NCBI GenBank assembly: GCA_973895155.1
Contig: OZ316897.1
Coordinates: forward strand, 5,779,327-5,843,326
Length of the DNA stretch: 64,000 nt
Direction of reading: 5' to 3'
DNA from: Marsupella aquatica
Taxonomy: Eukaryota; Plantae; Marchantiophyta
Shown: positions 1-64,000 of the stretch, piece by piece
How positions within the stretch are numbered: the stretch's first letter is position 1
Layout: each line of letters begins with the position of its first letter
The notes under the pieces: model-generated
Told to the model about the DNA's origin: nothing
What the model saw: only the letters and a program-made list of their open reading frames with translations
Databases searched by the model: none
Program-made: the position numbers and the translations under genes

Positions 1-1290
1 GTCAAGGAGTAATCCGACTCCACAAGCCGTGGTGACCAAGGAGGTAGAACCAGCACCATCCTCCGGCATGAATACGGCAATAGATCCCGCTATCATCACA
101 GGTGGGGGTGGTGTGTCCAAGCCGAACTACTCAGTAATGAGGCCGGTATTCCAGATCCGCCTCTTGAGCAGGCCGGGGAGACCGTAGCCGAGGCTGAGGC
201 CGTAACCGATTCCCGAGCCGATGCCGACGCCGATGGTGGACCCAGTCAGGCCAATGGAGAGTTGACTCAGTCAAGGGCAGGTAATCTGTCAGAGAATGAA
301 CCTACGGCAGTGGCTGAGGAGGAAGCGTTGGGGGCGTCCATTAAGGATCCTCCACCGGTGTCGTGACGGTGCAAGGGCGCCGTTCCTTTTAGGGAGGGAG
401 GACGTGGAGGGAGGAGGCATGAGTGGGCAGGGCGGGCGCTGATCTCCAAGTTTAGGATTAGGATCAGGACCAGGAGCGGCCCTGACACTTAGCTTAGTGG
501 GATTGCGGTTCCACTGGTAGGAGCAACACTTGTGCTCCTGCCTTGCTGTACATAGGTAGATTCGGGCAAGTAGATTACTGTTAGGTAGATTAGGCTTACG
601 ATGCAAAGAATGGCGGATCCACTACCAGGATAAGTACCTGGGTAGCGGGGAGCTCAGGGCCTCTTCTTTAGCAAGTTTTTAGTTTGCACCAGCCGGGCTG
701 GGATCAAGTAGTACGAGAAACTCTCGGTTAGTCATACAGTGACCCTTGTGTATATTCATGTTTCCTCATGCCTAAGAGCTGAATAGAGTTGGCCTCACGG
801 CTTAGTTCGTAGAGCTTGTGTATGAGATGTACTGTTTGTGTGGCAAGTGCATGGTATGACTCAGTCAGAATGAGTCATTTTGCTATTTGTGTGTTGCATT
901 AACTTGTGTGAAGAGTGCCCACATCAACCAGAAGGAAGGAAAGTAAGCAAGGGAGTGAGAGTTGGATGTGTCGAGCTGAGAGAGGTCTTAGCGGCTTAAC
1001 CAAGCCTATTGGGGATCATTCCGGCGGCGGAATCCAAACATACCTAACAAGACGGAGGGGAAGACAGGGGAAGACAGGGGAAGGCCTAGATTAGGCCGGC
1101 TACGTATCTCATGACCCAATGAAGGATCTGTCCAGTATATGTGTGTAAAATGTTAACAGTAGTAGTAGAAGATTAGCAGCGTCCCATGCCGCTAAGCCGC
1201 GGAAACGGCCTCGCCAAGCACCAAAAACCTGCGGGAATCGGCTTGAGCTGGGGGGTTTCTTGGGTTTAGGGAGCCATGGGACGCACCACA
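1..1290 (+). repeat. 3' part of the 5' LTR of element A, including the C-terminal end of the LTR-borne ORF
   Basis: Direct repeat of 10894-12169; ends in CA, 4 nt before the PBS. Confidence 0.95.
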
Positions 1291-1294
1291 TTTT

Positions 1295-1312
1295 TGGCGC
1301 TAGATGGAGGGG
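1295..1312 (+). promoter_or_regulatory. Primer-binding site, probably tRNA-Asn(GUU)
   Basis: TGGCGCTAGATGGAGGGG, 4 nt after the LTR. It matches the complement of the plant tRNA-Asn 3' end (TGGCGCTAGAAGGAGGGG, recalled from memory) with one mismatch. Confidence 0.75.
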
Positions 1313-1359
1313 GCATTTCTTAAGCCGTGAGATATGAAGTTAGAACGGAAGCGTAGGTA

Positions 1360-4352
1360 ATGACTAACCTTACGCCGAGGGAAGAAAGAGTGATTCAACG
1401 GGAGAGAGCTTGACTGCAGCAGCTCGCCGGGTGGCATGATACACAGCGACTGAGAGGGGCAGAAAGAGCTGGTAGCTCCGAAACTGGAAGTGGCGTCGAA
1501 GAAGACATACCTGAAGAAGAGTCGGTAAGGAGAAGTGAGTCTCCAACCGACATGGGGGAACCAGAGGCACGGCCAGACGAGAGGCCAGGGACCAGATTGA
1601 GCCAGCGGTCGCGCATACATTACAAGGCATTTCATGGGAGAGGAGATGAGGATCTGGACGAATGGTTGGATGATTTCGAGGGAACCGCTGCAGCAAATGG
1701 AGAATCGGCCATCAAGATGCAGATTCTTCCCGGCCTGTTCAAGGGTGAGGCTAGGCCTTGGTACAGAGCATTAGATGTGGAAGATCAAGCCATCTGGGAT
1801 ATCTTCAAAACACTCTTTGTTAAGGAGTTTCGACCAATTGGAACTTCAGAACTAGCAGTGCTGAAGTTGGGACGACTTCGGTTCAAGGAGAACAAATCCT
1901 TCAGGAAGTTCTTGCAACGCTTTCAGAAACTGGTAAGACGTACAAAGACCAATGCATCTGAAGGTATGCAACTTCAATGGTTGGTGAATGCTTTGCCACA
2001 GAAGATGAGTTTTGCAATTAGGAAGGAGAACCCGGAGACTTTAGCCGAAGCAATTAAGGATATTCAATTATACATTAATGCAGATATCACAAGCCGGAAG
2101 AAACAGCTTAAGTCTGAGAGTTCCTCATCAGAAGAGGGATCACCCCATAAGAAAAAAGATAAGAAGAAGAAACATTCTAAGAAGTCTAGAAGTGATAAGT
2201 CAAGCTCGGATAGTGGGAGTAGCAAGAGTGAGTCATCTTCTAGTTCTGAAGAAGAAAAAACTACCAAAAGGAAGGGCAGAAGGAGAGGGAAGACGAAAGT
2301 CAAGCTGGAGGCTAAGCCACCAGATAACATCGTAGCCCTTACCGAGCAACTTAAGGCTATCATTGCAGAGGTAAAACCGAAGAAGAAGGTAGTACAGGAG
2401 GATAGCTCTGTATGGTGTGCCTTATGTTATAAAACCGGACACCATAAAGATGTGTGTCCTAAGCTTAATACTAATCATGTTCGGCATGTGGCCGAGATCA
2501 GACCATGTCAGGGAGAAGTAGAGTACTTTTTAGGAGATGCCGCTGATAGTGTTTTCGGCATCAGTGAGACTGGAGCACGAGACCTATTCAACAGACCTGC
2601 ATCTCTATGGTCAGGGTTAAGGAACAATCCAGGAGAGATGTATCCTCGGATTATTCAGAACCCGTCAGTACCTCCTAGGCCGAATGTGCAAAGATTTGCG
2701 GCGTGCTATAATTGTGGTCAACCTGGCCATTTTGCTAGAGAATGCCCGAATGCACGCAAACAGGGTGATGGACAACCAGCTCAGCTATGTATGGGATGCC
2801 GACAGGAAGGTCATATGCTAGGGCAATGTCCTACTTGGTTGGCAGGCCTGGCCGCAAATCATAAACTTTTGCCGGTCAAGATCTTACCGCCAGGTACTAC
2901 CCCCGGAGGAGTTCAAATCAACCACATCGAACTAGGATGGCAAGAGGATGCCGAGGCAGAGTTCGTACCATCTGATGATGAGGCCGAAGCCCTATCAACC
3001 TTCTCAGAGGAGGATTTAGATCATGATTGCTACCGGGTCTCTACTTGATCTACCAGAAGGAAGGAAAGGTGGGATGGGCTGGCCAAAAATAAAGGGAAGG
3101 TTACGGAGGAAAAGATCGACTCTTCGTCAACATCAACAGAAGGAGAAGGGAGGGCTCCGGCAATACAGGTAAGCCATGAGCCCACCAGTGAACCCAATCC
3201 TTCACAAGATAGCGACTTCAATCGAGATCATCCTAAGTTGTTCTACCCCTCTGTTACGACTAGTGTTAAGGAACAACTAAGAGAATTAGAAACCCTGGAG
3301 AATACCGAAGCCATTGCCAAGGATGTAAAACGAGCAAAAGCATTGTTTGCTTCGGAAGACCCAACAGCTGTGGAGACTAGCGTGGCAAAACTGGCCAAAT
3401 CCAAGACGGAGACACCACCAGAGGAGAAGCCGATTGTTCCCTATGACCTGGCTAAAGATGTACTAGAATCTAGAGTCTCGGCAACAGTAGGTCAACTATT
3501 GAAAAATAGCTCGTACTTCCGGAAGCAATTAAGGAAGGCTATTCTCGGCAAGCCGAGATTACCCAAGGTAGTAACCAGATCCGACGTACTAATGATAGAA
3601 GAAGATCAAGGAGCCCCAGCATTACCATTAATGATTCAAGGAGAATTATTACTACGGGTACCCATCGATGGAGGATCAGGGGTATGTATTATGATTGATT
3701 CAACAGCAAAAGGGTGGGGTCTAACACCGGAGATGACTGGAAGAGTGTTGAACATGGCCAATGGATATCAGGTCATTCCCACGGGAGTGTTAACCGGCAT
3801 CAAGACAGAGATAGGAGGTATCTTCTTTAGCATTAACTATGTAGTACTGAAGCCGGTAAATCCTACGTCATTCCGGCTATTGATTGGTAGGCCATGGCTG
3901 TACCTAGCCGAGGTAATAGAAGATTGGGGTAAAAAGCAGTTCACTTTCGAGACCCCCTCTATCACGGTATCCTGGGACACTAAGGATGACCGTAGGAAAA
4001 GCATAAGGGAAGTAGATGGGTACGACAATGGACTGGAGTCAGCCGATGAAGTACGTTGGTTAGAATGCCTCACTGACCTAACCGAAGAAAGTGTCTTTGG
4101 ACCAGAGGTACCCCCAGCGGATTATGGCAAGAACCAATGGAAGGTGACTTGGAAGAAGAAGACGAAGAGGTCGAGGACTGCTTTACAATAGAATCCACCT
4201 TTTTAGCTGCAATTCCGGAGGAAGTAAAGGATGTAGACCAATTGAATGAAACGGCTAAGTGGGGAGCAGTAGCAGGGACAGTGGATTTTCTGCAGGCGTT
4301 GTGGCAGAGCCGGCAGGGTTCACAACGCCATCGATCATCGGCAAGGAATTAA
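1360..4352 (+). pseudogene. gag: gag-protease ORF of element A (capsid region, three CCHC knuckles, aspartic protease)
   Basis: Knuckles CALCYKTGHHKDVC, CYNCGQPGHFAREC and CMGCRQEGHMLGQC; protease motif VPIDGGSG. Private lesions relative to copies C/D: TGA near 1411, TGA at 3046, 1-bp deletion near 4116. Confidence 0.9.
4283..4342 (+). promoter_or_regulatory. Candidate -1 programmed ribosomal frameshift signal between PR and RT
   Basis: G_GAT_TTT in the protease frame, 5-nt spacer, stem GGCGTTGTG (4295-4303) / CACAACGCC (4321-4329). The RT frame is -1 and is closed by TAA at 4256. The signal recurs at 29011-29057 and 62191-62237. Confidence 0.7.
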
Positions 4353-7300
4353 ATACCAAGGGATCGGCATACAAGCCGATTACGAGGGCAGAACAAATTG
4401 AGGCCCTATTAGAAGCCGAGAGAGCACAGCGGCCTGACTCTCAGGAGCAAGAGGTGGATGAGATGGACAGACACAATCCAGAGCCAAGGCAGGAAGGGGA
4501 GCCGACCACCAATTCAAAACCGAATAGACCGGCAAGGGGACAATCTATGGACACCAAGGAAGGGACCGACTCGGCTAGTCCAGCCGAGATTCCAGTTTAT
4601 GGAGGTATGAGATTGGAGAGACTGGAAGCCGAACTGGACCCGAATTTGAAGAAGCAGATTAATATGATCCAAGCACGGCAATATTGGAAGCTCGACTTAG
4701 GAGAGGGAAGAGAACTGAACTTAGGGAGAAACCTAGCACCTGAGCTCGAGAAAGAGATCAGTGACTTATTGATTGAATTTCAGGATGTGTTTGCATGGAG
4801 TCACCAAGATCTAAAGGGAGTAGATCCAACACTAGGGGAACATCGAATTGATCTCATGTTAGGAGCCAAATCATTTCGACAACCAATTCGAAGGATGAAC
4901 CCGAAGTATTCCCTGCTGGTCAAAACAGAAATCGACAAACTAATGGAAGCTGGATTCATCACTCCAGTCCTGCATTCAGACTGGGTGTCTCCAATTGTGA
5001 TAGTTCCCAAGAAAGCTGGACCCGATGGTAAACCCAAGATCCGGGTTTGTCAGGATTACAGGAAGCTGAATGAAGCAACATTAAAAGACCATTTTCCTTT
5101 ACCGTTTACTGATATGGTACTAGACATGGTAGCCAGTCATGAACTATATTCATTCATGGATGGATACTCTGGTTATAACCAAATCAGGATTCGGCAGGAA
5201 GACCAAATCAAGACGGCCTTCATCACGGAATGGGGGATCTATGTCTTCAATCGTATGCCGTTTGGACTCTGCAACGCACCAGCTATGTTTCAACGATTAA
5301 TGGTGAACATTTTTCATGATTACTTGAGAAAGTCATGGAAATCTTCATTGATGACTTTGCAGTATTCGGGAAGGCATCGAAACATGCTAAATACCTCAGG
5401 AAAACCTTCATGAGATGTAGAGAGGTGGGTCTCAAGTTACACCCAGATAAATGTTTCTTTGCAGTAACCGAGGGGGTGCTACTAGGTCACAAGGTATCAA
5501 GGAAGGGCATTGAGATTGACAAAGGTAAGCTAGCAGTATGGCTAGATATCATGCAACCTAAGAACATAAAGGATGTAAGATCCTTCTTGGGATGCATTGG
5601 TTACTATCGCCGGTTCATCAAGGATTTTGCCAAGCTAGCTTTACCATTAACCAACATGCTCAAGGCAGGAGCAGACTTCGAACCCACACCCGAACCAGTC
5701 ACAGCGGTGGTAGAATTGAAGCAGATGTTAGTAGAGGCCCCAGTCATGATAGCACCGGACTGGAACAAAGATTTTCATGTTTTTGTAGATGTCTCGGGCT
5801 TCTGTATCGGCTCAGTACTAAGTCAGTTGGATGAGAAAGGAAGGGACCATCCCATATACTTCGCAAGCCGTCAGCTTGCCGATGCCGAACGGAACTACTC
5901 CACCACAGAGAGAGAAGCATTAGGAGTCATTTATTCTTGTAAAAAGTTTAGGCATTATTTACTAGGATACAAGGTAATCTTTCATACCGATCATGAAAGT
6001 TTGAAGTACCTAGTCAATAAGCCGGACCTTACAGGCAGAGTAGCAAGATGGATTTTGCTATTACAGGAGTTTGACTATGAGCTGAGGATCAAGCCGGGAA
6101 AGTTACACGCCAATGCCGACTTCTTTTCAAGGATCACAGGTAAACCTGCCACGGATTGCATCGATGATCGATTCCCCGACGAGGAGCTATTCGTTGTGGA
6201 AATAGCTGATACATGGTACCCTGAGATTTTACAATTTCTCAGCACTTCCAGATTACAGCCAAGATTAAGCCGAGAGCAAGCCGCAGTCTTTGTGCAGAAG
6301 GTCAGACAGTATCAGTGCATTAAAGGCATACTGCACAAGCATGGAATCAACGGCACGATTCAAAGGTGTTTGGAAAAGGGAGAGGTAAAACGAGTCCTAC
6401 AGGCCATGCATGGAGAGGAGGCCGGAGGACATTTTGCCCCAGTAACCACGTCTAAGAAGATATTAAATGCCGGTTACTGGTGGCCCACCTTGCACAAGGA
6501 TGTCTATCAGTTTATCAAACAATGCGATCCTTGTCAACGAGCGGGAGGACCAAGGGCGTCCACCAGACATCCACTGCACCCTATTCTACCTCTGGCACCA
6601 TTCGAGAAGTGGGGTATTGATTACTTTGGACCTCTGAAACCACTGACCCACCCTCGACGGAACAAGTACATAATCCTGGCTACGGATTATGCAACTAAAT
6701 GGGTAGAGGCCAGACCAACAACGAAGGATGATGCAATTACTACGGCTAGATTCATGTATGAGCAGATCTTCACCAGGTATGGAGCACCCCTAGAATTAGT
6801 TAGTGATAGAGGAACCCATTTTTTGAATGATATAATTAGTCGTTTAAATGAGCAGTATTTAGTTAAACATAGGCCTACTACTCCCTACCATCCAAAGGCA
6901 AATGGGTTGACAGAACGAGCAAACGGAATTATAGGAAAGATATTGAACAAGACAGTAGCTCAGAACAAACTCGATTGGGATGATAAATTGTTTGCTGCTG
7001 TTTTTGCTTACAATCTTGCCTATAAATCCACTACCGGTCATACACCCTTCTTCTTAACCTTTGGACAAGAAGCCCTGGTACCCATGCAACTTGAGATACC
7101 GACATTTCAAGTTACAATTGAGGAAAGAGCCTCAGCGGAGGAGAGCCTAAAGGAGCGAGAATATAGGTTAGAAGCTTTAGAGGAGGTGAGAATGATTTCA
7201 GCCGAGAGAGTAGAATATAGACAGAATATCATGAAGCAGCAGTATGATAAAAAGTTGAAAGTAGTTAGTATTCACACCGGTGATCTTGTGCTACTTTATG

Positions 7301-7475
7301 ACAGTAGGTATAGTAGGTTTCCAGGAAAGCTTTACACTCGCTGGTTAGGACCCTTTAGAGTAACCATGATGTTCCCCAATGGCTCCGTACAATTGGCCAA
7401 CATTACGGAAGAGGTATATCCAGTTCGCATCCATTATGACCGCCTCAAGAAATACTATATGGACGAAGCTGAAGT

Positions 7476-7512
7476 TGTTCGCGAGGACGCTTCACAATTA
7501 AGTGGGGAGCTA
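7476..7512 (+). promoter_or_regulatory. Polypurine tract and conserved pre-LTR cassette
   Basis: TGTTCGCGAGGACGCTTCACAATTAAGTGGGGAGCTA directly before the LTR start TGTGATGCC; nearly identical in family B (54693-54738). Confidence 0.8.
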
Positions 7513-10500
7513 TGTGATGCCTAGACAGGAATCACTCGGCCAGTTAAGTGGGTAAAGCAGGAAGGCACCCTAGGAACACCTTAGTATAGGGACAAAACAA
7601 GGAAAATATAAACCATTAGGGGCAACCATGGAACCCGGGCCGAGGCCGGAGGTAAGGACGCTGAGGGTGAAAACTCGATTAGGGTTAGGGCGCGTTAAGT
7701 GTCGGCGGCTAGGAAGGATCAACGGGAAGAAGGACCGGCAGAGGAGAGGGGTAAGGAGCGCTTGCAGGAGATGGTGGCTCATTTGCGAGCACGAACTAGG
7801 CAGACGACTACGGGAGGCCAACTACTGTCAACTGCTTAGGCAAGCACTCGGGGAGAGAGTAGATACCAACGATCGACCTAAGGAGGGTATGAGCAACGTC
7901 AATCAAGCGGCACATTTCTGGGGATGCCTGTTCGAACGGGCAACTGAGTACATCAAGACTTACGAGGACGAGGAATCAGAAAGGGCAGCTCGAGAACGGC
8001 AGGAGCTCGCTCGATTGTGGGAGCTGCAGAAGACGGCTTTCTTAGGAGGCGAACTCATCAAGGACGAGTTCCTGTGGACGCCTACCTCCAATCAACTCGA
8101 CGATCTTCTGTTTTGCAAAGACAGCGTCGTCGGCATCCGAGAGGCCATCAAGAACTGCAACGACATACACTAGGAATTAAAGGGTAGCACGGAAAGGTGG
8201 ACCCAGGCAACGGTGCTAGGAGAAACCTCCACGGCAGCAGAGATGAAGAGGAAGGGAGCCGTCAACGATGAAGCCACCCCGGCAAAAAGAACGAGGTCGG
8301 CGGCACCAAAGAAGCCAGCCGAGCAGCAGAGCAGGAGGCAGGGAGAAGCCGAAGAGGAGGAGGTCGATCCCATCAAGGCCATTCCAACCAAGGATGACAC
8401 CTGGAAGGGCTGGGCGGCAACCCTACCGGTGGAGGTGCAACTACATTTTGCACGGGAGGAGGATGCATGCTTTACGGCAATGCAGACCAAGAAGTATCAA
8501 GGCTTCATGGCCGGATCCGGCTTAGAGGCCTTTGTAAGATTACCATGGCTGAAGCCGGAGGTACCGGAGTCAGACCTATTAGAATTCGTGGGGTCATGGG
8601 AACCCGAGACCAATTGCACGAGGATATATGGGAAGGATTTCTATCTTACTCCCAAGGTAATTGCCGAAGTGTTTGGCTTGCCGATAGGCAATAAGACCAA
8701 AGTTGATACCAGGAAGACCTTGCCTGACAAGGAGTTCCGGTCGTTCCCCGGGCCATCAACGAAGAATGGCTTCTTCCGGAACACCTGCACCAACCCGCAC
8801 ATAGGAGAGATGATCGACTTCTTGCGGGTGACCATGCATTGTAACTTGCCGAGGGCAGAGATCGGCAAGGCACAGGTCTATCTGGCAGAAAGGCCAGACC
8901 CAAGCCGGGACTACAACGGGTACCTCCTCAACCAATTGAAGAAGATCTTAAAGGAGGAGCAGCAGGTAATCGGCATGGGGAGCGTGTCGCGGCTTGGCTA
9001 TCACATGCCGCTGTTGTGCCGGTATGCCAGAGGTCAGACTTTTGCCCCAGTACTTCCCCTACAGGTAAGGGCACCCGAGGAAGCTCCAACGCCGAGGCCG
9101 TTGGCTGAGAAGCCTCAACCACCTGTTAGCCCTACGATCGAGCAGGTGTTTAGGCCTAGGAAGGAGGACTTGCCGATGCAGCAACCAGGCATGCAGAGTC
9201 TGCTGAAACTACTGGAGAAAGAAAAGAAATCGGCATCGGCAACAACAACGGCAACGGCAACAATGCAGGACACTACTACAGAGGTAGGCCTACATCGGCT
9301 CACAAGAGAAAACCCCTTTGTTGGAGACAAGGAGAGAATCAGGCCGGAATCCAAGCCAGGTGTTCGAATGTATGTGGGAATCTCAAGCTCCGAATCTGAG
9401 GCAGAATTGCCTGAAGCTCCTACCGACAAAGAGGAGAGGGAGAAGCCGGACGTCCAAGAAGTAGAGGAGGCAGTGGAGGACTGCAGCCATGATAATTCTG
9501 GCTATGGGTCGGACCATCACGTTCCAGGAGTAAGGACCTGTGGCCGGTTTGTCCCCACACTTCCAAGGGTAGTGCGAGGGGACCCCAACCAGCAGAGTAG
9601 CCCTGAGTCTCCCCCACCAGATGTTGCTCCCCCGAGCTTTGACGGCATAAAACAGACGGTGCAAGAATTTCAGGAGCGAATCAGGCAGGAAGAGGAGGCA
9701 GCCCTGGCTAGGGAAAAGGATTTACCAGGAGGAGATTGGCCGGAGGACATCAGGCGGCTAGCCAAAAAAGGAAGCAAACCTCTAGCCACGATTGAAGAGA
9801 TCCGCAAGACGGCTTGGGAGCAGAGGCCGCGATGGGCGATGCCGATCACTTCTACTTACTCCACCTACGCTAAGAATAGAGCCATGGAGTATGGTGAGAT
9901 GTGTGGGGAACTTGCGCTCGGCATCTTTGGAGAGGAGTTGGAGGTAGGACCCTTTTTCCATAGGGAGCAGTTGGAGAAGCACCAATTAGAAGAAGCGGTG
10001 GCTTTAGAGAGAAGCAAGAAGGACGAGGTCATTCGGCGGCTTAGGAGGATGGAAGCCGAGATTGAAGATCTAAGGGCGGCCAAGAAATCCCAAGATGAAC
10101 TGCGGATTAAACGGCATGAGCTGAACATCATGCAGGGGCAGTTGGACACCGCGCAGGCTGATAATCAGAATATCAAGGATAAACTGACTCAGATGCAGGG
10201 AGAGTTGGCCGACACGATCAAAGAGAGGGAGAAGTGGAAGCAAGAGCTGAAGAATACAGAGGAGGCCCACATAACAGCCAACAGCCGGGCCATGGCGGAG
10301 ACCCAAAGAAAGGAATGGGCGTTGAAGGGGGAGCTCGAGAAAATCCGCGGAGCCCTTGAGCAGAAGGAGGCCGAGTTAGGGAAATCTTATCAAGGGATTA
10401 TGGCGCTGCAGCAGGAGCTTGCGTCCTTGACGGCCAGCTTCAAGGCCGACCTAAGGGAGAAGGACGAGATGCTCGATCAGACTTACGCCAAGATGAACCA

Positions 10501-12169
10501 GATGGAGTCTGTCATCATTGCAGAGCTCGACAAGGAGCTAAGAGCAACCCGGGAGGAGAGGACTACCTTGAAACAAGAATGGGAGGAAGCCCAGAAGGAA
10601 CTAGAGGCACGCAAGGACCTGGATGAGACCCAGGAGGAGTTGGAGGAAATCACGAGGAAGATGGAGAACCTCCAGCGGCGGGCCGACAACCAAACGGAGC
10701 GGCTGAAGAAACAAGCCGCAGCATTTAAGTGCTTGTCTTCATCAGGCCCAACTCCAATTGGGGCAACCAAGTTACCAGGAGTGGTACTGGCCGAAGAAAA
10801 AGCCGCGCCACCTGCACCAGTGCCGGAAGTAAGTGGGAAGGGGAAGGGACCAGCTGCCGAACCAGAAAAGAAGAAAAAGCGGAAACCTTCAGGGTCAAGG
10901 AGTAATCCGACTCCACAAGCCGTGGTGACCAAGGAGGTAGAACCAGCACCATCCTCCGGCATGAATACGGCAATAGATCCCGCTATCATCACAGGTGGGG
11001 GTGGTGCGGCCCAAGCCGAACTACTCAGTAATGAGGCCGGTATTCCAGATCCGCCTCTTGAGCAGGCCGGGGAGACCGTAGCCAAGGCTGAGGCCGTAAC
11101 CGATTCCCGAGCCGATGCCGACGCTGATGGTGGACCCAGTCAGGCCGATGGAGAGTTGACTCAGTCAAGGGCAGGTAATCTGTCAGAGAATGAACCTACG
11201 GCAGTGGCTGAGGAGGAAGCGTTGGGGGCGTCCATTAAGGATCCTCCACCGGTGTCGTGACGGTGCAAGGGCGCCGTTCCTTTTAGGGAGGGAGGAGGCG
11301 TGAGTGGGCAGGGCGGGCGCTGATCTCCAAGTTTAGGATTAGGATCAGGACCAGGAGCGGCCCTGACACTTAGCTTAGTGGGATTGCGGTTCCACTGGTA
11401 GGAGCAACACTTGTGCTCCTGCCTTGCTGTACATAGGTAGATTCGGGCAAGTAGATTACTGTTAGGTAGATTAGGCTTACGATGCAAAGAATGGCAGATC
11501 CACTACCAGGATAAGTCCCTGGGCAGCGGGGAGCTCAGGGCCTCTTCTTTAGCAAGTTTTTAGTTTGCACCAGCCGGGCTAGGATCAAGTAGTACGAGAA
11601 GCTCTCGGTTAGTCATACAGTGACCCTTGTGTATATTCATGTTTCCTCATGCCTAAGAGCTGAATAGAGTTGGCCTCACGGCTTAGTTCGCAGAGCTTGT
11701 GTATGAGATGTACTGTTTGTATGGCAAGTGCATGGTATGACTCAGTCAGAATGAGTCATTTTGCTATTTGTGTGTTGCATTAACTTGTGTGAAGAGTGCC
11801 CACATCAACCAGAAGGAAGGAAAGTAAGCAGGGGAGTGAGAGTTGGATGTGTCGAGCTGAGAGAGGTCTTAGCGGCTTAACCAAGCCTATTGGGGATCAT
11901 TCCGGCGGCGGAATCCAAACATACCTAACAAGACGGAGGGGAAGACAGGGGAAGACAGGGGAAGGCCTAGATTAGGCCAGCTACGTATCTCATGACCCGA
12001 TGAAGGATCTGTCCAGTATATGTGTGTAAAATGTTAACAGTAGTAGTAGAAGGTTAGCAGCGTCCCATGCCGCTAAGCCGCAGAAACGGCCTCGCCAAGT
12101 ACGAAACCTGCGGGAATCGGCTTGAGCTGGGGGGTTTCTTGGGTTTAGGGAGCCATGGGACGCACCACA
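7513..12169 (+). repeat. 3' LTR of element A (4657 bp, protein-coding)
   Basis: TGTGATGCC...GCACCACA; same boundaries as the TSD-flanked solo LTR at 37717-42375. Confidence 0.93.
7628..11260 (+). CDS. LTR-encoded protein of family A (N-domain, basic patch, PMD-like domain, long coiled coil); one premature stop at 8171 in this copy
   Basis: The 181-aa and 1015-aa ORFs are in the same frame, and the TAG at 8171 is TGG in copies C, D and the solo LTR. Consensus is 1210 aa from ATG 7628 or 1123 aa from ATG 7889. Motif YLTPKVIAEVFGLPIG resembles the plant mobile domain. Confidence 0.85.
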
Positions 12170-12189
12170 ACGACGTCAATGTTTACGTC

Positions 12190-13051
12190 ATGGAGGGAGC
12201 CGTTAAAGTGGTAACGTTGCTCTGTAGGACGTTCCAATTGAATCAAGCCATGTTAGACGTTGAGTACATTGGTGTGGACGACTTGAATGAGGAGTAGTCC
12301 ATGCTGACTCGAGTATAGCTTGGGTTTTCTACGGGAGGATTTTGGTTTAAGAGTGCTGAGACCAAAGTAGGCTTGCATTTGTGATTTTTGGAGAATGCAC
12401 TCTTCCTGAGTACAGAGAAATTGCAGCGTGGGATAGACTCAATATTCAATCATGGTGCGCAAGTTCTTCAAGGATGTGCATTGTTGCTTCCTTCCACTTG
12501 GTGAAGAGGACAAGACTATCCGTGGGTTCTTTTGTCGGGGAGGCGTTATTGAGAAGTTGTGTACCTCAGAAACAGACTACTTGCTGGCCTATACGTGGAA
12601 AGAAGTTGTTGAGCACTTCAGTGACTACCATGGATTGATCGAGCACTTTGCAGAGACAGTTCATTTCATTTCTATCCGTTGGGTAGAGTGCTCAATTCTG
12701 GCCAACAAATAGTTGGATCCAAGAGACTTCCTGCTGCATCCAGGTGATGATCAGATGTTGGATGAGGCGCCCAACCCAGATGATGGGGAGGCATATCCAC
12801 CTACATTGCCCAAATGTGAGCTGTCTCCGACTGAGCTTCACATTGTCTTGTATGATTACAAGGAAAGTTGTGCAGCTGAGGTTGAGGCTGAAAGGCTAAA
12901 GGCTGGGGAAGAAGTCGTCCGGAAGAAATGGAACCAGAGGCAGAGGCGTGATTCTTACAAAAGAAGGAAGGCAGATGAGGAGTACTACTGGTCTGGTGAA
13001 GGAACTCCTTCAGTAGCAACAATCTGGATGTCAATGGATGAGGCAGTTTAG
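12190..13051 (+). pseudogene. Fragmented coding-like sequence of unknown function, probably transposon cargo
   Basis: In-frame 86-aa and 112-aa ORFs separated by one stop; AATAAA near 13137; no motif recognised. Confidence 0.3.
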
Positions 13052-13527
13052 TGATTCGGCTAGGTTATAGTTGCTTTGTGGTGGACATGCAATGTGCTTT
13101 GTAGGACCTTTGTATCTCTATATCATATTGAATCTGAATAAAGACTCCCTCATGTTTTTCATTTTGAATGCATGTGCCAATTAATGTCACCACTGTCATT
13201 AACGTCGTGCGGATATAGTAACGTTGCAATACACAACGTCTTTGGTTTAATACATACCCTAAAACGACGTAAGTTAGTTTAACGTCGTTTTAAGTGGAGA
13301 ATCAACGTCGTGTGGAGTAACGTAAACTGGGTCGTGGCTAAATTAACGTCATTGAAGGCTCAATAAAACGACGTTAATTGGAATTAACGTCTGCCTGGTA
13401 CGACGTAGTTTGAAGATACATTGGTCTACCGAACATAATAGTCATACAACGATGTTACCCACAGATGCTACAAACCCACATGAAGGTGGCCATAACAAAT
13501 ATATACATGCACTGAATACATTTATGG

Positions 13528-14328
13528 TCATGGATCCATATCATCTACAATTACTGAAGCCATCAAACCCTTCCTCCGTCGTGGGAAGATGGGAATGACG
13601 ATGGACCATCCTCTCATAGTGTGCATCGGAACCATAATACACTGATCCACCTGGCTAGGAAATACTATAGTGTCACTAACCTCAGTCCCGGATGGTGCTA
13701 CACGAGTCGTGTCTACCCGATAGAACCCACACTCATCTTTCACCATGGTGGCTCTATGTGGAGGTGACATGATGGATTTGTGCCACCGCACCTCTAACAC
13801 AATAGTAGTAAATGACCCAAAGTGAACGTCTAAAATATCCAATATAGTGCCACAATAGGGAATCTCAACATCACCTGGGTCTGTCAACATGAACACTCCT
13901 GAGTTACATGTACTCTTCTTCATGTGATCTGTCCTCCAAGTGCGAAAGTGGTGCCCTGACTCATACATGTGTGTATGGGTCGTTGCCCACAACCCTGGTC
14001 CCCTAATGATGTTCTGTACATCAATGGGAATGGATAAGGGTCCATGCTCTGCAAGGAGCCTATCCATGCGCTCCAATGCCCATACGCAAAATAATGCATA
14101 CCGTCGTGCAACTATCGGTTGCTGCTCCAAGAATGCACTGCAAAAAATGTATGAATCCATGAGAATATTGCGACCTCATCCACAGAAGTGCTCCTTGAAC
14201 CCACTCTAACTTCTACACACATAGAATGTAGAACAACGTCTACTGTTAGATTAACATATATATAGAGTTGCATATATGTACCTATGCAACTCCCTCCACT
14301 GAGACATCTCTGGGCGATTTCCCAACAC
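13528..14328 (-). pseudogene. CACTA transposase (TnpD/Tnp2) C-terminal fragment, DUF4216-like
   Basis: HFRT...STCNSGV...YCGTILDILDVHFGSFTTIVLEVRW...KDECGFYRVD...IVFPSQVDQ...GWSIV follows the DUF4216 pattern; cut upstream by the LINE. Confidence 0.8.
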
Positions 14329-14355
14329 ATGGTAATGGTAATGGTAATGGTAATG
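14329..14355 (-). repeat. LINE 3' tandem tail (TACCAT)4
   Basis: ATGGTA x4 on the + strand, about 110 nt past the ORF2 stop. Confidence 0.85.
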
Positions 14356-14462
14356 TATTATAAGCTCCGGGACCATGAAAGTCAAAGGAGCTGCCACAAA
14401 AAGTAAAGTACAATGCAATCAAAGAAAAGAGCAACCAAAAGAGATTGCTCAGAAGAGGACAA

Positions 14463-17400
14463 CTATGTCCTCAAAGAAACTATGGACCTAGAGAGCCCTG
14501 AAAGATTTTCCAAACCTATTCTCCTTTCCCTATCCACCGCAAAGATATATCTTCCAAGTTGCTGAGGGGGCAGACCAAACAATGCATACAAATCTTTCAC
14601 CAAGATTTGAGATGCCATCCTAACACCCTCATAAAACTTGCAAGCAATGAATACATGATATTCATTCTCTATACTAGAGCTATCACATAGTTGACAAACC
14701 CTCTTTTTCCTGTCAATATCCTTCCATCTCCCTTGTTCTACTTCAAGGTGGTGTGAGCTTAGTCTATACTGAGCAATAAGTTGTCTAAGTTGTACTGAGA
14801 TAGTGCTAGATAAGTATTCTTGTTCTCGATATTTCTTCATGGGGTTCACATCTCTCATGTAGTATTGTTGCCGTGGGCTAGGTTCATGCCAAAGTTTGTG
14901 CAAAGCCTTTTGCTCAAGTTTTGCTCTTAGCTTGGTTGGGTGTGTTGGCCATTCATGTTCAGGAAAATCCCAAGCATGGGCCCATCTGCACACATCTGCA
15001 TACCACCCTGTAGCTGAAGATGAGCGCAAGGCATGAAAAGGAAATCTGTTTTCCTCCAACTCTCTTACACGCATGATGTATTTGAGTGTGTGGAAGAGTG
15101 CCTCCACCTCCAAAGGAAACAAGCCTGCCTCTGCAAGTGTAAGTGCATATGGGGTTTGTGACTTGATCCCAAGCTCCATCTCAAGAAATAGCTTTTGCAG
15201 CCCCTCAATCTGTTGCCACCCAGATTTAGACACACCTGCTCCCCAAATTGGTGCTCCATAAAGAATGACTGGTTTCACCAAAGCTCCAAAGAGATGTTTC
15301 CTTAACCTCCAAGTGTGTAGACCAGCTCTTTTGCATTTGTTCATGAATGCATAAAAAGCTCTGTACCCATTGGCAGCCCTAGATTTTACACATGAGGCCC
15401 AACTCAAGTTTTGAGAGAACTCCACCCCAAGGTATTTGTAGGTCCTCACAAATTCCACCAGATTCCCTTGGAAGTAGAGCTCTGGATTTTGTCGTGTGCC
15501 AATGCCCAAACACTTGGTCTTCTTGAGGTTGACTACCATCCCTGTTGCTTGACAAAACTCCTCCAAGGCATTGAGATGTCTTTGCAAAGCTTCTTGAGCA
15601 TGAGCAAGTAGGACCACATCATCTGCAAATATAAGAAGTTGGAGGACAAACCTACCCAATTGAGTGCCAACTCCACCATGCTCCTCCAAAATGTTGTGTA
15701 GCTGATCAATGAAGATGCCAAAGAGAGTTGGTGAGAGAGGACAACCTTGGATCACCCCAAGAGTGCTCCAGATTTCTTCAGAGGTTTCCTTTGAAAGTTT
15801 GATGTGCACTTCTTGGTACAATTTAGAAACAGCCAACCTGAGCTCTTCAGGCACTTCCAACTCCACCATCCTATCCCAAAGCTTGGATCGGGAAACTTTG
15901 TCAAAGGCCTTGGAGAAGTCCACAAACAAGCAAAATAATGGTTTATGTGGAGATTTGGCCTTTTCACACAACACCCTCAAGCAGAGAATGTGATCCATAG
16001 TGCTGAATTCTCTCCTAAAACCTGCTTGTGAAGGTGCCCTTTTCATCTCACTCTCCAACCAAGAGCTTAATCTGGCTTCAAGTAGTCCTCCCAAAACTTT
16101 AGCAAAAGTATTGCCTACCATGATGGTTCTGTAGTTGTGCACATCGTCCTTGTTGCCTGCCTTGAAGATAGGCACCACTCTTCTGGTCATCCAAGCTTTA
16201 GGTAAACCTAAAGCCATTGCTTGATTCAGCTCATGCACCAAGTTTGTTAGTAAAGAGGGTCCTCCCCACAAAAGAAGCTCCAAGTTCAGGCCCAACAGAT
16301 CTTTAGCTTTCCCATGTTGCATGTGGGAAAGATGCACCTTCACCTCCCTCTCTGTAAACTGAATGGTGTCCCCAAGGGGCAAAGGCATGCCACTAGCATC
16401 TGGAAAGAAATACAAGGATGTGACATAGGTTACCAGGTCCTGGTGATCCAAGGGGGGAGTAGTCTTGCCTGATTGCATTCTCTCCCAAAAACGTTTTGGA
16501 TGTTTGATGAACTCCTCACATAGTGATTGTTGATGACTCTTCAAGAAGCACCTCTTCTTGTGTTTGATGAAGTTCTTGTACATAGTGAATGCCAAAAATC
16601 TCTTTTCCCCTGAATGTGATCTTGCTTGCATCCTTGCTCTAGCACAATCCTCGTCAAACCAAGCCTTCATGTTTTGCTTTCTAGGGGGTTTGGTGGAGAA
16701 AGTAGAGGCTGCTGCTTGTGCTATGACTTCTGAGAGCTCAATCTGATCATCCAGGGTATGGAGAAGATGTTTAAAGTTGGCTTTGAAGATGACTTCTCTA
16801 TCAGGGTCTAGAAACAGAGGTTTGGGTACTGGCTTTCTATGCACTTTGTTTGGGATTGTGGTCAGGTCAAGATGGAACAACAAAGGCAAGTGTGAAGACT
16901 CTGGTTGTTGATCAAGTATTTGAAAGTCAACCACTCTAGTGGCAGAGGTAGGTGAGGCAAGAAGGTAATCAATGGTACTACATCCTTGTTTAGATCTAAA
17001 AGTGTAACCAGATGATTGGGGAAATCTCTCAAGCCCATTCAATATTCTTAGATTACAAGAAGCTCCCAAATGCAAAAAGTGACGTGTCATGTCATTTGTT
17101 CTGGTGTCAAGAGCCTCTCTCACCCAAGGTATCTCTTCACTACATGATGACCAAGGTAAAGTTCCTAAGTCCTCACTTTCAGTAAATTGTTCATTAGATA
17201 CCCTAGCATTAAAGTCCCCCACTATCCATGTCTCCCCTAGTGGTGATATATCATGAATGACTTGGATTAACCTATGAAATGGATAATGTGCATCAGCAAT
17301 TCCCATCTTATAGACATTCATATTAAGGGGAGCAAAGTAGGTGACAATCAGAAATGATGGAGTACCTCTGGTATGAAGTCTCACCACCATGAACTGCTTG

Positions 17401-17666
17401 CTGGGATCTTCATGTTCAATAGAGGTGATGTGTTGAAGTTGATTCTTGGTGTAGACAGCAATGCCTCCAAACCCTCTTCCCCGTGTGGTCTTCTTCTCAT
17501 TGAAGATGGATTGTATGCAAGTAAAGCCTTTAATGCTAGGTAGAGCATTTCCCTCATATTCCCAAGTCTCCGTGAAAAGCAAGATGTCAAAATTCTCAAA
17601 CAAAGGTTCCCCTCCAATTGCTGTTTCTATGGAAAGTCCTGAAACATTCCATGCCATGACTCTCAA
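14463..17666 (-). CDS. LINE ORF2: AP endonuclease, reverse transcriptase, C-terminal CCHC-type motif (1067 aa)
   Basis: EN motifs MAWNVSG, FTETW, VGDFNA, TIDY, SSHLP; RT motifs NYRTI, QAGFR, FVDFSKAFD, GVIQGCPLSP, FADD, YKYLG; C-terminal CQLC...EYHVFIAC. Confidence 0.95.
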   Translation of the reverse strand: MRVMAWNVSGLSIETAIGGEPLFENFDILLFTETWEYEGNALPSIKGFTCIQSIFNEKKTTRGRGFGGIAVYTKNQLQHITSIEHEDPSKQFMVVRLHTRGTPSFLIVTYFAPLNMNVYKMGIADAHYPFHRLIQVIHDISPLGETWIVGDFNARVSNEQFTESEDLGTLPWSSCSEEIPWVREALDTRTNDMTRHFLHLGASCNLRILNGLERFPQSSGYTFRSKQGCSTIDYLLASPTSATRVVDFQILDQQPESSHLPLLFHLDLTTIPNKVHRKPVPKPLFLDPDREVIFKANFKHLLHTLDDQIELSEVIAQAAASTFSTKPPRKQNMKAWFDEDCARARMQARSHSGEKRFLAFTMYKNFIKHKKRCFLKSHQQSLCEEFIKHPKRFWERMQSGKTTPPLDHQDLVTYVTSLYFFPDASGMPLPLGDTIQFTEREVKVHLSHMQHGKAKDLLGLNLELLLWGGPSLLTNLVHELNQAMALGLPKAWMTRRVVPIFKAGNKDDVHNYRTIMVGNTFAKVLGGLLEARLSSWLESEMKRAPSQAGFRREFSTMDHILCLRVLCEKAKSPHKPLFCLFVDFSKAFDKVSRSKLWDRMVELEVPEELRLAVSKLYQEVHIKLSKETSEEIWSTLGVIQGCPLSPTLFGIFIDQLHNILEEHGGVGTQLGRFVLQLLIFADDVVLLAHAQEALQRHLNALEEFCQATGMVVNLKKTKCLGIGTRQNPELYFQGNLVEFVRTYKYLGVEFSQNLSWASCVKSRAANGYRAFYAFMNKCKRAGLHTWRLRKHLFGALVKPVILYGAPIWGAGVSKSGWQQIEGLQKLFLEMELGIKSQTPYALTLAEAGLFPLEVEALFHTLKYIMRVRELEENRFPFHALRSSSATGWYADVCRWAHAWDFPEHEWPTHPTKLRAKLEQKALHKLWHEPSPRQQYYMRDVNPMKKYREQEYLSSTISVQLRQLIAQYRLSSHHLEVEQGRWKDIDRKKRVCQLCDSSSIENEYHVFIACKFYEGVRMASQILVKDLYALFGLPPQQLGRYIFAVDRERRIGLENLSGLSRSIVSLRT

Positions 17667-17678
17667 GGTCCCAATCCA

Positions 17679-18452
17679 TCATTTAGAAACAACTCTCTTC
17701 TTATTGGTAACAACAGCTTGTCCATTGCGCAAGTAAGCTACCAATCCTTGGTCTTTGGCTACCCTCACCTTCTCAAGCTCAATTTTCCTTGCTTGGACTT
17801 GTGTGGGAGTCAGATCATCATCCAACCAAATCCTTAGCCCTTTAAGCATGCTCCTGTTAGCCATCACTCTAGCTTTCTCGGATTCAGCTGCAAACTTCAC
17901 CAAGATTGGACGTGGAAGGTCCCCCTTCTTTTGCCCAATCCTATATGCTTGCAAAATGATAGGGTCATGCACTTTCATCTGAGATTGGAAGAATGAAATT
18001 GCTACCTTCTTGGTGTCTTCCTTCTCCTCCTCAACAAGGCCTGATATTTTGCAGTTGCTGACTCTTGCATGCTGGTTCTTGTGTTCTTCTTCTAGTGCTC
18101 TCCTCTCCTCCTCCTTGGCTTGGACAAATTCCATATGTGATTGTTTTGCAGCCTGTGCAAAGGTTTTGAGCTTCTCCTCAATCTCCCCTACAGCCTCATG
18201 TATCACTGATTTCTCTAGGCACATACTCTTCTCCATGTCTCCAAAACACGATGCAAGCAATGAGAGTTGCTTACCATTCTCCTGAGTTTGAGATCGAAGA
18301 TCACTAATCAACCTCTTTTGCTTGACATTCTCATTCTTTAGCTCCGTCACCTCCTTGCTGAGCGTGGTAATCTCAATTGCGGAGTTTTCAGCCACAACTA
18401 AGATTTTCTCAAGCAAAGCCTTGAGATGGGCAATCTCCTCCGTTGCCATCAC
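17679..18452 (-). CDS. LINE ORF1 (coiled coil plus RRM-like region, 257 aa)
   Basis: Heptad-rich N-terminal half; ISGLVE...AYRIG...PRPILVKF...IWLDDDLT; ends 12 nt before ORF2. Confidence 0.85.
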   Translation of the reverse strand: MMATEEIAHLKALLEKILVVAENSAIEITTLSKEVTELKNENVKQKRLISDLRSQTQENGKQLSLLASCFGDMEKSMCLEKSVIHEAVGEIEEKLKTFAQAAKQSHMEFVQAKEEERRALEEEHKNQHARVSNCKISGLVEEEKEDTKKVAISFFQSQMKVHDPIILQAYRIGQKKGDLPRPILVKFAAESEKARVMANRSMLKGLRIWLDDDLTPTQVQARKIELEKVRVAKDQGLVAYLRNGQAVVTNKKRVVSK

Positions 18453-18514
18453 AAAGCTGAAACTGTTGTTAGAATGTACTCTTAGATGACAAATAGAAAT
18501 TGGGAGCAGTAGAG

Positions 18515-19256
18515 GATGTCAGTTGCAGCTCTACCTTTGCCAGTGATACACTCTCGCTGTTTGCAACACTCTGCCAAAATCTGAGCTCAAACCGCAGCCG
18601 ATTGCCCTTCCAACTCGAAGTGAAATTTCGCCCCAAGCTCAGAATCCCGAAACTGGACACGTAGCAGATCGTGCATGCTAAAGTGCATACCAAACGATGT
18701 CGGTTGCAGCTCTAACTTTGCCAATGATACATTCTCGCTGTTTCCAATGCTCTGGCAAAGTCTGAGCTTAAACCATAGCCAATTTCCCTTCCAACTCGAA
18801 GTGAAATTTTGCCCCAAGCTCAGAATTGCGAAACTGGAGACGTAACAGATCGTGCATGCTAAAGTGCATATCAAACAATGTCGGTTGCAGCTCTAACTTT
18901 GCCAGTGATACATTCTTGCTGTTTCCAATGCTCTGGCAAAATCTGAGCTCAAATCGCAGCCGATTGCCCTTCCAACTCGAAGTGAAATTTCACCCCGAGC
19001 TCAGAATCGCGAAACTAGAGACGTAGCAGATTGCGCATGCTAAAGTGCATACCAAACGATGTCGGTTGCAGCTCTAACTTTGCCAATGATACATTCTCGC
19101 TGTTTCCAATGCTCTGGCAAAGTCTGAGCTTAAACCGCAGCCGATTGCCCTTCCAACTCGAAGTGAAATTTCGCCCCAAGCTCAGAATCCCAAAACTGGA
19201 CACGTAGTAGATCGTGCATGCTAAAGTGCATACCAAACGATGTCGGTTGCAGCTCT
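18515..19256. repeat. Tandem array, 181-bp unit, about 4.1 copies
   Basis: Units start at 18515, 18696, 18877, 19058 and 19239 (GATGTCGGTTGCAGCTC). Confidence 0.95.
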
Positions 19257-20760
19257 TCCCCTGCTCTAATGGTGCGGGTAGCATGTGTCAAGATGTAATG
19301 CGTGCATGCTACAGGCAAACGAGGGTGACTCTGGTCATGGAACTCGTGCCACTCAGCATTTGGCCTAAACCCTGAACGCCGAGAACCAATAGTGCTGTTG
19401 ATGTAACCCGCCAAGTTCCCCGTGCGAGGTGGGTAACCATCAATCTGAGCATACCTAGGGTCCAACTTTAGTGACATGCCATATCGACTAAAGGTTGGGC
19501 ACTGTCGGGACAAGATGCGCCATCTTGCCGCCGAATACTTGGGCCCATAGAATGGAAACAACTGAGGCAAATCATCGGGTGCACAATCGATAGGGACCAC
19601 GATATCCACAAGAGCAAATACTCCAAGTCCTACATGAGTCCCCAATGTGGAGGGGAGGATGACCCATGGGCGGTCCCAAACTATAATAGGCTCCCAAAGC
19701 GGGAGGTCCATAGGGAGTCCAAACTGGGCTGGGAAGGAGTCCTTTAAGATGTCCAAGGCTCTCCCTCGCAACTGTCTCGGTGCTCGGGACACCGATGCAT
19801 CAAGAAAAGGGCATCGGGGTGGAACAATCCTAGGTGGACGGGACTCAATCGATCGGGGTCTAGTGGTCACCACTACTCCCCTCTCAATAGGGTGCATCCT
19901 AAACACTCTCCTCCTCCTCCGAAATACACGGTCTATCTCCCTCAATGTGGCTGGCAAATTGGATGGATGGACGAGTGGTGCGAGTGCACGATATGCAATG
20001 TCTCTCAAGCGGTCCACAAGCAAAGATCGCACTACAACAGGAATCTGTTCCACATGTTCACCAAAACAAGTTCAGAATATGACAATCAAAAAACAATTCA
20101 AGGAAGGAGATGTTATCATAATTGCAATACCCAACAAAATTGTATTACCTCTCGGGTCGGGGGGGTGTAACGACCATGGATCCCTAAATGGCTAAGGACA
20201 GTGGTCCTCTCGTGTAAGACAACACCCTTGCATCGTCTGCAAGGGCAAGGCATCTTGCGAACTGGCCCAATCCCCTAAAGAGCAGCCATGGCCTCTCCAA
20301 ATCCATCAGCATGATGGGGGCTCCAGCCTCTCCTACCCTCGGAATGATGTCTGCGTCGACGACGCCTGGATCGGTGACGCCTAGATCGATCATACATGTC
20401 TGGTGAGTAATCTCTCTCCCGGTCCGACAGGTCGTCCCTCCCCCTATGATGATGGTCATCTCTGCGTCGGGTGTAAGTACCCCCACCATGGTTCTCATAG
20501 GATGAGTCATCCCTCCTCCTCCCTCCCTCGTCATCCCTCCTCCTCCGCCGCTCGTCATTGCTCCTATAGCCCGATGAAGCTGAACTCCCCCTATGCCAAT
20601 GATGGTGTCTATGTCGGTGAGAACTACCGCCATGCTCATCGTCATCATCACACGAGTCATCCCTTCGCCTATCCGACTCATCATACGTCCCCCTATGATG
20701 ATGATGGTATCTGTGCCGATGATGCCTGCCCCCATCATGGTCCGATGCATAGGTTGCCAT
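19251..20760 (-). pseudogene. Spliced gene: His/Arg/Asp-rich N-terminus, CACTA transposase-associated zinc motif, SET domain (3'-truncated)
   Basis: Exon 1 20760-20149 (one stop at 20275) ends MPCPCRRCKGVVLHERTTVLSHLGIHG...; phase-0 GT-AG intron 20148-20045; exon 2 carries GLGVFALVDI, GNLAGYINS, PNAE and ATRTIRAGEEL, cut by the 181-bp array. Confidence 0.75.
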
Positions 20761-21175
20761 ATCCCCTATGATCAAATTTACAAAGGCCCCCACAACATAT
20801 TAAACCCCAAGCATAAACTTATCCCACTACGTTAACCAAAATAACGTCCATCCACACGACGTTCTTCTAAAATTAATGTCATTTTTTAGGTTATGGGGAG
20901 GTTGCTGAATTTAGTTTACGTCATAATGTACGACATACTTAATAAGTTAACGTCGTTTGGTAAGACGTAATTATGTGTAACGTCGCCACTAAACCCTACA
21001 CCCCTGGTTAACGTTGTGATTAATGACGTTAAATTAGGGTAACGGCGGGTCTCCAAGGTTCATGGGCTACGGCTATTTTCCTTTAACAAAACATCAGGAA
21101 GTGACTCAAATGTGACTCACATTCAACATTCAACACTTCCCCTCTCCCCCTCTCGACCTCCTATCTTAACAGTGA

Positions 21176-23081
21176 ATGACTATGGCTCATCCAGGCTGTC
21201 TCCCTTCCAGTGGAGATTTTGATGCAGACTTGGTGGCTATGGATGATCCAGGGGAGTTAGAAAAGGTGCGTAAAGCTATGCAATCGACACATTCGCTGAT
21301 ACATGCTTTCAACCAGAGTTGGAAGTTCTTGGGAGGAAAAGGAAGCAAGGAGTCTCAGTTTCTGGAGTACCTGGAAAATATAGAGGCCAATGCTCCTGCC
21401 CTCGATGATTATGTGGAAACTAAGAATGCAACACTCTTGGGGGAGGATGGGGGGCCTTCGATCGATGCTCTCAACTCCTTCCTGTCCCTACTAGATGATG
21501 GGTGGGATGATCCTGCCTTCAATGGAATGCAGCCTGATTCTCAGGCACCTAGTGGGACCCCAATCAAGAGCGTGGTCAGGGTAGCACATGACAGATTCCA
21601 GCGGTCAGGATCGGGACTCTCGCAGGCGGAGGAGGCATCATGATAGAACACACAACAGCAATAGCAGCCTTGATGAGAGAAGACGGAAGGGGAAAGGGAA
21701 GGAGTATAGAGATGCAGATCCACACAGTAGAGGTACATACAAAAGAAGAAGAACAGAGGGAGATGCAAGGGCAGACAGAAGAGAGAGGTACTCACCTCAG
21801 CGTGAACGTCACTCCCACAAGAACCGACAACCTTCTCCTGTGCGACCTGTAACTACTGCTGTGAGTTGAGACAAACTCCCAACCATCACCTTGGATGCGT
21901 TTGATGCTAGGCCGGATGTTCTGGATGAGAAGGCCCTCACAAATCGAGTGCAGACGTGTTGTGCCAAGCACTATCCTGGTTGGACAACTTGGAAGGATCT
22001 TGCGCAGAACCCAAAGAAGCTTCAGCTCCTCCTGAACGATGTGCAAGCTGGGTTTAGGAACGGCCGTGAAAATAGACTACAGGCACATCAGACAGAAGAT
22101 CGTAGGCTACCTTGCAGATCGGAGGTTTAGATGGAGAAACAAGGTTCAAAAAATGAGATGCCCAAGGACAGAGCAATACCTGAAACCAGAAGGAATGAGC
22201 GACGCCGACTTCAATTGATCGTGGCTGAGTTGGAAGTAGCACCTGACACCCCAGTAGGCAAGCGAGTGCACATGGGGGACAAAGCTGCTGCAGCCCGCAA
22301 ATCAAATGGCCGCCTGCGTGTGACCAATTTCTGGGGCCAGGGAGGATGGCGAGGCTTCCTTGCAACCTATGTAAGTCCCCCACCCTCTTCAAAGCACAGC
22401 TTGTTCATGCTTCGGCCGCTGCGGTGAGAACATTGAATTAAAGTCGTTTTTCTCCTCTAATGTCGCAAGTTCTCAATTTTACGTCTAAACCCCCTACGTT
22501 CATCCTACCTAACGTTGTCTCTCATGACATTACATTTAATTAACGTCGTTTTTGCATCGTTAATATGGCAGTTCCACTATATACCTTGTCTTGGACAACG
22601 TTAATTAGAAAACGTTGTTAGGTACATTGTAATTAACGACGATGGTGACGACGTTCTCCAATTTCCTGTAGAAATGCAAGTTTGGAGCCAACGTCGAGCC
22701 AAGTGAGCAAGAGCGGCTCTATTCAAAACGCTATGGCACGGCGGCCCTATGGGCTAAGCTGGACTCTATCCCCAAGGACCACCTAGTGGTAAGTTACATA
22801 GTCAGGTTAGGTTCCTTCTATACTAGGTTTTGCATCCACTATTTGCAGGAGGTAAACTGATCCCTTATGTCATGTCCAGGAGGATTGGAGTCCTCCAGAG
22901 GGGTTAGTGGCACGGCCCATTGCGGAAGATGAGGAGGCAGATCATGGAGGGGAGGAGCCTGATACGCAGGAGGAGGCCTTAGTAGACTGTGGGCAAGAGG
23001 GCAGTTTAGGTACATAGGGCAGTCATCTTCTAACCTCTCCCCTCCAGTGGAGACTGATAGGGGTCATACCAGCCATAGACG

Positions 23082-23130
<49 letters not shown>

Positions 23131-23330
23131 AGAGAGGGGGAGGGAGGGAGAGACATAGAGAGAGGAAGAGGAGCCGTGTCGAGAGGGATACCACTAGGGG
23201 ACACAGTGGCACTAGAGATGTAGTCCCTAGGAGTAGAGGCAAGGGAGCTGCGGAGTTGGTGTCTGGTAGCAGTAGTTCAGACGAGGATCCACTTCGGTAC
23301 GAGTTGCGGCCCCGAGGCAAACAGTCAGAG
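21176..23330 (+). pseudogene. Decayed spliced transposon-associated gene of unknown function, divergent from the SET gene
   Basis: Chain of frameshifted ORFs with an Arg/Ser-rich segment; GTAAGT donor at 22371; repeat-filled intron to an AG near 22670. Confidence 0.35.
23085..23116 (+). repeat. (GA)16 microsatellite followed by a purine-rich tract
   Basis: Direct reading. Confidence 0.95.
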
Positions 23331-24089
23331 GCACCGCCATGTATTTCTATTCGCAGGTCTGGACGTGATAGGAGTCGCTCTCAGCGGCATTAGGGTATAC
23401 CATGCATGACTAGGTGGACATCCACCTGCATTTTGTACATTTTTGGCAAAAACTTTTGACGCCACCCATTTATAGTGGCATTCCGGACTTCATATGTCTA
23501 TTTTATGTGTATTCCGTGTGTATATGAACCTAAACCTAAAGCCCACCCAACTAAGGTAGCCTGGAAGGATGTTCCATACAAGATTAATGTTTACCACAAA
23601 TGGCACTCCATTCACGTCTCTCCATTCTTGGTACTATTTTCAAACGTTCTCGTTAACACCATTTTTACCAAGCCTCACACGACTTACTACTCATACGTCC
23701 TGGACAGACTCATCATTAACAAAGTCACAAACTACGTAATCTGACATTAACGTCGTTTTAAACGATGTTATCAGCTGATTTCCCTGTTCAATCTGCGTCC
23801 AGAATAACATCTTTATTTACAACGTTAATATGTAACGTAGTATGGACCGACGTATGTAATGTCATTTTGGACGATGTAAACTGTAACCTTTGTTACTTCA
23901 TACAAAACGTGCCCTCATTCACGTCGAGTATGTCGCCTTTCTTTAGCAGCAAGGAGATGTCGGGCTTAACGTCTTCATGTAACACGTAAAAAGTCCTGAT
24001 AATGTAGTTGTGTTACCCGCTGTACCGGCGGCATCACAGTGCCTTGTATTCTTCAGATTTTGTCTGTCCCTACGATTTATGAGCTGTTT

Positions 24090-25384
24090 TGCCGGTGAGG
24101 GGGGAGCGGGAGCATAGAGCTCCATGCAGAACCGCTCCACTTCTTCCAGTACCTCCTGCTTGTCTGTCACCGTTGTACCCTCCTCCCCTTCTAGGACCCT
24201 CATAGCTTCTCATTCTCGTTTGGCCTTGACAGTTGCAAAAAAGAACTTAGTAGATTCCTCCCCCTCGCCCAGCCATTTTACTCTCGCCATTTTCCTGCAT
24301 TGGTATGCTTCTTCAAATTTGGCTACATGTAGTTTGTCTTCTAACAAGAAAAGATTGAGAGCGTTTGCCTCAGAGTAGTCCTCTACTATAGTGCTTTTTA
24401 AAGCCCTGACTTCCTCCCTTAGGAAGTGCATCTCTTCCGCTGCTTATCGTGGAGTAGCCTGTATCTCCATATATTGTTTCCTTAGGCTTTTGCTGCTCTG
24501 GAAACTTGTAGGTGTGGGTCCTGCTCCTCAGCTCCTCCTGTACACCATGCTGCCTCTAGTAGCTTAATGTTTGCTTCTGAACGTAGAATAGACGAATTTG
24601 CTTTAAAGAATCTTACTCTACCTCTTTCATCTTCCTTCTCCGCCCGTTGTAAACAGAATATGGCAATGATAGGGTCGTGGTCCAAAAGGGCAGTACCCCC
24701 TTCGTGCGTAATTGATACTGTACCCTCCAGCCACCAGCCCTTATTGCTAATGTAGAATCGGTCGAGTCTTGATTGTGTCAGAGAATTGTTGCGCTGCCTT
24801 CTCCAAGTGTACCATGACCCTATTATGCCTCGGTTGAGCTCTTTAGCATCGATCAAATCCAGCCTGACCTCTAGGAATCTCCAATACTCCGCTTCTTGCC
24901 CTTTCAGTAAAGAAGCGCCTCCAGATGAATCCGTCCGGGATTCCGTCATATTGAAATCGCCACAGAGAATCCAGTTGGCTTGTGGCAGCTCCAGTTTTAG
25001 ATCATGCCATAGTAGAGCTCTCAATCTTGAAGAGTTAGGAGCGTAAATGCTTACCACCCCCAACGTGTAGGAGGGCATCTCAATTGTTACCCATGCTGCT
25101 TTCCCCAGTGCAAGTTTGCCCGATGTTATGATCTGTAGTGAGGGGTGGATCAATAAGGCCGTTCCGCCACGTCCTTCATCCGGTTCTGCCAAAAAATATT
25201 GGTATGACGGTAGAATTGCCCAAAGTGCAATATCGAGTCTAAATTGGTCTACTTTGACTTCTTGTAATGCTAGAATCCCAAGTGAGTCTTTCAAAGAGCT
25301 CACCCAATTTTGTACTACATATTTCCTGTTGGGCTCTCCGAGCCCACAAACATTCCACGAGGCAATCGTTAGTGTGCTATCCAT
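24090..25384 (-). pseudogene. L1/Tx1-type LINE ORF2 5' fragment (endonuclease and linker)
   Basis: SWNVCGL, LQEVK, SIYAPN, WILCGDFN, SRLDRFY, DHDPI, then KWLGEGEESTKFFF; RT absent. Confidence 0.88.
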
Positions 25385-25681
25385 TCATGTAAAGCTGAGA
25401 GCCTATGGTCTTTTTGCCAGATTATATCCTAAGACGGCCCCCAGGTGAGGGGTTAGCTATAGTGTGTCGTTGGGCATCGTTACTGTAAAGTCCGGGTGAG
25501 GCAATTGGTATCACCATGCCACTTCCTCTGAATTCCTGAAGGTTTCCCTGATTGCCCATTCTGGTACGTGGGTGGGGTGGTGATTGTACTTCCCCAATTG
25601 GTTGTGCCTCGTGATCCTCCATCTCCTTCCCTGCATCAATCATTGGATCATGTGAGAAACTCAATGCTTGTTTCTTCTTAT

Positions 25682-26037
25682 TGTGGTGCGTCCCATGGCT
25701 CCCCAAACCCAAGAAAACCCCCTTGCTCAAGCCGATTCCCGTAGGTTTCATCCTCAGCGAGGCCATTTCTGCGGCTTAGCGGCATGGGATGCTGCTAACT
25801 CTCCTTCTACTACTATTAACATTTTACCCACATATACTGGACAGATCCTTCATCGGGTCATGAGATACTTAGCCGGCCTATTCTAGGCCTTCCCTTGTAT
25901 TCCTCTCCTGGTCTTCCATTAGGTATGTTTGGATTCCCCCGCCGAAATGATCCCCAATTGGCTTGGTTAAGCCGCTAAGACCTCTCTCAGCTCGACACAT
26001 CCAACTCTCACTCCCTTGCTACTTCCCTTCATTGATG
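25682..26037 (-). repeat. Inverted 356-bp terminal fragment of a family A (C-type) LTR
   Basis: Begins TGTGGTGCGTCCC; carries the ATGAAGGGAAGTAGCAAGG variant seen near 42972; joins the PBS remnant of C at GATG. Confidence 0.9.
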
Positions 26038-26090
26038 GAGGGGGCATTTCTTAAGCCGTGAGATATGAAGTTAGGAAGGAAGCGTGGGTA

Positions 26091-29000
26091 ATGACTGAAC
26101 CTACGCCGAGAGAGGAAAGAGCAATTCAACGGGAGAGAGCTCGTCTGCAGCAGCTCGCCGGGTGGCATGATACACAGCGACTGAGAGGGGCAGAAAGAGC
26201 TAGTAGCTCCGTAACTGAAAGTGGCATCGAAGAAAACATACCAGAAGAAGGGTCGGTAAGGAGAAGTGAGTCTCCAACCGACATGGGGGAACCAGAGGCA
26301 CGGCCAGACGAGAGGCCAGGGACCAGACTGAGCCAACGGTCGCGTATTCATTACAAGGCCTTTCATGGAAGAGGAGATGAGGATCCGGACGAATGGTTGG
26401 ATGACTTCGAAGGAACCGCTGCAGCAAATGGAGAATCGGCTATTAAGATGCAAATTCTTCCCGGCCTGTTCAAGGGTGAGGCTAGGCCTTGGTACAGAGC
26501 ATTGGACGTAGAAGATCAAGCCATCTGGAATACTTTCAGATCACTATTTATCAAGGAGTTTCGACCCATTGGAACTTCAGAGTTAGCAGTGCTAAAGTTG
26601 GGACGACTTCGGTTCAAGGAGAACAAATCCTTCAGGAAGTTCTTGCAACGCTTCCAAAAGCTGGTAAGACGTACAAAGACCAATGCATCTGAAGGTATGC
26701 AACTTCAATGGTTAGTGAATGCTTTGCCACAGAAGATGAGTTTTGCAATTAGGAAGGAGAATCCAAAGACTTTAGCCGAGGCAATTAGAGATATTCAATT
26801 ATACATTAATGCAGATATCACAAGCCGGAAGAAACAACTTAAGTCTGAGAGTTCCTCATTGGAGGAAGGATCACCCCATAAGAAAAAAGATAAGAAAAAG
26901 AAACATTCTAAGAAGTCAAGAAGTGATAACTCAAGCTCGGATAGTGGCAGTAGCAAGAGTGAGTCATCTTCTAGTTCTGAAGAAGAAAAATTTAGGAAAA
27001 AGAAGGGCAGAAGGAGGGGGAAGTTGAAAGTCAAACTAGAGGCTAAAACGCCAGATAACATCATAGCCCTTACCGAGCAGCTTAAGGCTATAATAGTAGA
27101 GGTAAAACCAAAGAAGAAGGTAGTACAGGAGGATAGCTATGTATGGTGTACCTTATGTTATAAAACCGGACACCATAAAGATGCGTGTCCTAAACTTAAT
27201 ACCAGTCATGTTCGGCATGTGGCCGAGGTCAGACCGAGTCAGGGAGAAGTAGAGTACTTCCTAGGAGATGCTGCTGATAGTGTTTTCGGCATCAGTGAGA
27301 CTGGAGCATGAGATCTATCCAACCGACCTGAATCTCTCTGGTCAGGATTAAGGAACAATCCGGGAGAGATGTATCCTCGGATTATTCAAAATCCGTCAGT
27401 ACCTCCTAGGCCGAATGTGCAAAGATTTGCGGCATGCTATAATTGTGGCCAACCTGGCCATTTTGCTAGAGAATGTCTGAATGCACGCAAACAAGGTGAT
27501 GGACAACCAGCTCAGCTATGTATGGGATGCCGACAGGAGCGTCACATGCTAGGACAATGTCCTACTTGGTTGGCAGGCCTGGCCGCAAATCATAAGCTCT
27601 TGCCAGTCAAGGTTTTACCGCCAGGTACTACCCCTGGAGGAGTTCAAATCAACCACATCGAACTCGGATGGCAAACGGATGCCAAAGCAGAGTTCGGACC
27701 ATCCGATGATGAGGCCAAGGCCCTATCAACCTTCTCAGAGGAGGATTTGGATCATGATTGCTACCGGGTCTCTACTCGATCTACCAGAAGGAAGGAAAGG
27801 TGGGATGGGTTGGCCAAAAATAAAGGGAAGGATAAGGAAGAAAGAATCGACTCTTCGTCAACATCAATAGAAGGGGAAGGAAAGGCATCGGCAACACATG
27901 TAAGCCATGAGCCCACCAGTGAGCCCAATCCCTCAGAGGATAGCGACTTCAATCGAGATCACCCCAAGTTGTTCTACCCCTCTATTACGGCTAGTGTTAA
28001 GGAACAATTGCGAGAATTAGAAACCTTGGAGAATACCGAAGCTATAGCGAAGGATGTGAAACGAGCAAAAGCGTTGTTTGCTTCGGAGGATCCAATGGTT
28101 GTGGAAACCAATGTGGAAAAACAGGCCGAAGCCAAGATGAAGACACCGCCAGAAGAGAAGCCGATAGTTCCCTATGACCTGGCTAAAGATGTGCTAGAAT
28201 CTAGAGTCTTGGCAACCGTAGGTCAACTATTGAAAAATATCCCGTACTTCCGGAAGCAGTTAAGGAAGGCGATTCTCGGCAAGCCGAGATTACCCAAGGT
28301 AGCAACCAAATCCGATGTGCTGATGATAGAAGAAGATCAAGGAGCCCCAGCATTACCATTAATGATTCAAGGAGAAATATTATTGCGAGTACCCATTGAT
28401 GGAGGATCCGGGGTATGTATTATGACTGATTCAACAGCAAAAGGATGGGGTCTAACACTGGAGATGACTGGAAGAGTGTTAAACATGACCAATGGGTATC
28501 AGGTCATTCCCACGGGAGTGTTAACCGGCATCAAGACTAAGATAGGAGGAATCTTCTTTAGCATTAATTATGTAGTAATCAAGCCGGTAGACCCTACGTT
28601 GTTTAGGCTTTTAATTGGCAGGCCATGGCTGTACCTAGCCAAAGTAATAGAGGATTGGGGTAAGAAGGAGTTCACCTTTGGGGCCCCATCTATCACGGTA
28701 TCCTGGGACACCAAGGATGACCGCAGGAAAAACATCAGGGAGATAGATGGGTACGACAGTGGACTGGAATCCGCCGATGAAGTACGTTGGCTAGAATGCC
28801 TCACTGACCTAACCAAAGAAAGTGTGTTTGGATCGGAAGTGCCCCCCACCGGACTATGGCACGAACCTATGGAGAGTAACCTGGAGGAAGGTGAAGAAGA
28901 GACCGAGGATTGCTTTGCCATAGAGTCAACATTTTTAGCTTCAATTCCGGAGGAGACACACTTAAGAGGCGGATCGGCTAGATGAAATGGCTAGATGCAC

Positions 29001-30800
29001 CAGAGATAGTGGATTTTCCTCGGGCGTTGTGGCAGAGCCAACAGGATCCACAACGCCGTCTATCATCGGCAACAAATTAAATACCAAGGGATCGGCTTAC
29101 AAGCCGATCACAAGGGCAGAACAAATTGAGGCCCTGCTAGAAGCCGGAAGAGCACGACGGCCTGACCCTCAGGAAGCAGGAATAGATAAGATGCACGGGA
29201 AGAAACCAGAGCCGAGTCAGGAAGGGGAGCCGACAACCAATTCAAAACCAAGCAGAACGGTAAGGGAACAGTCTGTTAATAACCAGGGAGAACCTAAGTC
29301 AACCAATTTGGCTAGTACTGCCGAGATTCCAGTCTATGGAGGTATGAGACTGGAGAGGCTGGAAGCCGAGTTGGACCCAAATTTGAAGAAGCAGATTAAT
29401 ATGATCCAAGCACGGCAATACCGGAAGCTAGACTTAGGAGAAGGAAGGGAACTGAACTTGGGGCGGGACCTAGCACCTGAGCTTGAGAAAGAGATCAGTG
29501 AATTACTAATTGAATTTCAGGATGTGTTCGCATGGAGTCACCAAGATCTGAAGGGAGTAGACCCAAAACTAGGAGAACACCGAATCGATCTCATGTTAGG
29601 GGCCAAATCATTTTGACAACCGATTTGAAGGATGAACCCTAAGTATTCTCTGATGGTCAAGGCTGAAATTGATAAACTAGTGGAAGCCGGATTCATCACT
29701 CCAGTCCTGCATTCAGATTGGGTGTCTCCAATTGTGATAGTTCCCAAGAAAGCTGGACCCAATGGTAATTAAACCAAAGATCCGGGTTTGTCAGGATTAC
29801 AGGAAGTTGAATGAGGCTACGTTAAAAGACCATTTTCCATAAGACATCCACTGCACCCTATTCTACCTCTGGCACCATTTGAGAAGTGGGGTATTGATTA
29901 CATTGGACCCCTGAAACCATTGACCCATCCTCGAAGAAACAAGTACATAATCCTGGCCACAGATTATGCAACTAAGTGGGTAGAGGCCAGGCCGACAACG
30001 AAGGATGATGCAATTACTACGGCTCGATCATGTATGAGCAGATCTTCACCAGGTATGGCGCACCCTTAGAATTAGTTAGTGATAGAGGAACCCATTTTCT
30101 GAATGATATAATCAGTCGTTTAAATGAGCAGTATTTAGTTAGACATAGGTCTACTACTCCCTACCACCCAAAGGCAAACGGGTTGACAGAACGAGCCAAT
30201 GGAATTATAGGAAAAATATTAAACAAAACTATAGCCTAGAACAAACTCGATTGGGATGATAAATTGTTTGCTGTTGTTTTTGCTTACAATTTAGCCTATA
30301 AATCCACTACCGGTCATACACCTTTTTTCTTAACCTTTGGGCAGGAAGCTCTGGTACCCATGCAACTTGAGATCCCTACATTTCAAGTTACAATTGAGGA
30401 GAGAACCTCAGAGGAGGAAAGCCTAAAGGATCGAGAATATAGATTAGAGGCCTTAGAAGAGGCAAGAATGATTTCAGCCGAGAGAGTAGAATATAGACAG
30501 AATACCATGAAGCAGCGGTATGATAAAAGGTTGAAACTAGTTAGTATTCACACAGGAGATCTTGTATTACTTTATGATAGTAGGTATAGTAGGTTTCCGG
30601 GGAAACTTTACACTTGCTGGTTAGGACCTTTCAGGGTATCAATGAAGTTCTCTAATGGCTCTGTGCAATTGGCCAACATAACTGGAGAGGTGTACCCAGT
30701 TCGCATCCATTACGACCGCCTCAAGAAATACTATATGGACGAAGATGAAGTTGTTCGCGAGCACGCTTCACAATTAAGTGGGGAGCTATGTGATGCCTAG
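26091..30800 (+). pseudogene. gag-PR and deleted pol of copy C
   Basis: ORFs of 417, 538, 209, 69 and 178 aa match element A; about 1.47 kb (A 5098-6564) is missing. Confidence 0.9.
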
Positions 30801-33800
30801 CCAGGAATCACTAGGCCGGTTACATGGTAAAAGTAGGAGTGTACCCTGGAAACACCTTAGTATAGTAACAAGACAAGGAAAATATGAACAATTAAGGGTG
30901 ACTATGGAACCCGGGCCGAGGCCGGAAGTAAGGACGTTGGGGGAGAGAACACGATTAGGGTTAGGGCGCGCTAAGCGTCGGCGGCTAGGGGTGACCAACG
31001 GGAGGGAAGACCAGAGGAGGAGAGGGGTAAGGACCACTCGCGAGGAATGGTGGCTCATTTGCAAGCACAAACTGGGCAGACGACTACGGGAGGCCAAATA
31101 CTGTCAGCTACTTAGGCAAGCACTCTGGGTGGGAATAGATACCAACGATCGAGTCAAGGAGGGTATGAGCAACGTCAATCAAGCGGCACATTTTTGGGGA
31201 TGCCTGTTCAAACGGGCAACTGAGTACATTGGGACTTACGAGGATGAAGAATCGGAGAGAGCAGCTCGAGAACGGCAGGAGCTCGCTCGACTGTGGGAGC
31301 TGCAAAAGTCTGCCTTCTTAGGAGGAGAACTCATCAAGGCCGAGTTCTTGTGGACTCCTACTGCCAATCAGCTCAATGACCTTCTGTTTTGCGAAGACAG
31401 AATCGTCGGCATCCGGGAAGCCATCAACCACTGCAACAACACGCACTGGGAGTTGAAGGGTAGCACGGAAGGGTGGACAAAGGCAACTGTGCTAGGAGAA
31501 ACATCCACGGCAGCCGAGATGAAGAGGAAAGGAAACAACAACGAAGAGGCCACCCCGGCAAAAAGAACGAGGTCGGCGGCACCAAGGAAACCAGCAGAAC
31601 AGCAGAACAAGAGGCAGGGAGAAGCCGAAGAGGAGGAAGTCGATCCCATCAATGCCATTCCAACAAAGGATGACACCTGGAAAGGCTAGGCGACGACCCT
31701 ACCAGAGGAAGTGCAATTACATTTTGCACGGGAGGAGGATGCATGCTTTATGGCCATGCATACCAAGAAGTATCAGGGCTTCATGGCCGGATCCGGCTTG
31801 GAAGCCTTCGTAAGATTACCATGGCTGAAGTCGGTGGTGCCGGACTCAGACTTATTAGAATTCGTGGGATCATGGGAACCCGAGACCAATTCCACGAGGG
31901 TGTATGGGAAGGATTTCTATCTCACTCCCCGGGTGATTGCCGAGGTGTTTGGCTTGCCGATGGGTAATAAGACCAAGGTTGATACCAGGAAGACCTTACC
32001 TGACAAGGAGTTCCGATCGTTCCCAGGACCATCAATGAAGAATGGCTTCTTCCAGAACACCTGCACCAACCCGCACATCGGAGAGATGATCGATTTCTTG
32101 CGGGTGACCATGCATTGTAACTTGTCGAGGGCAGAGATCGGCAAGGCTCAGGTCTACCTGGCAGAAAGGCCAGACCCAAGCCGAGATTACAACGGGTACC
32201 TCCTCAACCAACTGAAGAAGATCTTGAAGGAGGAACAGCAGGTGATCGGCGTGGGAAGCGTGTCCCGGCTTGGCTATCACATGCCGCTGTTGTGCCGGTA
32301 TGCCAGAAATCAAATCTTTGCCCCAGTACTTCCCCTATCGGCAAGGGCACCGGAGGAGGTTCCGGAGCAGAGGCCGGCAACAGAAGAGCCCAACCAGCAT
32401 GCCAGTCCTACAATCGAGCAGGTGTTTTGGCCAAGGAAAGAAGACTTGCCGATGCAGCAATCAGGCATGTAGAATCTGCTGAAAATGCTGGAGAAGGAGA
32501 GAACGACACCAGCAATGGCAACTGCACCGGTACAGGACACTGCCCCAGAGGCCGGCCTAAGCCGACTCAGGAGGGAAAACCCCTTTACCGGAGCCAAAGA
32601 AAGAAGGAGGCCGGAACACAAGCCGGGAGTGCGAATGTATGTGGGAGCCTCAAGCCTCAAATCGGAGGCAGAGCAGCCTAAGGCTCCTTCCCACGGAGAG
32701 CAGAGGGAGAGGACAGCCTGGAACCCAGAGGAGGAACAAGAGCCCGTGATCTGTGAGGCCATTTTCACGGCAGGACCAGGGGAACAGAGGGGGAAGCCGG
32801 GAGTCCAAGTAGTGGAGGAGGCGGTGGAGGACTACAACAATGATAACTCCGGCTATGGGTTGGATCATCATGTTCCAGGAGTAAGGACCTGTGGCCGATT
32901 TATCCCCACGCTTCCAAGAGTAGTTTGAGGGGACCCCACCCAACAGAGTAGCCCCGAGTCTCCCCCACCAGAGGTTGCTCCCCCGAGCTTTGACGGCATA
33001 AAGCAGACGGCACAAGAATTTCAGGAGCGACTCATGGAGGAAGAGAAAGCAGCCCTGGCTAGGGAGAAAGATTTACCAGGAGGAGATTGGCCGAAGGACA
33101 TCAGGCGGCTTGCCGAGAAAAGAAGCAACCCTCTTGCCACCGTAGAAGAAATCTGCAAGGCGGCTTGGGAACAGAGGCCAAGGTGGTTGATGCCAATGAC
33201 TTCTACTTACTCCACCTATGCTAAAGATAGAGCCATGGAGTACGGGGAGATGTGTGGGGACCTGGCGCTTAGCATCTTCGGGGAGGAGTTGGAGCAGGGA
33301 CCTTTCTTCCAGAGGGAGAGGTGGGAGAAGCACCGATTAGAAGAAGCGGTGGCTTTGGAGAGAAGCAAGAAGGATGAGGTCATCCGGTGGCTTAGGGAGA
33401 GCCCAAGATGAGCTGCGGATTAAGCGGCATGAGCTAAACATCATGCAAGGACAATTGGATGCTGCTCAGTCTGGCAATCAGATTATCAAGGATAAACTGA
33501 CTCGGACCCAAGGAGAGTTGGCCAACGCGGTCAAGGACAGGGAAAAGTGGAAGTAGGAGTTGAGGGACGCAGAGGAGGCCCACTTAACCGCCAACAACTG
33601 GGCCATGGCGGGGACTCAGAGAAGGGAGAGGGCGTTGAAAGGAGAGCTCGAAGATATCCGCGGAGCCCTTGAGCAGAGTTAGGGAAATCCTATCAAGGGA
33701 TTATTGCGCTGCAGCAGGAGCTTGCATCCCTGACAGCCAGCTTCAAGGCCGACCTGCGTGAAAAGGACAACCAGCTCGACCAGACTTATGCCAAGATGAA

Positions 33801-34169
33801 TAAAATGGAGTTTGAGGTCGTAGCAGAGCTCGAGAAGGAGCTAAGAGCAACCCAGGAGGAGAGGGCTACCTTAAAGAAGGAATTGGAGGAAGCCCAGAAA
33901 GAATTGGAGGAAGCCAAAAAGGAACTGAAGGAGGCGCGCAAGGACCTGGACGAGACCCAGGAGGAGTTGGAGGAAATCACGAGGAAGATGGAGAACTTAC
34001 AGCGGCGGGCCGACAACCAAACGGAGCGGCTGAAGAAACAAGCCGCAGTATTTAAATGCTTGCCTTCATCAGGTCCAACTCCAATTGGGGCAACCCAGTT
34101 ACCAGGGGTAGTATTGGCCGAAGGACAAGCCGAGACACACGCCCCGGTGCCGGAGGTAGGTAGCAAGGG
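30789..34169 (+). repeat. Left part of the 3' LTR of copy C, with decayed LTR ORF
   Basis: Starts TGTGATGCC after the PPT; ORF fragments match 7628-10840. Confidence 0.9.
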
Positions 34170-34528
34170 TGTGACGCCGCCGGTACGGCGAGTAATAAGT
34201 AATTCGGTCTAAACCATGCTTAGCACACGCGTTAGGGGTATCTTAGGTCGCTATGATTAGCATAATGACAGTATTTAGGTAGCCATTATGAGTAGGAAAT
34301 CATTAGTCAATAAGGGGAATTCATGTTCGGGCTGACGGTGCGTCGCCATTCGCATGCCCGAGTTACGAGCGTGGGGGGGCCCCTCCCTCGGGTCCGTATA
34401 ACGAACTTCGGGAGAAGTCCACTCACACGCGGTGACTCAGACCGGCGGAGTGGCCGGTACACTACAAGCGTGAACGGTTTAGCCTATAGGCAACAAGGAG
34501 ATGTCGGGGGATCGACAAGCCCTCAAGG

Positions 34529-34536
34529 TATAAAAA
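34529..34536 (+). promoter_or_regulatory. TATA-box candidate of the family B LTR
   Basis: TATAAAAA 108 nt before ATG 34637, followed by a CT-rich tract; conserved at 54337-54343 on the minus strand. Confidence 0.55.
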
Positions 34537-34636
34537 GGGAGCCGGCCCTTTGTAGTGCACCAGTCCATCAGTCCACGCGCCAGCTTTGACCCCAGCTCTC
34601 TCGTTCTCTCTTAGTCGCCACTACTATCTCCTCTGA

Positions 34637-37290
34637 ATGTCGCACACGATCCTCTCCAGTTCGGCCATTCGATTCTGGACGCAGTTCCTATCTACCGAAA
34701 GACACTTGGCCGACTCATTGAAACACGCCAACCCACGCCGATACGAAATTGAACGCGAGTACGAGAGAGCCATCCGCCTAGCAGGACGACACCACTACAT
34801 CCTTAACTTTGACTACCCGTCTCAGAGCGAGCTTTACCGACCAGCAGAGGTATCTGGGTACTTCTTCAACGGAGACAAATATATCGGTTTCTGGGAAGCA
34901 TTGCTTCGGCTTCCGGACGAGGTCTTCAATATCCCCGGTACGATCGACTTGCAACGACATCACTTCGACCACATCCCTGCTCAGGTTCGGGCTATCATCA
35001 ACAGCGAGTCCAGCACTACCCGTTCAACAAGGTCGTCCGCACTTGCTTCGGAGAACTTCTACTAGCACCTGCAGAGCTTCATGGGAACTAGACCCGCAAC
35101 CGCCGGCGCCAGCCCAGTGGACCCCATACCCGTACCCGCACCAACGCAGACTCAGACTCAGGCTCAGGCTCAGCTTCAGTCTCAGTCTCAGTCTCAGTCT
35201 CGGCCTCAGCCTAGCCAACCCCCACCACCGATCGCCCCGCCAGCCGTACAAGTACGCTCCATCATCAATGCTGTGGACCTTAGCGACAACGACGAGGCTA
35301 CCCCACCCTTGCTCAGGCGGCCCAGAGGAGCAAACACTCAGGGGGCCGACACTACATCGTCCCCTCCCCATGCTCGGACCCAAGGAGCGGCTCCAGCAGA
35401 CAACACGGTGACCCTGGCCGCCCCGGGACCAATACTAATGGCGGTAGCACTACCTATGCCCGATCGAGAGGATGGGGAGGTGTCACCTTCCCCGAGCCAG
35501 TCACGGGGGAAGAAGAGGAAGGAACCCGCCACTGCATCCGGGTTACCATTGGCCACGATAGCCGTGGCCAAGGTGACAATGCACCGCATGGGGGAAAACG
35601 TGCATAAGAACATCCTCCATCCCAAGCATGCGGTGTACCTGAAGACTCAGGGATTCAAGCACCTCGCCTCTCTCCCCTGGAACACTTGCAGGTACTACGG
35701 GGAGGACATGATGGAATTCGTCAAGAATTACGATGACGCATGTCAACATACTCGGCTGCGGGGAAGGAATATGTCCCTCACGGAAGAACGGCTCAAGATG
35801 ATCTTCGGATTTCCCAAAGGTGACCATCGAGTCGAATCACGGGCTCTCGGGGGCAAGGGAGCCAAGTACCAATCCTCGAGTTTTCCCTCAGAGGGAGCAG
35901 TGGACAACGGGTTCGAGATGAGGACCTGCCTCATCCCCGAGATAGCTGAGCGACGGAGTTCCAAAGGTATGCCCTCCACATGATGGAACCCCGGGGGGAG
36001 ATCTCCGCCGCCCAGGTTATCCAGGTCGAGAACTATCGACCTAGGAAGTGGGCGTCGTACTTCACTAAGAAATTCCATGAAGAGATGGAGCGGCGAAGGA
36101 AGATGCTGTACATTGGCGGGAAGGTGTACTTCGCTAGCCACATCGAGATCATTCTTGAGTGGTACGCTCGGTTTGATCGACGAACCCTTCCCCGTGTCAA
36201 CGTTACAAAGTTGGTCCCAGCTAGGTGGGTTTTCCCGGCCTTGGAGAGACGGCCCCAACCCGAGGCCCGAAGTCCAGCGGACACGCAAGCTTCACCCACC
36301 CCACCCCCACAAGTAGTTGTAGTCGTAACCGAGGAGGTACCGGATGGGTCGATTATCGCAACCGTAGATATGATCCAACAAGCCGGGCTAAGTATAGAAG
36401 TTGGTACAGCGGAGGTCTTACTCGAGCTCGGGTCTCCCAAAGACCCACCGGTGGCTATTCTAGAGAACCGAACATTGCTGGAGGAGGACACTCCAGCCCC
36501 TTCCAACATTACGTCCCCAGGGCTAGATGTCACTGCCCTGGCCCCCACGCGTGTTGACGTCTGCCCGTGCCCAACTCCGGACAGGCACAACCTGGACCAC
36601 TCGGAACTCTTCGTACCGGGTACATTTCTGAACGGGCTTCTGGGAGATTTCTCTCATCAAATTGCCCGGGATACCGGGGAGTTCATGGCCCGGAAGGTAG
36701 CCTGTTTCTTCAATCAAGAGTTAGTTGTCGTAGTAAAAGTAGGTCGGGCCCAGTCAGAGGCCCTTCAGAGGATAGAGCGGTACCGGGTGGAGTCCGTATA
36801 CTTAAAGAACAAAGTTGCGGCTCAAGAGGCTGAGCTTCTGCAACTACGACCCAAAGTTGCAGCCGCCGATGATTTGTTAGCAAAGGCGCATGCCCTTACC
36901 GCCCTAGCCGAGCAGGCCAAAGCTGGGAACGAGGCCGAGATTGCACAACTTTGGAACCAGATTGACAGTTTGAAAAATCAAACTGTCATCTGGCAGAAGG
37001 ACCTGGAGGAGGCCGAAGAATAGGCCCAGCGGGACACTGCGGAGATAGCCACGCTACAGGCCAAAGTGGCACGGCTCCAAACCGAAGCCGAGAAGCAAGA
37101 CCAGCTGGCGGGCAAGCTGACGAGCAACGCCCAGCAGCTGGAGGAGGCATGCCAGGAGGCAGCGGAGGAGACAGACGCGGCAAAGCGAGAGAACGAATCT
37201 CTGTTGGACCAGGTCAAGCTCCTCAAGGCGGACAACGACAGACTTCATAAGCAGCGGGATGGCCGCTCCCACCCGGGCGGCTCTGGCGAA
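34637..37290 (+). pseudogene. Family B LTR-encoded protein, disrupted copy
   Basis: Fragments of 142, 300, 347 and 81 aa are colinear with the 863-aa ORF at 51644-54235. Confidence 0.88.
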
Positions 37291-37716
37291 GGATGTGCCC
37301 ATTTAAGCTGAAGCCCGAGTTAAGGTCAAGGCTGATGACGTGACAAAGGGGAAGGGACCAGCTGTCAAAATAGGGAAGAAGAAGAAGCGGAAACGTTCTG
37401 GGTCTGGGAGTTATACGGCTTCTCAAGCCGTTGTGACCGAGAAGATAAACCCGGCACCAACCTCCGGCATTGACACTGCGGTGGATCCACCAGTCCTAGG
37501 AAGTGGGGTTGGCAAGGCCAAGGCCGGGACAACCAGTAATGAAGCCGAGGTACCAGATCCTCCACTAGAACATGTCGGGGAGGCCGTGGCCGATGCTGAG
37601 GCCGAAGCCAAGGGTGGACCCAGTCAGGCCGATGAAGAGTTGACTCGGTCCGGGGTAGGTAATCTGTCAAAGGACGGACCAACGGCAGTGGCTGCGGAGG
37701 AAGCGTTGGGGGCGTC

Positions 37717-40700
37717 TGTGGTGCGTCCCATGGCTCCCTAAACCCAAGAAACCCCCCAGCTCAAGCCGATTCCCGCAGGTTTCGCGCTTGGCGAGGCCGT
37801 TTCCGCGGCTTAGCGGCATGGGACGTTGCTAACCTTCTACTACTACTATTAACATTTTACACACATATACTGGACAGATCCTTCATCGGGTCATGAGATA
37901 CGTAGCCGGCCTAATCTAGGCCTTCCCCTGTCGTCCCCTCCGTCTTGTTAGGTATGTTTGGATTCCGCCGCCGGAATGATCCCCAATAGGCTTGGTTAAG
38001 CCGCTAAGACCTCTCTCAGCTCGACACATCCAACTCTCACTCCCCTGCTTACTTTCCTTCCTTTGGGTTGATGTGGGCACTCTTCACACAAGTTAATGCG
38101 ACACACAAATAGCAAAATGACTCATTCTGACTGAGTCATACCATGCACTTGCCATACAAACAGTACATCTCATACACAAGTTCTACGAACTAAGCCGTGA
38201 GGCCAACTCTATTCAGCTCTTAGGCATGAGGAAACATGAATATACACAAGGGTCACTGTATGAGTAATTGAGAGCTTCTCGTACTACTTGATCCCAGCCC
38301 GGCTGGTGCAAACTAAAAACTTGCTAAAGAAGAGGCCCTGAGCTCCCCGCTGCCCAGGTACTTATCCTGGTAGTGGATCCGCCATTCTTTGCATCGTAAG
38401 CCTATTCTACCTAACAGTAATCTACTTGCCCGAATCTACCTATGTACAGCAAGGCAGGAGCACAAGTGTTGCTCCTACCAGTGGGACCGCAATCCCACTA
38501 AGCTAAGTGTCAGGGCCGCTCCTGGTTCTGATCCTAATCCTAAACGTGGAGATCCGCGCCCGCCCTGCCCACTCACGCCTCCTCCCTCCACGTCCGCCCT
38601 CCCTAAAAGGAACGGCGCCCTTGCACCGTCACGACACCGGTGGTGGATCCTTAATGGACGCCCCCAAGGCTTCCTCCTCAGCCACTGCCGTAGGCTCATT
38701 CCCTGACAGATTACCTGCCCTTGACTGAGTCAATTCTCCCTTGGCCTGACTGGGTCCACCATCGGCGTTGGCATCGGCTTGGGAATCGGTTACGCCTCAG
38801 CCTCGGCTACGGTCTCCCCGGCCTGCTCAAGAGGCGGATCTGGAATACCGTCCTCATTACTGAGTAGTTTGGCTTGGGCCGCACCACCCCCACCTGTGAT
38901 GATAGCGGGATCTATTGCCGTATTCATGCCGGAGGATGGTGCTGGTTCTACCTCTTTGGTCACCACGGCTTGTGGAGTCGGATTACTCCTTGACCCTGAA
39001 GGTTTCCACTTTTTCTTCTTTTCTGGTTCGGCAGCTGGTCCCTTCCCCTTCCCACTTACTTCCGGCACTGGTGCAGTTGGCGCGGTTTTTTCTTCGGCCA
39101 GTACCACTCCTGGTAACTTGGTTGCCCCAATTGGAGTTGGGCCTGATGAAGACAAGCACTTAAATACTGCGGCTTGTTTCTTCAGCTGCTCCGTTTGGTT
39201 GTCGGCCCGCCGCTGGAGGTTCTCCATCTTCCTCGTGATTTCCTCCAACTCCTCCTGGGTCTCATCCAGGTCCTTGCGTGCCTCCTCTAGTTCCTTCTGG
39301 GCTTCCTCCCGTTCTTGTTTCAAGGTAGTCCTCTCCTCCTGGGTTGCTCTTAGCTCCTTGTCGAGCTCTGCAATGATGACAGACTCCATCTGGTTCATCT
39401 TGGCGTAAGTCTGTTCGAGCATCTCGTCCTTCTCCCTTAGGTCGGCCTTGAAGCTAGCCGTCAGGGACGCAAGCTCCTGCTGCAGCGCCATAATCCCTTG
39501 ATAGGATTTCCCTAACTCGGCCTCCTTCTGCTCAAGGGCTCCGCGGATTTTCTCGAGCTCCCCCTTCAACGCCCATTCCTTTCTTTGGGTCTCCGCCATG
39601 GCCCGGCTGTTGGCTGTTATGTGGGCCTCCTCTGTATTCTTCAGCTCTTGCTTCCACTTCTCCCTCTCTTTGATCGTGTCGGCCAACTCTTCCTGCGTCT
39701 GAGTCAGTTTATCCTTGATATTCTGATTATCAGCCTGCGCGGTGTCCAACTGCCCCTGCATGATGTTCAGCTCATGTCGTTTAATCCGCAGTTCATCTTG
39801 GGCTTTCTTGGCCGCCCTTAGATCTTCAATCTCGGCTTCCATCCTCCTAAGCCGCCGAATGACCTCGTCCTTCTTGCTTCTCTCTAAAGCCACCGCTTCT
39901 TCTAATTGGTGCTTCTCCAACTGCTCCCTATGGAAAAAGGGTCCTACCTCCAACTCCTCTCCAAAGATGCCGAGCGCAAGTTCCCCACACATCTCACCAT
40001 ACTCCATGGCTCTATTCTTAGCGTAGGTGGAGTAAGTAGAAGTAATCGGCATCGCCCATCGCGGCCTCTGCTCCCAAGCCGTCTTGCGGATCTCTTCAAT
40101 CGTGGCTAGAGGTTTGCTTCCTTTTTTGGCTAGCCGCCTGATGTCCTCCGGCCAATCTCCTCCTGGTAAATCCTTTTCCCTAGCCAGGGCTGCCTCCTCT
40201 TCCTGCTTGATTCGCTCCTGAAATTCCTGCACCGTCTGTTTTATGCCGTCGAAGCTCGGGGGAGCAACATCTGGTGGGGGAGACTCAGGGCTACTCTGCT
40301 GGTTGGGGTCCCCTCGCACTACCCTTGGAAGTGTGGGGACAAACCGGCCACAGGTCCTTACTCCTGGGACGTGATGGTCCGACCCATAGCCGGAATTATC
40401 ATGGCTGCAGTCCTCCACTGCCTCCTCTACTTCTTGGCCGTCCGGCTTCTCCCTCTCCTCTTCGGTAGGAGCTTCAGGCAATTCTGCCTCAGATTCGGAG
40501 CTTGAGATTCCCACATACATTCGAACACCTGGCTTGGATTCAGGCCTGATTCTCTCCTTGTCTCCAGCAAAGGGGTTTTCTCTTGTGAGCCGGTGTAGGC
40601 CTACCTCTGTAGTAGTGTCCTGCATTGTTGCCGTTGCCGTTGTTGTTGCCGACGCCGATTTCTTTTCTTTCTCCAGTAGTTTCAGCAGACTCTACATGCC

Positions 40701-42375
40701 TGGTTGCTGCATCGGCAAGTCCTCCTTCCTGGGCCTAAACACCTGCTCGATCGTAGGGCTAACAGGTGGTTGAGGCTTCTCAGCCAACGGCCTCGGCGTT
40801 GGAGCTTCCTCGGGTGCCCTTACCTGCAGGGGAAGTACCGGGGCAAAAGTCTGACCTCTGGCATATCGGCACAACAGCGGCATGTGATAGCCAAGCCGCG
40901 ACACGCTCCCCATGCCGATTACCTGTTGCTCCTCCTTTAAGATCTTCTTCAATTGGTTGAGGAGGTACCCGTTGTAGTCCCGGCTTGGGTCTGGCCTTTC
41001 TGCCAGATAGACCTGTGCCTTGCCGATCTCTGCCCTCGGCAAGTTACAATGCATGGTCACCCGCAAGAAGTCGATCATCTCTCCTATGTGCGGGTTGGTG
41101 CAGGTGTTCCGGAAGAAGCCATTCTTCGTTGATGGCCCGGGGAACGACCGGAACTCCTTGTCAGGCAAGGTCTTCCTGGTATCAACTTTGGTCTTATTGC
41201 CTATCGGCAAGCCAAACACTTCGGCAATTACCTTGGGAGTAAGATAGAAATCCTTCCCATATATCCTTGTGCAATTGGTCTTGGGTTCCCATGACCCCAC
41301 GAATTCTAATAGGTCTGACTCCGGTACCTCCGGCTTCAGCCATGGTAATCTTACAAAGGCCTCTAAGCCGGATCCGGCCATGAAGTCTTGGTACTTCTTG
41401 GTCTGCATGGCCGTGAAGCATGCATCCTCCTCCCGTGCAAAATGTAGTTGCACCTCCACCGGTAGGGTTGCCGCCCAGCCCTTCCAAGTGTCATCCCTGG
41501 TTGGAATGGCCTTGATGGGATCGACCTCCTCCTCTTCGGCTTCTCCCTGCCTCCTGCTCTGCTGCTCGGTTGGCTTCTTTGGTGCCGCCGACCTCGTTCT
41601 TTTTGCCGGGGTGGCTTCATCGTTGACGGCTCCCTTCCTCTTCATCTCTGCTGCCGTGGAGGTTTCTCCTAGCACCGTTGCCTGGGTCCACCTTTCCGTG
41701 CTACCCTTTAATTCCCAGTGTATGTCGTTGCAGTTCTTGATGGCCTCTCAGATGCCGACGACACTGTCTTTGCAAAACAGAAGATCGTCGAGTTGATTGG
41801 AAGTAGGCATCCACAGGAACTCGTCCTTGATGAGTTCGCCTCCTAAGAAAGCCGTCTTCTGTAGCTCCCACAATCGAGCGAGCTCCTGCCGTTCTCGAGC
41901 TGCCCTTTCTGATTCCTCGTCCTCGTAAGTCTTGATGTACTCAGTTGCCCGTTCGAACAGGCATCCCCAGAAATGTGCCGCTTGATTGACGTTGCTCATA
42001 CCCTCCTTAGGTCGATCGTCGGTATCTACTCTCTCCCCGAGTGCTTGCCTAAGCAGCTGACAGTAGTTGGCCTCCCGTAGTCGTCTGCCTAGTTCGTGCT
42101 CGCAAATGAGCCACCATCTCCTGCAAGCGCTCCTTACCCCTCTCCTCTGCCGGTCCTTCTTCCCGTTGATCCTTCCTAGCCGCCGACGCTTAACGCGCCC
42201 TAACCCTAATCGAGTTTTCACCCTCAGCGTCCTTACCTCCGGCCTCGGCCCGGGTTCCATGGTTGCCCCTAATGGTTTATATTTTCCTTGTTTTGTCCCT
42301 ATACTAAGGTGTTCCTAGGGTGCCTTCCTGCTTTACCTACTTAACTGGCCGAGTGATTCCTGTCTAGGCATCACA
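37717..42375 (-). mobile_element. Family A solo LTR (4659 bp)
   Basis: Complete LTR with TSD GCGTC at 37712-37716 and 42376-42380; no PPT, PBS or pol attached. Confidence 0.96.
38629..42260 (-). pseudogene. Family A LTR-encoded protein in the solo LTR
   Basis: In-frame 170, 327 and 611 aa ORFs split by stops at 41748 and 40692; frameshift near 38795. Confidence 0.9.
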
Positions 42376-42380
42376 GCGTC

Positions 42381-43318
42381 CATTGAGGACCAGCAACCAG
42401 GGTCGTGACGGTGTAAGGGAGCCATCCCTTTTAGGAAGGGCAGACGTGGAGGTAGGAGGAGTGAGTGGGCAGGGCCGGCGCTGATCTCCAAGTTTAGACT
42501 AAGGATCAGGACCAGGAGACGGCCGTGACACTTAGATTAGTGGGATTGCGGATCCATGAGTAAGGGCGACACTTGTGCTCCTGCCTTGCTGTACATAGGT
42601 AGATTACAATTAGGTAGATTACAGATAAGTAGATTAGGCTTACGCTGCAAGGAATCAGGCGGATCCACAAACCAGGATAAGTACCTAGGCTGCGGGGAGT
42701 TCAGGGCCTCTTCTTTAACAAGTTTTTAGTTGCACCAGTAGGGCTGGGATCAAGTAGTAAGAGAAGCTCTCGGTTAGTTATACAGTGACCCTTGTGTATA
42801 TTCATGTTTCCTCATGCCTAAGAACTGAATAGAGTTGGCCTCACGGCTTAGTTCGCAGAGCTTGTGTATGGGATGTACTGTTTGTATGGCAAGTGCATGG
42901 TATAACTCAGTCAGAATGAGTCATTTTGCTATTTGTGTGTCGCATTAACTTGTGTGAAGAGTGCCCACATTATGAAGGGAAGTAGCAAGGGAGTGAGAGT
43001 TGGATGTGTCGAGCTGAGAGAGGTCTTAGCGGCTTAACCAAGCCAATTGGGGATCATTCTGGCGGCGGAATCCAAATATACCTAAAGAAAGCGAGGGGAA
43101 GACAAGGGAAGGCCTAGATTGGGCTAGCTATGTATCTCATGACCCGATGAAGGATCTGTCCAGTATGTGTGTGTAAAATGTTAATAGTAGTAGTAGAGGA
43201 AGTTAGCAGCGTCCCATGCCGCTAAGCCGCGGAAACGGCCTCGCCGAGGACGAAACTTGCGGGAATCGGCTTGTGCGGGGGGGTTTCTTGGGTTTGGGGA
43301 GCCATGGGATGCACCACA
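42381..43318 (+). repeat. Right end of the 3' LTR of copy C
   Basis: Matches 11233-12169; ends GCACCACA. Confidence 0.92.
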
Positions 43319-43643
43319 AACAACTACCAATACTGATGCGTTTTTGGGAATCTAGAGTTATAGAGAGATACGCGCACGAGATCTCCCAAATAACACATGA
43401 GTCAATGGCATCGAAAAGATTTTCTACCCTTGGCAGTGGAAATGGTAGTTTTTGAGTTGGCTCGAAAACCTTCTCCATGAGCACACCAATTCGATTATCT
43501 TCCAACAATATGTTGTGCACCCTATCCTGGGCGTTAATTTTCTGAACTGTCCCACAACCGACATCATATCCATCAATTGTCAAGGTCACATCATCACCTC
43601 TTGAAAACCTTCCAGTCATTCTCGGATTTAGTAACCTGCACAA
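43319..43643 (-). pseudogene. Tnp1/En-Spm (TnpA C-terminal-like) fragment
   Basis: VGCGTVQ...RVHNILL...VLMEKVFEPTQKLPFP...LFDAIDSCVIW resembles the C-terminal domain of CACTA accessory proteins. Confidence 0.55.
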
Positions 43644-43758
43644 TTTTCAGAAAAACCATCACAAATCCGAATGATGAGAATTTGAAGAGACTCACAATTA
43701 TCCATACGGTCATTTGATTGCCATTCCGATAATCCAAACGTTGGATCAACTATCACGC

Positions 43759-44321
43759 TTGGATTGGGGTGGTCCAAAACAAAACCACGAAGATTGTATT
43801 TCGAAGGTCCAATTTAAGCATCGGGCTTGGATTTGGATGGTCCAAATCCAAAACCAGATTGTATTTCAAACGCCCCAATTAAACCATCGCGCTTGGATTG
43901 GGATGGTCCGAATCAAAACCGAGATTGGATCCCAAAGGTCACAATTTAAGCATTGCATGCTTGGATTTGGATGGTCCGAATCCAACACACCCTCTTGGAT
44001 TTGGATGGTCCGAATCCAACACACCCTCTTGGATTCGGATGGTCTGAATCCAAACAACCCACTTGGATTCGGATGGTCCAAATCCAAACAACCCTCTTGG
44101 ATTCGGATGGTCCAAATCCAACACACCCTCTTGGATTCAGATGGTCCAAATCCAACACACCCTCTTGGATTCGGATGGTCCGAATCCAAACCAAGATTGG
44201 ATTCTGATCAGATGGTCCCAATCCTAGAAAAAGGATTGGATTCGGATCATCCGAATCCAAACAACAATCTCGGATTAGGACCATTCTAATCCACACATCA
44301 AGTCTGGATTCAAATGGTCTA
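43759..44321. repeat. Array of the 25-bp palindrome TTGGATTCGGA-TGG-TCCGAATCCAA, period about 33-34 bp in the core
   Basis: About seven tandem units at 43961-44195 with linkers such as CACACCCTC and ACAACCCAC, plus degenerate flanking copies. Confidence 0.92.
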
Positions 44322-45264
44322 ACTCCACAATGAAGATTATGTTGAGATGGATATATTGAGATTGAGATCTCTTCCTAATCAAATTTAGACATTCTGGGTT
44401 TTTCAGAACATTGGGTAATTCGTGAAATAATAATTGGGAAGTCACTAGAATGCAGAACAAAGTGAAAGGGTTCGCCTCTCTTCCCTAAGAACTCAAAATA
44501 AGCAAAGCGACTAACACCATAACTCACCTCAGCAATCTTGTTTTTCCAGTATGTCTCCAAAGTTGGCTCTGCTACCTCTAAATTGATGAATAAGTTCATA
44601 TCAAACTGACTAAGAAAGCTATCAAAGCCACTTCAAGTCTAAACTCCATCAGAGAGAAGAGTTGAGGAGGAGTTGCGCAGACCTGGATGCCCAAGTGAAG
44701 ATATGAAACTAAAACAACAATGATGTCTGTAGAGGACCTCTTATACTCGTGGGTTGGTATGTTCGGCCCTGAATGTGCGATTCGATAAGGTTGAGGCAAC
44801 ACCGAGTATCGCGGTTAGAACAATCATCCACTCCTTTTTCAATCCATTGTGTCAGACAATACAGCTAGCGTCCCACCCAAACTGATAAGACCAGATCCCT
44901 TCTCGGTCTCTATCCGTACAGAGATCATCCATACAGCGATCATCTGTACACAAACAAGCTTTTCAAGAGGGGGTAAAGGGAGGACGAGGTCTTCCACAGA
45001 CCTCATTGTTGTTTCGCTCACAATCGCTCCTCACTCTCGCTCCTCGCTCTTGCTCTCGCTCCTTGCTCCTCGCTCTCACTCCTCACTCTCGCTCTCGCTC
45101 CTCGCTCCTTGCTCCTTGCTCCTTGCTCCTCGCTCTTAGCTGGCTGCCGCCGCTATCCCTTGCCCTTGCCCTAATTGCCTTCTTGCCCTAATTTGCTACA
45201 ATGCCCTAGATCTTGCCCATCTTGACGTGTCCTCAATATATCCTGCCACGTGTCACTCCTAAAA

Positions 45265-48200
45265 ATGGAAGTTGCCAAGAAAACCGTCATCGTCCTGCTC
45301 GCCAAAGAATCTGATGACTTGGATCTCTCCTCTATCGGTGATCTTGTGGCCCTAGCGCTTGGGGATTCCCAAGAATTTCAATCACAAGTCCAAAGTAAGT
45401 TTCTAGAGGTTTATTTATGCATCTTAAGTTGTTGGATTCGGATGGTCCGAATCCAAGAGGGTTGTTTGGTCCAAATCCAAGTGGGTTTTTTGCATTCGGA
45501 CCATCCGAATCCAAGTGGGTTGTTTGGATTTGGACCATCCGAATCCAAGTGGGTTGTTTGGATTCGGACCATCCAAATCCAAAAGGGAGGTTTGGATTCG
45601 GATGGTCCGAATCCAAGAGCCCTCAATCTCACTTTGACAGTGATTTCTTGAAACAAATTTCATGGATTTGAAGTCTAATATGAATTTACACTCTCCAATG
45701 CAGAGAGTGATCTGGTGAATACAACTCTCGCCATTTCAGAGGCAGACTGCGATGATGGGCTCATTTTGGAGGACCGCGATCCAGGATTTTGGTGGGGACT
45801 TGAATTCTCGCGAGTAAACTTCCGCCTGAATTCATTTAACATTCAGGATCCAATGTTATGTGTCAAGATCAGGACAAGCAACAACCAAACATTGGTCATC
45901 TGACCCGTGGTCTCTATGGGAATGATAGGAAGAGGAATAATTTCTATCATTGTAGAGGTGTCGGACACGATGAGGTGGGCAAAGTTGCAGCTCCCGTCAA
46001 AGGCTTTCTCGGCCGAGTTCAATATGGAATGGTATGCAAGTGGGGAATTAAGTGTGTTGTCGATGGGATTCTTTCCAAAATCCTACACAAAGGAGAAGAT
46101 TATTGGAGGACTGAAGGGAATGCTTCCTTTGGACATTTTGAATGGGTTTCTTTATTTGAAACTCAACATTGTAAACAACCCATCAAAGTTCTCTCTTCCA
46201 TCCACATGGACTCTTAACAATTTGCTTGAGAAAGCAGGTCTGGTATCACCAGACTCAAATGTTTGGATCGCCAAGGCACTAGCCTTTGCACACACGCTTG
46301 ACCTAGAAAAAGAAAATCTATGGGTAGAGTCTTTGGTGAAGTTGAGGAAAAGTACACAACCACAGAACATAATTGAGTCTACGCCAGCCAAAGGAACTCC
46401 AGCAACTACTGCAGCAACAACCATGGATAGAGCGGCAGGGAAGCGAAAGTAGAGGGAGAAGAAGCTTCCGGTGGAGAAACCTACTTCAGTTGAGAAGAAG
46501 ATCACGGCTCCAGTCGAGAAGAAGAAGCTTCCAGTCGAAAAAAAGTCGAGGGAGAAGAAGAAACAAAAAACTGACACCGTAGTTGTGAATTCAACTCCTG
46601 TTAGATTTTCATTACATGCTGAAGATGAGGGTGATAGGCCACATGCTCCAAAGGAGAAAGACGTCTTAGAAGGGAATGAAGTTCTTCAACAAATGGAGCA
46701 GTACTATACTTTTGGGATAAACAAAATATTTTTGATCCTAGTTGAAAGTATTTTTGCTGCACCAGCGAGACTGTGCTATCGGATGATGAATTTTGATCAT
46801 GTGCAAGACATTGCTGATTCCATGATCAAAACACCTGGGCATGAGCCACATGTCGCTGATTTGATTCCTTTTAACGTCGAGCAAAGAAAGGTACTCCACT
46901 TTGAGACTACGAAGTCGGACCGGAAGGATTTTTTGGCCGGAGTGAAAAAGGGCGAGGTCCAATTTCTAGCCGTTAGTGGTCAGCACTCTGCGAGAGCTAC
47001 GAGATGGATTCGTGATTGGGCAATGAAGGATGCCAAGCTCACCCAATTGGCCAAGAAGTTAGAATTCAGGAAATCCAGAATATTGTCTGATCGCACACCG
47101 TCTTCAATTCTTGTTGAGCACTCCATGAGATCGAACGCCATCAATAGCACGATGGTGTTTCAGTCTTGCTTTAAAGATACAGTTGTCCATGCGAGGCGAC
47201 AGTTTGTTGAATGTGGAAATCCAAACAAACCAAAACATGGCGACAACAAAACAAATGCTCAAGACAACCAAAAATTTCAGGTAAGAAATGTGATTACTTT
47301 GTGTGCATTTCTCTACCATAGAGAGTAATTCTATTTTGGATTCGGATGGTCTCAGTCCGACATGATTTGTCAAAGAGTATTGGAAATTTTGGAATGTTTA
47401 GTACAAGTTTTGTTTTTGATTGAGACCATCCGAATCCAAAACTATTATCGCACTTAGAATCCTTTTTTTCCAACCCTTGAGTTGGGGATAACTGACTAGC
47501 TTTCCTTTTGGATTGTAGGATTGGTTGGCTCTGGCAAGAATGACTATGGGCAGGAAGGACTTGCGAAATGTATACTGGCTACTTTTTGCGAACAATGATC
47601 TTTTTGAGTTGTGGCGGTTAGTCTGTGAGATATAGTTGCATGGGAAACTTCCTGATGGAGCTGGGGTGGAAGGAAATAACAAGTCCAAAAAAGCAATTAC
47701 CGTTGCCATGTTTTGTCCCTTTGATGATGAGTTGATCTCACAGAAAGACATCACAAAAATCCTGACACAAGTGAAGTCAGGAAAGGCATTGCTGAAGAAA
47801 GATGCCACAAATAAATCTGACATACCCTCAATAGAGGAGCTTGCGAAGGATGTGAAAAAAGTGAGGAAGCTCAAGTCTCTCATTGAAGAGTACTACTTCG
47901 GCAAGGATCCACGGAATTTCCCGTCGGATACCAACTGGAAGAAAGTAGTAGAGGTTCTGCCATTGTTGAGTGTTGATGCAGAATTCAGTAGATGCAGAAG
48001 AGCGGCTGGTGAAGTTTTTTTGTCAAATCTGTTGAAGCCAAATCATACCAGGGAGAGTGCAATCTTGCCAATAGCTCTGGTGATGCGCCTTGATGACATT
48101 TATTGCCAGAAGTTTGGCGGAGGGACACATTCTCGGAGCCAACCGTGGGTCACGTTCTTTAGTGACAATCTAATGAAAACAGTTGATCCACCAGCAATAG

Positions 48201-49894
48201 AAGAATCATCTCCAACGTGCTCACTTGCCATTGTTGACTTCAATCGAGATCACCAGAAGCTGTGGACGGAAGTAGAAGTTTTGGTCTTTCTGCAATACAT
48301 TGTGGAGCTACCACAAAATCTTACAATCGTTGTAGCCATAACTGTTCATCCGGGGCCTCTTGCAATGAATGTCCTAAGCTCACTTCAAAAATTGGGACAA
48401 GAGAAATCTCTCACCATTCACATTGAGTATGGGAGTTATTCTCGAGAGGATCAATCGCACGCGCTTGATTCATGTTGGGGAGGCGGAATTGAAGAAGTTA
48501 TATTTGTAGGAATTTCTCGAGATGAAAATATCAATTGGAATGATGTTTTCAAACCCAATCACCCAAAGCCAAAATTCTTTTTTGGTTCAAAAGATACTGA
48601 TTTTGAGGTCACCAAGATTGACACTGGAAAGGCGAAGGTTGATACAGACGACGTGTCAAAACCCGAAGATCTAAAAATGATGCTGACCCCAGAAGAGGCG
48701 ACCAAGGTTTTGCACATGGCCCCTTGATTTGAGATAGTTGGTGCTCGTGGTGATTGGGTGAATCCACATGCCAAACCCACGCGGATGATACAGAGGATTA
48801 TTGAATCCTTGTCAGAAGCTGGAGACTTGATTCTTGATTTTTTCTAGGGTGGTCAAGTGATGAAGACAGCATTCTTGGTGCAACGTGAATGCTTTGTTTA
48901 TTGTGACTCTCAAGATGAGAGACACTTTGTGGAAGCGTATGCTTCATTCCTTTGCGAGAGGGTCCCCTCAATCAAGAAAAATTGGGATCCTCGTGGTGGG
49001 AGTTCTAGGCATTGGAAACCCACTATTGCGGATGTTTCTGCAGAACATGAATCAGCTGATAATTCCGAAGAATTGGGCGCTAAGTCAGTCAAAGATGATG
49101 GGGCATCAGAGGTGGCGTATGCGAAGAATTTGGATGACCATGTAGGTCAAAGTGAAAGCATAGAACCCTACGATGTTGATGATAATGTTGGTCTTGCACC
49201 ACGCCCTTCATCAGGTGCAGATGACGTCCCTGTGGAACCCTATGAAGTTGAGGTTGATGACAACTTGGACAAGGATGGTCTCAATCCAAATGTGGTGCAA
49301 CGAGAAACGGACGGAATTGGAGAACCAATTGATATTGATACATTTGAAAATCGTTCGTCAATCAATTTGGTCACTGACGATGGAGACAGGCAGGTCAATT
49401 TGAATGAAGCTGACACCCAAGAATTGATTCCCGGGACGGCTTTTGAAGTACGTGAGATTCCCATGACCCTAGAAGCTCGTACATCAACGACTGTTGAGAA
49501 CCAGGCAGGTGCTTCAATTTGTCCTGACACAATCTTTTGAGCTTCTGATGACAAATTGGTTTTTGTTCGTTCACACTCAGGAAGTCCAGTTGTCCTTCCT
49601 CTCTCAAAGAAAAAAGGGAATAGAGTTGGATCAACCGGATGGAGGTCACTTGAACGTGATGCACGATGTTACGTGTGGAAAAGTGGGCCAAATAGAGGCC
49701 AAGAAGTTTCATTGGATGCTGCTACATCGATTCTTAACAGGACGGAGTATAGGAGAGGAGAATTGGGATTGATAACTCCTGTTTGGACGTCACCTTATTG
49801 GGTAGAACAAAGTACTTCAGATGTCAATTTTGAAATCCAAGAGGAGTTGGGTGTTGACATTATTGATGAATACGGATCTCTTTTTTCAGACTGA
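45265..49894 (+). pseudogene. Three-exon gene of about 1360 codons: ParB/Srx-like domain plus N6/N4 DNA methyltransferase-like domain
   Basis: Exons 45265-45394, 45704-47280 and 47519-49894 join in frame via GT-AG introns; six internal stops and no frameshift. ParB-like YRMMNFDHVQDIADSM...FLAVSGQHSARA; MTase-like VNPHAKPTRMIQRIIESLSEAGDLILDFF*GG...RECFVY. Confidence 0.65.
45432..45616. repeat. Second array of the same palindrome, linkers in the opposite orientation, inside intron 1
   Basis: About five to six units with GAGGGTTGT/GTGGGTTGT linkers. Confidence 0.92.
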
Positions 49895-50691
49895 GATCAA
49901 ACCGTCTGACTTTCCATTTTTTCATACCAATCTAAAATACTTTTCGGTCTCACAGAATGCGGTCAGCAATTAGAGCCTCGATATCCACCTACGCTCTTTG
50001 GGGCTTCTAAAAATGGTATGTGTTGTGGGAGAAATGAGACAAAGAGTTGGTTCCATCTTTACTCTTGGTAGAATATGTACATGTGGCTATGGCCTAAGTA
50101 GTTAGGGTAGTTACATAGGTAGTTATCCCAAAGGTAGACTTAACTCAAGTATGAGTTACCGGGGTGCTCTTGCGCCCCTCGATCGCTCGGTAGTTTCTTT
50201 CCTAGTTGCTTTTCCTCTGATTCTCTTTGGTGCAGTCGCAACTTCGGCAACACGGAAATTCCCTCTTTTCTCCTTCCGTGACGTGTCTTATCGCTCCCTC
50301 GCTTGCATCGGTTGCGTGGCTTCTTTATGCTATTCTTGTTTCATCATCATCGAATTTTCTCTCTCAATTCAAGTTCTTGTTGTCTCAAGTTGTAGACCAG
50401 GGGATGTGCGAATAGCCCACTCCCCCTAAGTATTTGTTTTTCCTTTCTCTTTCTGCTCTTGTATTTCTCCCGAGTTTTCAATCTTCCAATCTTGATTCGA
50501 TTGTCCTTATGGGTTTCTGTTTGCCTTCAGTTTCGCGCTGGCGCTTCGATTTTCTTCGCTTTAGATCGATTCATTTCTCTTATGCTTCTTCGCCAGTGCC
50601 TCCCGATGCTTTTGCTGCTTGAATTTTTTTTTTGCCTTCGATCAGTGGGGTGAGGTTTAGTCTTTTCTTATGGATTCTGTTCTGCGGTACT

Positions 50692-53600
50692 TGTCACGTC
50701 GTAGGCTTCGGCCTTAACTCAGACTTCAGCTTAGATGGGCACATCCCTCGAAAATCTGAGGGTTCGGGCAGGAAGGGAAGCACGTAATGTACCTTATTCT
50801 CGTAAACTAGCGCTAAGTGCGCATACTGCTAAATACGGACACCTCCTAGGTATGGTTTGTGTTCCGCCGCCAGAACGTACCTTAGTCGATAGCAGGATCG
50901 ACCCCGGCTTAAGGGCTTCTAAGCCTTCGTGCTGTCCGCCTTCGATCCGGATTCGATGATACAGGTCCTCAACCCGTGCTCGCAACCACTTACCCGCAGG
51001 CTGCACCCTGTGCACGTCTCGGGTAGTGCGTTCGGCCCGGCGCTGCCACCCATATACGAGAAACCCACACACATATGCACACACATGCATACAATCTCGA
51101 TTTACACGAAGGAAAAATGATGGGAAAGGATTTTACTACAAAGGGAACATATGCGTACACTTAGTTGACACGACAGCCCTGGAATGCACAGGTTCAAGGC
51201 CAAGGGTGCACACTACAACGGAGCCCGGCTCCGCACTCGCCCGACGAGCTTAGTCCTACCCCCTCCCCTTGGTACTCTGTCATTCCCAGAGGTCGGGACT
51301 CCCCGCATGTCCCGCGGATGTCCGACTCTGAAACTAAAAACCCCCCCCCTTGCCTCTATCGAGGGGTGCACTAAATACTAAGAGCCGAGGAACGGGGCGT
51401 CCTCCCGCCGAAGATCCGCTGACCAAGGTCCTAACTAAGCTGACAGTCAGGCCGGAAAACGGCTGTGTCTTATTAGAAGATCCTAATCTACGTAGGCTGG
51501 ATAGCAGGGCAGCGCTGCTGTACCTAAGGCAGGTGCCTGTCCCAAGAGCCTAACTAAGCCAATCCTAATCCTAATCTATTCCTACTCCGCCGCTAATGCC
51601 TGGCACGCTTGCCAGAGCCGCCCGAATGGGAACGGCCATCCCGCTACCTTCGAAGCCTGTCATTGTCCGCTTTGAGGAGCTGGACCTGGTCCAGCAGAGA
51701 TTCGTTCTCTCGCCTCGCCGCGTCCGTCTCCTCTGCTGCCTCCTGACATGCCTCCTCCAGCTGCTGGGCGTCGCTCGTCAGTTTACTCGCCAGCTGGTCC
51801 TGCTTCTCGGCCTTGGTTTGGAGCCGCGCCATCTCGGCCTGCAGCGTGGCTATCTCCGTCGCGTCCCGCTGGGCTCGCTCCTCAGCCTCCTCCAGGTCTT
51901 TCTGCCAGGTGACAGCTTGTTTCTTCAAACTGTCAATCTGGTTCCGGAGTCGTGTAATCTCGGCCTCGTTCCCAGCTTTGGCCTGTTCGGCTAGGGCGGT
52001 AAGAGCGTACGCCTTTGCTAACAACTCATCGGCGGCTGCAACCTTGGGTCGTAGTTGCAGAAGCTCAGCCTCTTGAGCCGCCACTTCGTTCTTTAGGTAC
52101 ACGGACTCCACCCGGTACCGCTCTATCCTCTGAAGGGCCTCCGACTGGGCCCGACCTGCCTTTACGGCGGCAACCAACTCCTGATTGAAGAAACAGACTA
52201 CCTTCCGGGCCATGAACTCCCCGGTATCCCGGGCAATTTGATGAGAGAAATCTCCCAGAAGCCCGTTCAGAAACGTACCCTGTACGAAGAGTTCCGGGTG
52301 GTCCAAGTTGTGCCTGTCCGGATTTGGGCACGGGCAGACATCAACACGCGCAGGGGCCGGGGCAGTGACGTCCAACCCTGGGGACATAACGTTGGAAGGG
52401 GCTGGAGTGTCCTCTTGCAGCGATGTCCGGTTCTCCGGAATTGCCACCGGCGGGTCCTTGGGAGACCCGGGTTTGGGTAAGACCTCTGCCGTACCAACTT
52501 CTGTACTTAGCCCGGCTAGTTGGGTCGCATCAACGGTTGCGACGACCGACCCCTCCGGCGCCTCCTCGGTTACGATTACAGCTATTTGTGGAGGTGGGGT
52601 GGGTGAAGCTGGCGTGTCCACTGGACTTCGGGCCTCGGGTTGGGGCCGTCTCTCCAATGCCGGAAAAACCCACCTAGCTGGGACCAGCTTTGTAACGTTG
52701 ATGCGGGGAAGGGTTCGTCGATCAAACCGGGCGTACCACTCAAGAATGATTTCGATGTGGCTAGCGAAATACGCTTTCCCGCCAATGTACAGCATCGTCC
52801 TTCGCCGCTCCATCTCTTCATGGAATTTCTTAGCGAAGTACGACGCCCATTTCCTAGGTCGATAGTTCTCGACCTGGATGACCTGGGCGGCGGAGATCTC
52901 CCCCCGGGGTTCCATCATGTGGAGAGCGTACCTCTGGAACTCCAGCCGCTCAGCTATCTCGGGCATGAGGCAGGTCCTCATCACGAACCCGTTGTCCACT
53001 GATCCCTCTGAGGGAAAACTTGAAGATTGGTACTTGGCCCCCTTGCCCCCGGGAGCCCGTGATTCGACTCGATGGTCACCTTCGGGTAACCCGAAGATCA
53101 TCTTGAGCCGTTCTTCTGTGAGGGACATATTCCTTCCCCGCAGCCGAGTCTGTTGACGTACGTCATCATAATTCTTGACGAATTCTGTCATGTCCTCCCC
53201 GTAGTACCTGCAAGTGTTCCAGGGGAGAGAGGCGAGGTGCTCAAATCCCTGAGTCTTCAGGTACACCGCATGCTTGGGATGGAGGATGTTGCTGTGAACG
53301 TTTTCCCCCATGCGATGCATCGTTACCTTGGCTACGGCTACCGTGGCCAACGGTAACCCGGATGCACTGGCGGATTCCTTCCTCTTCTTTCCCCGTGACT
53401 GACTCGGGGAAGGTGATACTTCCCCATCCTCCCGATCGGGCCTGGGGAGTTCCACTGCGGTTGGTAACGGGCCCGGGGCGGCCACGGTCACCATGTTGTC
53501 TGCTGGGGCCGCTCCTGGGGTCAGAGCAGGGGGTGGGGACGATATAGTGTCGGCCCCCCGAGCGCTTGTTCCTCTGGGCCGCCTGGTCAAGGGTGGGGTA

Positions 53601-54701
53601 GCCTCGTCGTCATCGCTAAGATCCACAGCGTTGATGACGGAGCGTACCTGTGCTGGCTGGGTGATAGGTGGTGGGGTTTGGCTAGGCCGCGGCTGAGGCT
53701 GAAGCTGAAGCTGAGGTTGCATGGGCACGGGTATGGGTACGGGTACGGGTCCGGCTGAGTTGGTCATGTTGGTTGATGGCCGAGTTCCCATGAAGCTCTG
53801 TAGGTGCTGGTAGAAGTTCTCCGAAGCGAGTGCGGATGCCCTTGTCGAACGGTTGGTACTGGACTCGCCGTTAATGACAGCCCGAACCTGGGCAGGGATG
53901 TGGTCGAAGTGATGTCGCTGCAGGTCGATTGTACCCGGGATATTGAAGACCTCGTCCGGAAGCCGAAGCAATGCTTCCCAGAACCCGATATATTTGTCTT
54001 CGTTGAAGAAGTACCCAGATACCTCAGCTGGTCGGTAAAGCTCGCTCTGAGACAGGTAGTCAAAGTTAAGGACGTAGTGGTGTCGTCCTGCTAGGCGGAT
54101 GGCTCTCTCGTATTCGCGTTCGATCTCGTATCGGCGCGGGTTGGCGTGTTTCAATGAATCGGCCAAGTGCCTTCCGGTAGATAGGAACTGCGTCCAGAAT
54201 CGAATGGCCGAGCTGGAGAGGATCGTGTGCGACATTCAGAGGAGATAGTAGTGGCGACCTAGAGAGAACGAGAGAGCTGGGGTCGAAGCTGGCGCGCGGA
54301 CTGATGGACTGGTGCACTACAAAGGGTTGGCTCCCCTTTTATACTTTGAGGGCTTGTTGATCCCCGACGTCTCCTCGATGCCCATAGGTTGAACCGCTCA
54401 CGCTTGTGGTGTACCGGCCACTCCACCGGTCTGAGTCAGCGTGCGTCAGTGGCCGCTTCCTTAAGTTGGTTATACGGACCCGAGGGAGGGGCCCCTCCAC
54501 GCTCGTAACCCGGGTGTGCGAATAGCGACCCGCCACCAGCCCGAACCTGAAGTCCCCCTTATTGCCTAATGATGTCCTACCCCTAATGATTACCTAAATA
54601 CTGTCGTTATGCTAATAATAGCGGCCTAAGACCCACCTAATGCGCGTGCCGAGCGCAGTTAGACTGAATCACTCATTAACCGCCGTACTGGCGGCGTCAC
54701 A
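50692..54701 (-). repeat. Family B 3' LTR (4010 bp, protein-coding)
   Basis: Termini match the TSD-flanked solo LTR at 34170-37345. Confidence 0.92.
51644..54235 (-). CDS. Family B LTR-encoded protein (863 aa; probably about 880 aa in the consensus)
   Basis: Uninterrupted ORF with MSLTEERLKMIFGLPEG and a C-terminal coiled coil. The solo copy has CAG at this stop; the next in-frame stop is at 51593. Confidence 0.88.
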   Translation of the reverse strand: MSHTILSSSAIRFWTQFLSTGRHLADSLKHANPRRYEIEREYERAIRLAGRHHYVLNFDYLSQSELYRPAEVSGYFFNEDKYIGFWEALLRLPDEVFNIPGTIDLQRHHFDHIPAQVRAVINGESSTNRSTRASALASENFYQHLQSFMGTRPSTNMTNSAGPVPVPIPVPMQPQLQLQPQPRPSQTPPPITQPAQVRSVINAVDLSDDDEATPPLTRRPRGTSARGADTISSPPPALTPGAAPADNMVTVAAPGPLPTAVELPRPDREDGEVSPSPSQSRGKKRKESASASGLPLATVAVAKVTMHRMGENVHSNILHPKHAVYLKTQGFEHLASLPWNTCRYYGEDMTEFVKNYDDVRQQTRLRGRNMSLTEERLKMIFGLPEGDHRVESRAPGGKGAKYQSSSFPSEGSVDNGFVMRTCLMPEIAERLEFQRYALHMMEPRGEISAAQVIQVENYRPRKWASYFAKKFHEEMERRRTMLYIGGKAYFASHIEIILEWYARFDRRTLPRINVTKLVPARWVFPALERRPQPEARSPVDTPASPTPPPQIAVIVTEEAPEGSVVATVDATQLAGLSTEVGTAEVLPKPGSPKDPPVAIPENRTSLQEDTPAPSNVMSPGLDVTAPAPARVDVCPCPNPDRHNLDHPELFVQGTFLNGLLGDFSHQIARDTGEFMARKVVCFFNQELVAAVKAGRAQSEALQRIERYRVESVYLKNEVAAQEAELLQLRPKVAAADELLAKAYALTALAEQAKAGNEAEITRLRNQIDSLKKQAVTWQKDLEEAEERAQRDATEIATLQAEMARLQTKAEKQDQLASKLTSDAQQLEEACQEAAEETDAARRENESLLDQVQLLKADNDRLRR

Positions 54702-56033
54702 TAGCTCCCTGCTTAATTGTGAAGCGTCCTCGCGAACATCGCTATCGGCGTCGTCGTCTTGATGGTGGTACTTTTTTACACGATCGTAGCTGATTCGCGT
54801 GGGGAGTAAATCGCCGGCATACGTCACAAGCTCCAAAGATCCGTTTCGGTAGATCTGATTGACAAGGAAGGGCCCCAACCACCGGGTATGCAGCTTCCCT
54901 GGAAACTGCATGTACCTACTATCGTACAGAAGGACTAGATCGCCTGCCACGACGTCGACCCTCCGTAGTCCTTTGTCGTGGTGCTTCTTCGAAGTTGCCT
55001 GTTTCTTCACGGTGTGTCGAGCTGCCAGTAGCCGTGCTTCTTCCAAGGCTTCAATCTGATAAGCTCGGTCTGACAGACTTTCAGATTCAGGTAAGCGATC
55101 CCGAATGCTGACCCGTGGAGTGTGCACTTCAAATTCGACGGGCACCAACGAATGTTGGCCAAACACCAGAAAGTACGGGCTATGACTCGTAGTAGTTTTG
55201 TAAGCTAGATTATACGAGTACACCGCCGCGTACAACTTATCATCCCAATCCGTTTTGTGCGCAGCTACAGTTTTGTTGAGGATCTTCCCAATGATACCAT
55301 TTGCTCTCTCCGCCATCCCGTTGGCTTTAGGATGATATGGGGTAGTCTTGCGGTGCTTGACTAGGTAACGCTCCGTAAGCTGGGCTACGGTGTCATTGAG
55401 GAAGTGGGTTCCACGGTCGCTTACCAATTCTAAGGGCGGTCCGAATCGGGTGAAAATCTGTTCGTATAAGAATCTGGCACTGGTTGCGGCGTCGTCCTTT
55501 ACCGTAGCCCGCGCTTCGACCCATTTGGTGGAGTAATCAATAGCTAATAGGATGTACCTGCACCTTCGCCTTCGGGTAACGGGAGTGAACGGTCCGATAT
55601 AATCAATTCCCCATTTTTCGAATGGTGCCAATGGAAGCACAGATGTGAGCGGGTGATGATGAGCCCGCCTCGAGGCCCCCGCTCGCTGACACAAGTCACA
55701 GCCCTTAATGAAGCGTTGTACATCCCGATGCAATGTAGGCCACCAATACCCCGAGTCCAGAATCTTTCGGGCTGTCGTAACTGCCGTGAAATGGCCTCCA
55801 GCTTCTTCTTCATGCAGGGCCCGTATCACGATAAGTGTCTCCTTATACTCTAAGCAGCGTCGTAACTTTCCGTTAATACCTTCCTTATGTAGGTGACCCT
55901 GTATCATGACGTAAGGCCCGGCTTTCCGTAAAAACACAGCGGCGGCCTCCTGATTGATGCCGTCAGGGATGCGGCCCGTTAAAAGGAAGGTGATTATTGA
56001 GCCGTACCACGTTGGTGTCCCTTCCCCCACGTG
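54669..56033 (-). CDS. pol: Family B integrase (C-terminal part of pol)
   Basis: HEEEAGGHF, CDLCQR, WGIDY, SDRGTHF, NGMAERAN, WLGPF. Confidence 0.93.
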   Translation of the reverse strand, partial: HVGEGTPTWYGSIITFLLTGRIPDGINQEAAAVFLRKAGPYVMIQGHLHKEGINGKLRRCLEYKETLIVIRALHEEEAGGHFTAVTTARKILDSGYWWPTLHRDVQRFIKGCDLCQRAGASRRAHHHPLTSVLPLAPFEKWGIDYIGPFTPVTRRRRCRYILLAIDYSTKWVEARATVKDDAATSARFLYEQIFTRFGPPLELVSDRGTHFLNDTVAQLTERYLVKHRKTTPYHPKANGMAERANGIIGKILNKTVAAHKTDWDDKLYAAVYSYNLAYKTTTSHSPYFLVFGQHSLVPVEFEVHTPRVSIRDRLPESESLSDRAYQIEALEEARLLAARHTVKKQATSKKHHDKGLRRVDVVAGDLVLLYDSRYMQFPGKLHTRWLGPFLVNQIYRNGSLELVTYAGDLLPTRISYDRVKKYHHQDDDADSDVREDASQLSRELCDAASTAVNE

Positions 56034-59006
56034 TGTGGTGCGTCCCATGGCTCCCTAAACCCAAGAAACCCCCCAGCTCAAGCCGATTCCCGCAGGTTTC
56101 GTGCTTGGCGAGGCCGTTTCCACGGCTTAGCGGCATGGGACGCTGCTAACCTTCTACTACTACTATTAACATTTTACACACATATACTGGACAGATCCTT
56201 CATCGGGTCATGAGATACGTAGCCGGCCTAATATAGGCCTTCCCCTGTCTTCCCCTGTCTTCCCCTCCGTCTTGTTAGGTATGTTTGGATTCCGCCGCCG
56301 GAATGATCCCCAATAGGCTTGGTTAAGCCGCTAAGACCTCTCTCAGCTCGACACATCCAACTCTCACTCCCCTGCTTACTTTCCTTCCTTCTGTTGATGT
56401 GGGCACTCTTCACACAAGTTAATGCGACACACAAATAGCAAAATGACTCATTCTGACTGAGTCATACCATGCACTTGCCATACAAACAGTACATCTCATA
56501 CACAAGTTCTGCGAACTAAGCCGTGAGGCCAACTCTATTCAGCTCTTAGGCATGAGGAAACATGAATATACACAAGGGTCACTGTATGACTAACCGAGAG
56601 CTTCTCGTACTACTTGATCCCAGCCCGGCTGGTGCAAACTAAAAACTTGCTAAAGAAGAGGCCCTGAGCTCCCCGCTGCCCAGGTACTTATCCTGGTAGT
56701 GGATCCGCCATTCTTTGCATCGTAAGCCTAATCTACTTAACAGTAATCTACTTGCCCGAATCTACCTATGTACAGCAAGGCAGGAGCACAAGTGTTGCTC
56801 CTACCAGTGGGACCGCAATCCCACTAAGCTAAGTGTCAGGGCCGCTCCTGGTTCTGATCCTAATCCTAAACGTGGAGATCCGCGCCCGCCCTGCCCACTC
56901 ACGCCTCCTCCCTCCACGTCCGCCCTCCCTAAAAGGAACGGCGCCCTTGCACCGTCACGACACCGGTGGTGGATCCTCAATGGACGCCCCCAACACTTCC
57001 TCCTCAGCCACTGCCGTTGGCCCGCCTACTGACAGATTACCTGCCCTTGACCGAGTCAACTCTCCATCGGCCTGACTGGGTCCACCTTCGGCTTCAGCCT
57101 CGACACCGGCCTCGGCAATACCCACGGCTTCGGCCTCAGCCACTCCCACGGCTTCGGCCTCCCCTTCCCCTAGGGTAGTTGGATCCCTAGCCGTGACCCT
57201 GTCTAGGGTCGGTGCTGGGTCTACCTCCTTGATCACCACGGCCTGTGAAGTCGTATTACTCCTTGACCCTGAAGGTTTCCGCTTCTTCTTCGTTGGTGGC
57301 TCGGCAGCTGGTCCCTTCCCCTTCCCACTTACTTCCGGCACTGGTGCAGGTGGCGCGGCTTGTCCTTCGGCAATTACCACCCCTGGTAACTGGTTTTTCC
57401 TAACGGGAGATGGACCTGCTGCAGCTAAGCATTTAAATACTGCGGCTTGTTTCTTCAGCCACTCTGTTTGGTTGTCGGCCCGCCGCTGTAGGTTCTCCAT
57501 CTTCCTCGTGATTTCCTCCAACTCCTCTTGGGTTTCATCCAGGTCCTTACGTGCCCCCTCCAGCTCGTTTTTGGCCTCCTCTTGCTCCCTGTGGGCTTCC
57601 TCCAATTCCTTCTTCAAGGTAGCCCTCTCCTCCTGGGTTGCTCTTAGCTCCTTGTCGAGCTCTGCAATGATGACAGACTCCATCTGGTTCATCTTGGCGT
57701 AAGTCTGTTCGAGCATCTCGTCCTTCTCCCTTAGGTCGGCCTTGAAGCTGGCCGTCAGGGACGCAAGCTCCTGCTGCAGCGCCATAATCCCTTGATAGGA
57801 TTTCCCTAACTCGACCTCCTTCTGCTCAAGGGCTCCGCGGATTTTCTCGAGCTCCCCTTTCAACGCCCATTCCTTTCTTTGGGTCTCCGCCATGGCCCGG
57901 CTGTTGGCTGTTATGTGGGCCTCCTCTGTATTCTTCAGCTCTTGCTTCCACTTCTCCCTCTCTTTGATCGTGTCGGCCAACTCTTCCTGCGTCTGAGTCA
58001 GTTTATCCTTGATATTCTGATTATCAGCCTGCGCGGTGTCCAACTGCCCCTGCATGATGTTCAGCTCATGTCGTTTAATCCGCAGTTCATCTTGGGCTTT
58101 CTTGGCCGCCCTTAGATCTTCAATCTCGGCTTCCATCCTCCTAAGCCGCCGAATGACCTCGTCCTTCTTGCTTCTCTCTAAAGCCACCGCTTCTTCTGCT
58201 CGGCTGGCTTCTTTGGTGCCGCCGACCTCGTTCTTTTTGCCGGGGTGACTTCATCGTTGACGGCTCCCTTCCTCTTCATCTCTGCTGCCGTGGAGGTTTC
58301 TCCTAGCACCGTTGCCTGGGTCCACCTTTCCGTGCTACCCTTTAATTCCCAGTGTATGTCGTTGCAGTTCTTGATGGCCTCTCGGATGCCGACGACGTTG
58401 TCTTTGCAGAACAGAAGATCGTCGAGTTGATTGGAAGTAGGCGTCCACAGGAACTCGTCCTTGATGAGTTCGCCTCCTAAGAAAGCCGTCTTCTGCAGCT
58501 CCCACAATCGAGCGAGCTCCTGCCGTTCTCGAGCTGCCCTTTCTGACTCCTCGTCCTCGTAAGTCTTGATGTACTCAGTTGCCCGTTCGAACAGGCATCC
58601 CCAGAAATGTGCCGCTTGATTGATGTTGCTCATACCCTCCTTAGGTCGATCGTCGGTATCTACTCTCTCCCCGAGTGCTTGCCTAAGCAGCTGACAGTAG
58701 TTGGCCTCCCGTAGTCGTCTGCCTAGTTCGTGCTCGCAAATGAGCCACCATCTCCTGCAAGCGCTCCTTACCCCTCTCCTCTGCCGGTCCTTCTTCCCGT
58801 TGATCCTTCCTAGCCGCCGACGCTTAACGCGCCCTAACCCTAATCGGGTTTTCACCCTCAGCCTTACCTCCGGCCTCTGCCCGGGTTCCATGGTTGCCCC
58901 TAATTGTTTATATTTTCCTTGTTTTGTCCCTATACTAAGGTGTTCCTAGGGTGCCTTCCTGCTTTACCCACTTAACCGGCCGAGTGATTCCTGTCTAGGC
59001 ATCACA
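56034..59006 (-). repeat. 3' LTR of copy D (2973 bp, internal deletion of about 1.66 kb)
   Basis: The junction near 58195 joins the equivalents of A 8326 and A 9990. Confidence 0.92.
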
Positions 59007-62000
59007 TAGCTCCCCACTTAATTGTGAAGCGTCCTCGCGAACAACTTCATCTTCGTCCATATAGTATTTCTTGAGGCGGTCATAATGGATGCGAACTGGA
59101 TATACCTCTCCCGTAATGTTGGCCAATTGTACGGAGCCATTGGGGAACATCATGGTTACTCTAAAGGGTCCTAACCAGCGAGTGTAAAGCTTTCCTGGAA
59201 ACCTACTATACCTACTGTCATAAAGTAGCACAAGATCACCGGTATGAATACTAACTACTTTTAACCTTTTATCATACTGCTGCTTCATGATATTCTGTCT
59301 ATATTCTACTCTCTCGGCTGAAATCATTCTCGCTTCCTCTAAAGCTTCTAACCTATATTCTCGCTCCTTTAGGCTCTCCTCCGCTGAGGCTCTTTCCTCA
59401 ATTGTAACTTGAAATGTCGGTATCTCAAGTTGCATGGGTACCAGGGCTTCTTGTCCAAAGGTTAAGAAGAAGGGTGTATGACCGGTAGTGGATTTATAGG
59501 CAAGATTGTAAGCAAAAACAGCAGCAAACAATTTATCATCCCAATCGAGTTTGTTCTGAGCTACTGTCTTGTTCAATATCTTTCCTATGATTCCGTTTGC
59601 TCGTTCTGTCAACCCGTTTGCCTTTGGATGGTAGGGAGTAGTAGGCCTATGTTTAACTAAATACTGCTCATTTAAACGACTAATTATATCATTCAAAAAA
59701 TGGGGTCCTCTATCACTAACTAATTCTAGGGGTGCTCCATACCTGGTGAAGATCTGCTCATACATGAATCTAGCCGTAGTAATTGCATCATCCTTCGTTG
59801 TTGGTCTGGCCTCTACCCATTTAGTTGCATAATCCGTAGCCAGGATTATGTACTTGTTCCGTCGAGGGTGGGTCAGTGGTTTCAGAGGTCCAATGTAATC
59901 AATACCCCACTTCTCGAATGGTGCCAGAGGTAGAATATGGTGCAGTGGATGCCTGGTGGACGCCCTTGGTCCTCCCGCTCGTTGACAAGGATCGCATTGT
60001 TTGATAAACTGATAGACATCTTTGTGCAAGGTGGGCCACCAGTAACCGGCATTTAATATCTTCTTAGACGTGGTTACTGGGGCAAAATGTCCTCCGGCCT
60101 CCTCTCCATGCATGGCCCGTAGGACTCGTTTTACCTCTCTCTTTTCCAAACATCTTTGAATCGTGCCGTTGATTCCATGCTTGTGCAGTATGCCTTTAAT
60201 GCACTGATACTATCTGACCTTCCGCACAAAGACTGCGGCTTGCTCTCGGCTTAATCCTGGCTGTAATCTGGAAGTGCTGAGAAATTGTAAAATCTCAGGG
60301 TACCATGTACCAGCTATTTCCACAACGAATAGCTCCTCGTCAGGGAATCGATCATCGATGCAATCCGTGGCAGGTTTACCTGTGATCCTTGAAAAGAAGT
60401 CGGCATTGGCATGTAACTTTCCCGGCTTGATCCTCAGCTCATAGTCAAACTCCTGTAATAGCAAAATCCATCTTGCTACTCTGCCTGTAAGGTCCGGCTT
60501 ATTGACTAGGTACTTCAAACTTTCATGATCAGTATGAAAGATTACCTTGTACCCTAGTAAATAATGCCTAAAATTTTTACAAGAATAAATGACTCCTAAT
60601 GCTTCTCTTTCCGTGGTAGAGTAGTTCCGTTCGGCATCGGCAAGCTGACGGCTTGCGAAGTATATGGGATGGTCCCTTCCTTTCTCATCCAACTGACTTA
60701 GTACTGAGCCAATACAGAAGCCCGAGACATCTACAAAAACATGAAAATCTTTGTTCCAGTCCGGTGCTATCATGACTGGGGCCTCTACTAACATCTGCTT
60801 CAATTCTACCACCGCTGTGACTCGTTCGGGTGTGGGTTCGAAGTCTGCTCCTGCCTTGAGCATATTGGTTAATGGTAAAGCCAGCTTGGAAAAATCCTTG
60901 ATGAACCGGCGATAGTAACCAATGCATCCCAAGAAGGATCTTACATCCTTTATGTTCTTAGGTTGCATGATATCTAGCCATACTGCTAGCTTACCTTTGT
61001 CAATCTCAATGCCCTTCCTTGATACCTTGTGGCCTAGTAGCACCCCCTCGGTTACTCCAAAAAAACATTTATCTGGGTGTAACTTGAGACCCACCTCTCT
61101 ACATCTCATGAAGGTTTTCCTGAGGTATTTAGCATGTTTCGATGCCTTCCCGAATACTGCAAAGTCATCAATGAAGATTTCCATGAACTTTCTCAAGTAA
61201 TCATGAAAAATGTTCACCATTAATCGTTGGAACATAGCTGGTGCGTTGCAGAGTCCAAACGGCATACGATTGAAGACATAGATCCCCCATTCCGTGATGA
61301 AGGCCGTCTTGATTTGGTCTTCCTGCCGAATCCTGATTTGGTTATAACCAGAGTATCCATCCATGAATGAATATAGTTCATGACTGGCTACCATGTCTAG
61401 TACCATATCAGTAAACGGTAAAGGAAAATGGTCTTTTAATGTTGCTTCATTCAGCTTCCTGTAATCCTGACAAACCCGGATCTTGGGTTTACCATCGGGT
61501 CCAGCTTTCTTGGGAACTATCACAATTGGAGACACCCAGTCTGAATGCAGGACTGGAGTGATGAATCCAGCTTCCACTAGTTTGTCGATTTCTGTTTTGA
61601 CCAGCAGGGAATACTTCGGGTTCATCCTTCGAATTGGTTGTCGAAATGATTTGGCTCCTAACATGAGATCAATTCGATGTTCCCCTAGTGTTGGATCTAC
61701 TCCCTTTAGATCTTGGTGACTCCATGCAAACACATCCTGAAATTCAATCAATAAGTCACTGATCTCTTTCTCGAGCTCAGGTGCTAGGTTTCTCCCTAAG
61801 TTCAGTTCTCTTCCCTCTCCTAAGTCGAGCTTCCGATATTGCCGTGCTTGGATCATATTAATCTGCTTCTTCAAATTCGGGTCCAGTTCGGCTTCCAGTC
61901 TCTCTAATCTCATACCTCCATAAACTGGGATCTCGGCTGGACTAGCCGAGTCGGTCCCTTCCTTGGTGTCCATAGATTGTCCCCTTACCGGTCTATTCGG

Positions 62001-62261
62001 TTTTGAATTAGTGGTCGGCTCCCCTTCCTGCCTTGGCTCTAGATCGTGTATGTCCATCTCATCCACCTCTTGCTCCTGAGAGTTAGGCCGCTGTGCTCTC
62101 TCGGCTTCTAATAGGGCCTCAATTTGTTCTGCCCTCGTAATCGGCTTGTATGCCGATCCCTTGGTATTTAATTCCTTGCCGATGATCGATGGCGTTGTGG
62201 ACCCCGTCGGCTCTGCCACAACGCCTGCAGAAAATCCACTATCCCTGCTACTGCTCCCCAC
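58995..62261 (-). pseudogene. pol: pol (RT-RH-IN) of copy D, one premature stop at 60210
   Basis: The 683-aa and 384-aa ORFs are in frame; the TAG corresponds to CAG in element A. Confidence 0.93.
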
Positions 62262-64000
62262 TTAGCCGTTTCATCCAATTGGTCTACATCCTTTACTTCC
62301 TCCGGAATTGCAGCTAAAAAGGTGGATTCTATTGTAAAGCAGTCCTCGACCTCCTCGTCTTCTTCTTCCAAGTCACCTTCCATTGGTTCTTGCCATAATC
62401 CGCTCGGGGGTACCTCTGGTCCAAAGACACCTTCTTCGGTTAGGTTAGTGAGGCATTCTAACCAACGTACTTCATCGGCTGACTCCAGTCCACTGTCGTA
62501 CCCATCTACTTCCCTTATGCTTTTCCTACGGTCATCCTTAGTGTCCCAGGATACCGTGATAGAGGGGGTCCCGAAAGTGAACTACTTTTTACCCCAATCT
62601 TCTATTACCTCGGCTAGGTACAGCCATGGCCTACCAATCAATAGCCAGAATGACGTAGGATTTACCGGCTTCATTACTACATAGTTAATGCTAAAGAAGA
62701 TACCTCCTATCTCTGTCTTGATGCCGGTTAACACTCCCGTCGGAATGACCTGATATCCATTGGCCATGTTCAACACTCTTCCAGTCATCTCCGGTGTTAG
62801 ACCCCACCCTTTTGCTGTTGAATCAATCATAATACATACCCCTGATCCTCCATCGATGGGTACCCGTAGTAATAATTCTCCTTGAATCATTAATGGTAAT
62901 GCTGGGGCTCCTTGATCTTCTTCTATCATTAGTACGTCGGATCTGGTTGCTACCTTGGGTAATCTCGGCTTGCCGAGAATAGCCTTCCTTAATTGCTTCC
63001 GGAAGTACGGGCTATTTTTCAATAGTTGACCTACTATTGCCGAGACTCTAGATTCTAGTACATCTTTAGCCAGGTCATAGGGAACAATCGGCTTCTCTTC
63101 TGGTGGTGTTTCCGTCTTGGATTCGGCCAGTTTTGCCACGCTAGTCTCCACAGCTGTTGGGTCTTCCGAAGCAAACAATGCTTTTGCTCGTTTTACATCC
63201 TTGGCAATGGCTTCGGTATTCTCCAGGGTTTCTAATTCTCTTAGTTGTTCCTTAACACTAGCCGTAACAGAGGGGTAGAACAACTTAGGATGATCTCGAT
63301 TGAAGTCGCTATCTTGTGAAGGATTGGTTTCACTGGTGGGCTCATGGCTCACCTGTATTGCCGGAGCCCTCCCTTCTCCTTCTGTTGATGTTGACGAAGA
63401 GTCGATCCTTTCCTCCGTAACCTTCCCTTTATTTTTGGCCAGCCCATCCCACCTTTCCTTCCTTCTGGTAGATCGAGTAGAGACCCGGTAGCAATCATGA
63501 TCTAAATCCTCCTCTGAGAAGGTTGATAGGGCTTCGGCCTCATCATCAGATGGTACGAACTCTGCCTCGGCATCCTCTTGCCATCCTAGTTCGATGTGGT
63601 TGATTTGAACTCCTCCGGGGGTAGTACCTGGCGGTAAGATCTTGATCGGCAAAAGCTTATGATTTGCGGCCAGGCCTGCCAACCAAGTAGGACATTGCCC
63701 TAGCATATGACCTTCCTGTCGGCATCCCATACATAGCTGAGCTGGTTGTCCATCACCCTGTTTGCGTGCATTTGGGCATTCTCTAGCAAAATGGCCAGGT
63801 TGACCACAATTATAGCACGCCGCAAATCTTTGCACATTTGGCCTAGGAGGTACTGACGGGTTCTGAATAATCCGAGGATACATCTCTCCTGGATTGTTCC
63901 TTAACCCTGACCACAGAGATGCAGGTCTGTTGGATAGGTCTCGTGCTCCAGTCTCACTGATGCCGAAAACACTATCAGCGGCATCTCCCAAAAAGTACTC
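62168..64000 (-). pseudogene. gag: gag C-terminus and protease of copy D, stop at 62582
   Basis: 469-aa ORF with two CCHC knuckles and IDGGSG. Confidence 0.9.

Follow-up and report, generated by a model that had tools for sequence, protein, structure and literature searches.

A probable programmed -1 frameshift signal at the protease/reverse transcriptase junction of a liverwort-type Ty3/gypsy retrotransposon family

The junction between the protease (PR) and reverse transcriptase (RT) frames of a Ty3/gypsy retrotransposon in Marsupella aquatica is, judging from its sequence, probably a programmed -1 frameshift signal. It combines the heptamer G_GAT_TTT, in phase with the Gag-PR (zero) frame, with a 10-bp hairpin set off by a 5-nt spacer, and lies where the Gag-PR ORF and the -1 (RT) ORF overlap (in copy D, and in copy A after correction of a deletion). 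Such a signal had been proposed in an initial annotation of the 64,000-nt stretch analyzed here (the window), and the proposal is supported by the frame layout, by selection on both frames, by a switch of codon periodicity and by the invariance of the heptamer and the stem arms. On a broader reading, for and against which the arguments seem to us evenly balanced, a liverwort-type Ty3/gypsy family would use a retrovirus-like -1 pro/pol frameshift built from the umbravirus/dianthovirus module; this would be the first such signal described in a plant LTR element, convergent with those of plant RNA viruses.

Results

Frame layout of the element

Copies A, D, and C in the window, all of them defective, belong to a plant-type (liverwort-like) Ty3/gypsy retrotransposon family (Table 1). 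Family B is represented within the window by an integrase and a 3' ORF only. The gag-protease frame of copy A has an in-frame stop at 3046-3048 and ends prematurely at a TAG codon (4189-4191). Its protease was identified through relatives, because direct searches gave weak matches or none: the Pfam match was below threshold (E = 0.22), and searching PDB sequences with the protease gave no meaningful match. In the 3049-4188 translation, residues 185-333 can be aligned with the Asp_protease_2 segments of P0087, P0074, P0050, and P0069, and the protease region of copy A aligns with P0160-P0163 at 35-37% identity.

Table 1 Features of the PR/RT junction and of the element copies (window coordinates)
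Feature	Position	Strand	Basis or remark
5' LTR of copy A	1..1290	+	97.2-97.4% identity to 10894-12169; window begins within LTR
Copy A gag-protease frame (mod 3 = 1)	1414..4191	+	ORF lists, A-vs-D differences, Pfam Retrotrans_gag and zf-CCHC
Protease core, motifs IDGGSG and LLIGRPWL	3601..3949	+	Via aligned relatives
Acidic linker and tail of ancestral Gag-PR frame (mod 3 = 0)	4116..4352	+	Continuous with protease in copy D
Overlap of Gag-PR and -1 (RT) frames, 94 nt	4259..4352	+	ORF lists
RT-RNase H-integrase frame	4259..7524	+	Pfam RVT_1, RT_RNaseH, Integrase_H2C2, rve
Slippery heptamer G_GAT_TTT	4283..4289	+	Read from sequence
Spacer, 5 nt, letters variable, length kept	4290..4294	+	Copies A, D, C and run contigs
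Stem-loop: arms 4295-4304/4320-4329 (10 bp), 15-nt loop 4305-4319	4295..4329	+	Predicted fold
Possible pseudoknot stem 2: 4309-4313 with 4338-4342	4309..4342	+	Tentative
Second conserved hairpin, 7 bp, 10 nt past zero-frame stop	4362..4381	+	G-U in A and D, G-C in C
Heptamer, 5-nt spacer and stem in divergent copy C	29011..29057	+	Alignment, fold
Overlap in copy D	62168..62261	-	Heptamer 62237-62231, stem 62225-62191, zero-frame stop 62170-62168

Two stops, at 4247-4249 and 4256-4258, both present in A, D, and C, close the RT frame (window position mod 3 = 2), and the ancestral Gag-PR frame, which contains the heptamer, runs to the stop TAA at 4350-4352; the 94-nt overlap between the opening of the one and the end of the other is therefore as first annotated. 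Further downstream, the RT-RNase H-integrase (RT-RH-INT) frame of copy A is broken at ~5332 by a 1-nt deletion relative to D, leaving ORFs at 4259-5413 and 5320-7524.

The initial annotation had attributed this layout to A and D alike, as independent insertions. In copy D (64000..62168, minus strand), Gag-PR is indeed continuous to the equivalent of the 4352 stop, with RT-RH-INT at -1 and open from the equivalent of 4259. D is the only copy with this continuity, and it still has one in-frame stop (the equivalent of A-3937). This is not the case for copy A as it reads: its Gag-PR ends early at 4189-4191 because one base is missing from the C-run at 4111-4115, and only when this deletion is allowed for does A conform; the base is present in D, C, and several run contigs. 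Nor can A and D be taken as independent evidence for the offset, because they differ by only 46 substitutions and two 1-nt indels over ~3.1 kb, a closeness indicating that they sample one master sequence. Copy C was rightly described as having a net +1 offset from upstream indels; compared with A, it has 4 nt more after A-4226 and 8 nt fewer at A-4261-4268, which puts its RT frame at +1 relative to its PR frame. In public-run contigs aligned on A, the extra C-run base accounts for 8.6% (X1) and 24% (X2) of the covering depth, versus 93% in X5, so that the long Gag-PR frame is no more than a candidate for the majority form. These shares come from the first alignment; in the second, with the C-run 21 nt from the reference end, nothing was recorded at this site.

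A slippery heptamer, spacer, and stem in the overlap

G_GAT_TTT is the sole slippery heptamer within the overlap and is non-canonical, departing from X_XXY_YYZ. Its zero-frame codons, GAT (4284-4286) and TTT (4287-4289), set it in the right phase. The G+C-rich stem has 10 Watson-Crick pairs in D and C, and a closing G-U pair in A (4320 = T), so that 30 of the 30 cells are paired across A, D, and C; the predicted energies of the hairpin alone are -18.0 (A), -20.3 (D), and -18.0 (C) kcal/mol. The heptamer, its spacer, and the stem were accordingly recovered at the positions first given for them, and copy C retains the heptamer, the spacer length, and the stem, with other letters in the spacer and loop, as had been claimed. 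An Rfam search gave no relevant match.

Slippery heptamers occur at 0.243% of window positions, from which 0.07 would be expected in phase within the overlap. Helices of at least 10 bp beginning 4-9 nt downstream are found at 1.6% of random positions and after 5 of 308 non-family heptamers. The joint chance of a heptamer with a stem in the overlap is ~0.001-0.003.

An H-type pseudoknot had also been suggested. In A and D, pairing is possible between the loop sequence GCCGR (4309-4313) and TCGGC (4338-4342), with 5 bp in D and an A-U pair replaced by G-U in A; this part of the suggestion stands, but one of the five pairs is broken in copy C (4312 = A). Over the three copies, 14 of 15 cells are paired, with no two-sided changes. 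The pseudoknot may form, a proposal that we make only tentatively.

Codon periodicity and selection

Between D and C, codon changes in 3400-3950 number 27 synonymous and 18 non-synonymous when read in the PR frame, versus 9/39 and 7/38 in the other frames. The corresponding figures for 4751-5090 are 21/7 in the RT frame, versus 7/22 and 1/28. These counts indicate that the Gag-PR and RT ORFs have each been under purifying selection in their own frame since the D and C lineages split.

Nearer the junction, 13 of the 25 D-vs-C differences in 4116-4226 are at zero-frame third positions (p = 0.04), and 8 of the 10 in 4283-4352 are at RT-frame third positions (p = 0.003). Read in the RT frame, the latter segment has 6 synonymous and 3 non-synonymous changes, versus 0/8 for the zero frame. 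On these differences, the frame of the codon periodicity switches within the overlap or shortly upstream of it. The maximum-likelihood change point is 4245 (2-lnL range 4239-4270), at least 13 nt upstream of the heptamer; a switch placed at 4284 is 3.8 lnL worse, which amounts to three differences next to an alignment gap. The linker at 4227-4282 is hypervariable, with indels.

Conservation in sequencing runs and other organisms

Public-run contigs at ≥80% identity (n = 204 for X1, n = 172 for X2) were scored for variants with a threshold of 5%. In X1/X2, all 27 places of the heptamer (7) and the stem arms (20) were free of such variants, whereas 7 of the 21 places in the spacer, loop, and flank had them (4290, 4291, 4292, 4313, 4315, 4318, and 4330; 0/27 versus 7/21, Fisher p = 0.0016). 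Of the two signs of constraint suggested in the initial annotation, suppression of synonymous changes was seen (RT-frame third positions variable in 0/6 cases inside the arms and 7/9 outside, p = 0.007) and covariation was not, as none of the 22 pairs in the three sequences (A, D, C) shows a compensatory (two-sided) change; because of this, it is conservation that argues for the structure. At 4320, C is the majority form in run contigs, and the T of copy A still pairs.

The arrangement was found in contigs of five coded organisms (X1, X2, X5, X6, and X8). The X5 contig (765 nt) has 3 differences and no gaps relative to D, and ungapped matches were also obtained in X8 (151 nt) and X6 (290 nt). 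One divergent X2 contig differs in its upstream sequence and has the same heptamer, 5-nt spacer, and stem start. The C-run aside, a 3-nt deletion, recorded as three gaps of 1 nt each, is the sole frequent indel in 3800-4900.

Relatives

PR and RT lie in one frame in P0161 and P0162 (36% PR identity) as well as in P0069, P0087, P0074, and P0050 (~39-47% RT identity). Since relatives carry both in one frame, the -1 offset is, by this comparison, derived, and it could have begun as a mutation. Residues 1-240 of the RT ORF, the linker after the slip site, gave one weak match among 7139 candidates, and none of the 150 best phmmer matches from 1.84 billion representatives aligned convincingly before residue ~100; the P0100 alignment, which begins at residue 9, is of low quality. 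Scans of metagenomes yielded 58 protein-pattern matches, none of which was confirmed, and no DNA-pattern match. The liverwort relatives found are Calypogeia fissa (63-73% identity) and Riccia sorocarpa (52%), whose gene models begin at internal methionines and stop short of the junction.

Proposed mechanism and alternative explanations

We propose that G_GAU_UUU (4283-4289), with the 5 nt and the stem-loop that follow, would cause a fraction of the ribosomes translating Gag-protease to slip back one base and pass into RT-RH-INT, avoiding the stop at 4350-4352. By analogy with the PEMV2 model, the hairpin would hold the ribosome while the P-site tRNA shifts its pairing from GAU to GGA and the A-site tRNA, on UUU, pairs anew with UUU; the loop pairing might, more speculatively, convert this hairpin to an H-type pseudoknot. 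The non-slipping majority would yield Gag-PR with a 21-codon tail and the minority Gag-PR-RT-RH-INT, the slip fraction thereby setting the surplus of structural protein over enzymes.

An unlikely alternative is that the -1 offset is a mutation in a poorly conserved PR-RT linker that became fixed in the master copy, in which case no Pol is made, the enzymes come from other elements, the heptamer is fortuitous, and the stem has some other function, for example in RNA packaging or dimerisation, or in coding for protein. This would fit the one-frame PR-RT fusions of related families, the indel-bearing linker at 4227-4282, the defects in every window copy, the lack of compensatory pairs, and the frequent occurrence, in related plant lineages, of elements reduced to gag-protease (PMC9744471; ATHILAfinder preprint; both in excerpt). 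However, an untranslated ORF would lack the purifying selection seen in the -1 RT frame (21 synonymous and 7 non-synonymous changes, D versus C), which counts against a fixed mutation. Also against it are the onset of RT-frame constraint right after the heptamer, the invariance of heptamer and arms next to variable wobble sites, and the recurrence of the same arrangement in contigs from five coded organisms.

We regard as improbable that a short intron joins the frames by its removal from the RNA, even though excerpts of PMC6317226 describe the GAG-PROT of Ogre as set apart from its RT-RH-INT by a spliced region, 67 nt separate the end of PR (4191) from the start of RT (4259) in copy A as it reads, and 205 GT..AG pairs of a suitable length class surround the site (an enumeration that is uninformative). 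In D, the ORFs overlap by 94 nt, with no stretch between them closed in all frames; zero-frame periodicity extends to at least 4226 and RT-frame periodicity starts at ~4290, so that less than ~64 nt would be left for an intron. Among the listed contigs, none has a joint over the site except one from X2, of depth 10, whose shorter side is 21 nt. Very improbable, in our estimate, is the separate translation of RT-RH-INT, whether ribosomes reinitiate past the Gag-PR stop or start internally at the first RT-frame AUG. That AUG lies ~110 nt past the zero-frame stop, and the conserved hairpin at 4362-4381 might be enlisted in its favor, but RT-frame periodicity is already present in 4283-4352, upstream of the AUG. 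Unless special signals are present, reinitiation would not be anticipated downstream of an ORF longer than 900 codons. The -1 frameshift is thus the reading that we prefer.

Discussion

In plants, one solution to the supply of Gag and Pol is a single ORF combined with a spliced short-Gag RNA, as in EVADE and BARE. The control of the Gag-to-Pol ratio in plant LTR retrotransposons is only partly understood, the documented means being EVADE/BARE splicing, the Ogre intron, the Retand stop, and the SIRE +1 overlap. In the literature searched, we met with no -1 frameshift described at the PROT/RT junction of a plant LTR element; the per-element table of PMC6317226 may list such elements. No plant element in a 2003 survey had its pol in the -1 frame, as related in an excerpt of PMC5009743, and the excerpted text of the 2019 REXdb survey (PMC6317226) gives no lineage with the prevailing form GAG-PROT:o:RT. 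If it works, the signal described here would add the classical retroviral -1 solution to plants and provide a cellular, non-viral -1 frameshift cassette for studies of plant translation, and it would caution annotation pipelines against dismissing such copies as dead through frameshift mutation. Were this true, the same signal would have arisen convergently in a plant retroelement and in plant RNA viruses.

The dianthovirus RCNMV uses the heptamer GGAUUUU. G GAU UUU also drives -1 frameshifting of PEMV2 by plant ribosomes in wheat-germ extract, and a 5-nt spacer is common to RCNMV, BYDV, and six umbraviruses (PMC4737148, in excerpt). With G_GAU_UUU, this spacer, and a G+C-rich paired element downstream, the junction resembles those of PEMV2 and RCNMV. 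The label "plant-virus-style" given to it at first is apt for the heptamer and the spacer but not for the stop, which in umbraviruses and dianthoviruses comes 0-3 nt past the slip site, where the structure has its base, and here 60 nt past it (4350-4352). The stimulator of the viruses is moreover a bulged hairpin of 88-95 nt, paired with the genomic 3' end, whereas local folds here predict a compact 35-nt hairpin, possibly a pseudoknot. It should be noted, too, that the umbravirus/dianthovirus signal acts on the RNA of a virus and the present one would act on that of a retrotransposon.

In alpharetroviruses, the protease is translated together with Gag. As in these viruses, HTLV-1, and betaretroviruses, access to pol would depend here on a heptamer at which ribosomes slip by -1 and on the hairpin or pseudoknot after it, with the protease translated along with Gag; -1 frameshifting into pol is covered for RSV in PMC8708638 and the pro-pol frameshift site of HTLV-1 in PMC7075266 (both in excerpt). 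The heptamer and structure of the retroviruses are different, and the present plant-type Ty3/gypsy element is unrelated to them at the frameshift site.

Among plant elements, Ogre (Tat clade) has a non-coding spliced spacer of 274 bp on average (PMC6317226, in excerpt), whereas here the ORFs overlap. No additional RNase H (aRH), the mark of the Tat clade, was found: Pfam identified only RT_RNaseH/RT_RNaseH_2, and no second RNase H appeared in 5998-9700 at E up to 5. Retand, also of the Tat clade, resembles the present element in recoding at the PROT/RT junction, its prevailing form, GAG-PROT:s:RT-RH-INT, being that of 351 elements (49%) according to the same excerpted survey; Retand, however, has a single in-frame stop, and here the frame shifts by -1. 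Tcn1 and Selgy (mosses, club-mosses) and SIRE share with our element a polyprotein in overlapping frames (:o:; PMC6317226, in excerpt). The pol of SIRE is in the +1 frame (PMC5009743, in excerpt), and in all three the overlap lies between GAG and PROT, whereas here it lies between PROT and RT.

Reading frames at the protease/RT junction

The window holds a nest of retroelements that includes copies A, C and D of one LTR-retrotransposon family (Table); unprefixed coordinates are window positions, that is, those of copy A. For the junction between the protease (PR) and RT frames of this family, a programmed -1 frameshift is the best-supported reading and, judging from the sequences, a fairly likely one. 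Stops at 4247-4249 and 4256-4258 close the RT frame (position mod 3 = 2), which stays shut as far as 4258 in each of the three copies and opens at 4259; the mod 3 = 0 frame terminates at TAA 4350-4352. In copy D, the gag-protease frame runs unbroken into the mod-0 frame and ends at the equivalent of 4352 (62168), with RT opening at 62261 in the -1 frame; a single in-frame stop, equivalent to A-3937, interrupts the gag-protease frame. The gag-protease frame of copy A stops early, at TAG 4189-4191, and its C-run (4111-4115) is one base short at a place where D has G and C has C. The initial annotation, which let Gag-PR end at 4352 with RT at -1 from 4259 in both A and D, therefore fits D and the inferred ancestor; taken literally, it does not fit A. 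Between 4116 and 4226, 13 of the 25 D-versus-C differences fall at mod-0 third positions (p = 0.04), and this periodicity past the C-run indicates that the short C-run of A is derived. Over about 3.1 kb, 46 substitutions and two 1-nt indels separate A from D, and on this comparison both copies sample a single master sequence.

Pfam did not recognise the protease above threshold (best E = 0.22). In the 3049-4188 translation, residues 185-333 can be aligned to Asp_protease_2 segments in four fused relatives and show 35-37% identity to four proteins with the same IDGGS...LLGRPWL motifs, which places the protease upstream of the slip site, in the gag frame. Its active-site context is unusual (Table), and an IDGGSS form is also present in four JGI proteins and one Selaginella moellendorffii protein. 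The nearest named RT relatives of the family were liverwort proteins (Calypogeia fissa, 63-73%; Riccia sorocarpa, 52%), and the members of the three best Atlas clusters were mostly Streptophyta, which makes the host a plant and probably a bryophyte.

Selection on the two frames

Codon changes between D and C reveal purifying selection on both ORFs, each in its own frame: synonymous/non-synonymous counts were 27/18 in the PR frame over 3400-3950 (9/39 and 7/38 in the other frames) and 21/7 in the RT frame over 4751-5090 (7/22 and 1/28). From the heptamer to the zero-frame (Gag-PR) stop (4283-4352), 8 of the 10 differences occupy third positions of the RT frame (p = 0.003) and the codon changes are 6 synonymous and 3 non-synonymous in the RT frame against 0/8 in the zero frame, so the RT frame is the selected one immediately past the slip site. 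It should be noted that the maximum-likelihood change point of the periodicity is 4245 (2-lnL range 4239-4270), which sits somewhat awkwardly with a slip at the heptamer; a switch at 4284 is 3.8 lnL worse, a gap made up of three differences adjoining an 8-nt alignment gap of C, in a linker that is nearly unconstrained (2 synonymous, 9 non-synonymous). This linker is hypervariable, with several clipped contig variants and indels of +4/-8 in copy C.

A conserved slippery heptamer and stem

The 94-nt overlap contains a single slippery heptamer, G_GAT_TTT, which is in phase and is followed by a 5-nt spacer and a stem of 10 pairs in D and C and of 9 pairs plus a G-U in A. Reading and folding the sequence bore out the initial annotation on these elements, as did the copy comparison on their retention in copy C (29011-29057), where heptamer, spacer length and stem are kept and spacer and loop letters are changed. 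Slippery heptamers occupy 0.243% of positions on both strands, giving 0.07 expected in phase per 94-nt overlap. A helix of at least 10 bp that begins 4-9 nt downstream is found after 1.6% of random positions and after 5 of 308 heptamers outside the family. With a joint chance of about 0.001-0.003 in the overlap, the heptamer-plus-stem anatomy is real, well beyond chance. Folds of 63 nt gave z-scores of -2.0, -2.3 and -2.8, and the 118-nt stretch 4283-4400 gave z = -4.8.

Taking the three sequences together, pairing holds in 30/30 cells of stem 1, where one G-C has become G-U, and in 21/21 of a second hairpin, whose closing pair is G-U in A and D and G-C in C. The H-type pseudoknot suggested earlier is geometrically possible, with arms connected by 4, 6 and 8 nt and 14/15 cells paired, but has no support beyond geometry: 4313 A or G each pair with U4338, and the 4312 G>A change of copy C costs one pair. 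Duplexes between the loop and the downstream sequence have energies of -8.1 kcal/mol in A, -9.3 in D and -5.6 in C. The covariation check proposed at the outset yielded no two-sided pair changes in stem 1, the pseudoknot stem or the second hairpin among the three sequences.

Variation in public sequencing runs

Six coded public runs from four studies each had at least one third of the sampled words. Contigs from X1, X2, X5 and X6 (1291, 988, 34 and 6) were aligned with A 3800-4900 at 80% identity or more, and contigs from X1, X2, X5 and X8 (204, 172, 4 and 2) on copy D (A 4095-4360). On A 3800-4900, just two indels were frequent, the insertion in the C-run and a deletion of 3 nt at 4232-4236. 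The extra C-run base was carried by X5 contigs (93% of depth), by at least 8 X1 contigs and a further 6 clipped, by at least 2 X2 contigs and a further 7 clipped, and probably by an X6 contig. Its share of covering depth on A was just 8.6% (X1) and 24% (X2), which counts against the frameshift reading; these shares are probably lower bounds, as shared unitigs break off where the assembly branches and a variant close to a contig end goes uncounted. In a parallel case at 4320, T seemed to make up 29% of X1 depth on the A reference but was <5% on the D reference. In the D reference, the C-run sits 21 nt from the end.

On the D reference, within A 4276-4330, variants at 5% or more were found at 4276, 4279 and 4280, in the spacer (4290, 4291, 4292), in the loop (4313, 4315, 4318) and at 4330; D's own T at 4279 is below 2% of depth there. 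None of the 27 places in the heptamer and both stem arms varied at this level, versus 7/21 places in the spacer, loop and flank (p = 0.0016). In the suggested check of synonymous-site conservation, 0/6 RT-frame wobble sites vary in the arms and 7/9 outside (p = 0.007), a pattern of synonymous-site suppression at the stem. The arrangement recurs without gaps in X5 (765 nt), X8 (151 nt) and X6 (290 nt) contigs, and a divergent X2 contig with different upstream sequence has the same heptamer, 5-nt spacer and stem start.

Mechanism and comparison with known systems

If the hairpin stimulates a -1 slip on the heptamer, Gag-PR would be the main product and Gag-PR-RT-RH-INT (RNase H, integrase) the minor one. 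If the -1 offset were instead a mutation in dead copies, neither the selection seen on the -1-frame RT nor the conservation pattern of heptamer and stem would be expected, and this reading is contradicted. The ORFs of D already overlap, so an Ogre-like intron to join the frames is superfluous there; such an intron would also have less than about 64 nt of room between stretches with coding periodicity. Independent initiation of the RT frame does not explain the RT-frame constraint already seen upstream of the first AUG.

According to PMC4737148, the PEMV2 slip site is G GAU UUU, by mutagenesis in wheat-germ extract, and a 5-nt spacer is common to RCNMV, BYDV and six umbraviruses. The plant-virus style attributed to the signal thus extends to heptamer and spacer. 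The likeness ends there, as in that text those viruses have a stop 0-3 nt past the slip site and, as stimulator, a long hairpin that interacts with the 3' end; in this family the stop is not that close, and local folds show no such stimulator. A 2003 survey of plant LTR elements had only +1 cases, according to the review PMC5009743. In the REXdb survey (PMC6317226), Retand is GAG-PROT:s:RT and Ogre GAG-PROT:_:RT, with the overlaps of Tcn1, Selgy and SIRE solely at GAG:o:PROT. Our literature search, from which the PMC6317226 per-element table was left out, yielded no published -1 PROT/RT overlap signal from a plant. Mechanism and heptamer are known; what is new is the place (PROT/RT) and the host class, a plant LTR retrotransposon. 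Because relatives have PR and RT fused in a single frame, the arrangement must be derived within the family or its near kin.

Other features of the window

The 1028-codon ORF after the integrase matches no Pfam family. Copies C and D and a further fragment retain this ORF, and residues 908-1028 of it are encoded a second time at 2-363. Another Ty3/gypsy family ('family B') has an integrase with 61% identity to the copy A integrase and, after it, an 863-codon 3' ORF. The family B protease/RT junction falls outside the window, as the copy D LTR ends ~20 nt from the start of its integrase ORF.

Table. Coordinates of the retroelements and sequence features
Feature	Position	Strand	Remarks
Copy A, Ty3/gypsy-order LTR element	1-12169	+	LTRs 1-1290 and 10894-12169, 97% alike
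Copy D	64000-58155	-	A 2521-8365 at 98% identity, then on to own LTR
Copy C	26034-34169	+	82-89% alike; without A 5097-6559
3' fragment	42375-37717		
Stretch with presumed primer-binding site	1291-1315	+	TGGCGC start, few bases past 5' LTR end
Retrotrans_gag, zf-CCHC	1414-3045		Pfam
Protease active-site context	3640-3670 and 3915-3940	+	IDGGSG in place of D-S/T-G-A
Linker	4225-4282	+	directly upstream of heptamer
RVT_1, RT_RNaseH, then Integrase_H2C2, rve	ORF opening at 4259		Pfam
Slippery heptamer	4283-4289		
Stem 1	4295-4304/4320-4329		
Second hairpin	4362-4381	+	7 bp, 10 nt past zero-frame stop
1028-codon ORF	8174-11260	+	with 7574-8173; extends into 3' LTR
Fragment with 1028-codon ORF	38793-41714		
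More distant matches to 1028-codon ORF	35624-35950 and 52727-53275		28-30% identity
Family B	54672-56054 and 51647-54235	-	
LINE-type ORF	14466-17678	-	open, 1071 codons; Exo_endo_phos endonuclease and RVT_1 domains
LINE-type ORF	24485-25384	-	300-codon endonuclease fragment
Tandem array	18516-19358	+	at least four copies of 181-nt unit

Follow-up and report, generated by a model that had tools for sequence, protein, structure and literature searches.

A Ty3/gypsy retrotransposon of the liverwort Marsupella aquatica carries a 1,210-codon gene under purifying selection inside its long terminal repeat

The DNA analysed here is a 64-kb stretch of Marsupella aquatica contig OZ316897.1, referred to below as the window. 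It holds a retrotransposon, element A, whose 3' LTR contains a long gene in the sense orientation. The following features were assigned to element A:

1-1290, plus strand: remnant of the 5' LTR, comprising its final 1,290 bp with the last 117 gene codons (13-366) and the non-coding tail; ends in GCACCACA
1291-7512, plus strand: internal region with Pfam matches to Retrotrans_gag, zf-CCHC, RVT_1, RT_RNaseH, Integrase_H2C2 and rve
About 1295-1307, plus strand: TGG-type primer-binding-like site
1414-3048, plus strand: gag
3049-4191, plus strand: protease region, assigned by position; no Pfam match
4259-5413, plus strand: RT
5320-7524, plus strand: RNase H and integrase
7500-7512, plus strand: polypurine tract (PPT) AAGTGGGGAG followed by CTA, in the last integrase codons and adjoining the LTR start
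7513-12169, plus strand: 3' LTR of 4,657 bp, TGTGATGCC...GCACCACA
7628-11260, plus strand: LTR-borne gene of 1,210 codons with one in-frame stop at 8171-8173
8381-9052, plus strand: conserved domain of the gene product with a predicted VANC21-like fold (AF2 pLDDT 80.7, pTM 0.76)
9959-10735, plus strand: predicted single long helix of coiled-coil type, about 259 residues (AF2 single-sequence model, H37-295, pLDDT mostly 84-95)
11261-12169, plus strand: non-coding tail of the LTR, which probably houses promoter, R and U5; 11634-11733 is its best-conserved block
12170-12174, plus strand: ACGAC, flank of the 3' LTR and half of a presumed TSD whose partner lies beyond the window

The boundaries of the LTR were defined by its repeated copies. 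Positions 1-1290 matched 10894-12169 with 97.2% identity over 1,291 columns in a self-BLAST search, and with 98.4% identity over 1,275 aligned bases, plus 16 gap columns, in a MAFFT alignment. The whole unit recurred on the minus strand, where 42375-37713 matched 7513-12172 with 97.5% identity over 4,677 columns; its length of 4,657 bp in element A compares with 4,659 bp for this solo copy (37717-42375). Both units start with TGTGATGCC and end with GCACCACA, which form an imperfect 8-bp inverted terminal repeat with ends of the TG..CA type. The initial annotation had placed the LTR start right after the integrase and the PPT, and this junction was reproduced at 7512/7513: the LTR directly abuts AAGTGGGGAGCTA (7500-7512) within the last integrase codons, and the pol stop codon (7522-7524) falls inside the LTR. 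The end of the 5' LTR at 1290 is followed by TTTT and then by TGGCGCTAGATGG. The PPT/LTR junction is common to element A, an older subfamily (D) and a second family (C), and the last 50 nt before the LTR are 96% identical between A and D.

At exactly 7512/7513, contigs of four public runs switched to unlike flanks. Loose contig ends before this junction were found in run X1 (two contigs), X2 (four contigs, agreement 0.51) and X6 (one contig, 106 nt), and two records of X5 begin at the junction with 29 and 86 unmatched letters. The summed word depth, a rough measure, was about 2-5 times as high in the LTR as in the internal part in X1 and X2. The 5' LTR of element A begins outside the window, and no complete 5' LTR occurs within its 64 kb. 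The computed full length of element A is 2 x 4,657 + 6,222 = 15,536 bp with an LTR share of 60%, in line with the earlier estimate of about 15.5 kb and about 60%. The pol of element A is split across frames, making it a broken copy.

Further copies of these elements were found in the window:

37717-42375, minus strand: solo LTR of family A, 4,659 bp, with GCGTC at 37712-37716 and 42376-42380; whole gene with two in-frame stops
34170-37345, plus strand: solo LTR of family C, 3,176 bp, TGTGACGCC...GACGTGACA, with the TSD AAGGG at 34165-34169 and 37346-37350; broken family-C gene
30789-34169, plus strand: 3' LTR of the older subfamily D, first segment only; internal part of D at 26034-30788; gene copy with several in-frame stops
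51608-54701, minus strand: start of a family-C LTR directly after the family-C integrase (54669-56054, minus strand); uninterrupted 863-codon gene from 54235 down to 51644
56034-59006, minus strand: 3' LTR of element B, 98% like A, with internal part 59007-64000; about 1.6 kb missing from within the gene

The perfect 5-bp TSD reported for the solo 4.66-kb unit was indeed present as GCGTC on both sides, and the suggested search for further TSD-flanked solo units yielded a second ORF-bearing one, from another family (34170-37345, AAGGG). TSDs were thus demonstrated on two solo LTRs, and no TSD of a full element is visible in the window. The host sequence split by the family-A solo LTR is itself an older LTR, and its uninterrupted paralogue is continuous at about 11232-11240, giving a readable empty site. 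The 3' LTR of subfamily D resumes at 37346-37716 and 42376-43319, beyond the two nested solo LTRs. The 3' end of the family-C LTR at 51608-54701 was looked for and not found.

Element A showed the Ty3/gypsy pol order (protease-RT-RNase H-integrase) together with a gag carrying a zinc knuckle; the Pfam matches occurred in order on 1414-7524, with the protease placed by position. Its terminal features were direct repeats, TG..CA ends, a PBS-like site and a PPT, accompanied by TSDs on the two solo LTRs. The 4.66-kb repeat is confirmed as a true LTR of a Ty3/gypsy retrotransposon. A single RNase H region was detected (residues 125-251 of 5320-7524), with none after rve. PMC13468544 names a liverwort branch of Tat without an additional RNase H 'Tat Z2'; the single RNase H agrees with membership in this branch and does not establish it. 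The closest named pol relatives were from liverworts, namely Calypogeia fissa (63-65% identity along part of the query sequence), Riccia sorocarpa (about 43-53%) and Marchantia polymorpha (45%). The ORF list contained no ORF between the PBS and gag of element A, and hhalign, a weak test with a single template, showed no relation of the domain of the LTR-borne gene to a Transposase_32-bearing Vicia protein.

The frame of the LTR-borne gene runs in the sense direction from 7574 to 11260, with its ATG at 7628, and fills 78% of the LTR. This bears out the earlier placement of a long sense ORF inside the LTR, and the predicted ORF end was likewise found in the 5' LTR at the window start. That remnant sits behind a 13-bp indel, and the solo family-A copy has an altered C-terminal end in addition to its two stops, leaving no intact one among the four family-A gene copies in the window. 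The solo copy lacks the stop at 8171-8173, and one letter of this codon differs in nearly all contigs of four runs. The only uninterrupted gene copy in the window is that of family C (51644-54235).

The coding constraint on the gene was estimated from several pairs of copies. Between A and D, dN/dS was 0.27, 0.19 and 0.20 over 598, 202 and 245 codons, as against 0.8-2.1 in two off-frames used as controls; the same comparison gave 0.11 for gag, 0.15 for RT and 0.08 for integrase. Between the 3' LTR of A and the solo copy, dN/dS was 0.26 (32 synonymous and 29 non-synonymous changes over 1,204 codons), and the family-C gene gave 0.28 over 860 codons when compared with the family-C copy nested in D. 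The selection test suggested by the initial annotation therefore returned values far below 1 (0.19-0.28), and the LTR-borne gene is maintained by purifying selection. The gene-in-LTR layout is also present in family C, whose integrase is 61% identical to that of A; the two genes share 29% identity in a domain of about 185 aa (E 4e-20).

The position of the gene relative to U3, R and U5 was assessed from the non-coding parts of the LTR. Only 115 bp of LTR stand before the gene, and with 82% identity between A and D they are conserved less than any other non-coding part. The tail is 92% identical between A and D, against a dS of 0.36-0.45 in the ORF, and contains the repeats GTAGATT (three copies at 11437-11472) and AGGGGAAGAC (2.8 copies at 11937-11964). 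No conserved canonical TATA box or AATAAA was seen by eye in the tail, and a search for tRNA genes that could supply the priming tRNA found none. The gene lies downstream of the PPT. It is likely located in U3 because the plus-strand primer site lies at the very end of pol; this placement is based on analogy and on the conservation of the tail.

The protein matched no Pfam family. HMMER retrieved 17 relatives among 1.84 billion representatives, all mapping to the domain encoded by 8381-9052, and all of the named ones were from one liverwort. When the domain model was compared with 48,161 chains by VIA-align, VANC21 was the sole chain with Z>=5 (Z 8.7, 207 residues, rmsd 3.9), and the next best chain had a Z of 2.1. 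VANC21 was also the only one of 139 Foldseek candidates at Z>=2 (Z 8.9, 209 residues, rmsd 3.8), with a Foldseek E value of 0.22 and a probability of 0.77. This match is moderate, at 7-8% sequence identity, and indicates a shared fold rather than a function. The matched part of VANC21 is its DNA-bound region (chain residues 287-551; crystal structures 9lnj and 9lnk), so the domain is predicted to share the fold of that region, as a unique match in the PDB set. Atlas leads for the domain were DUF1985 (0.83) and PMD (0.82, a cluster with PMD in 18% of its members). PMD (PF10536) gave no sequence match to the ORF, the lone domain or, at E<=10, any of 20 domain sequences, and DUF1985 (PF09331) gave none among the 20 domain sequences at this threshold. 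The helix region showed weak matches to coiled-coil families in the Pfam search. The layout of a domain followed by a C-terminal coiled coil in a Ty3/gypsy element corresponds to the PMD-CC type. By eye, no transmembrane or signal features were evident in the translation, and lysine/arginine clusters were seen, which we take to be of the nuclear-signal type. The gene product is predicted, on modelled structure, to be a DNA-binding protein of the VANC/PMD-like type that has a long coiled coil and would act on the chromatin of its own element.

Coding sequences in LTRs are familiar from retroviruses. MMTV sag lies in U3, and nef of HIV/SIV and bel/bet of foamy viruses overlap U3; these ORFs measure about 0.3-1 kb in LTRs of about 0.6-1.7 kb. 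As in these viruses, the liverwort gene lies downstream of the PPT and is hence duplicated in both LTRs, and if the U3 placement holds it would likewise be carried once, at the 3' end of the genomic RNA. In contrast to them, its carrier is a plant retrotransposon lacking env, and its 3.6 kb take up 78% of a 4.66-kb LTR. The literature search found no retrotransposon described with an LTR-borne gene of such size.

Accessory genes of plant Ty3/gypsy elements also offer parallels. The relevant parts of PMC4408406 and PMC7264820 describe the extra ORFs of Tat, Ogre, Retand and Athila elements as internal, either ahead of gag or in the stretch from pol to the 3' LTR, and often antisense; they report no eORF for moss Tat-like elements or lineages I-II. 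In seed-plant Tat elements, PMD-CC and Tr28-CC extra ORFs combine a domain with a coiled coil, according to the same part of PMC4408406. The gene found here resembles such eORFs in being an accessory gene of a non-chromodomain Ty3/gypsy element and in encoding a transposon-type domain with a coiled coil behind it. It likewise occurs in most copies, and its conservation is close to that of the remaining genes of the element. Unlike those internal eORFs, it lies wholly within the LTR, giving two genes per element and one per solo LTR, and unlike PMD-CC eORFs it does not match the PMD Pfam model. The view of the initial annotation that an accessory gene was absorbed into the LTR presupposes a direction of evolution. 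Ogre and other giant plant LTRs span 1.9-6.5 kb, and those of Ogre are treated as long non-coding repeats in the part of PMC6431247 that deals with them. The LTR length of the present element falls in a similar range and most of its bulk is likewise LTR, whereas the extra ORFs of Ogre are internal.

According to PMC10398659 and PMC5735166, VANC proteins attach to non-coding regions of the transposons that encode them and oppose silencing. A structural resemblance of PMD-C to the DUF1985 domain of VANC, and PMD-A encoded by retrotransposons, are noted in part of a preprint (bioRxiv 10.1101/2024.09.27.615353). Like VANC of Arabidopsis VANDAL elements, the present protein is transposon-encoded, has a matching predicted fold and comes with short repeated motifs in the non-coding part of its carrier. 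It differs in its 7-8% identity, the lack of a DUF1985 match and an added helix of about 260 residues, and its carrier is a liverwort LTR retrotransposon rather than a flowering-plant MULE (Mutator-like) DNA transposon. VANC factors are characterised by sequence-specific binding to the non-coding repeats of their carrier and by loss of its DNA methylation, activities that the present protein might share.

Several other readings of the locus were weighed. The real LTR might be just the tail of about 0.9 kb, with the gene as an internal ORF in the env position and the long repeats arising from tandem or recombinant arrays. A 14-nt polypurine run (about 11285-11298) followed by TG just past the gene stop, and the absence of a full 5' LTR from the window, would suit this proposal. 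It is nevertheless close to refuted and very improbable: two TSD-flanked units from two families begin exactly at TGTGAYGCC after pol with the gene included, the 5' repeat covers the 400 bp ahead of that polypurine run and so enters the gene, the partner of 7513 in the terminal inverted repeat is 12169 and not about 11301, and the flanks change at 7512/7513 in contigs of four runs. Hardly any more credible is a decaying transduced host remnant or a chance open frame without function for the element. The four broken family-A copies, the absence of a Pfam family and the very few database relatives speak for it, but dN/dS was 0.19-0.28 in three independent comparisons with off-frames near or above 1, the frame was kept in two families whose domains share 29% identity, and AF2 folded the domain with confidence. 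Placement of the gene in a giant U5 (or R) is unlikely, if less so. Transcription would then begin no more than ~100 bp into the LTR; the gene, like Ogre ORF1, would form the first ORF of the genomic RNA, with the PBS downstream, and each LTR, solo ones included, would be a self-contained transcription unit. A TATAAA-like word at about 7606, roughly 20 bp before the ATG, and the mere 115 bp of LTR ahead of the gene fit such an arrangement. This word is not kept in subfamily D (TATGAA), however, and is too near the ATG for a start upstream of it, and the first 115 nt are less conserved than the tail. To our knowledge, the minus-strand strong-stop DNA of about 4.5 kb that a giant U5 needs is without precedent, which also counts against it.

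The nature of the protein leaves more room for disagreement. A structural or tethering factor for integration guidance, particle assembly or movement, in place of a DNA-binding anti-silencer, is a possibility of some substance though on balance doubtful. Scaffold and envelope-like proteins often contain long coiled coils, proteins of one fold may differ in function, and the roles of plant extra ORFs are given as unknown in the pertinent parts of PMC7264820 and PMC4408406. Against such a role, the sole solved fold resembling the domain is that of a DNA-bound transposon factor, and the translation lacks evident transmembrane or signal features. The lysine/arginine clusters, presumably nuclear signals, also argue against it.

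We consider it probable that the locus represents a true Ty3/gypsy LTR that wholly contains a selected 1,210-codon gene, likely in U3, with a predicted VANC/PMD-like DNA-binding product. Promoter, R and U5 would then reside in the last ~900 bp of the LTR, and the genomic RNA would read R-U5-PBS-gag-pol-PPT-[gene]-R, with the gene in the env position on the RNA. Reverse transcription would copy the gene to both DNA ends because the PPT lies upstream of it and not downstream, and LTR-LTR recombination would leave one whole gene copy per solo LTR. Expression of the gene would require a subgenomic RNA, either spliced or internally started. The protein might enter the nucleus, oligomerise through its helix and bind short motifs in the LTRs of its family, where it may work against silencing or benefit the family in some other way, comparable to the effect of VANC on VANDAL transposons. 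In a bolder version, which we regard as rather unlikely, each LTR would encode a VANC-like sequence-specific anti-silencer of its own motifs, and thousands of solo LTRs would form a dispersed multigene family protecting the family in trans, as an independent retrotransposon-side counterpart of the VANDAL strategy and the first mostly protein-coding LTR.

LTRs are usually viewed as non-coding control regions, are masked by annotation pipelines and, as solo LTRs, are counted as dead remnants. Here, the LTRs of at least two families enclose a selected 3.6-kb gene, each insertion doubles the gene dosage, and the gene survives the element in every solo LTR. The case illustrates how a shift of the PPT relative to an accessory gene alters the architecture of a retroelement. 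A genome in which this family is extremely abundant could contain one protein in a very large number of hidden copies. If the VANC-like fold reflects function, an anti-silencing strategy so far known solely from DNA transposons of Arabidopsis would also be used by retrotransposons of an early-diverging land-plant lineage.

Comparison of the window with itself showed related Ty3/gypsy elements nested in one another. Elements A and B are copies of one family, D is an older subfamily of A, and C represents a second family.

Ty3/gypsy features of the window
Window start to 12169, forward: element A, comprising the 5' LTR end, internal part and 3' LTR
1-1290, forward: last 1,290 bp of the A 5' LTR, from self-comparison; the upstream rest and the ACGAC predicted in front of it lie beyond the window
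1291-7512, forward: A internal part, 6,222 bp, from self-comparison
7513-12169, forward: A 3' LTR, 4,657 bp, from self-comparison
26034-30788: internal part of subfamily D, older, 83-89% like A
34170-37345: family-C solo LTR inside D, 3,176 bp, with TG..CA ends and AAGGG on both sides
56054 down to 51608, reverse: family C, integrase followed by LTR start, first of two occurrences
64000 down to 56034, reverse: element B, 98% like A, its 3' LTR lacking about 1.6 kb

The internal part of A encodes a gag with a zinc knuckle, RT, one RNase H and integrase, assigned by Pfam and arranged in gypsy order; its pol is split over frames, and this copy is therefore broken. Among named proteins, those closest to pol come from liverworts, namely Calypogeia fissa (63-65% across part of the query), Riccia sorocarpa and Marchantia polymorpha, which makes a liverwort the probable host. 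The 3' LTR of D lies in three pieces, split by two nested insertions, one of which is the second family-C occurrence. Within the window D has neither a 5' LTR nor a primer site, and an inverted LTR-tail fragment (25682-26030) abuts its truncated 5' end at 26034.

The window also holds a non-LTR retrotransposon (14463-18518, reverse). Its endonuclease-RT ORF (Exo_endo_phos and RVT_1) is 1,071 codons long and uninterrupted, and upstream of it stands a 279-codon ORF in which coiled-coil-like sequence is abundant. Beside the element, a 181-bp unit is repeated in tandem about 4.6 times (18516-19358). A second non-LTR endonuclease fragment is located at 24482-25384 (reverse; Exo_endo_phos, E 2.5e-18). 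Two reverse-strand ORFs of 215 and 313 codons (13528-14175 and 19130-20071) gave no Pfam match, and at 20184-20799 both strands carry overlapping low-complexity frames in which His, Arg, Asp and Gly abound. At 43748-44310 there is a satellite-like array whose repeat unit measures about 34/68 bp; its inverted partner (45430-45619) is about 1.3 kb away.

The 4.66-kb unit is an LTR, as established by its start, its end, a solo copy, the contigs of public sequencing runs and their depth. As the initial annotation had proposed, the LTR starts right after the integrase and polypurine tract (PPT): its first bases, TGTGATGCC, lie immediately 3' of AAGTGGGGAGCTA, the PPT within the final integrase codons, and the pol stop codon (7522-7524) is already inside the repeat. 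The LTR end, GCACCACA, was found again at 1290, where TTTT and a TGG-type primer site come next; a search of the window for tRNA genes found none. The two LTR ends form an imperfect 8-bp inverted repeat. The same unit also occurs alone with a perfect 5-bp TSD, in agreement with the earlier observation, as a 4,659-bp solo copy (37717-42375, reverse) with GCGTC on either side; it interrupts an older LTR whose paralogue is uninterrupted across the site.

Contigs of four public runs, carrying four organism labels, switch to unlike sequence exactly at 7512/7513. This break was seen in two contigs of run X1, in four contigs of X2 whose upstream letters agree at only 0.51, in one contig of X6 with 106 foreign letters, and in X5 as two records that begin there. 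Other run contigs match as far as the pol end and TGTGA, after which they run on into a family-C-type LTR. In X1 and X2, the LTR had about 2-5 times the summed word depth, a rough measure, of the internal part. In X5, depth reached 18,000-41,000 summed over about 40 bp at 7483-7522, against about 70-220 in most neighbouring bins; the junction of pol end, PPT and LTR start probably recurs in many other families of that organism that are far more abundant.

The sense ORF noted earlier does lie inside the LTR. One stop (8171-8173) is all that interrupts its frame between 7574 and 11260; counted from the ATG at 7628, the ORF spans 1,210 codons, or 78% of the LTR. This stop is private to the 3' LTR copy of A; the solo copy has a sense codon at the position, and in nearly all contigs of the four runs the codon differs by one letter. 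No intact copy of the family-A gene is present in the window, as the solo copy carries two other stops, B a deletion and the 5' fragment a 13-bp indel. The dN/dS on the ORF, proposed as a check in the initial annotation, was far below 1. Between A and D it was 0.27, 0.19 and 0.20 over 598, 202 and 245 codons (range 0.19-0.27), as against 0.8-2.1 in the two wrong frames, with relaxation limited to the last 123 codons (0.60). The corresponding values for gag, RT and integrase were 0.11, 0.15 and 0.08. Between the 3' LTR of A and the solo copy the ratio was 0.26 (32 synonymous and 29 non-synonymous changes), indicating that much of the difference between copies arose in active lineages. The unit is thus very probably a true LTR carrying a selected gene. 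The LTR-gene frame of D is already open before the pol stop and overlaps pol by 23 nt (30778-30800), so a fusion of pol and the gene by frameshifting is possible there; the feature is not conserved in A, where a stop at 7571-7573 closes the frame.

Family C has the same layout. Its junction matches that of A, with AAGCAGGGAGCTA followed by TGTGACGCC, and an uninterrupted 863-codon ORF runs downstream of it from 54235 down to 51644 (reverse). The C and A proteins have a domain of about 185 residues in common (29% identity, E 4e-20), and in C, as in A, a coiled-coil-like part follows the domain. The C copy inside D is the second ORF-bearing solo LTR in the window, and its comparison with the other C copy gave a dN/dS of 0.28 over 860 codons (1.0-1.27 off-frame). 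Since the A and C integrases are only 61% identical, the gene-in-LTR layout is old and stable rather than an accident of a single family. Three consecutive forward ORFs of 291, 363 and 230 codons (46453-49540), without Pfam match, may be an unclassified mobile element or a gene beside the family-C LTR end.

Reverse transcription of LTR elements places a copy of the sequence between the PPT and the end of R at each end of the DNA. Because the PPT (7500-7512) lies upstream of the LTR gene, the gene is doubled with each insertion and persists in solo LTRs. Its place is probably U3; on the element RNA it would occupy the env position, and the promoter, R and U5 would fall in the last ~900 bp of the LTR. 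Between A and D, the non-coding tail (11261-12169) is 92% identical, with 98 identities in the 100 bp of 11634-11733; identity falls to just 82% in the first 115 bp of the LTR, and the synonymous divergence of the gene is 0.36-0.45. Transcription could instead start near 7600, and the LTR gene would then be the first ORF, within a giant U5, but this arrangement appears improbable. Inspection of the tail by eye revealed neither a conserved TATAAA nor a conserved AATAAA. Among the 15 joints listed out of 166 from the four runs, none has GT..AG ends; the contigs of these runs are of unspecified kind and uninformative on splicing. Just past the stop of the gene, a 14-nt polypurine run (11285-11298) is followed by TG and might act as a second plus-strand primer site or be the ancestral one; as the sequence after it shows no inverted-repeat pairing to the LTR end, the idea of a shifted PPT was demoted to a lead.

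The protein has few relatives. Pfam searches with the ORF, its parts and 20 domain sequences, up to E<=10, returned nothing beyond weak coiled-coil families. An HMMER scan of 1.84 billion representatives, open to proteins of any length, yielded 17 proteins at E<=0.001; of these, four reached <=1e-10 and one <=1e-30. All 17 align to residues 23-327 of a 1,028-residue piece. A word-indexed search with this piece, covering proteins of near lengths only, gave no match, and a domain-profile search returned only P0137, already among the known relatives. Three of the ten relative clusters examined were named, all as Calypogeia fissa 'unnamed protein product', the rest being from assemblies and metagenomes; the liverwort relatives carry the accessions CAM6082161.1, CAM6090539.1 and CAM6101870.1. 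The sole PDB sequence match, ribosomal protein bL9 (E 0.82), was taken as chance. A relation to Transposase_32 was not supported by hhalign (probability 0.2%, on the RT part), a weak test using one Vicia protein. A metagenome scan yielded six loci with matches of 20-45 residues, which were judged chance, since similarity to gag, pol or a further ORF turned up by tblastn at none of the six.

The AlphaFold model of the domain (8381-9052), built from a 20-sequence alignment, had a pLDDT of 80.7 and a pTM of 0.76. Foldseek returned no significant match, its top row being DNA-bound VANC21, the anti-silencing factor of the VANDAL21 transposon (E 0.22). In VIA-align, VANC21 was the sole candidate among 139 with Z>=2 (Z 8.9, 209 residues, rmsd 3.8), and an independent scan of 48,161 chains gave it a Z of 8.7 against 2.1 for the runner-up. 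A protein-language-model atlas offered weak leads to DUF1985 (0.83) and plant mobile domain (PMD; 0.82) clusters. Downstream, 9959-10735 is predicted to form a single helix of about 259 residues, and basic clusters of nuclear-signal type were seen by eye in the translation. Passages of published work state that VANC proteins carry DUF1985 (PMC5735166), and those of a preprint that PMD-C structurally resembles the DUF1985 domain of VANC and that retrotransposons encode PMD-A (10.1101/2024.09.27.615353). Extra ORFs termed 'PMD-CC' and 'Tr28-CC' are reported from seed-plant Tat elements, and none from moss Tat-like elements, in the relevant section of PMC4408406. Given the fold match, the helix and this literature, the LTR-gene protein is most simply read as a very divergent member of the transposon-domain-plus-coiled-coil kind, with a predicted fold, not sequence, in common.

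Retroviral ORFs that overlap U3 include MMTV sag, nef and bel/bet, all much smaller than this LTR gene. In the sections concerned, reviews place the extra ORFs of plant LTR elements in the internal region (PMC7264820, PMC11963269), and those of the former contain no wording that locates such ORFs in the LTR. A review of giant transposons, in its pertinent part, calls long terminal repeats non-coding and puts the length of Ogre LTRs at 1.9-6.5 kb (PMC6431247), and the Retrosat2 ORF0 is described as upstream of gag-pol, not in the LTR (PMC3485330, in the passage concerned). A full-text search of open-access main texts returned no case of an LTR-located ORF in a retrotransposon, consistent with the initial annotation, whose author knew of no such architecture at this scale. 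The element type and the protein type are already familiar. What is new, on these searches and models, is where the gene lies and how large it is, that solo LTRs carry it, that a liverwort lineage has it, and that its product has a predicted VANC-like fold.

VANC proteins undo silencing by binding the non-coding regions of their own VANDAL transposons, according to passages in PMC10398659 and PMC5735166. By analogy, a VANC-like DNA-binding or anti-silencing role of the LTR-gene protein can be suggested tentatively. In the tail, GTAGATT occurs three times (11437-11472), and also three times as GTAGATTA in subfamily D, and AGGGGAAGAC is repeated 2.8 times (11937-11964); both repeats are candidate protein-binding sites. 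As the fold analogy would have it, the protein would enter the nucleus, oligomerise via its helix and bind motifs in its own LTRs, an effect that would favour the family, possibly through countering silencing.

Follow-up and report, generated by a model that had tools for sequence, protein, structure and literature searches.

What kind of gene lies broken in the 64,000-nucleotide stretch of the Marsupella aquatica genome analysed here (contig OZ316897.1 of assembly GCA_973895155.1, positions 5,779,327–5,843,326; below, the window), where a Transpos_assoc-like zinc motif is followed, across a predicted intron, by a SET domain? It might be a chimera belonging to the transposon itself, a pair of separate genes, or a piece of host sequence picked up by chance. 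Transposons that carry chromatin- or DNA-modifying enzymes of their own are rare and provide natural tests of mobile DNA against silencing. We regard it as probable that these are the remains of a CACTA (EnSpm) element of the bryophyte type, now dead, whose first gene consisted of a Transpos_assoc-like zinc exon, a predicted intron and a SET exon and was broken by a LINE. The anatomy of this copy was observed directly, as were a conserved SET family with its fold and the place of this family between the zinc exon and the Tnp2 transposase in related elements. The stretch in the window is itself a dead element copy, incapable of any of the functions proposed below.

Anatomy of the interrupted gene

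The gene is read from the minus strand, and its start ATG occupies positions 20760–20758 (Table 1). Past the in-frame TAG the frame continues as GIGPVRKMPCPCRRCKGVVLHERTTVLSHLGIHGRYTPPTRE, as far as 20149. The second exon begins with IPVVV at 20044 and is free of stops down to 19253; the SET motifs follow one another in it in the expected order (GLGVFA, GNLAGYINS...RPNAEW and ATRTIRAGEE). It ends with ...RAGEE at 19253, and the C-terminal ELxxxY motif with its Tyr is absent. The succession of parts described in the initial annotation (N-terminus, stop, zinc motif, phase-0 gap of 104 nt and ordered SET motifs) was thus found again in the sequence, the intron being a predicted one.

That annotation had also read through one stop codon. 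The TAG is indeed present, but it is peculiar to the copy in the window. At position 20277 nearly all contigs of the public runs X1–X4 carry G (17, 10, 4 and 4 contigs), which in run X1 accounts for 13943.7 of 14109.7 units of depth; since these contigs have CAG (Gln) at 20275–20277, the stop is copy-specific. Upstream of 20301 many other copies diverge, as seen from loose ends of contigs in the public runs. Contigs of X1–X4 look like DNA, and none of them has a joint at 20045–20148. Joints connecting 20057 to 20170/20171 were considered as splice products and rejected: their sides are short (24–27 letters), they have no GT–AG ends and they break the frame, which qualifies them as copy variants.

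Table 1. Features of the element copy and of the inserted LINE, in window coordinates
Feature	Position	Strand	Basis
AACGTCG-type subterminal repeats, element 3' side	13188..13400	.	repeat counts
CACTA transposase C-terminal remnant: end of DUF4218 region and DUF4216-like part	13528..14175	-	tblastn with L004 frames
LINE body: ORF1, ORF2, 3' UTR, (ATTACC)n tail	14322..18514	-	Pfam domains; tail at 14322-14361
181-bp tandem monomers, 4.1 copies, 90% matches	18515..19256	-	read as 5' UTR of the inserted LINE; CTCT 19253-19256 common with SET exon
SET-domain exon, open frame	19253..20044	-	homologues, motifs, fold of a relative; 8 codons missing before the natural stop
Predicted intron, 104 nt, GT (20148)...AG (20045), phase 0	20045..20148	-	equivalent phase-0 GT donor in 10 related loci
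Zinc-motif (Cys/His) portion of exon 1, MPCPCRRCKG...HLGIHGRYTPPTRE	20149..20274	-	resembles C-terminal half of Transpos_assoc; PF13963 E 6.9e-5
In-frame TAG stop, particular to the window copy	20275..20277	-	contigs of public runs X1-X4 have CAG
His/Arg/Asp-rich low-complexity N-terminal coding stretch, 161 codons	20278..20760	-	frame opened by ATG 20760-20758
AACGTCG-type subterminal repeats, directly upstream of the gene ATG	20830..21040	.	repeat counts, alignments

Zinc motif and its linkage to the SET frame

Compared with PF13963 (Transpos_assoc), the zinc piece of the window scored 23.4 bits against a cut-off of 27.7, along profile positions 34–61 of 74. For four of the eleven pieces tested this family was the top sub-threshold Pfam match (E = 6.9e-5 in the window, 5.2e-4 in L002, 1.9e-3 in L001 and 0.023 in L010), and all four matches fell within profile positions 14–64 of 74, three of them within 30–64. 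The three nearest named clusters of the protein atlas, with scores of 0.89–0.90 that serve as a lead only, all belong to PF13963. Identity of the motif with Transpos_assoc, as initially proposed, therefore has the best Pfam match in these four pieces and the nearest atlas family on its side, but the score stays below the cut-off. In the relatives the motif exon occupies the place of Transpos_assoc: it is the first coding exon, situated upstream of SET and transposase on the same strand. The N-termini that precede the motif there are of low complexity, being Ser/His-rich in L002, charged in P0057 and Ser-rich in P0113 and P0072.

Among 18 related loci, 11 have the zinc exon at a distance of 100–200 nt ahead of the SET frame; judged by coordinates, 12 of the 18 extend far enough upstream, and 11 of these contain the motif. 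The exon is followed by a phase-0 GT donor both here and at each of the 10 related loci examined, with the SET frame open in that phase. Zinc motif and SET domain are joined in one protein or gene model in P0057, P0056, P0072 and P0113. The first of these is a single protein of 423 aa in which a charged N-terminus precedes zinc motif and SET, while P0113 has the zinc motif and Transposase_21 within one model. Such fused forms came from the profile search only and are mostly automatic gene models; a word-index search for longer proteins (476–2000 aa) returned none. In the alignment that mixed zinc pieces with SET proteins the zinc region was poorly aligned. The recurrence of linked exons in other copies, on which the chimera depended, is thus documented by the 11 loci, their phase-0 donors and the four joint proteins or models.

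Conserved SET family

With the SET frame as a query 26 relatives were found at E values from 4.1e-85 to 7.9e-22, so that the match is far beyond chance. The profile search with this family collected 171 clusters at E ≤ 0.001, 100 of them at E ≤ 1e-10. Its named members are from liverworts, and the distant ones from a fern and Ginkgo. The alignment comprised the window and 22 of the 26 matches, the short fragments P0008, P0017, P0018 and P0020 being omitted. The G of GxG, GYINS, PNxEW and A..I..G are invariant in it, and the E and Y of (D/E)E(I/L)xxxY nearly invariant; we take these to be the AdoMet-binding GxG, the NHS and the ELxxxY motifs of SET domains. In GxG (GLGVFA in the window) the second Gly, G150, never varies and the first, G148, hardly does. 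Relatives, as well as other copies in the public runs, carry (D/E)E(I/L)xV(D)Y. The Asn of GYINS is constant, and the position of the canonical NHS His is occupied by Ser in nearly all members, so the replacement of INH by YINS initially noticed in one copy proved to be a property of nearly the whole family. SUV39H1 is inactivated when its NHS His is lost, and with Ser at this position the activity of the SET domain is accordingly uncertain.

At E ≤ 0.1 Pfam SET recognized 22 of the 23 aligned sequences, and the sole miss was the truncated piece of the window (271 aa). The 313-aa frame of the window matched PF00856 with 15.6 bits (E = 0.022), that is below the curated cut-off of 22.4 bits, which was exceeded by several relatives (L004, 25.3; L007, 23.5; P0063, 35.6; P0131, 34.2; P0013, 26.1). 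By this cut-off assignment to PF00856 stands for these relatives, but not for the window copy. The closest full-length relative, P0001, is 59% identical to the window piece, and its AlphaFold model has a pLDDT of 84.9. Foldseek gave 203 matches of this model in the PDB at E ≤ 0.001, and those listed were all SET lysine methyltransferases (LegAS4, MLL1, SET7/9, SETD8, NSD1). Because the profile search of PDB sequences had produced weak SET matches (best E 0.078), it is this structural comparison that settles the SET fold, as a modelled property of P0001 rather than of the window copy.

Purifying selection acts between the SET subfamilies. The dN/dS ratio between L003 and the L004 group is 0.28–0.37 at dS 0.42–0.47, so that this check, suggested by the initial annotation, came out at about 0.3. 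Among young copies, within the L004 group, the ratio is 0.6–1.4.

Position within CACTA elements

In the relatives the SET frame always lies just upstream of a Tnp2 transposase of the same strand. In L004 and L012 it is followed on that strand by Transposase_21 (1.3e-39), DUF4218 (1.4e-31) and DUF4216 (4.8e-7), and 10 loci of the L004/L012 family have the N-terminal frame of the transposase after that of SET. As to the C-terminal Tyr and the transposon context, which the initial annotation advised to look up in paralogues, the relatives have both a nearly invariant Tyr and a Tnp2 transposase alongside. Three Riccia sorocarpa models (P0100, P0113 and P0132) have matches to the SET family and to Transposase_21 in one protein, and the automatic model P0100 suggests a SET–transposase fusion in this plant. 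For the L004 family no such fusion is claimed, because an in-frame GT donor for splicing SET to the transposase was sought at the L004 SET stop and is absent there. Transpos_assoc itself is not recognized in the L004 transposase frame at E ≤ 0.1. This frame opens right after CATAG, a candidate phase-0 acceptor of little weight, with about a 1-in-3 chance of occurrence.

In the window the frames of L004 revealed by tblastn a DUF4216 similarity at 13863–13540 (E = 1.85e-11) and a DUF4218 similarity at 14076–13942 (E = 0.004). This remnant has no Pfam match of its own, and the Transposase_21 core is absent from the window copy. The window has 8 matches to TAACGTCG, where 0.56 would be expected, and all but one of them fall between 13200 and 23755; they are clustered at 13200–13376 and 20948–20985, with two further occurrences at 22541 and 23748. 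Subterminal repeats form inverted pairs between the two sides of the element. Three local alignments and a 16-mer scan for CACTA/CACTG termini gave only subterminal matches and one weak candidate pair (12 of 16 bases, 13188 versus 22647). Plus-strand frames at 21176–22430 matched no Pfam family and nothing in the related loci.

Alternative explanations

Linkage of the two exons could also be read as the neighborhood of two genes. The SET frame would then be a separate gene, translated from an ATG of its own inside the transposase's first coding intron; with the zinc exon serving the transposase only, there would be no chimera. A stand-alone SET protein is conceivable, since P0001, P0004, P0005, P0006 and P0007 share an initial Met at a single alignment column a little way into the SET exon; the confidently modelled N-terminal helix begins at the same column, and most database members are 225–300 aa long and have no zinc motif. 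Most of these "Met starts" are, however, prokaryote-style gene calls on short metagenome contigs, and the SET exon of the window has its first Met not before approximately residue 62 of the frame. Both parts are also united in the 423 aa of P0057 and in the Riccia models P0056, P0072 and P0113, and the donor shared by the window and 10 of 10 loci leaves SET open in phase. We therefore find a nested gene rather unlikely. A different doubt concerns catalysis. Having retained its fold, the domain might be catalytically dead and act as a binding or adaptor module, for instance for histone tails or for the transposase. Substitution of (F/Y)xNHS by YINS in nearly all members would fit such a role, as would the weak profile similarity to solved SET enzymes and the missing post-SET zinc cluster, members of the family ending 4–15 residues past the Tyr. 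Yet the GxG, the Asn of the NHS position and the Glu and Tyr of ELxxxY are invariant or nearly so at 30–60% identity, which is the pattern of a working active site, and the fold matches active enzymes with a Foldseek probability of 1.00. An inactive module is in our opinion unlikely.

CACTA elements often pick up fragments of host genes, and the window copy is a broken one; both facts speak for a host SET fragment captured passively, by Pack-CACTA-type transduplication, and functionless for the element. What is conserved in 171 clusters is, however, a whole domain and not a piece of it, its location and orientation with respect to zinc exon and transposase stay the same in separate lineages, and selection between subfamilies is evident from the dN/dS of about 0.3. 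Capture of this kind is very improbable and close to refuted. The size of the family, the ratios of 0.28–0.37 and the constant seat upstream of the Tnp2 transposase thus support a transposon-native SET frame rather than a passively captured fragment. The native chimera postulated at the outset is in this way upheld as regards conservation of the SET family, its fixed place beside the Tnp2 transposase and the linkage of the exons, but the splice that makes it a chimera is a predicted one.

Possible mechanism and known parallels

Assuming a zinc–SET chimera native to the transposon, we expect that splicing in intact elements probably joins the zinc exon to the SET exon in some transcripts and, with SET skipped, to the transposase exons in others, so that a single transcription unit would yield a zinc-finger–SET protein and a zinc-finger–transposase, similarly to TnpA and TnpD of En/Spm. 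By prediction the former uses AdoMet to methylate lysines, and the zinc module or a contact with the transposase would bring it to element ends or target chromatin, to the benefit of the element. In intact liverwort relatives the protein may well mark chromatin, a putative role. The complete scheme, in which a single zinc exon heads either the transposase or the SET methyltransferase and the latter is carried to the AACGTCG ends, where it would set histone marks on the element or on its landing sites and thereby evade or steer silencing by the host, is a tentative proposal that we consider doubtful as a whole.

In maize En/Spm, which is a CACTA element, alternative splicing of one transcription unit produces TnpA and TnpD. 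The elements studied here resemble it in superfamily, as judged from the transposase of the relatives (Transposase_21, DUF4218, DUF4216), in the short subterminal repeats and in the proposed common 5' exon of two products. They differ in that the second product has SET instead of a TnpA-like DNA-binding protein, in that the two-way splicing is a proposal, and in the Transpos_assoc-like module, represented by its Cys/His half only, with low-complexity sequence before it. SETMAR joins a SET gene to a mariner transposase in primates. It shares with Riccia model P0100 the presence of SET and transposase in one gene model; SETMAR, however, is an immobile host gene that took up a transposase, whereas here SET resides inside a multicopy mobile element and its fusion to the transposase comes from automatic gene models.

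SET cargo as such is already known, according to the available descriptions, from HarbingerS, oomycete MuDR, Helitrons and red-algal Plavaka. The last is a member of the EnSpm/CACTA superfamily with an accessory gene, PAG2, described as having DNA methylase and SET (bioRxiv 10.1101/2025.02.11.637652). Plavaka differs in its red-algal hosts, the giant size of 17–19 kb and the DNA methylase of PAG2, and a zinc exon in common with the transposase is absent from the description used here. A SET histone methyltransferase gene is attributed to HarbingerS and to Phytophthora MuDR (Kojima and Jurka 2014, as cited in PMC12730594), and captures of SET to Helitrons (as cited in the Bostrychia preprint, bioRxiv 10.1101/2025.02.11.637652). 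As far as the descriptions in these citing papers go, they are likewise DNA transposons with SET cargo and a proposed action on epigenetic marks, but they belong to different superfamilies and live in different hosts, oomycetes among them. In the full-text literature searched, which scarcely covers Repbase Reports and subscription journals, we found no canonical land-plant Tnp2-type CACTA element with SET between the zinc exon of the transposase and its remainder. Should both the two-way splice and the enzyme activity prove true, bryophyte CACTA elements would offer a compact testable system, with a transposon-encoded histone writer aimed by the transposase's own DNA-binding head.

Insertion of the LINE and its junction with SET

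The element that broke the gene has an ORF2 at 14463–17678 with Pfam matches to Exo_endo_phos (1.8e-10) and RVT_1 (7e-31), that is an endonuclease and a reverse transcriptase. It is preceded by ORF1 at 17679–18449 (ATG at 18449; also given as 17679–18518), and this combination of an AP-type endonuclease/reverse transcriptase frame with an ORF1 before it identifies a LINE. The 181-bp array stops 66 nt upstream of the ORF1 ATG. In word depth it resembles the LINE 3' end and exceeds the CACTA parts about 10-fold, a weak hint only; a step in word depth was registered near 14369, at the LINE 3' end. From position and depth alone we infer that the array is the 5' end of this LINE.

The insertion (about 14330–19256) took the place of the final 8 codons of SET and of ~2.9 kb, and with them most of the transposase gene was lost. 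Other copies continue to the left of 19253, and their minus-strand translation is IFVDYDWH-stop (loose ends of three contigs in X1 and two in X3). The SET sequence of the window therefore ends at 19253, and what it has in common with the array is CTCT, 4 nt, instead of the 6-nt AGCTCT microhomology originally reported. The accompanying claim of a cut just ahead of the ELxxxY tyrosine was correct: the Tyr is among the 8 lost codons, and the intact end is present in other copies.

Tandem 5' monomers of mouse L1 serve as its promoter. The inserted LINE is similar in having tandem monomers of ~200 bp directly before ORF1, and in a 5' end that stops inside a monomer, with a short microhomology at the joint. 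It is, however, a plant LINE of another family, its 181-bp units are assigned to it from position and depth, and their promoter role is putative. The window copy is of value only as a dated and broken witness; it also displays, as a direct observation, a clean junction of the LINE 5' end with 4 nt of microhomology and a deletion of ~2.9 kb.

A divergent SET family

The second exon of the first gene in the dead CACTA (EnSpm) copy belongs to a divergent SET family. The Pfam check (PF00856) fell short for the window copy itself (E 0.022; 15.6 bits, cut-off 22.4), but the curated threshold was passed by several relatives. Of 954 candidates, 26 proteins matched the SET frame, with E-values between 4.1e-85 and 7.9e-22. 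A profile built from 23 sequences reached 171 cluster representatives at E<=0.001, a number that falls to 100 at E<=1e-10 and to 43 at E<=1e-30. An alignment of the window with 22 of those 26 proteins (short fragments P0008, P0017, P0018 and P0020 were left out) shows no variation at the second Gly of GxG, at Tyr and Asn of GYINS and at the fixed letters of PNxEW and A..I..G, and hardly any at Glu and Tyr of the C-terminal motif (D/E)E(I/L)xxxY. A Pfam SET match at E<=0.1 was registered for 22 of the 23 aligned sequences, the truncated window piece being the sole miss. The YINS substitution noticed in the initial annotation turned out to be constant across the family, in the place of the canonical NHS motif; with this change its members are putative methyltransferases.

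For P0001, the closest full-length relative (59% identical), a structure model was obtained with mean pLDDT of 84.9. At E<=0.001 it matched 203 chains of the PDB; among the matches listed, all are SET lysine methyltransferases. A sequence-profile search of PDB was marginal (best E 0.078, to MLL1). Named liverwort members comprise six proteins of Riccia sorocarpa and four of Calypogeia fissa, distant ones are single proteins of the fern Adiantum nelumboides (E 7.2e-6) and Ginkgo (E 1.3e-12), and all the rest come from metagenome or run assemblies.

Transposon context

Scanning of metagenome contigs gave 199 matched stretches, 18 of which (L001-L018) encode a relative. In L004 the frames that come after SET lie on its strand and match Transposase_21 (1.3e-39, 9.4e-8), DUF4218 (1.4e-31) and DUF4216 (4.8e-7), parts of the Tnp2 transposase, and L012 has SET and transposase frames in the same order. 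The first transposase frame comes after SET in 10 loci (L004, L005, L007-L010, L012-L014 and L016), which are 88-98% alike and were counted as one family. Independent support is provided by Riccia gene models P0100 (773 aa), P0113 and P0132, combining a SET-family match with Transposase_21 in one protein. In the window, a frame on the strand of SET aligns with two frames of L004, with that for DUF4216 (E 1.85e-11) and with the end of that for DUF4218 (E 0.004). For the motif TAACGTCG 8 occurrences were counted, 0.56 being expected, with clusters at 13200-13376 and 20948-20985. Since this transposase-end remnant and the clustered motif are present, and relatives supply the transposase context, the window holds a CACTA-type element without its middle. 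Element termini were sought in the window and none were defined.

Anatomy of the window copy

Features of the CACTA copy, the inserted LINE and their neighbourhood (window positions)
Feature	Position	Strand	Remarks
ATG of the CACTA gene	20760	-	opens 161-codon His/Arg/Asp-rich frame
In-frame TAG	20275-20277	-	breaks this frame
Predicted intron, 104 nt	starts GTAATA after codon GAG (20151-20149), ends CAG at 20045	-	
181-bp array	18515-19256		period 181, 4.1 copies, 90% matches (Tandem Repeats Finder)
LINE ORF2	14463-17678		endonuclease and reverse transcriptase
(ATTACC)n tail	14322-14361		
Transposase-end frame	13528-14175	-	
Open frames	21176-22430	+	155, 94, 86 and 98 aa
Second LINE fragment	23943-25384	-	endonuclease domain, E 2.5e-18
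Ty3/Gypsy-type element	1414-11260	+	
Ty3/Gypsy-type element	26055-37000	+	
Ty3/Gypsy-type element	51644-64000	-	

Past the TAG the frame continues in unchanged phase with GIGPVRKMPCPCRRCKGVVLHERTTVLSHLGIHGRYTPPTRE; exon 2 begins at 20044 with IPVVVRSLLVDRLRDIAYRAL..., the phase being kept across the predicted intron, and runs without a stop as far as the array, containing GLGVFA, GNLAGYINS...RPNAEW and ATRTIRAGEE. The layout as first described (ATG frame, TAG, zinc motif, phase-0 104-nt intron, ordered SET motifs, array) is therefore accurate. No joint matching the predicted intron was found among public-run contigs aligned to the window. Almost every contig of the four public runs has CAG in place of the TAG, and reading through it is therefore justified as a family reconstruction. 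Many copies in these runs diverge upstream of 20301, and the His/Arg-rich head is therefore not common to the whole family. Within 19000-21100 and 13100-14500 most differences from other public-run copies are transitions (A>G, T>C, C>T, G>A), the change from CAG to TAG being one of them; decay of methylated repeats would give such a bias. The window copy is doubly dead.

Other public-run copies run on to the left of 19253, translating as IFVDYDWH-stop in agreement with the C-terminus of the SET family. The C-terminal Tyr is thus preserved elsewhere, and in the window the last 8 SET codons were therefore replaced by a LINE. By comparison with L004 this LINE also replaced about 2.9 kb of the transposase gene. 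Its 5' end joins the SET exon at a 4-nt overlap, CTCT, instead of the 6-nt microhomology proposed before, which presumed a Leu codon absent from sister copies.

The 181-bp array, ending 66 nt upstream of the LINE ORF1 ATG (18449), is read as 5' monomers of the LINE. The whole (18515-19256 with 14322-18514) is near full-length: 4.1 monomers directly upstream of ORF1, then ORF2 and the tail, a tandem layout recalling the monomeric 5' promoters of mouse L1. Word depth in the four public runs is about 10 times higher over the array and the LINE 3' end than over CACTA parts, with a step at ~14369; in one of them (X1) it was 74,183-135,031 for the array and 116,014-133,564 for the LINE 3' end. We take this as no more than a hint that array and LINE body are similarly abundant.

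Linkage of the zinc motif with SET

A 52-aa zinc piece of the window found its best Pfam match in Transpos_assoc (PF13963; 6.9e-5), at 23.4 bits against the cut-off of 27.7, so that the identity proposed earlier stands as best match but not by curated score. The same family was best for L002 (5.2e-4), L001 (1.9e-3) and L010 (0.023), with the window piece 4 of 11 pieces tested; three of these four matches lie inside profile positions 30-64 of 74, and that of L010 covers 14-61. In the protein atlas PF13963 accounts for all three of the closest named clusters, which we take as a lead only. The motif may be read as the Cys/His half of this domain.

Of the 18 loci, 11 have the pattern C.C..C and then H...G at a distance of 350-460 nt upstream of the SET match; judging by coordinates, six of the other seven have too little upstream sequence, and L017 is a true miss. 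A phase-0 GT donor lies within some 12-17 codons after the motif in the window and all 10 loci examined. Low-complexity N-terminus, zinc motif and SET share one chain in four proteins: three Riccia models (P0056, P0072 and P0113) and P0057, a protein of 423 aa from a contig of 2141 nt; linkage of the exons outside the window is supported. No Transpos_assoc match at E<=0.1 was obtained with the L004 transposase frame itself. This frame starts straight after CATAG, a candidate phase-0 acceptor on weak evidence, since AG is the end of one of the three stop codons. In L004 (588-760), L005, L007 and L012 the SET stop and the transposase frame are separated by ~150 nt of AT-rich sequence with CATAG as its last letters; the transposase frame begins on the very next base, like an intron-exon border.

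Taken together, the motif, the donor, the fused proteins and the L004 transposase frame suggest one transcription unit, in which a shared zinc exon would serve two products. It is also possible that SET is made as a stand-alone protein, since five relatives have a Met start just inside the SET exon. Passive capture of a SET fragment, denied in the initial annotation, would not give the observed selection pattern. By NG86 on 178-180 codons, dN/dS is 0.28-0.37 between L003 and the L004 group (dS 0.42-0.47) and 0.6-1.4 inside that group (dS 0.03-0.07). A gene working in the active lineage and decaying in inserted copies would give such values.

Comparison with known systems and neighbouring features

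SET cargo is already on record in other transposon groups. According to the Introduction of PMC12730594, HarbingerS and Phytophthora MuDR families have taken up SET genes, and the Bostrychia preprint (bioRxiv 10.1101/2025.02.11.637652) cites Helitron captures of SET and describes the accessory gene PAG2 of red-algal Plavaka, SET plus DNA methylase. Plavaka, too, belongs to the EnSpm superfamily, but its PAG2 adds the methylase. The passages of PMC11982613 consulted held nothing relevant, and our full-text literature search brought up no description of a land-plant Tnp2-type CACTA element with a SET exon. The interest lies in the family-level zinc-SET design, the window copy itself being a wreck.

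The plus-strand open frames start ~400 nt from the CACTA gene ATG, in the opposite direction, and gave no Pfam family and no match in related loci. Since further clusters of AACGT-rich repeats are present at 22440-22660 and 23700-23990, these frames may represent either a second gene of the element or a non-autonomous relative next to it. The second LINE fragment, different from the first, is cut at its 3' side where the AACGT-rich region stops, which points to insertion of the DNA transposon, or of one related to it, into this LINE. The three Ty3/Gypsy-type retrotransposons carry gag, zinc knuckle, RT, RNase H and integrase; in at least one of them a very long extra frame follows (8174-11260, 1028 aa), coiled-coil-like and with no Pfam family. 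A (GA)n microsatellite of 40 units occupies 23085-23164.
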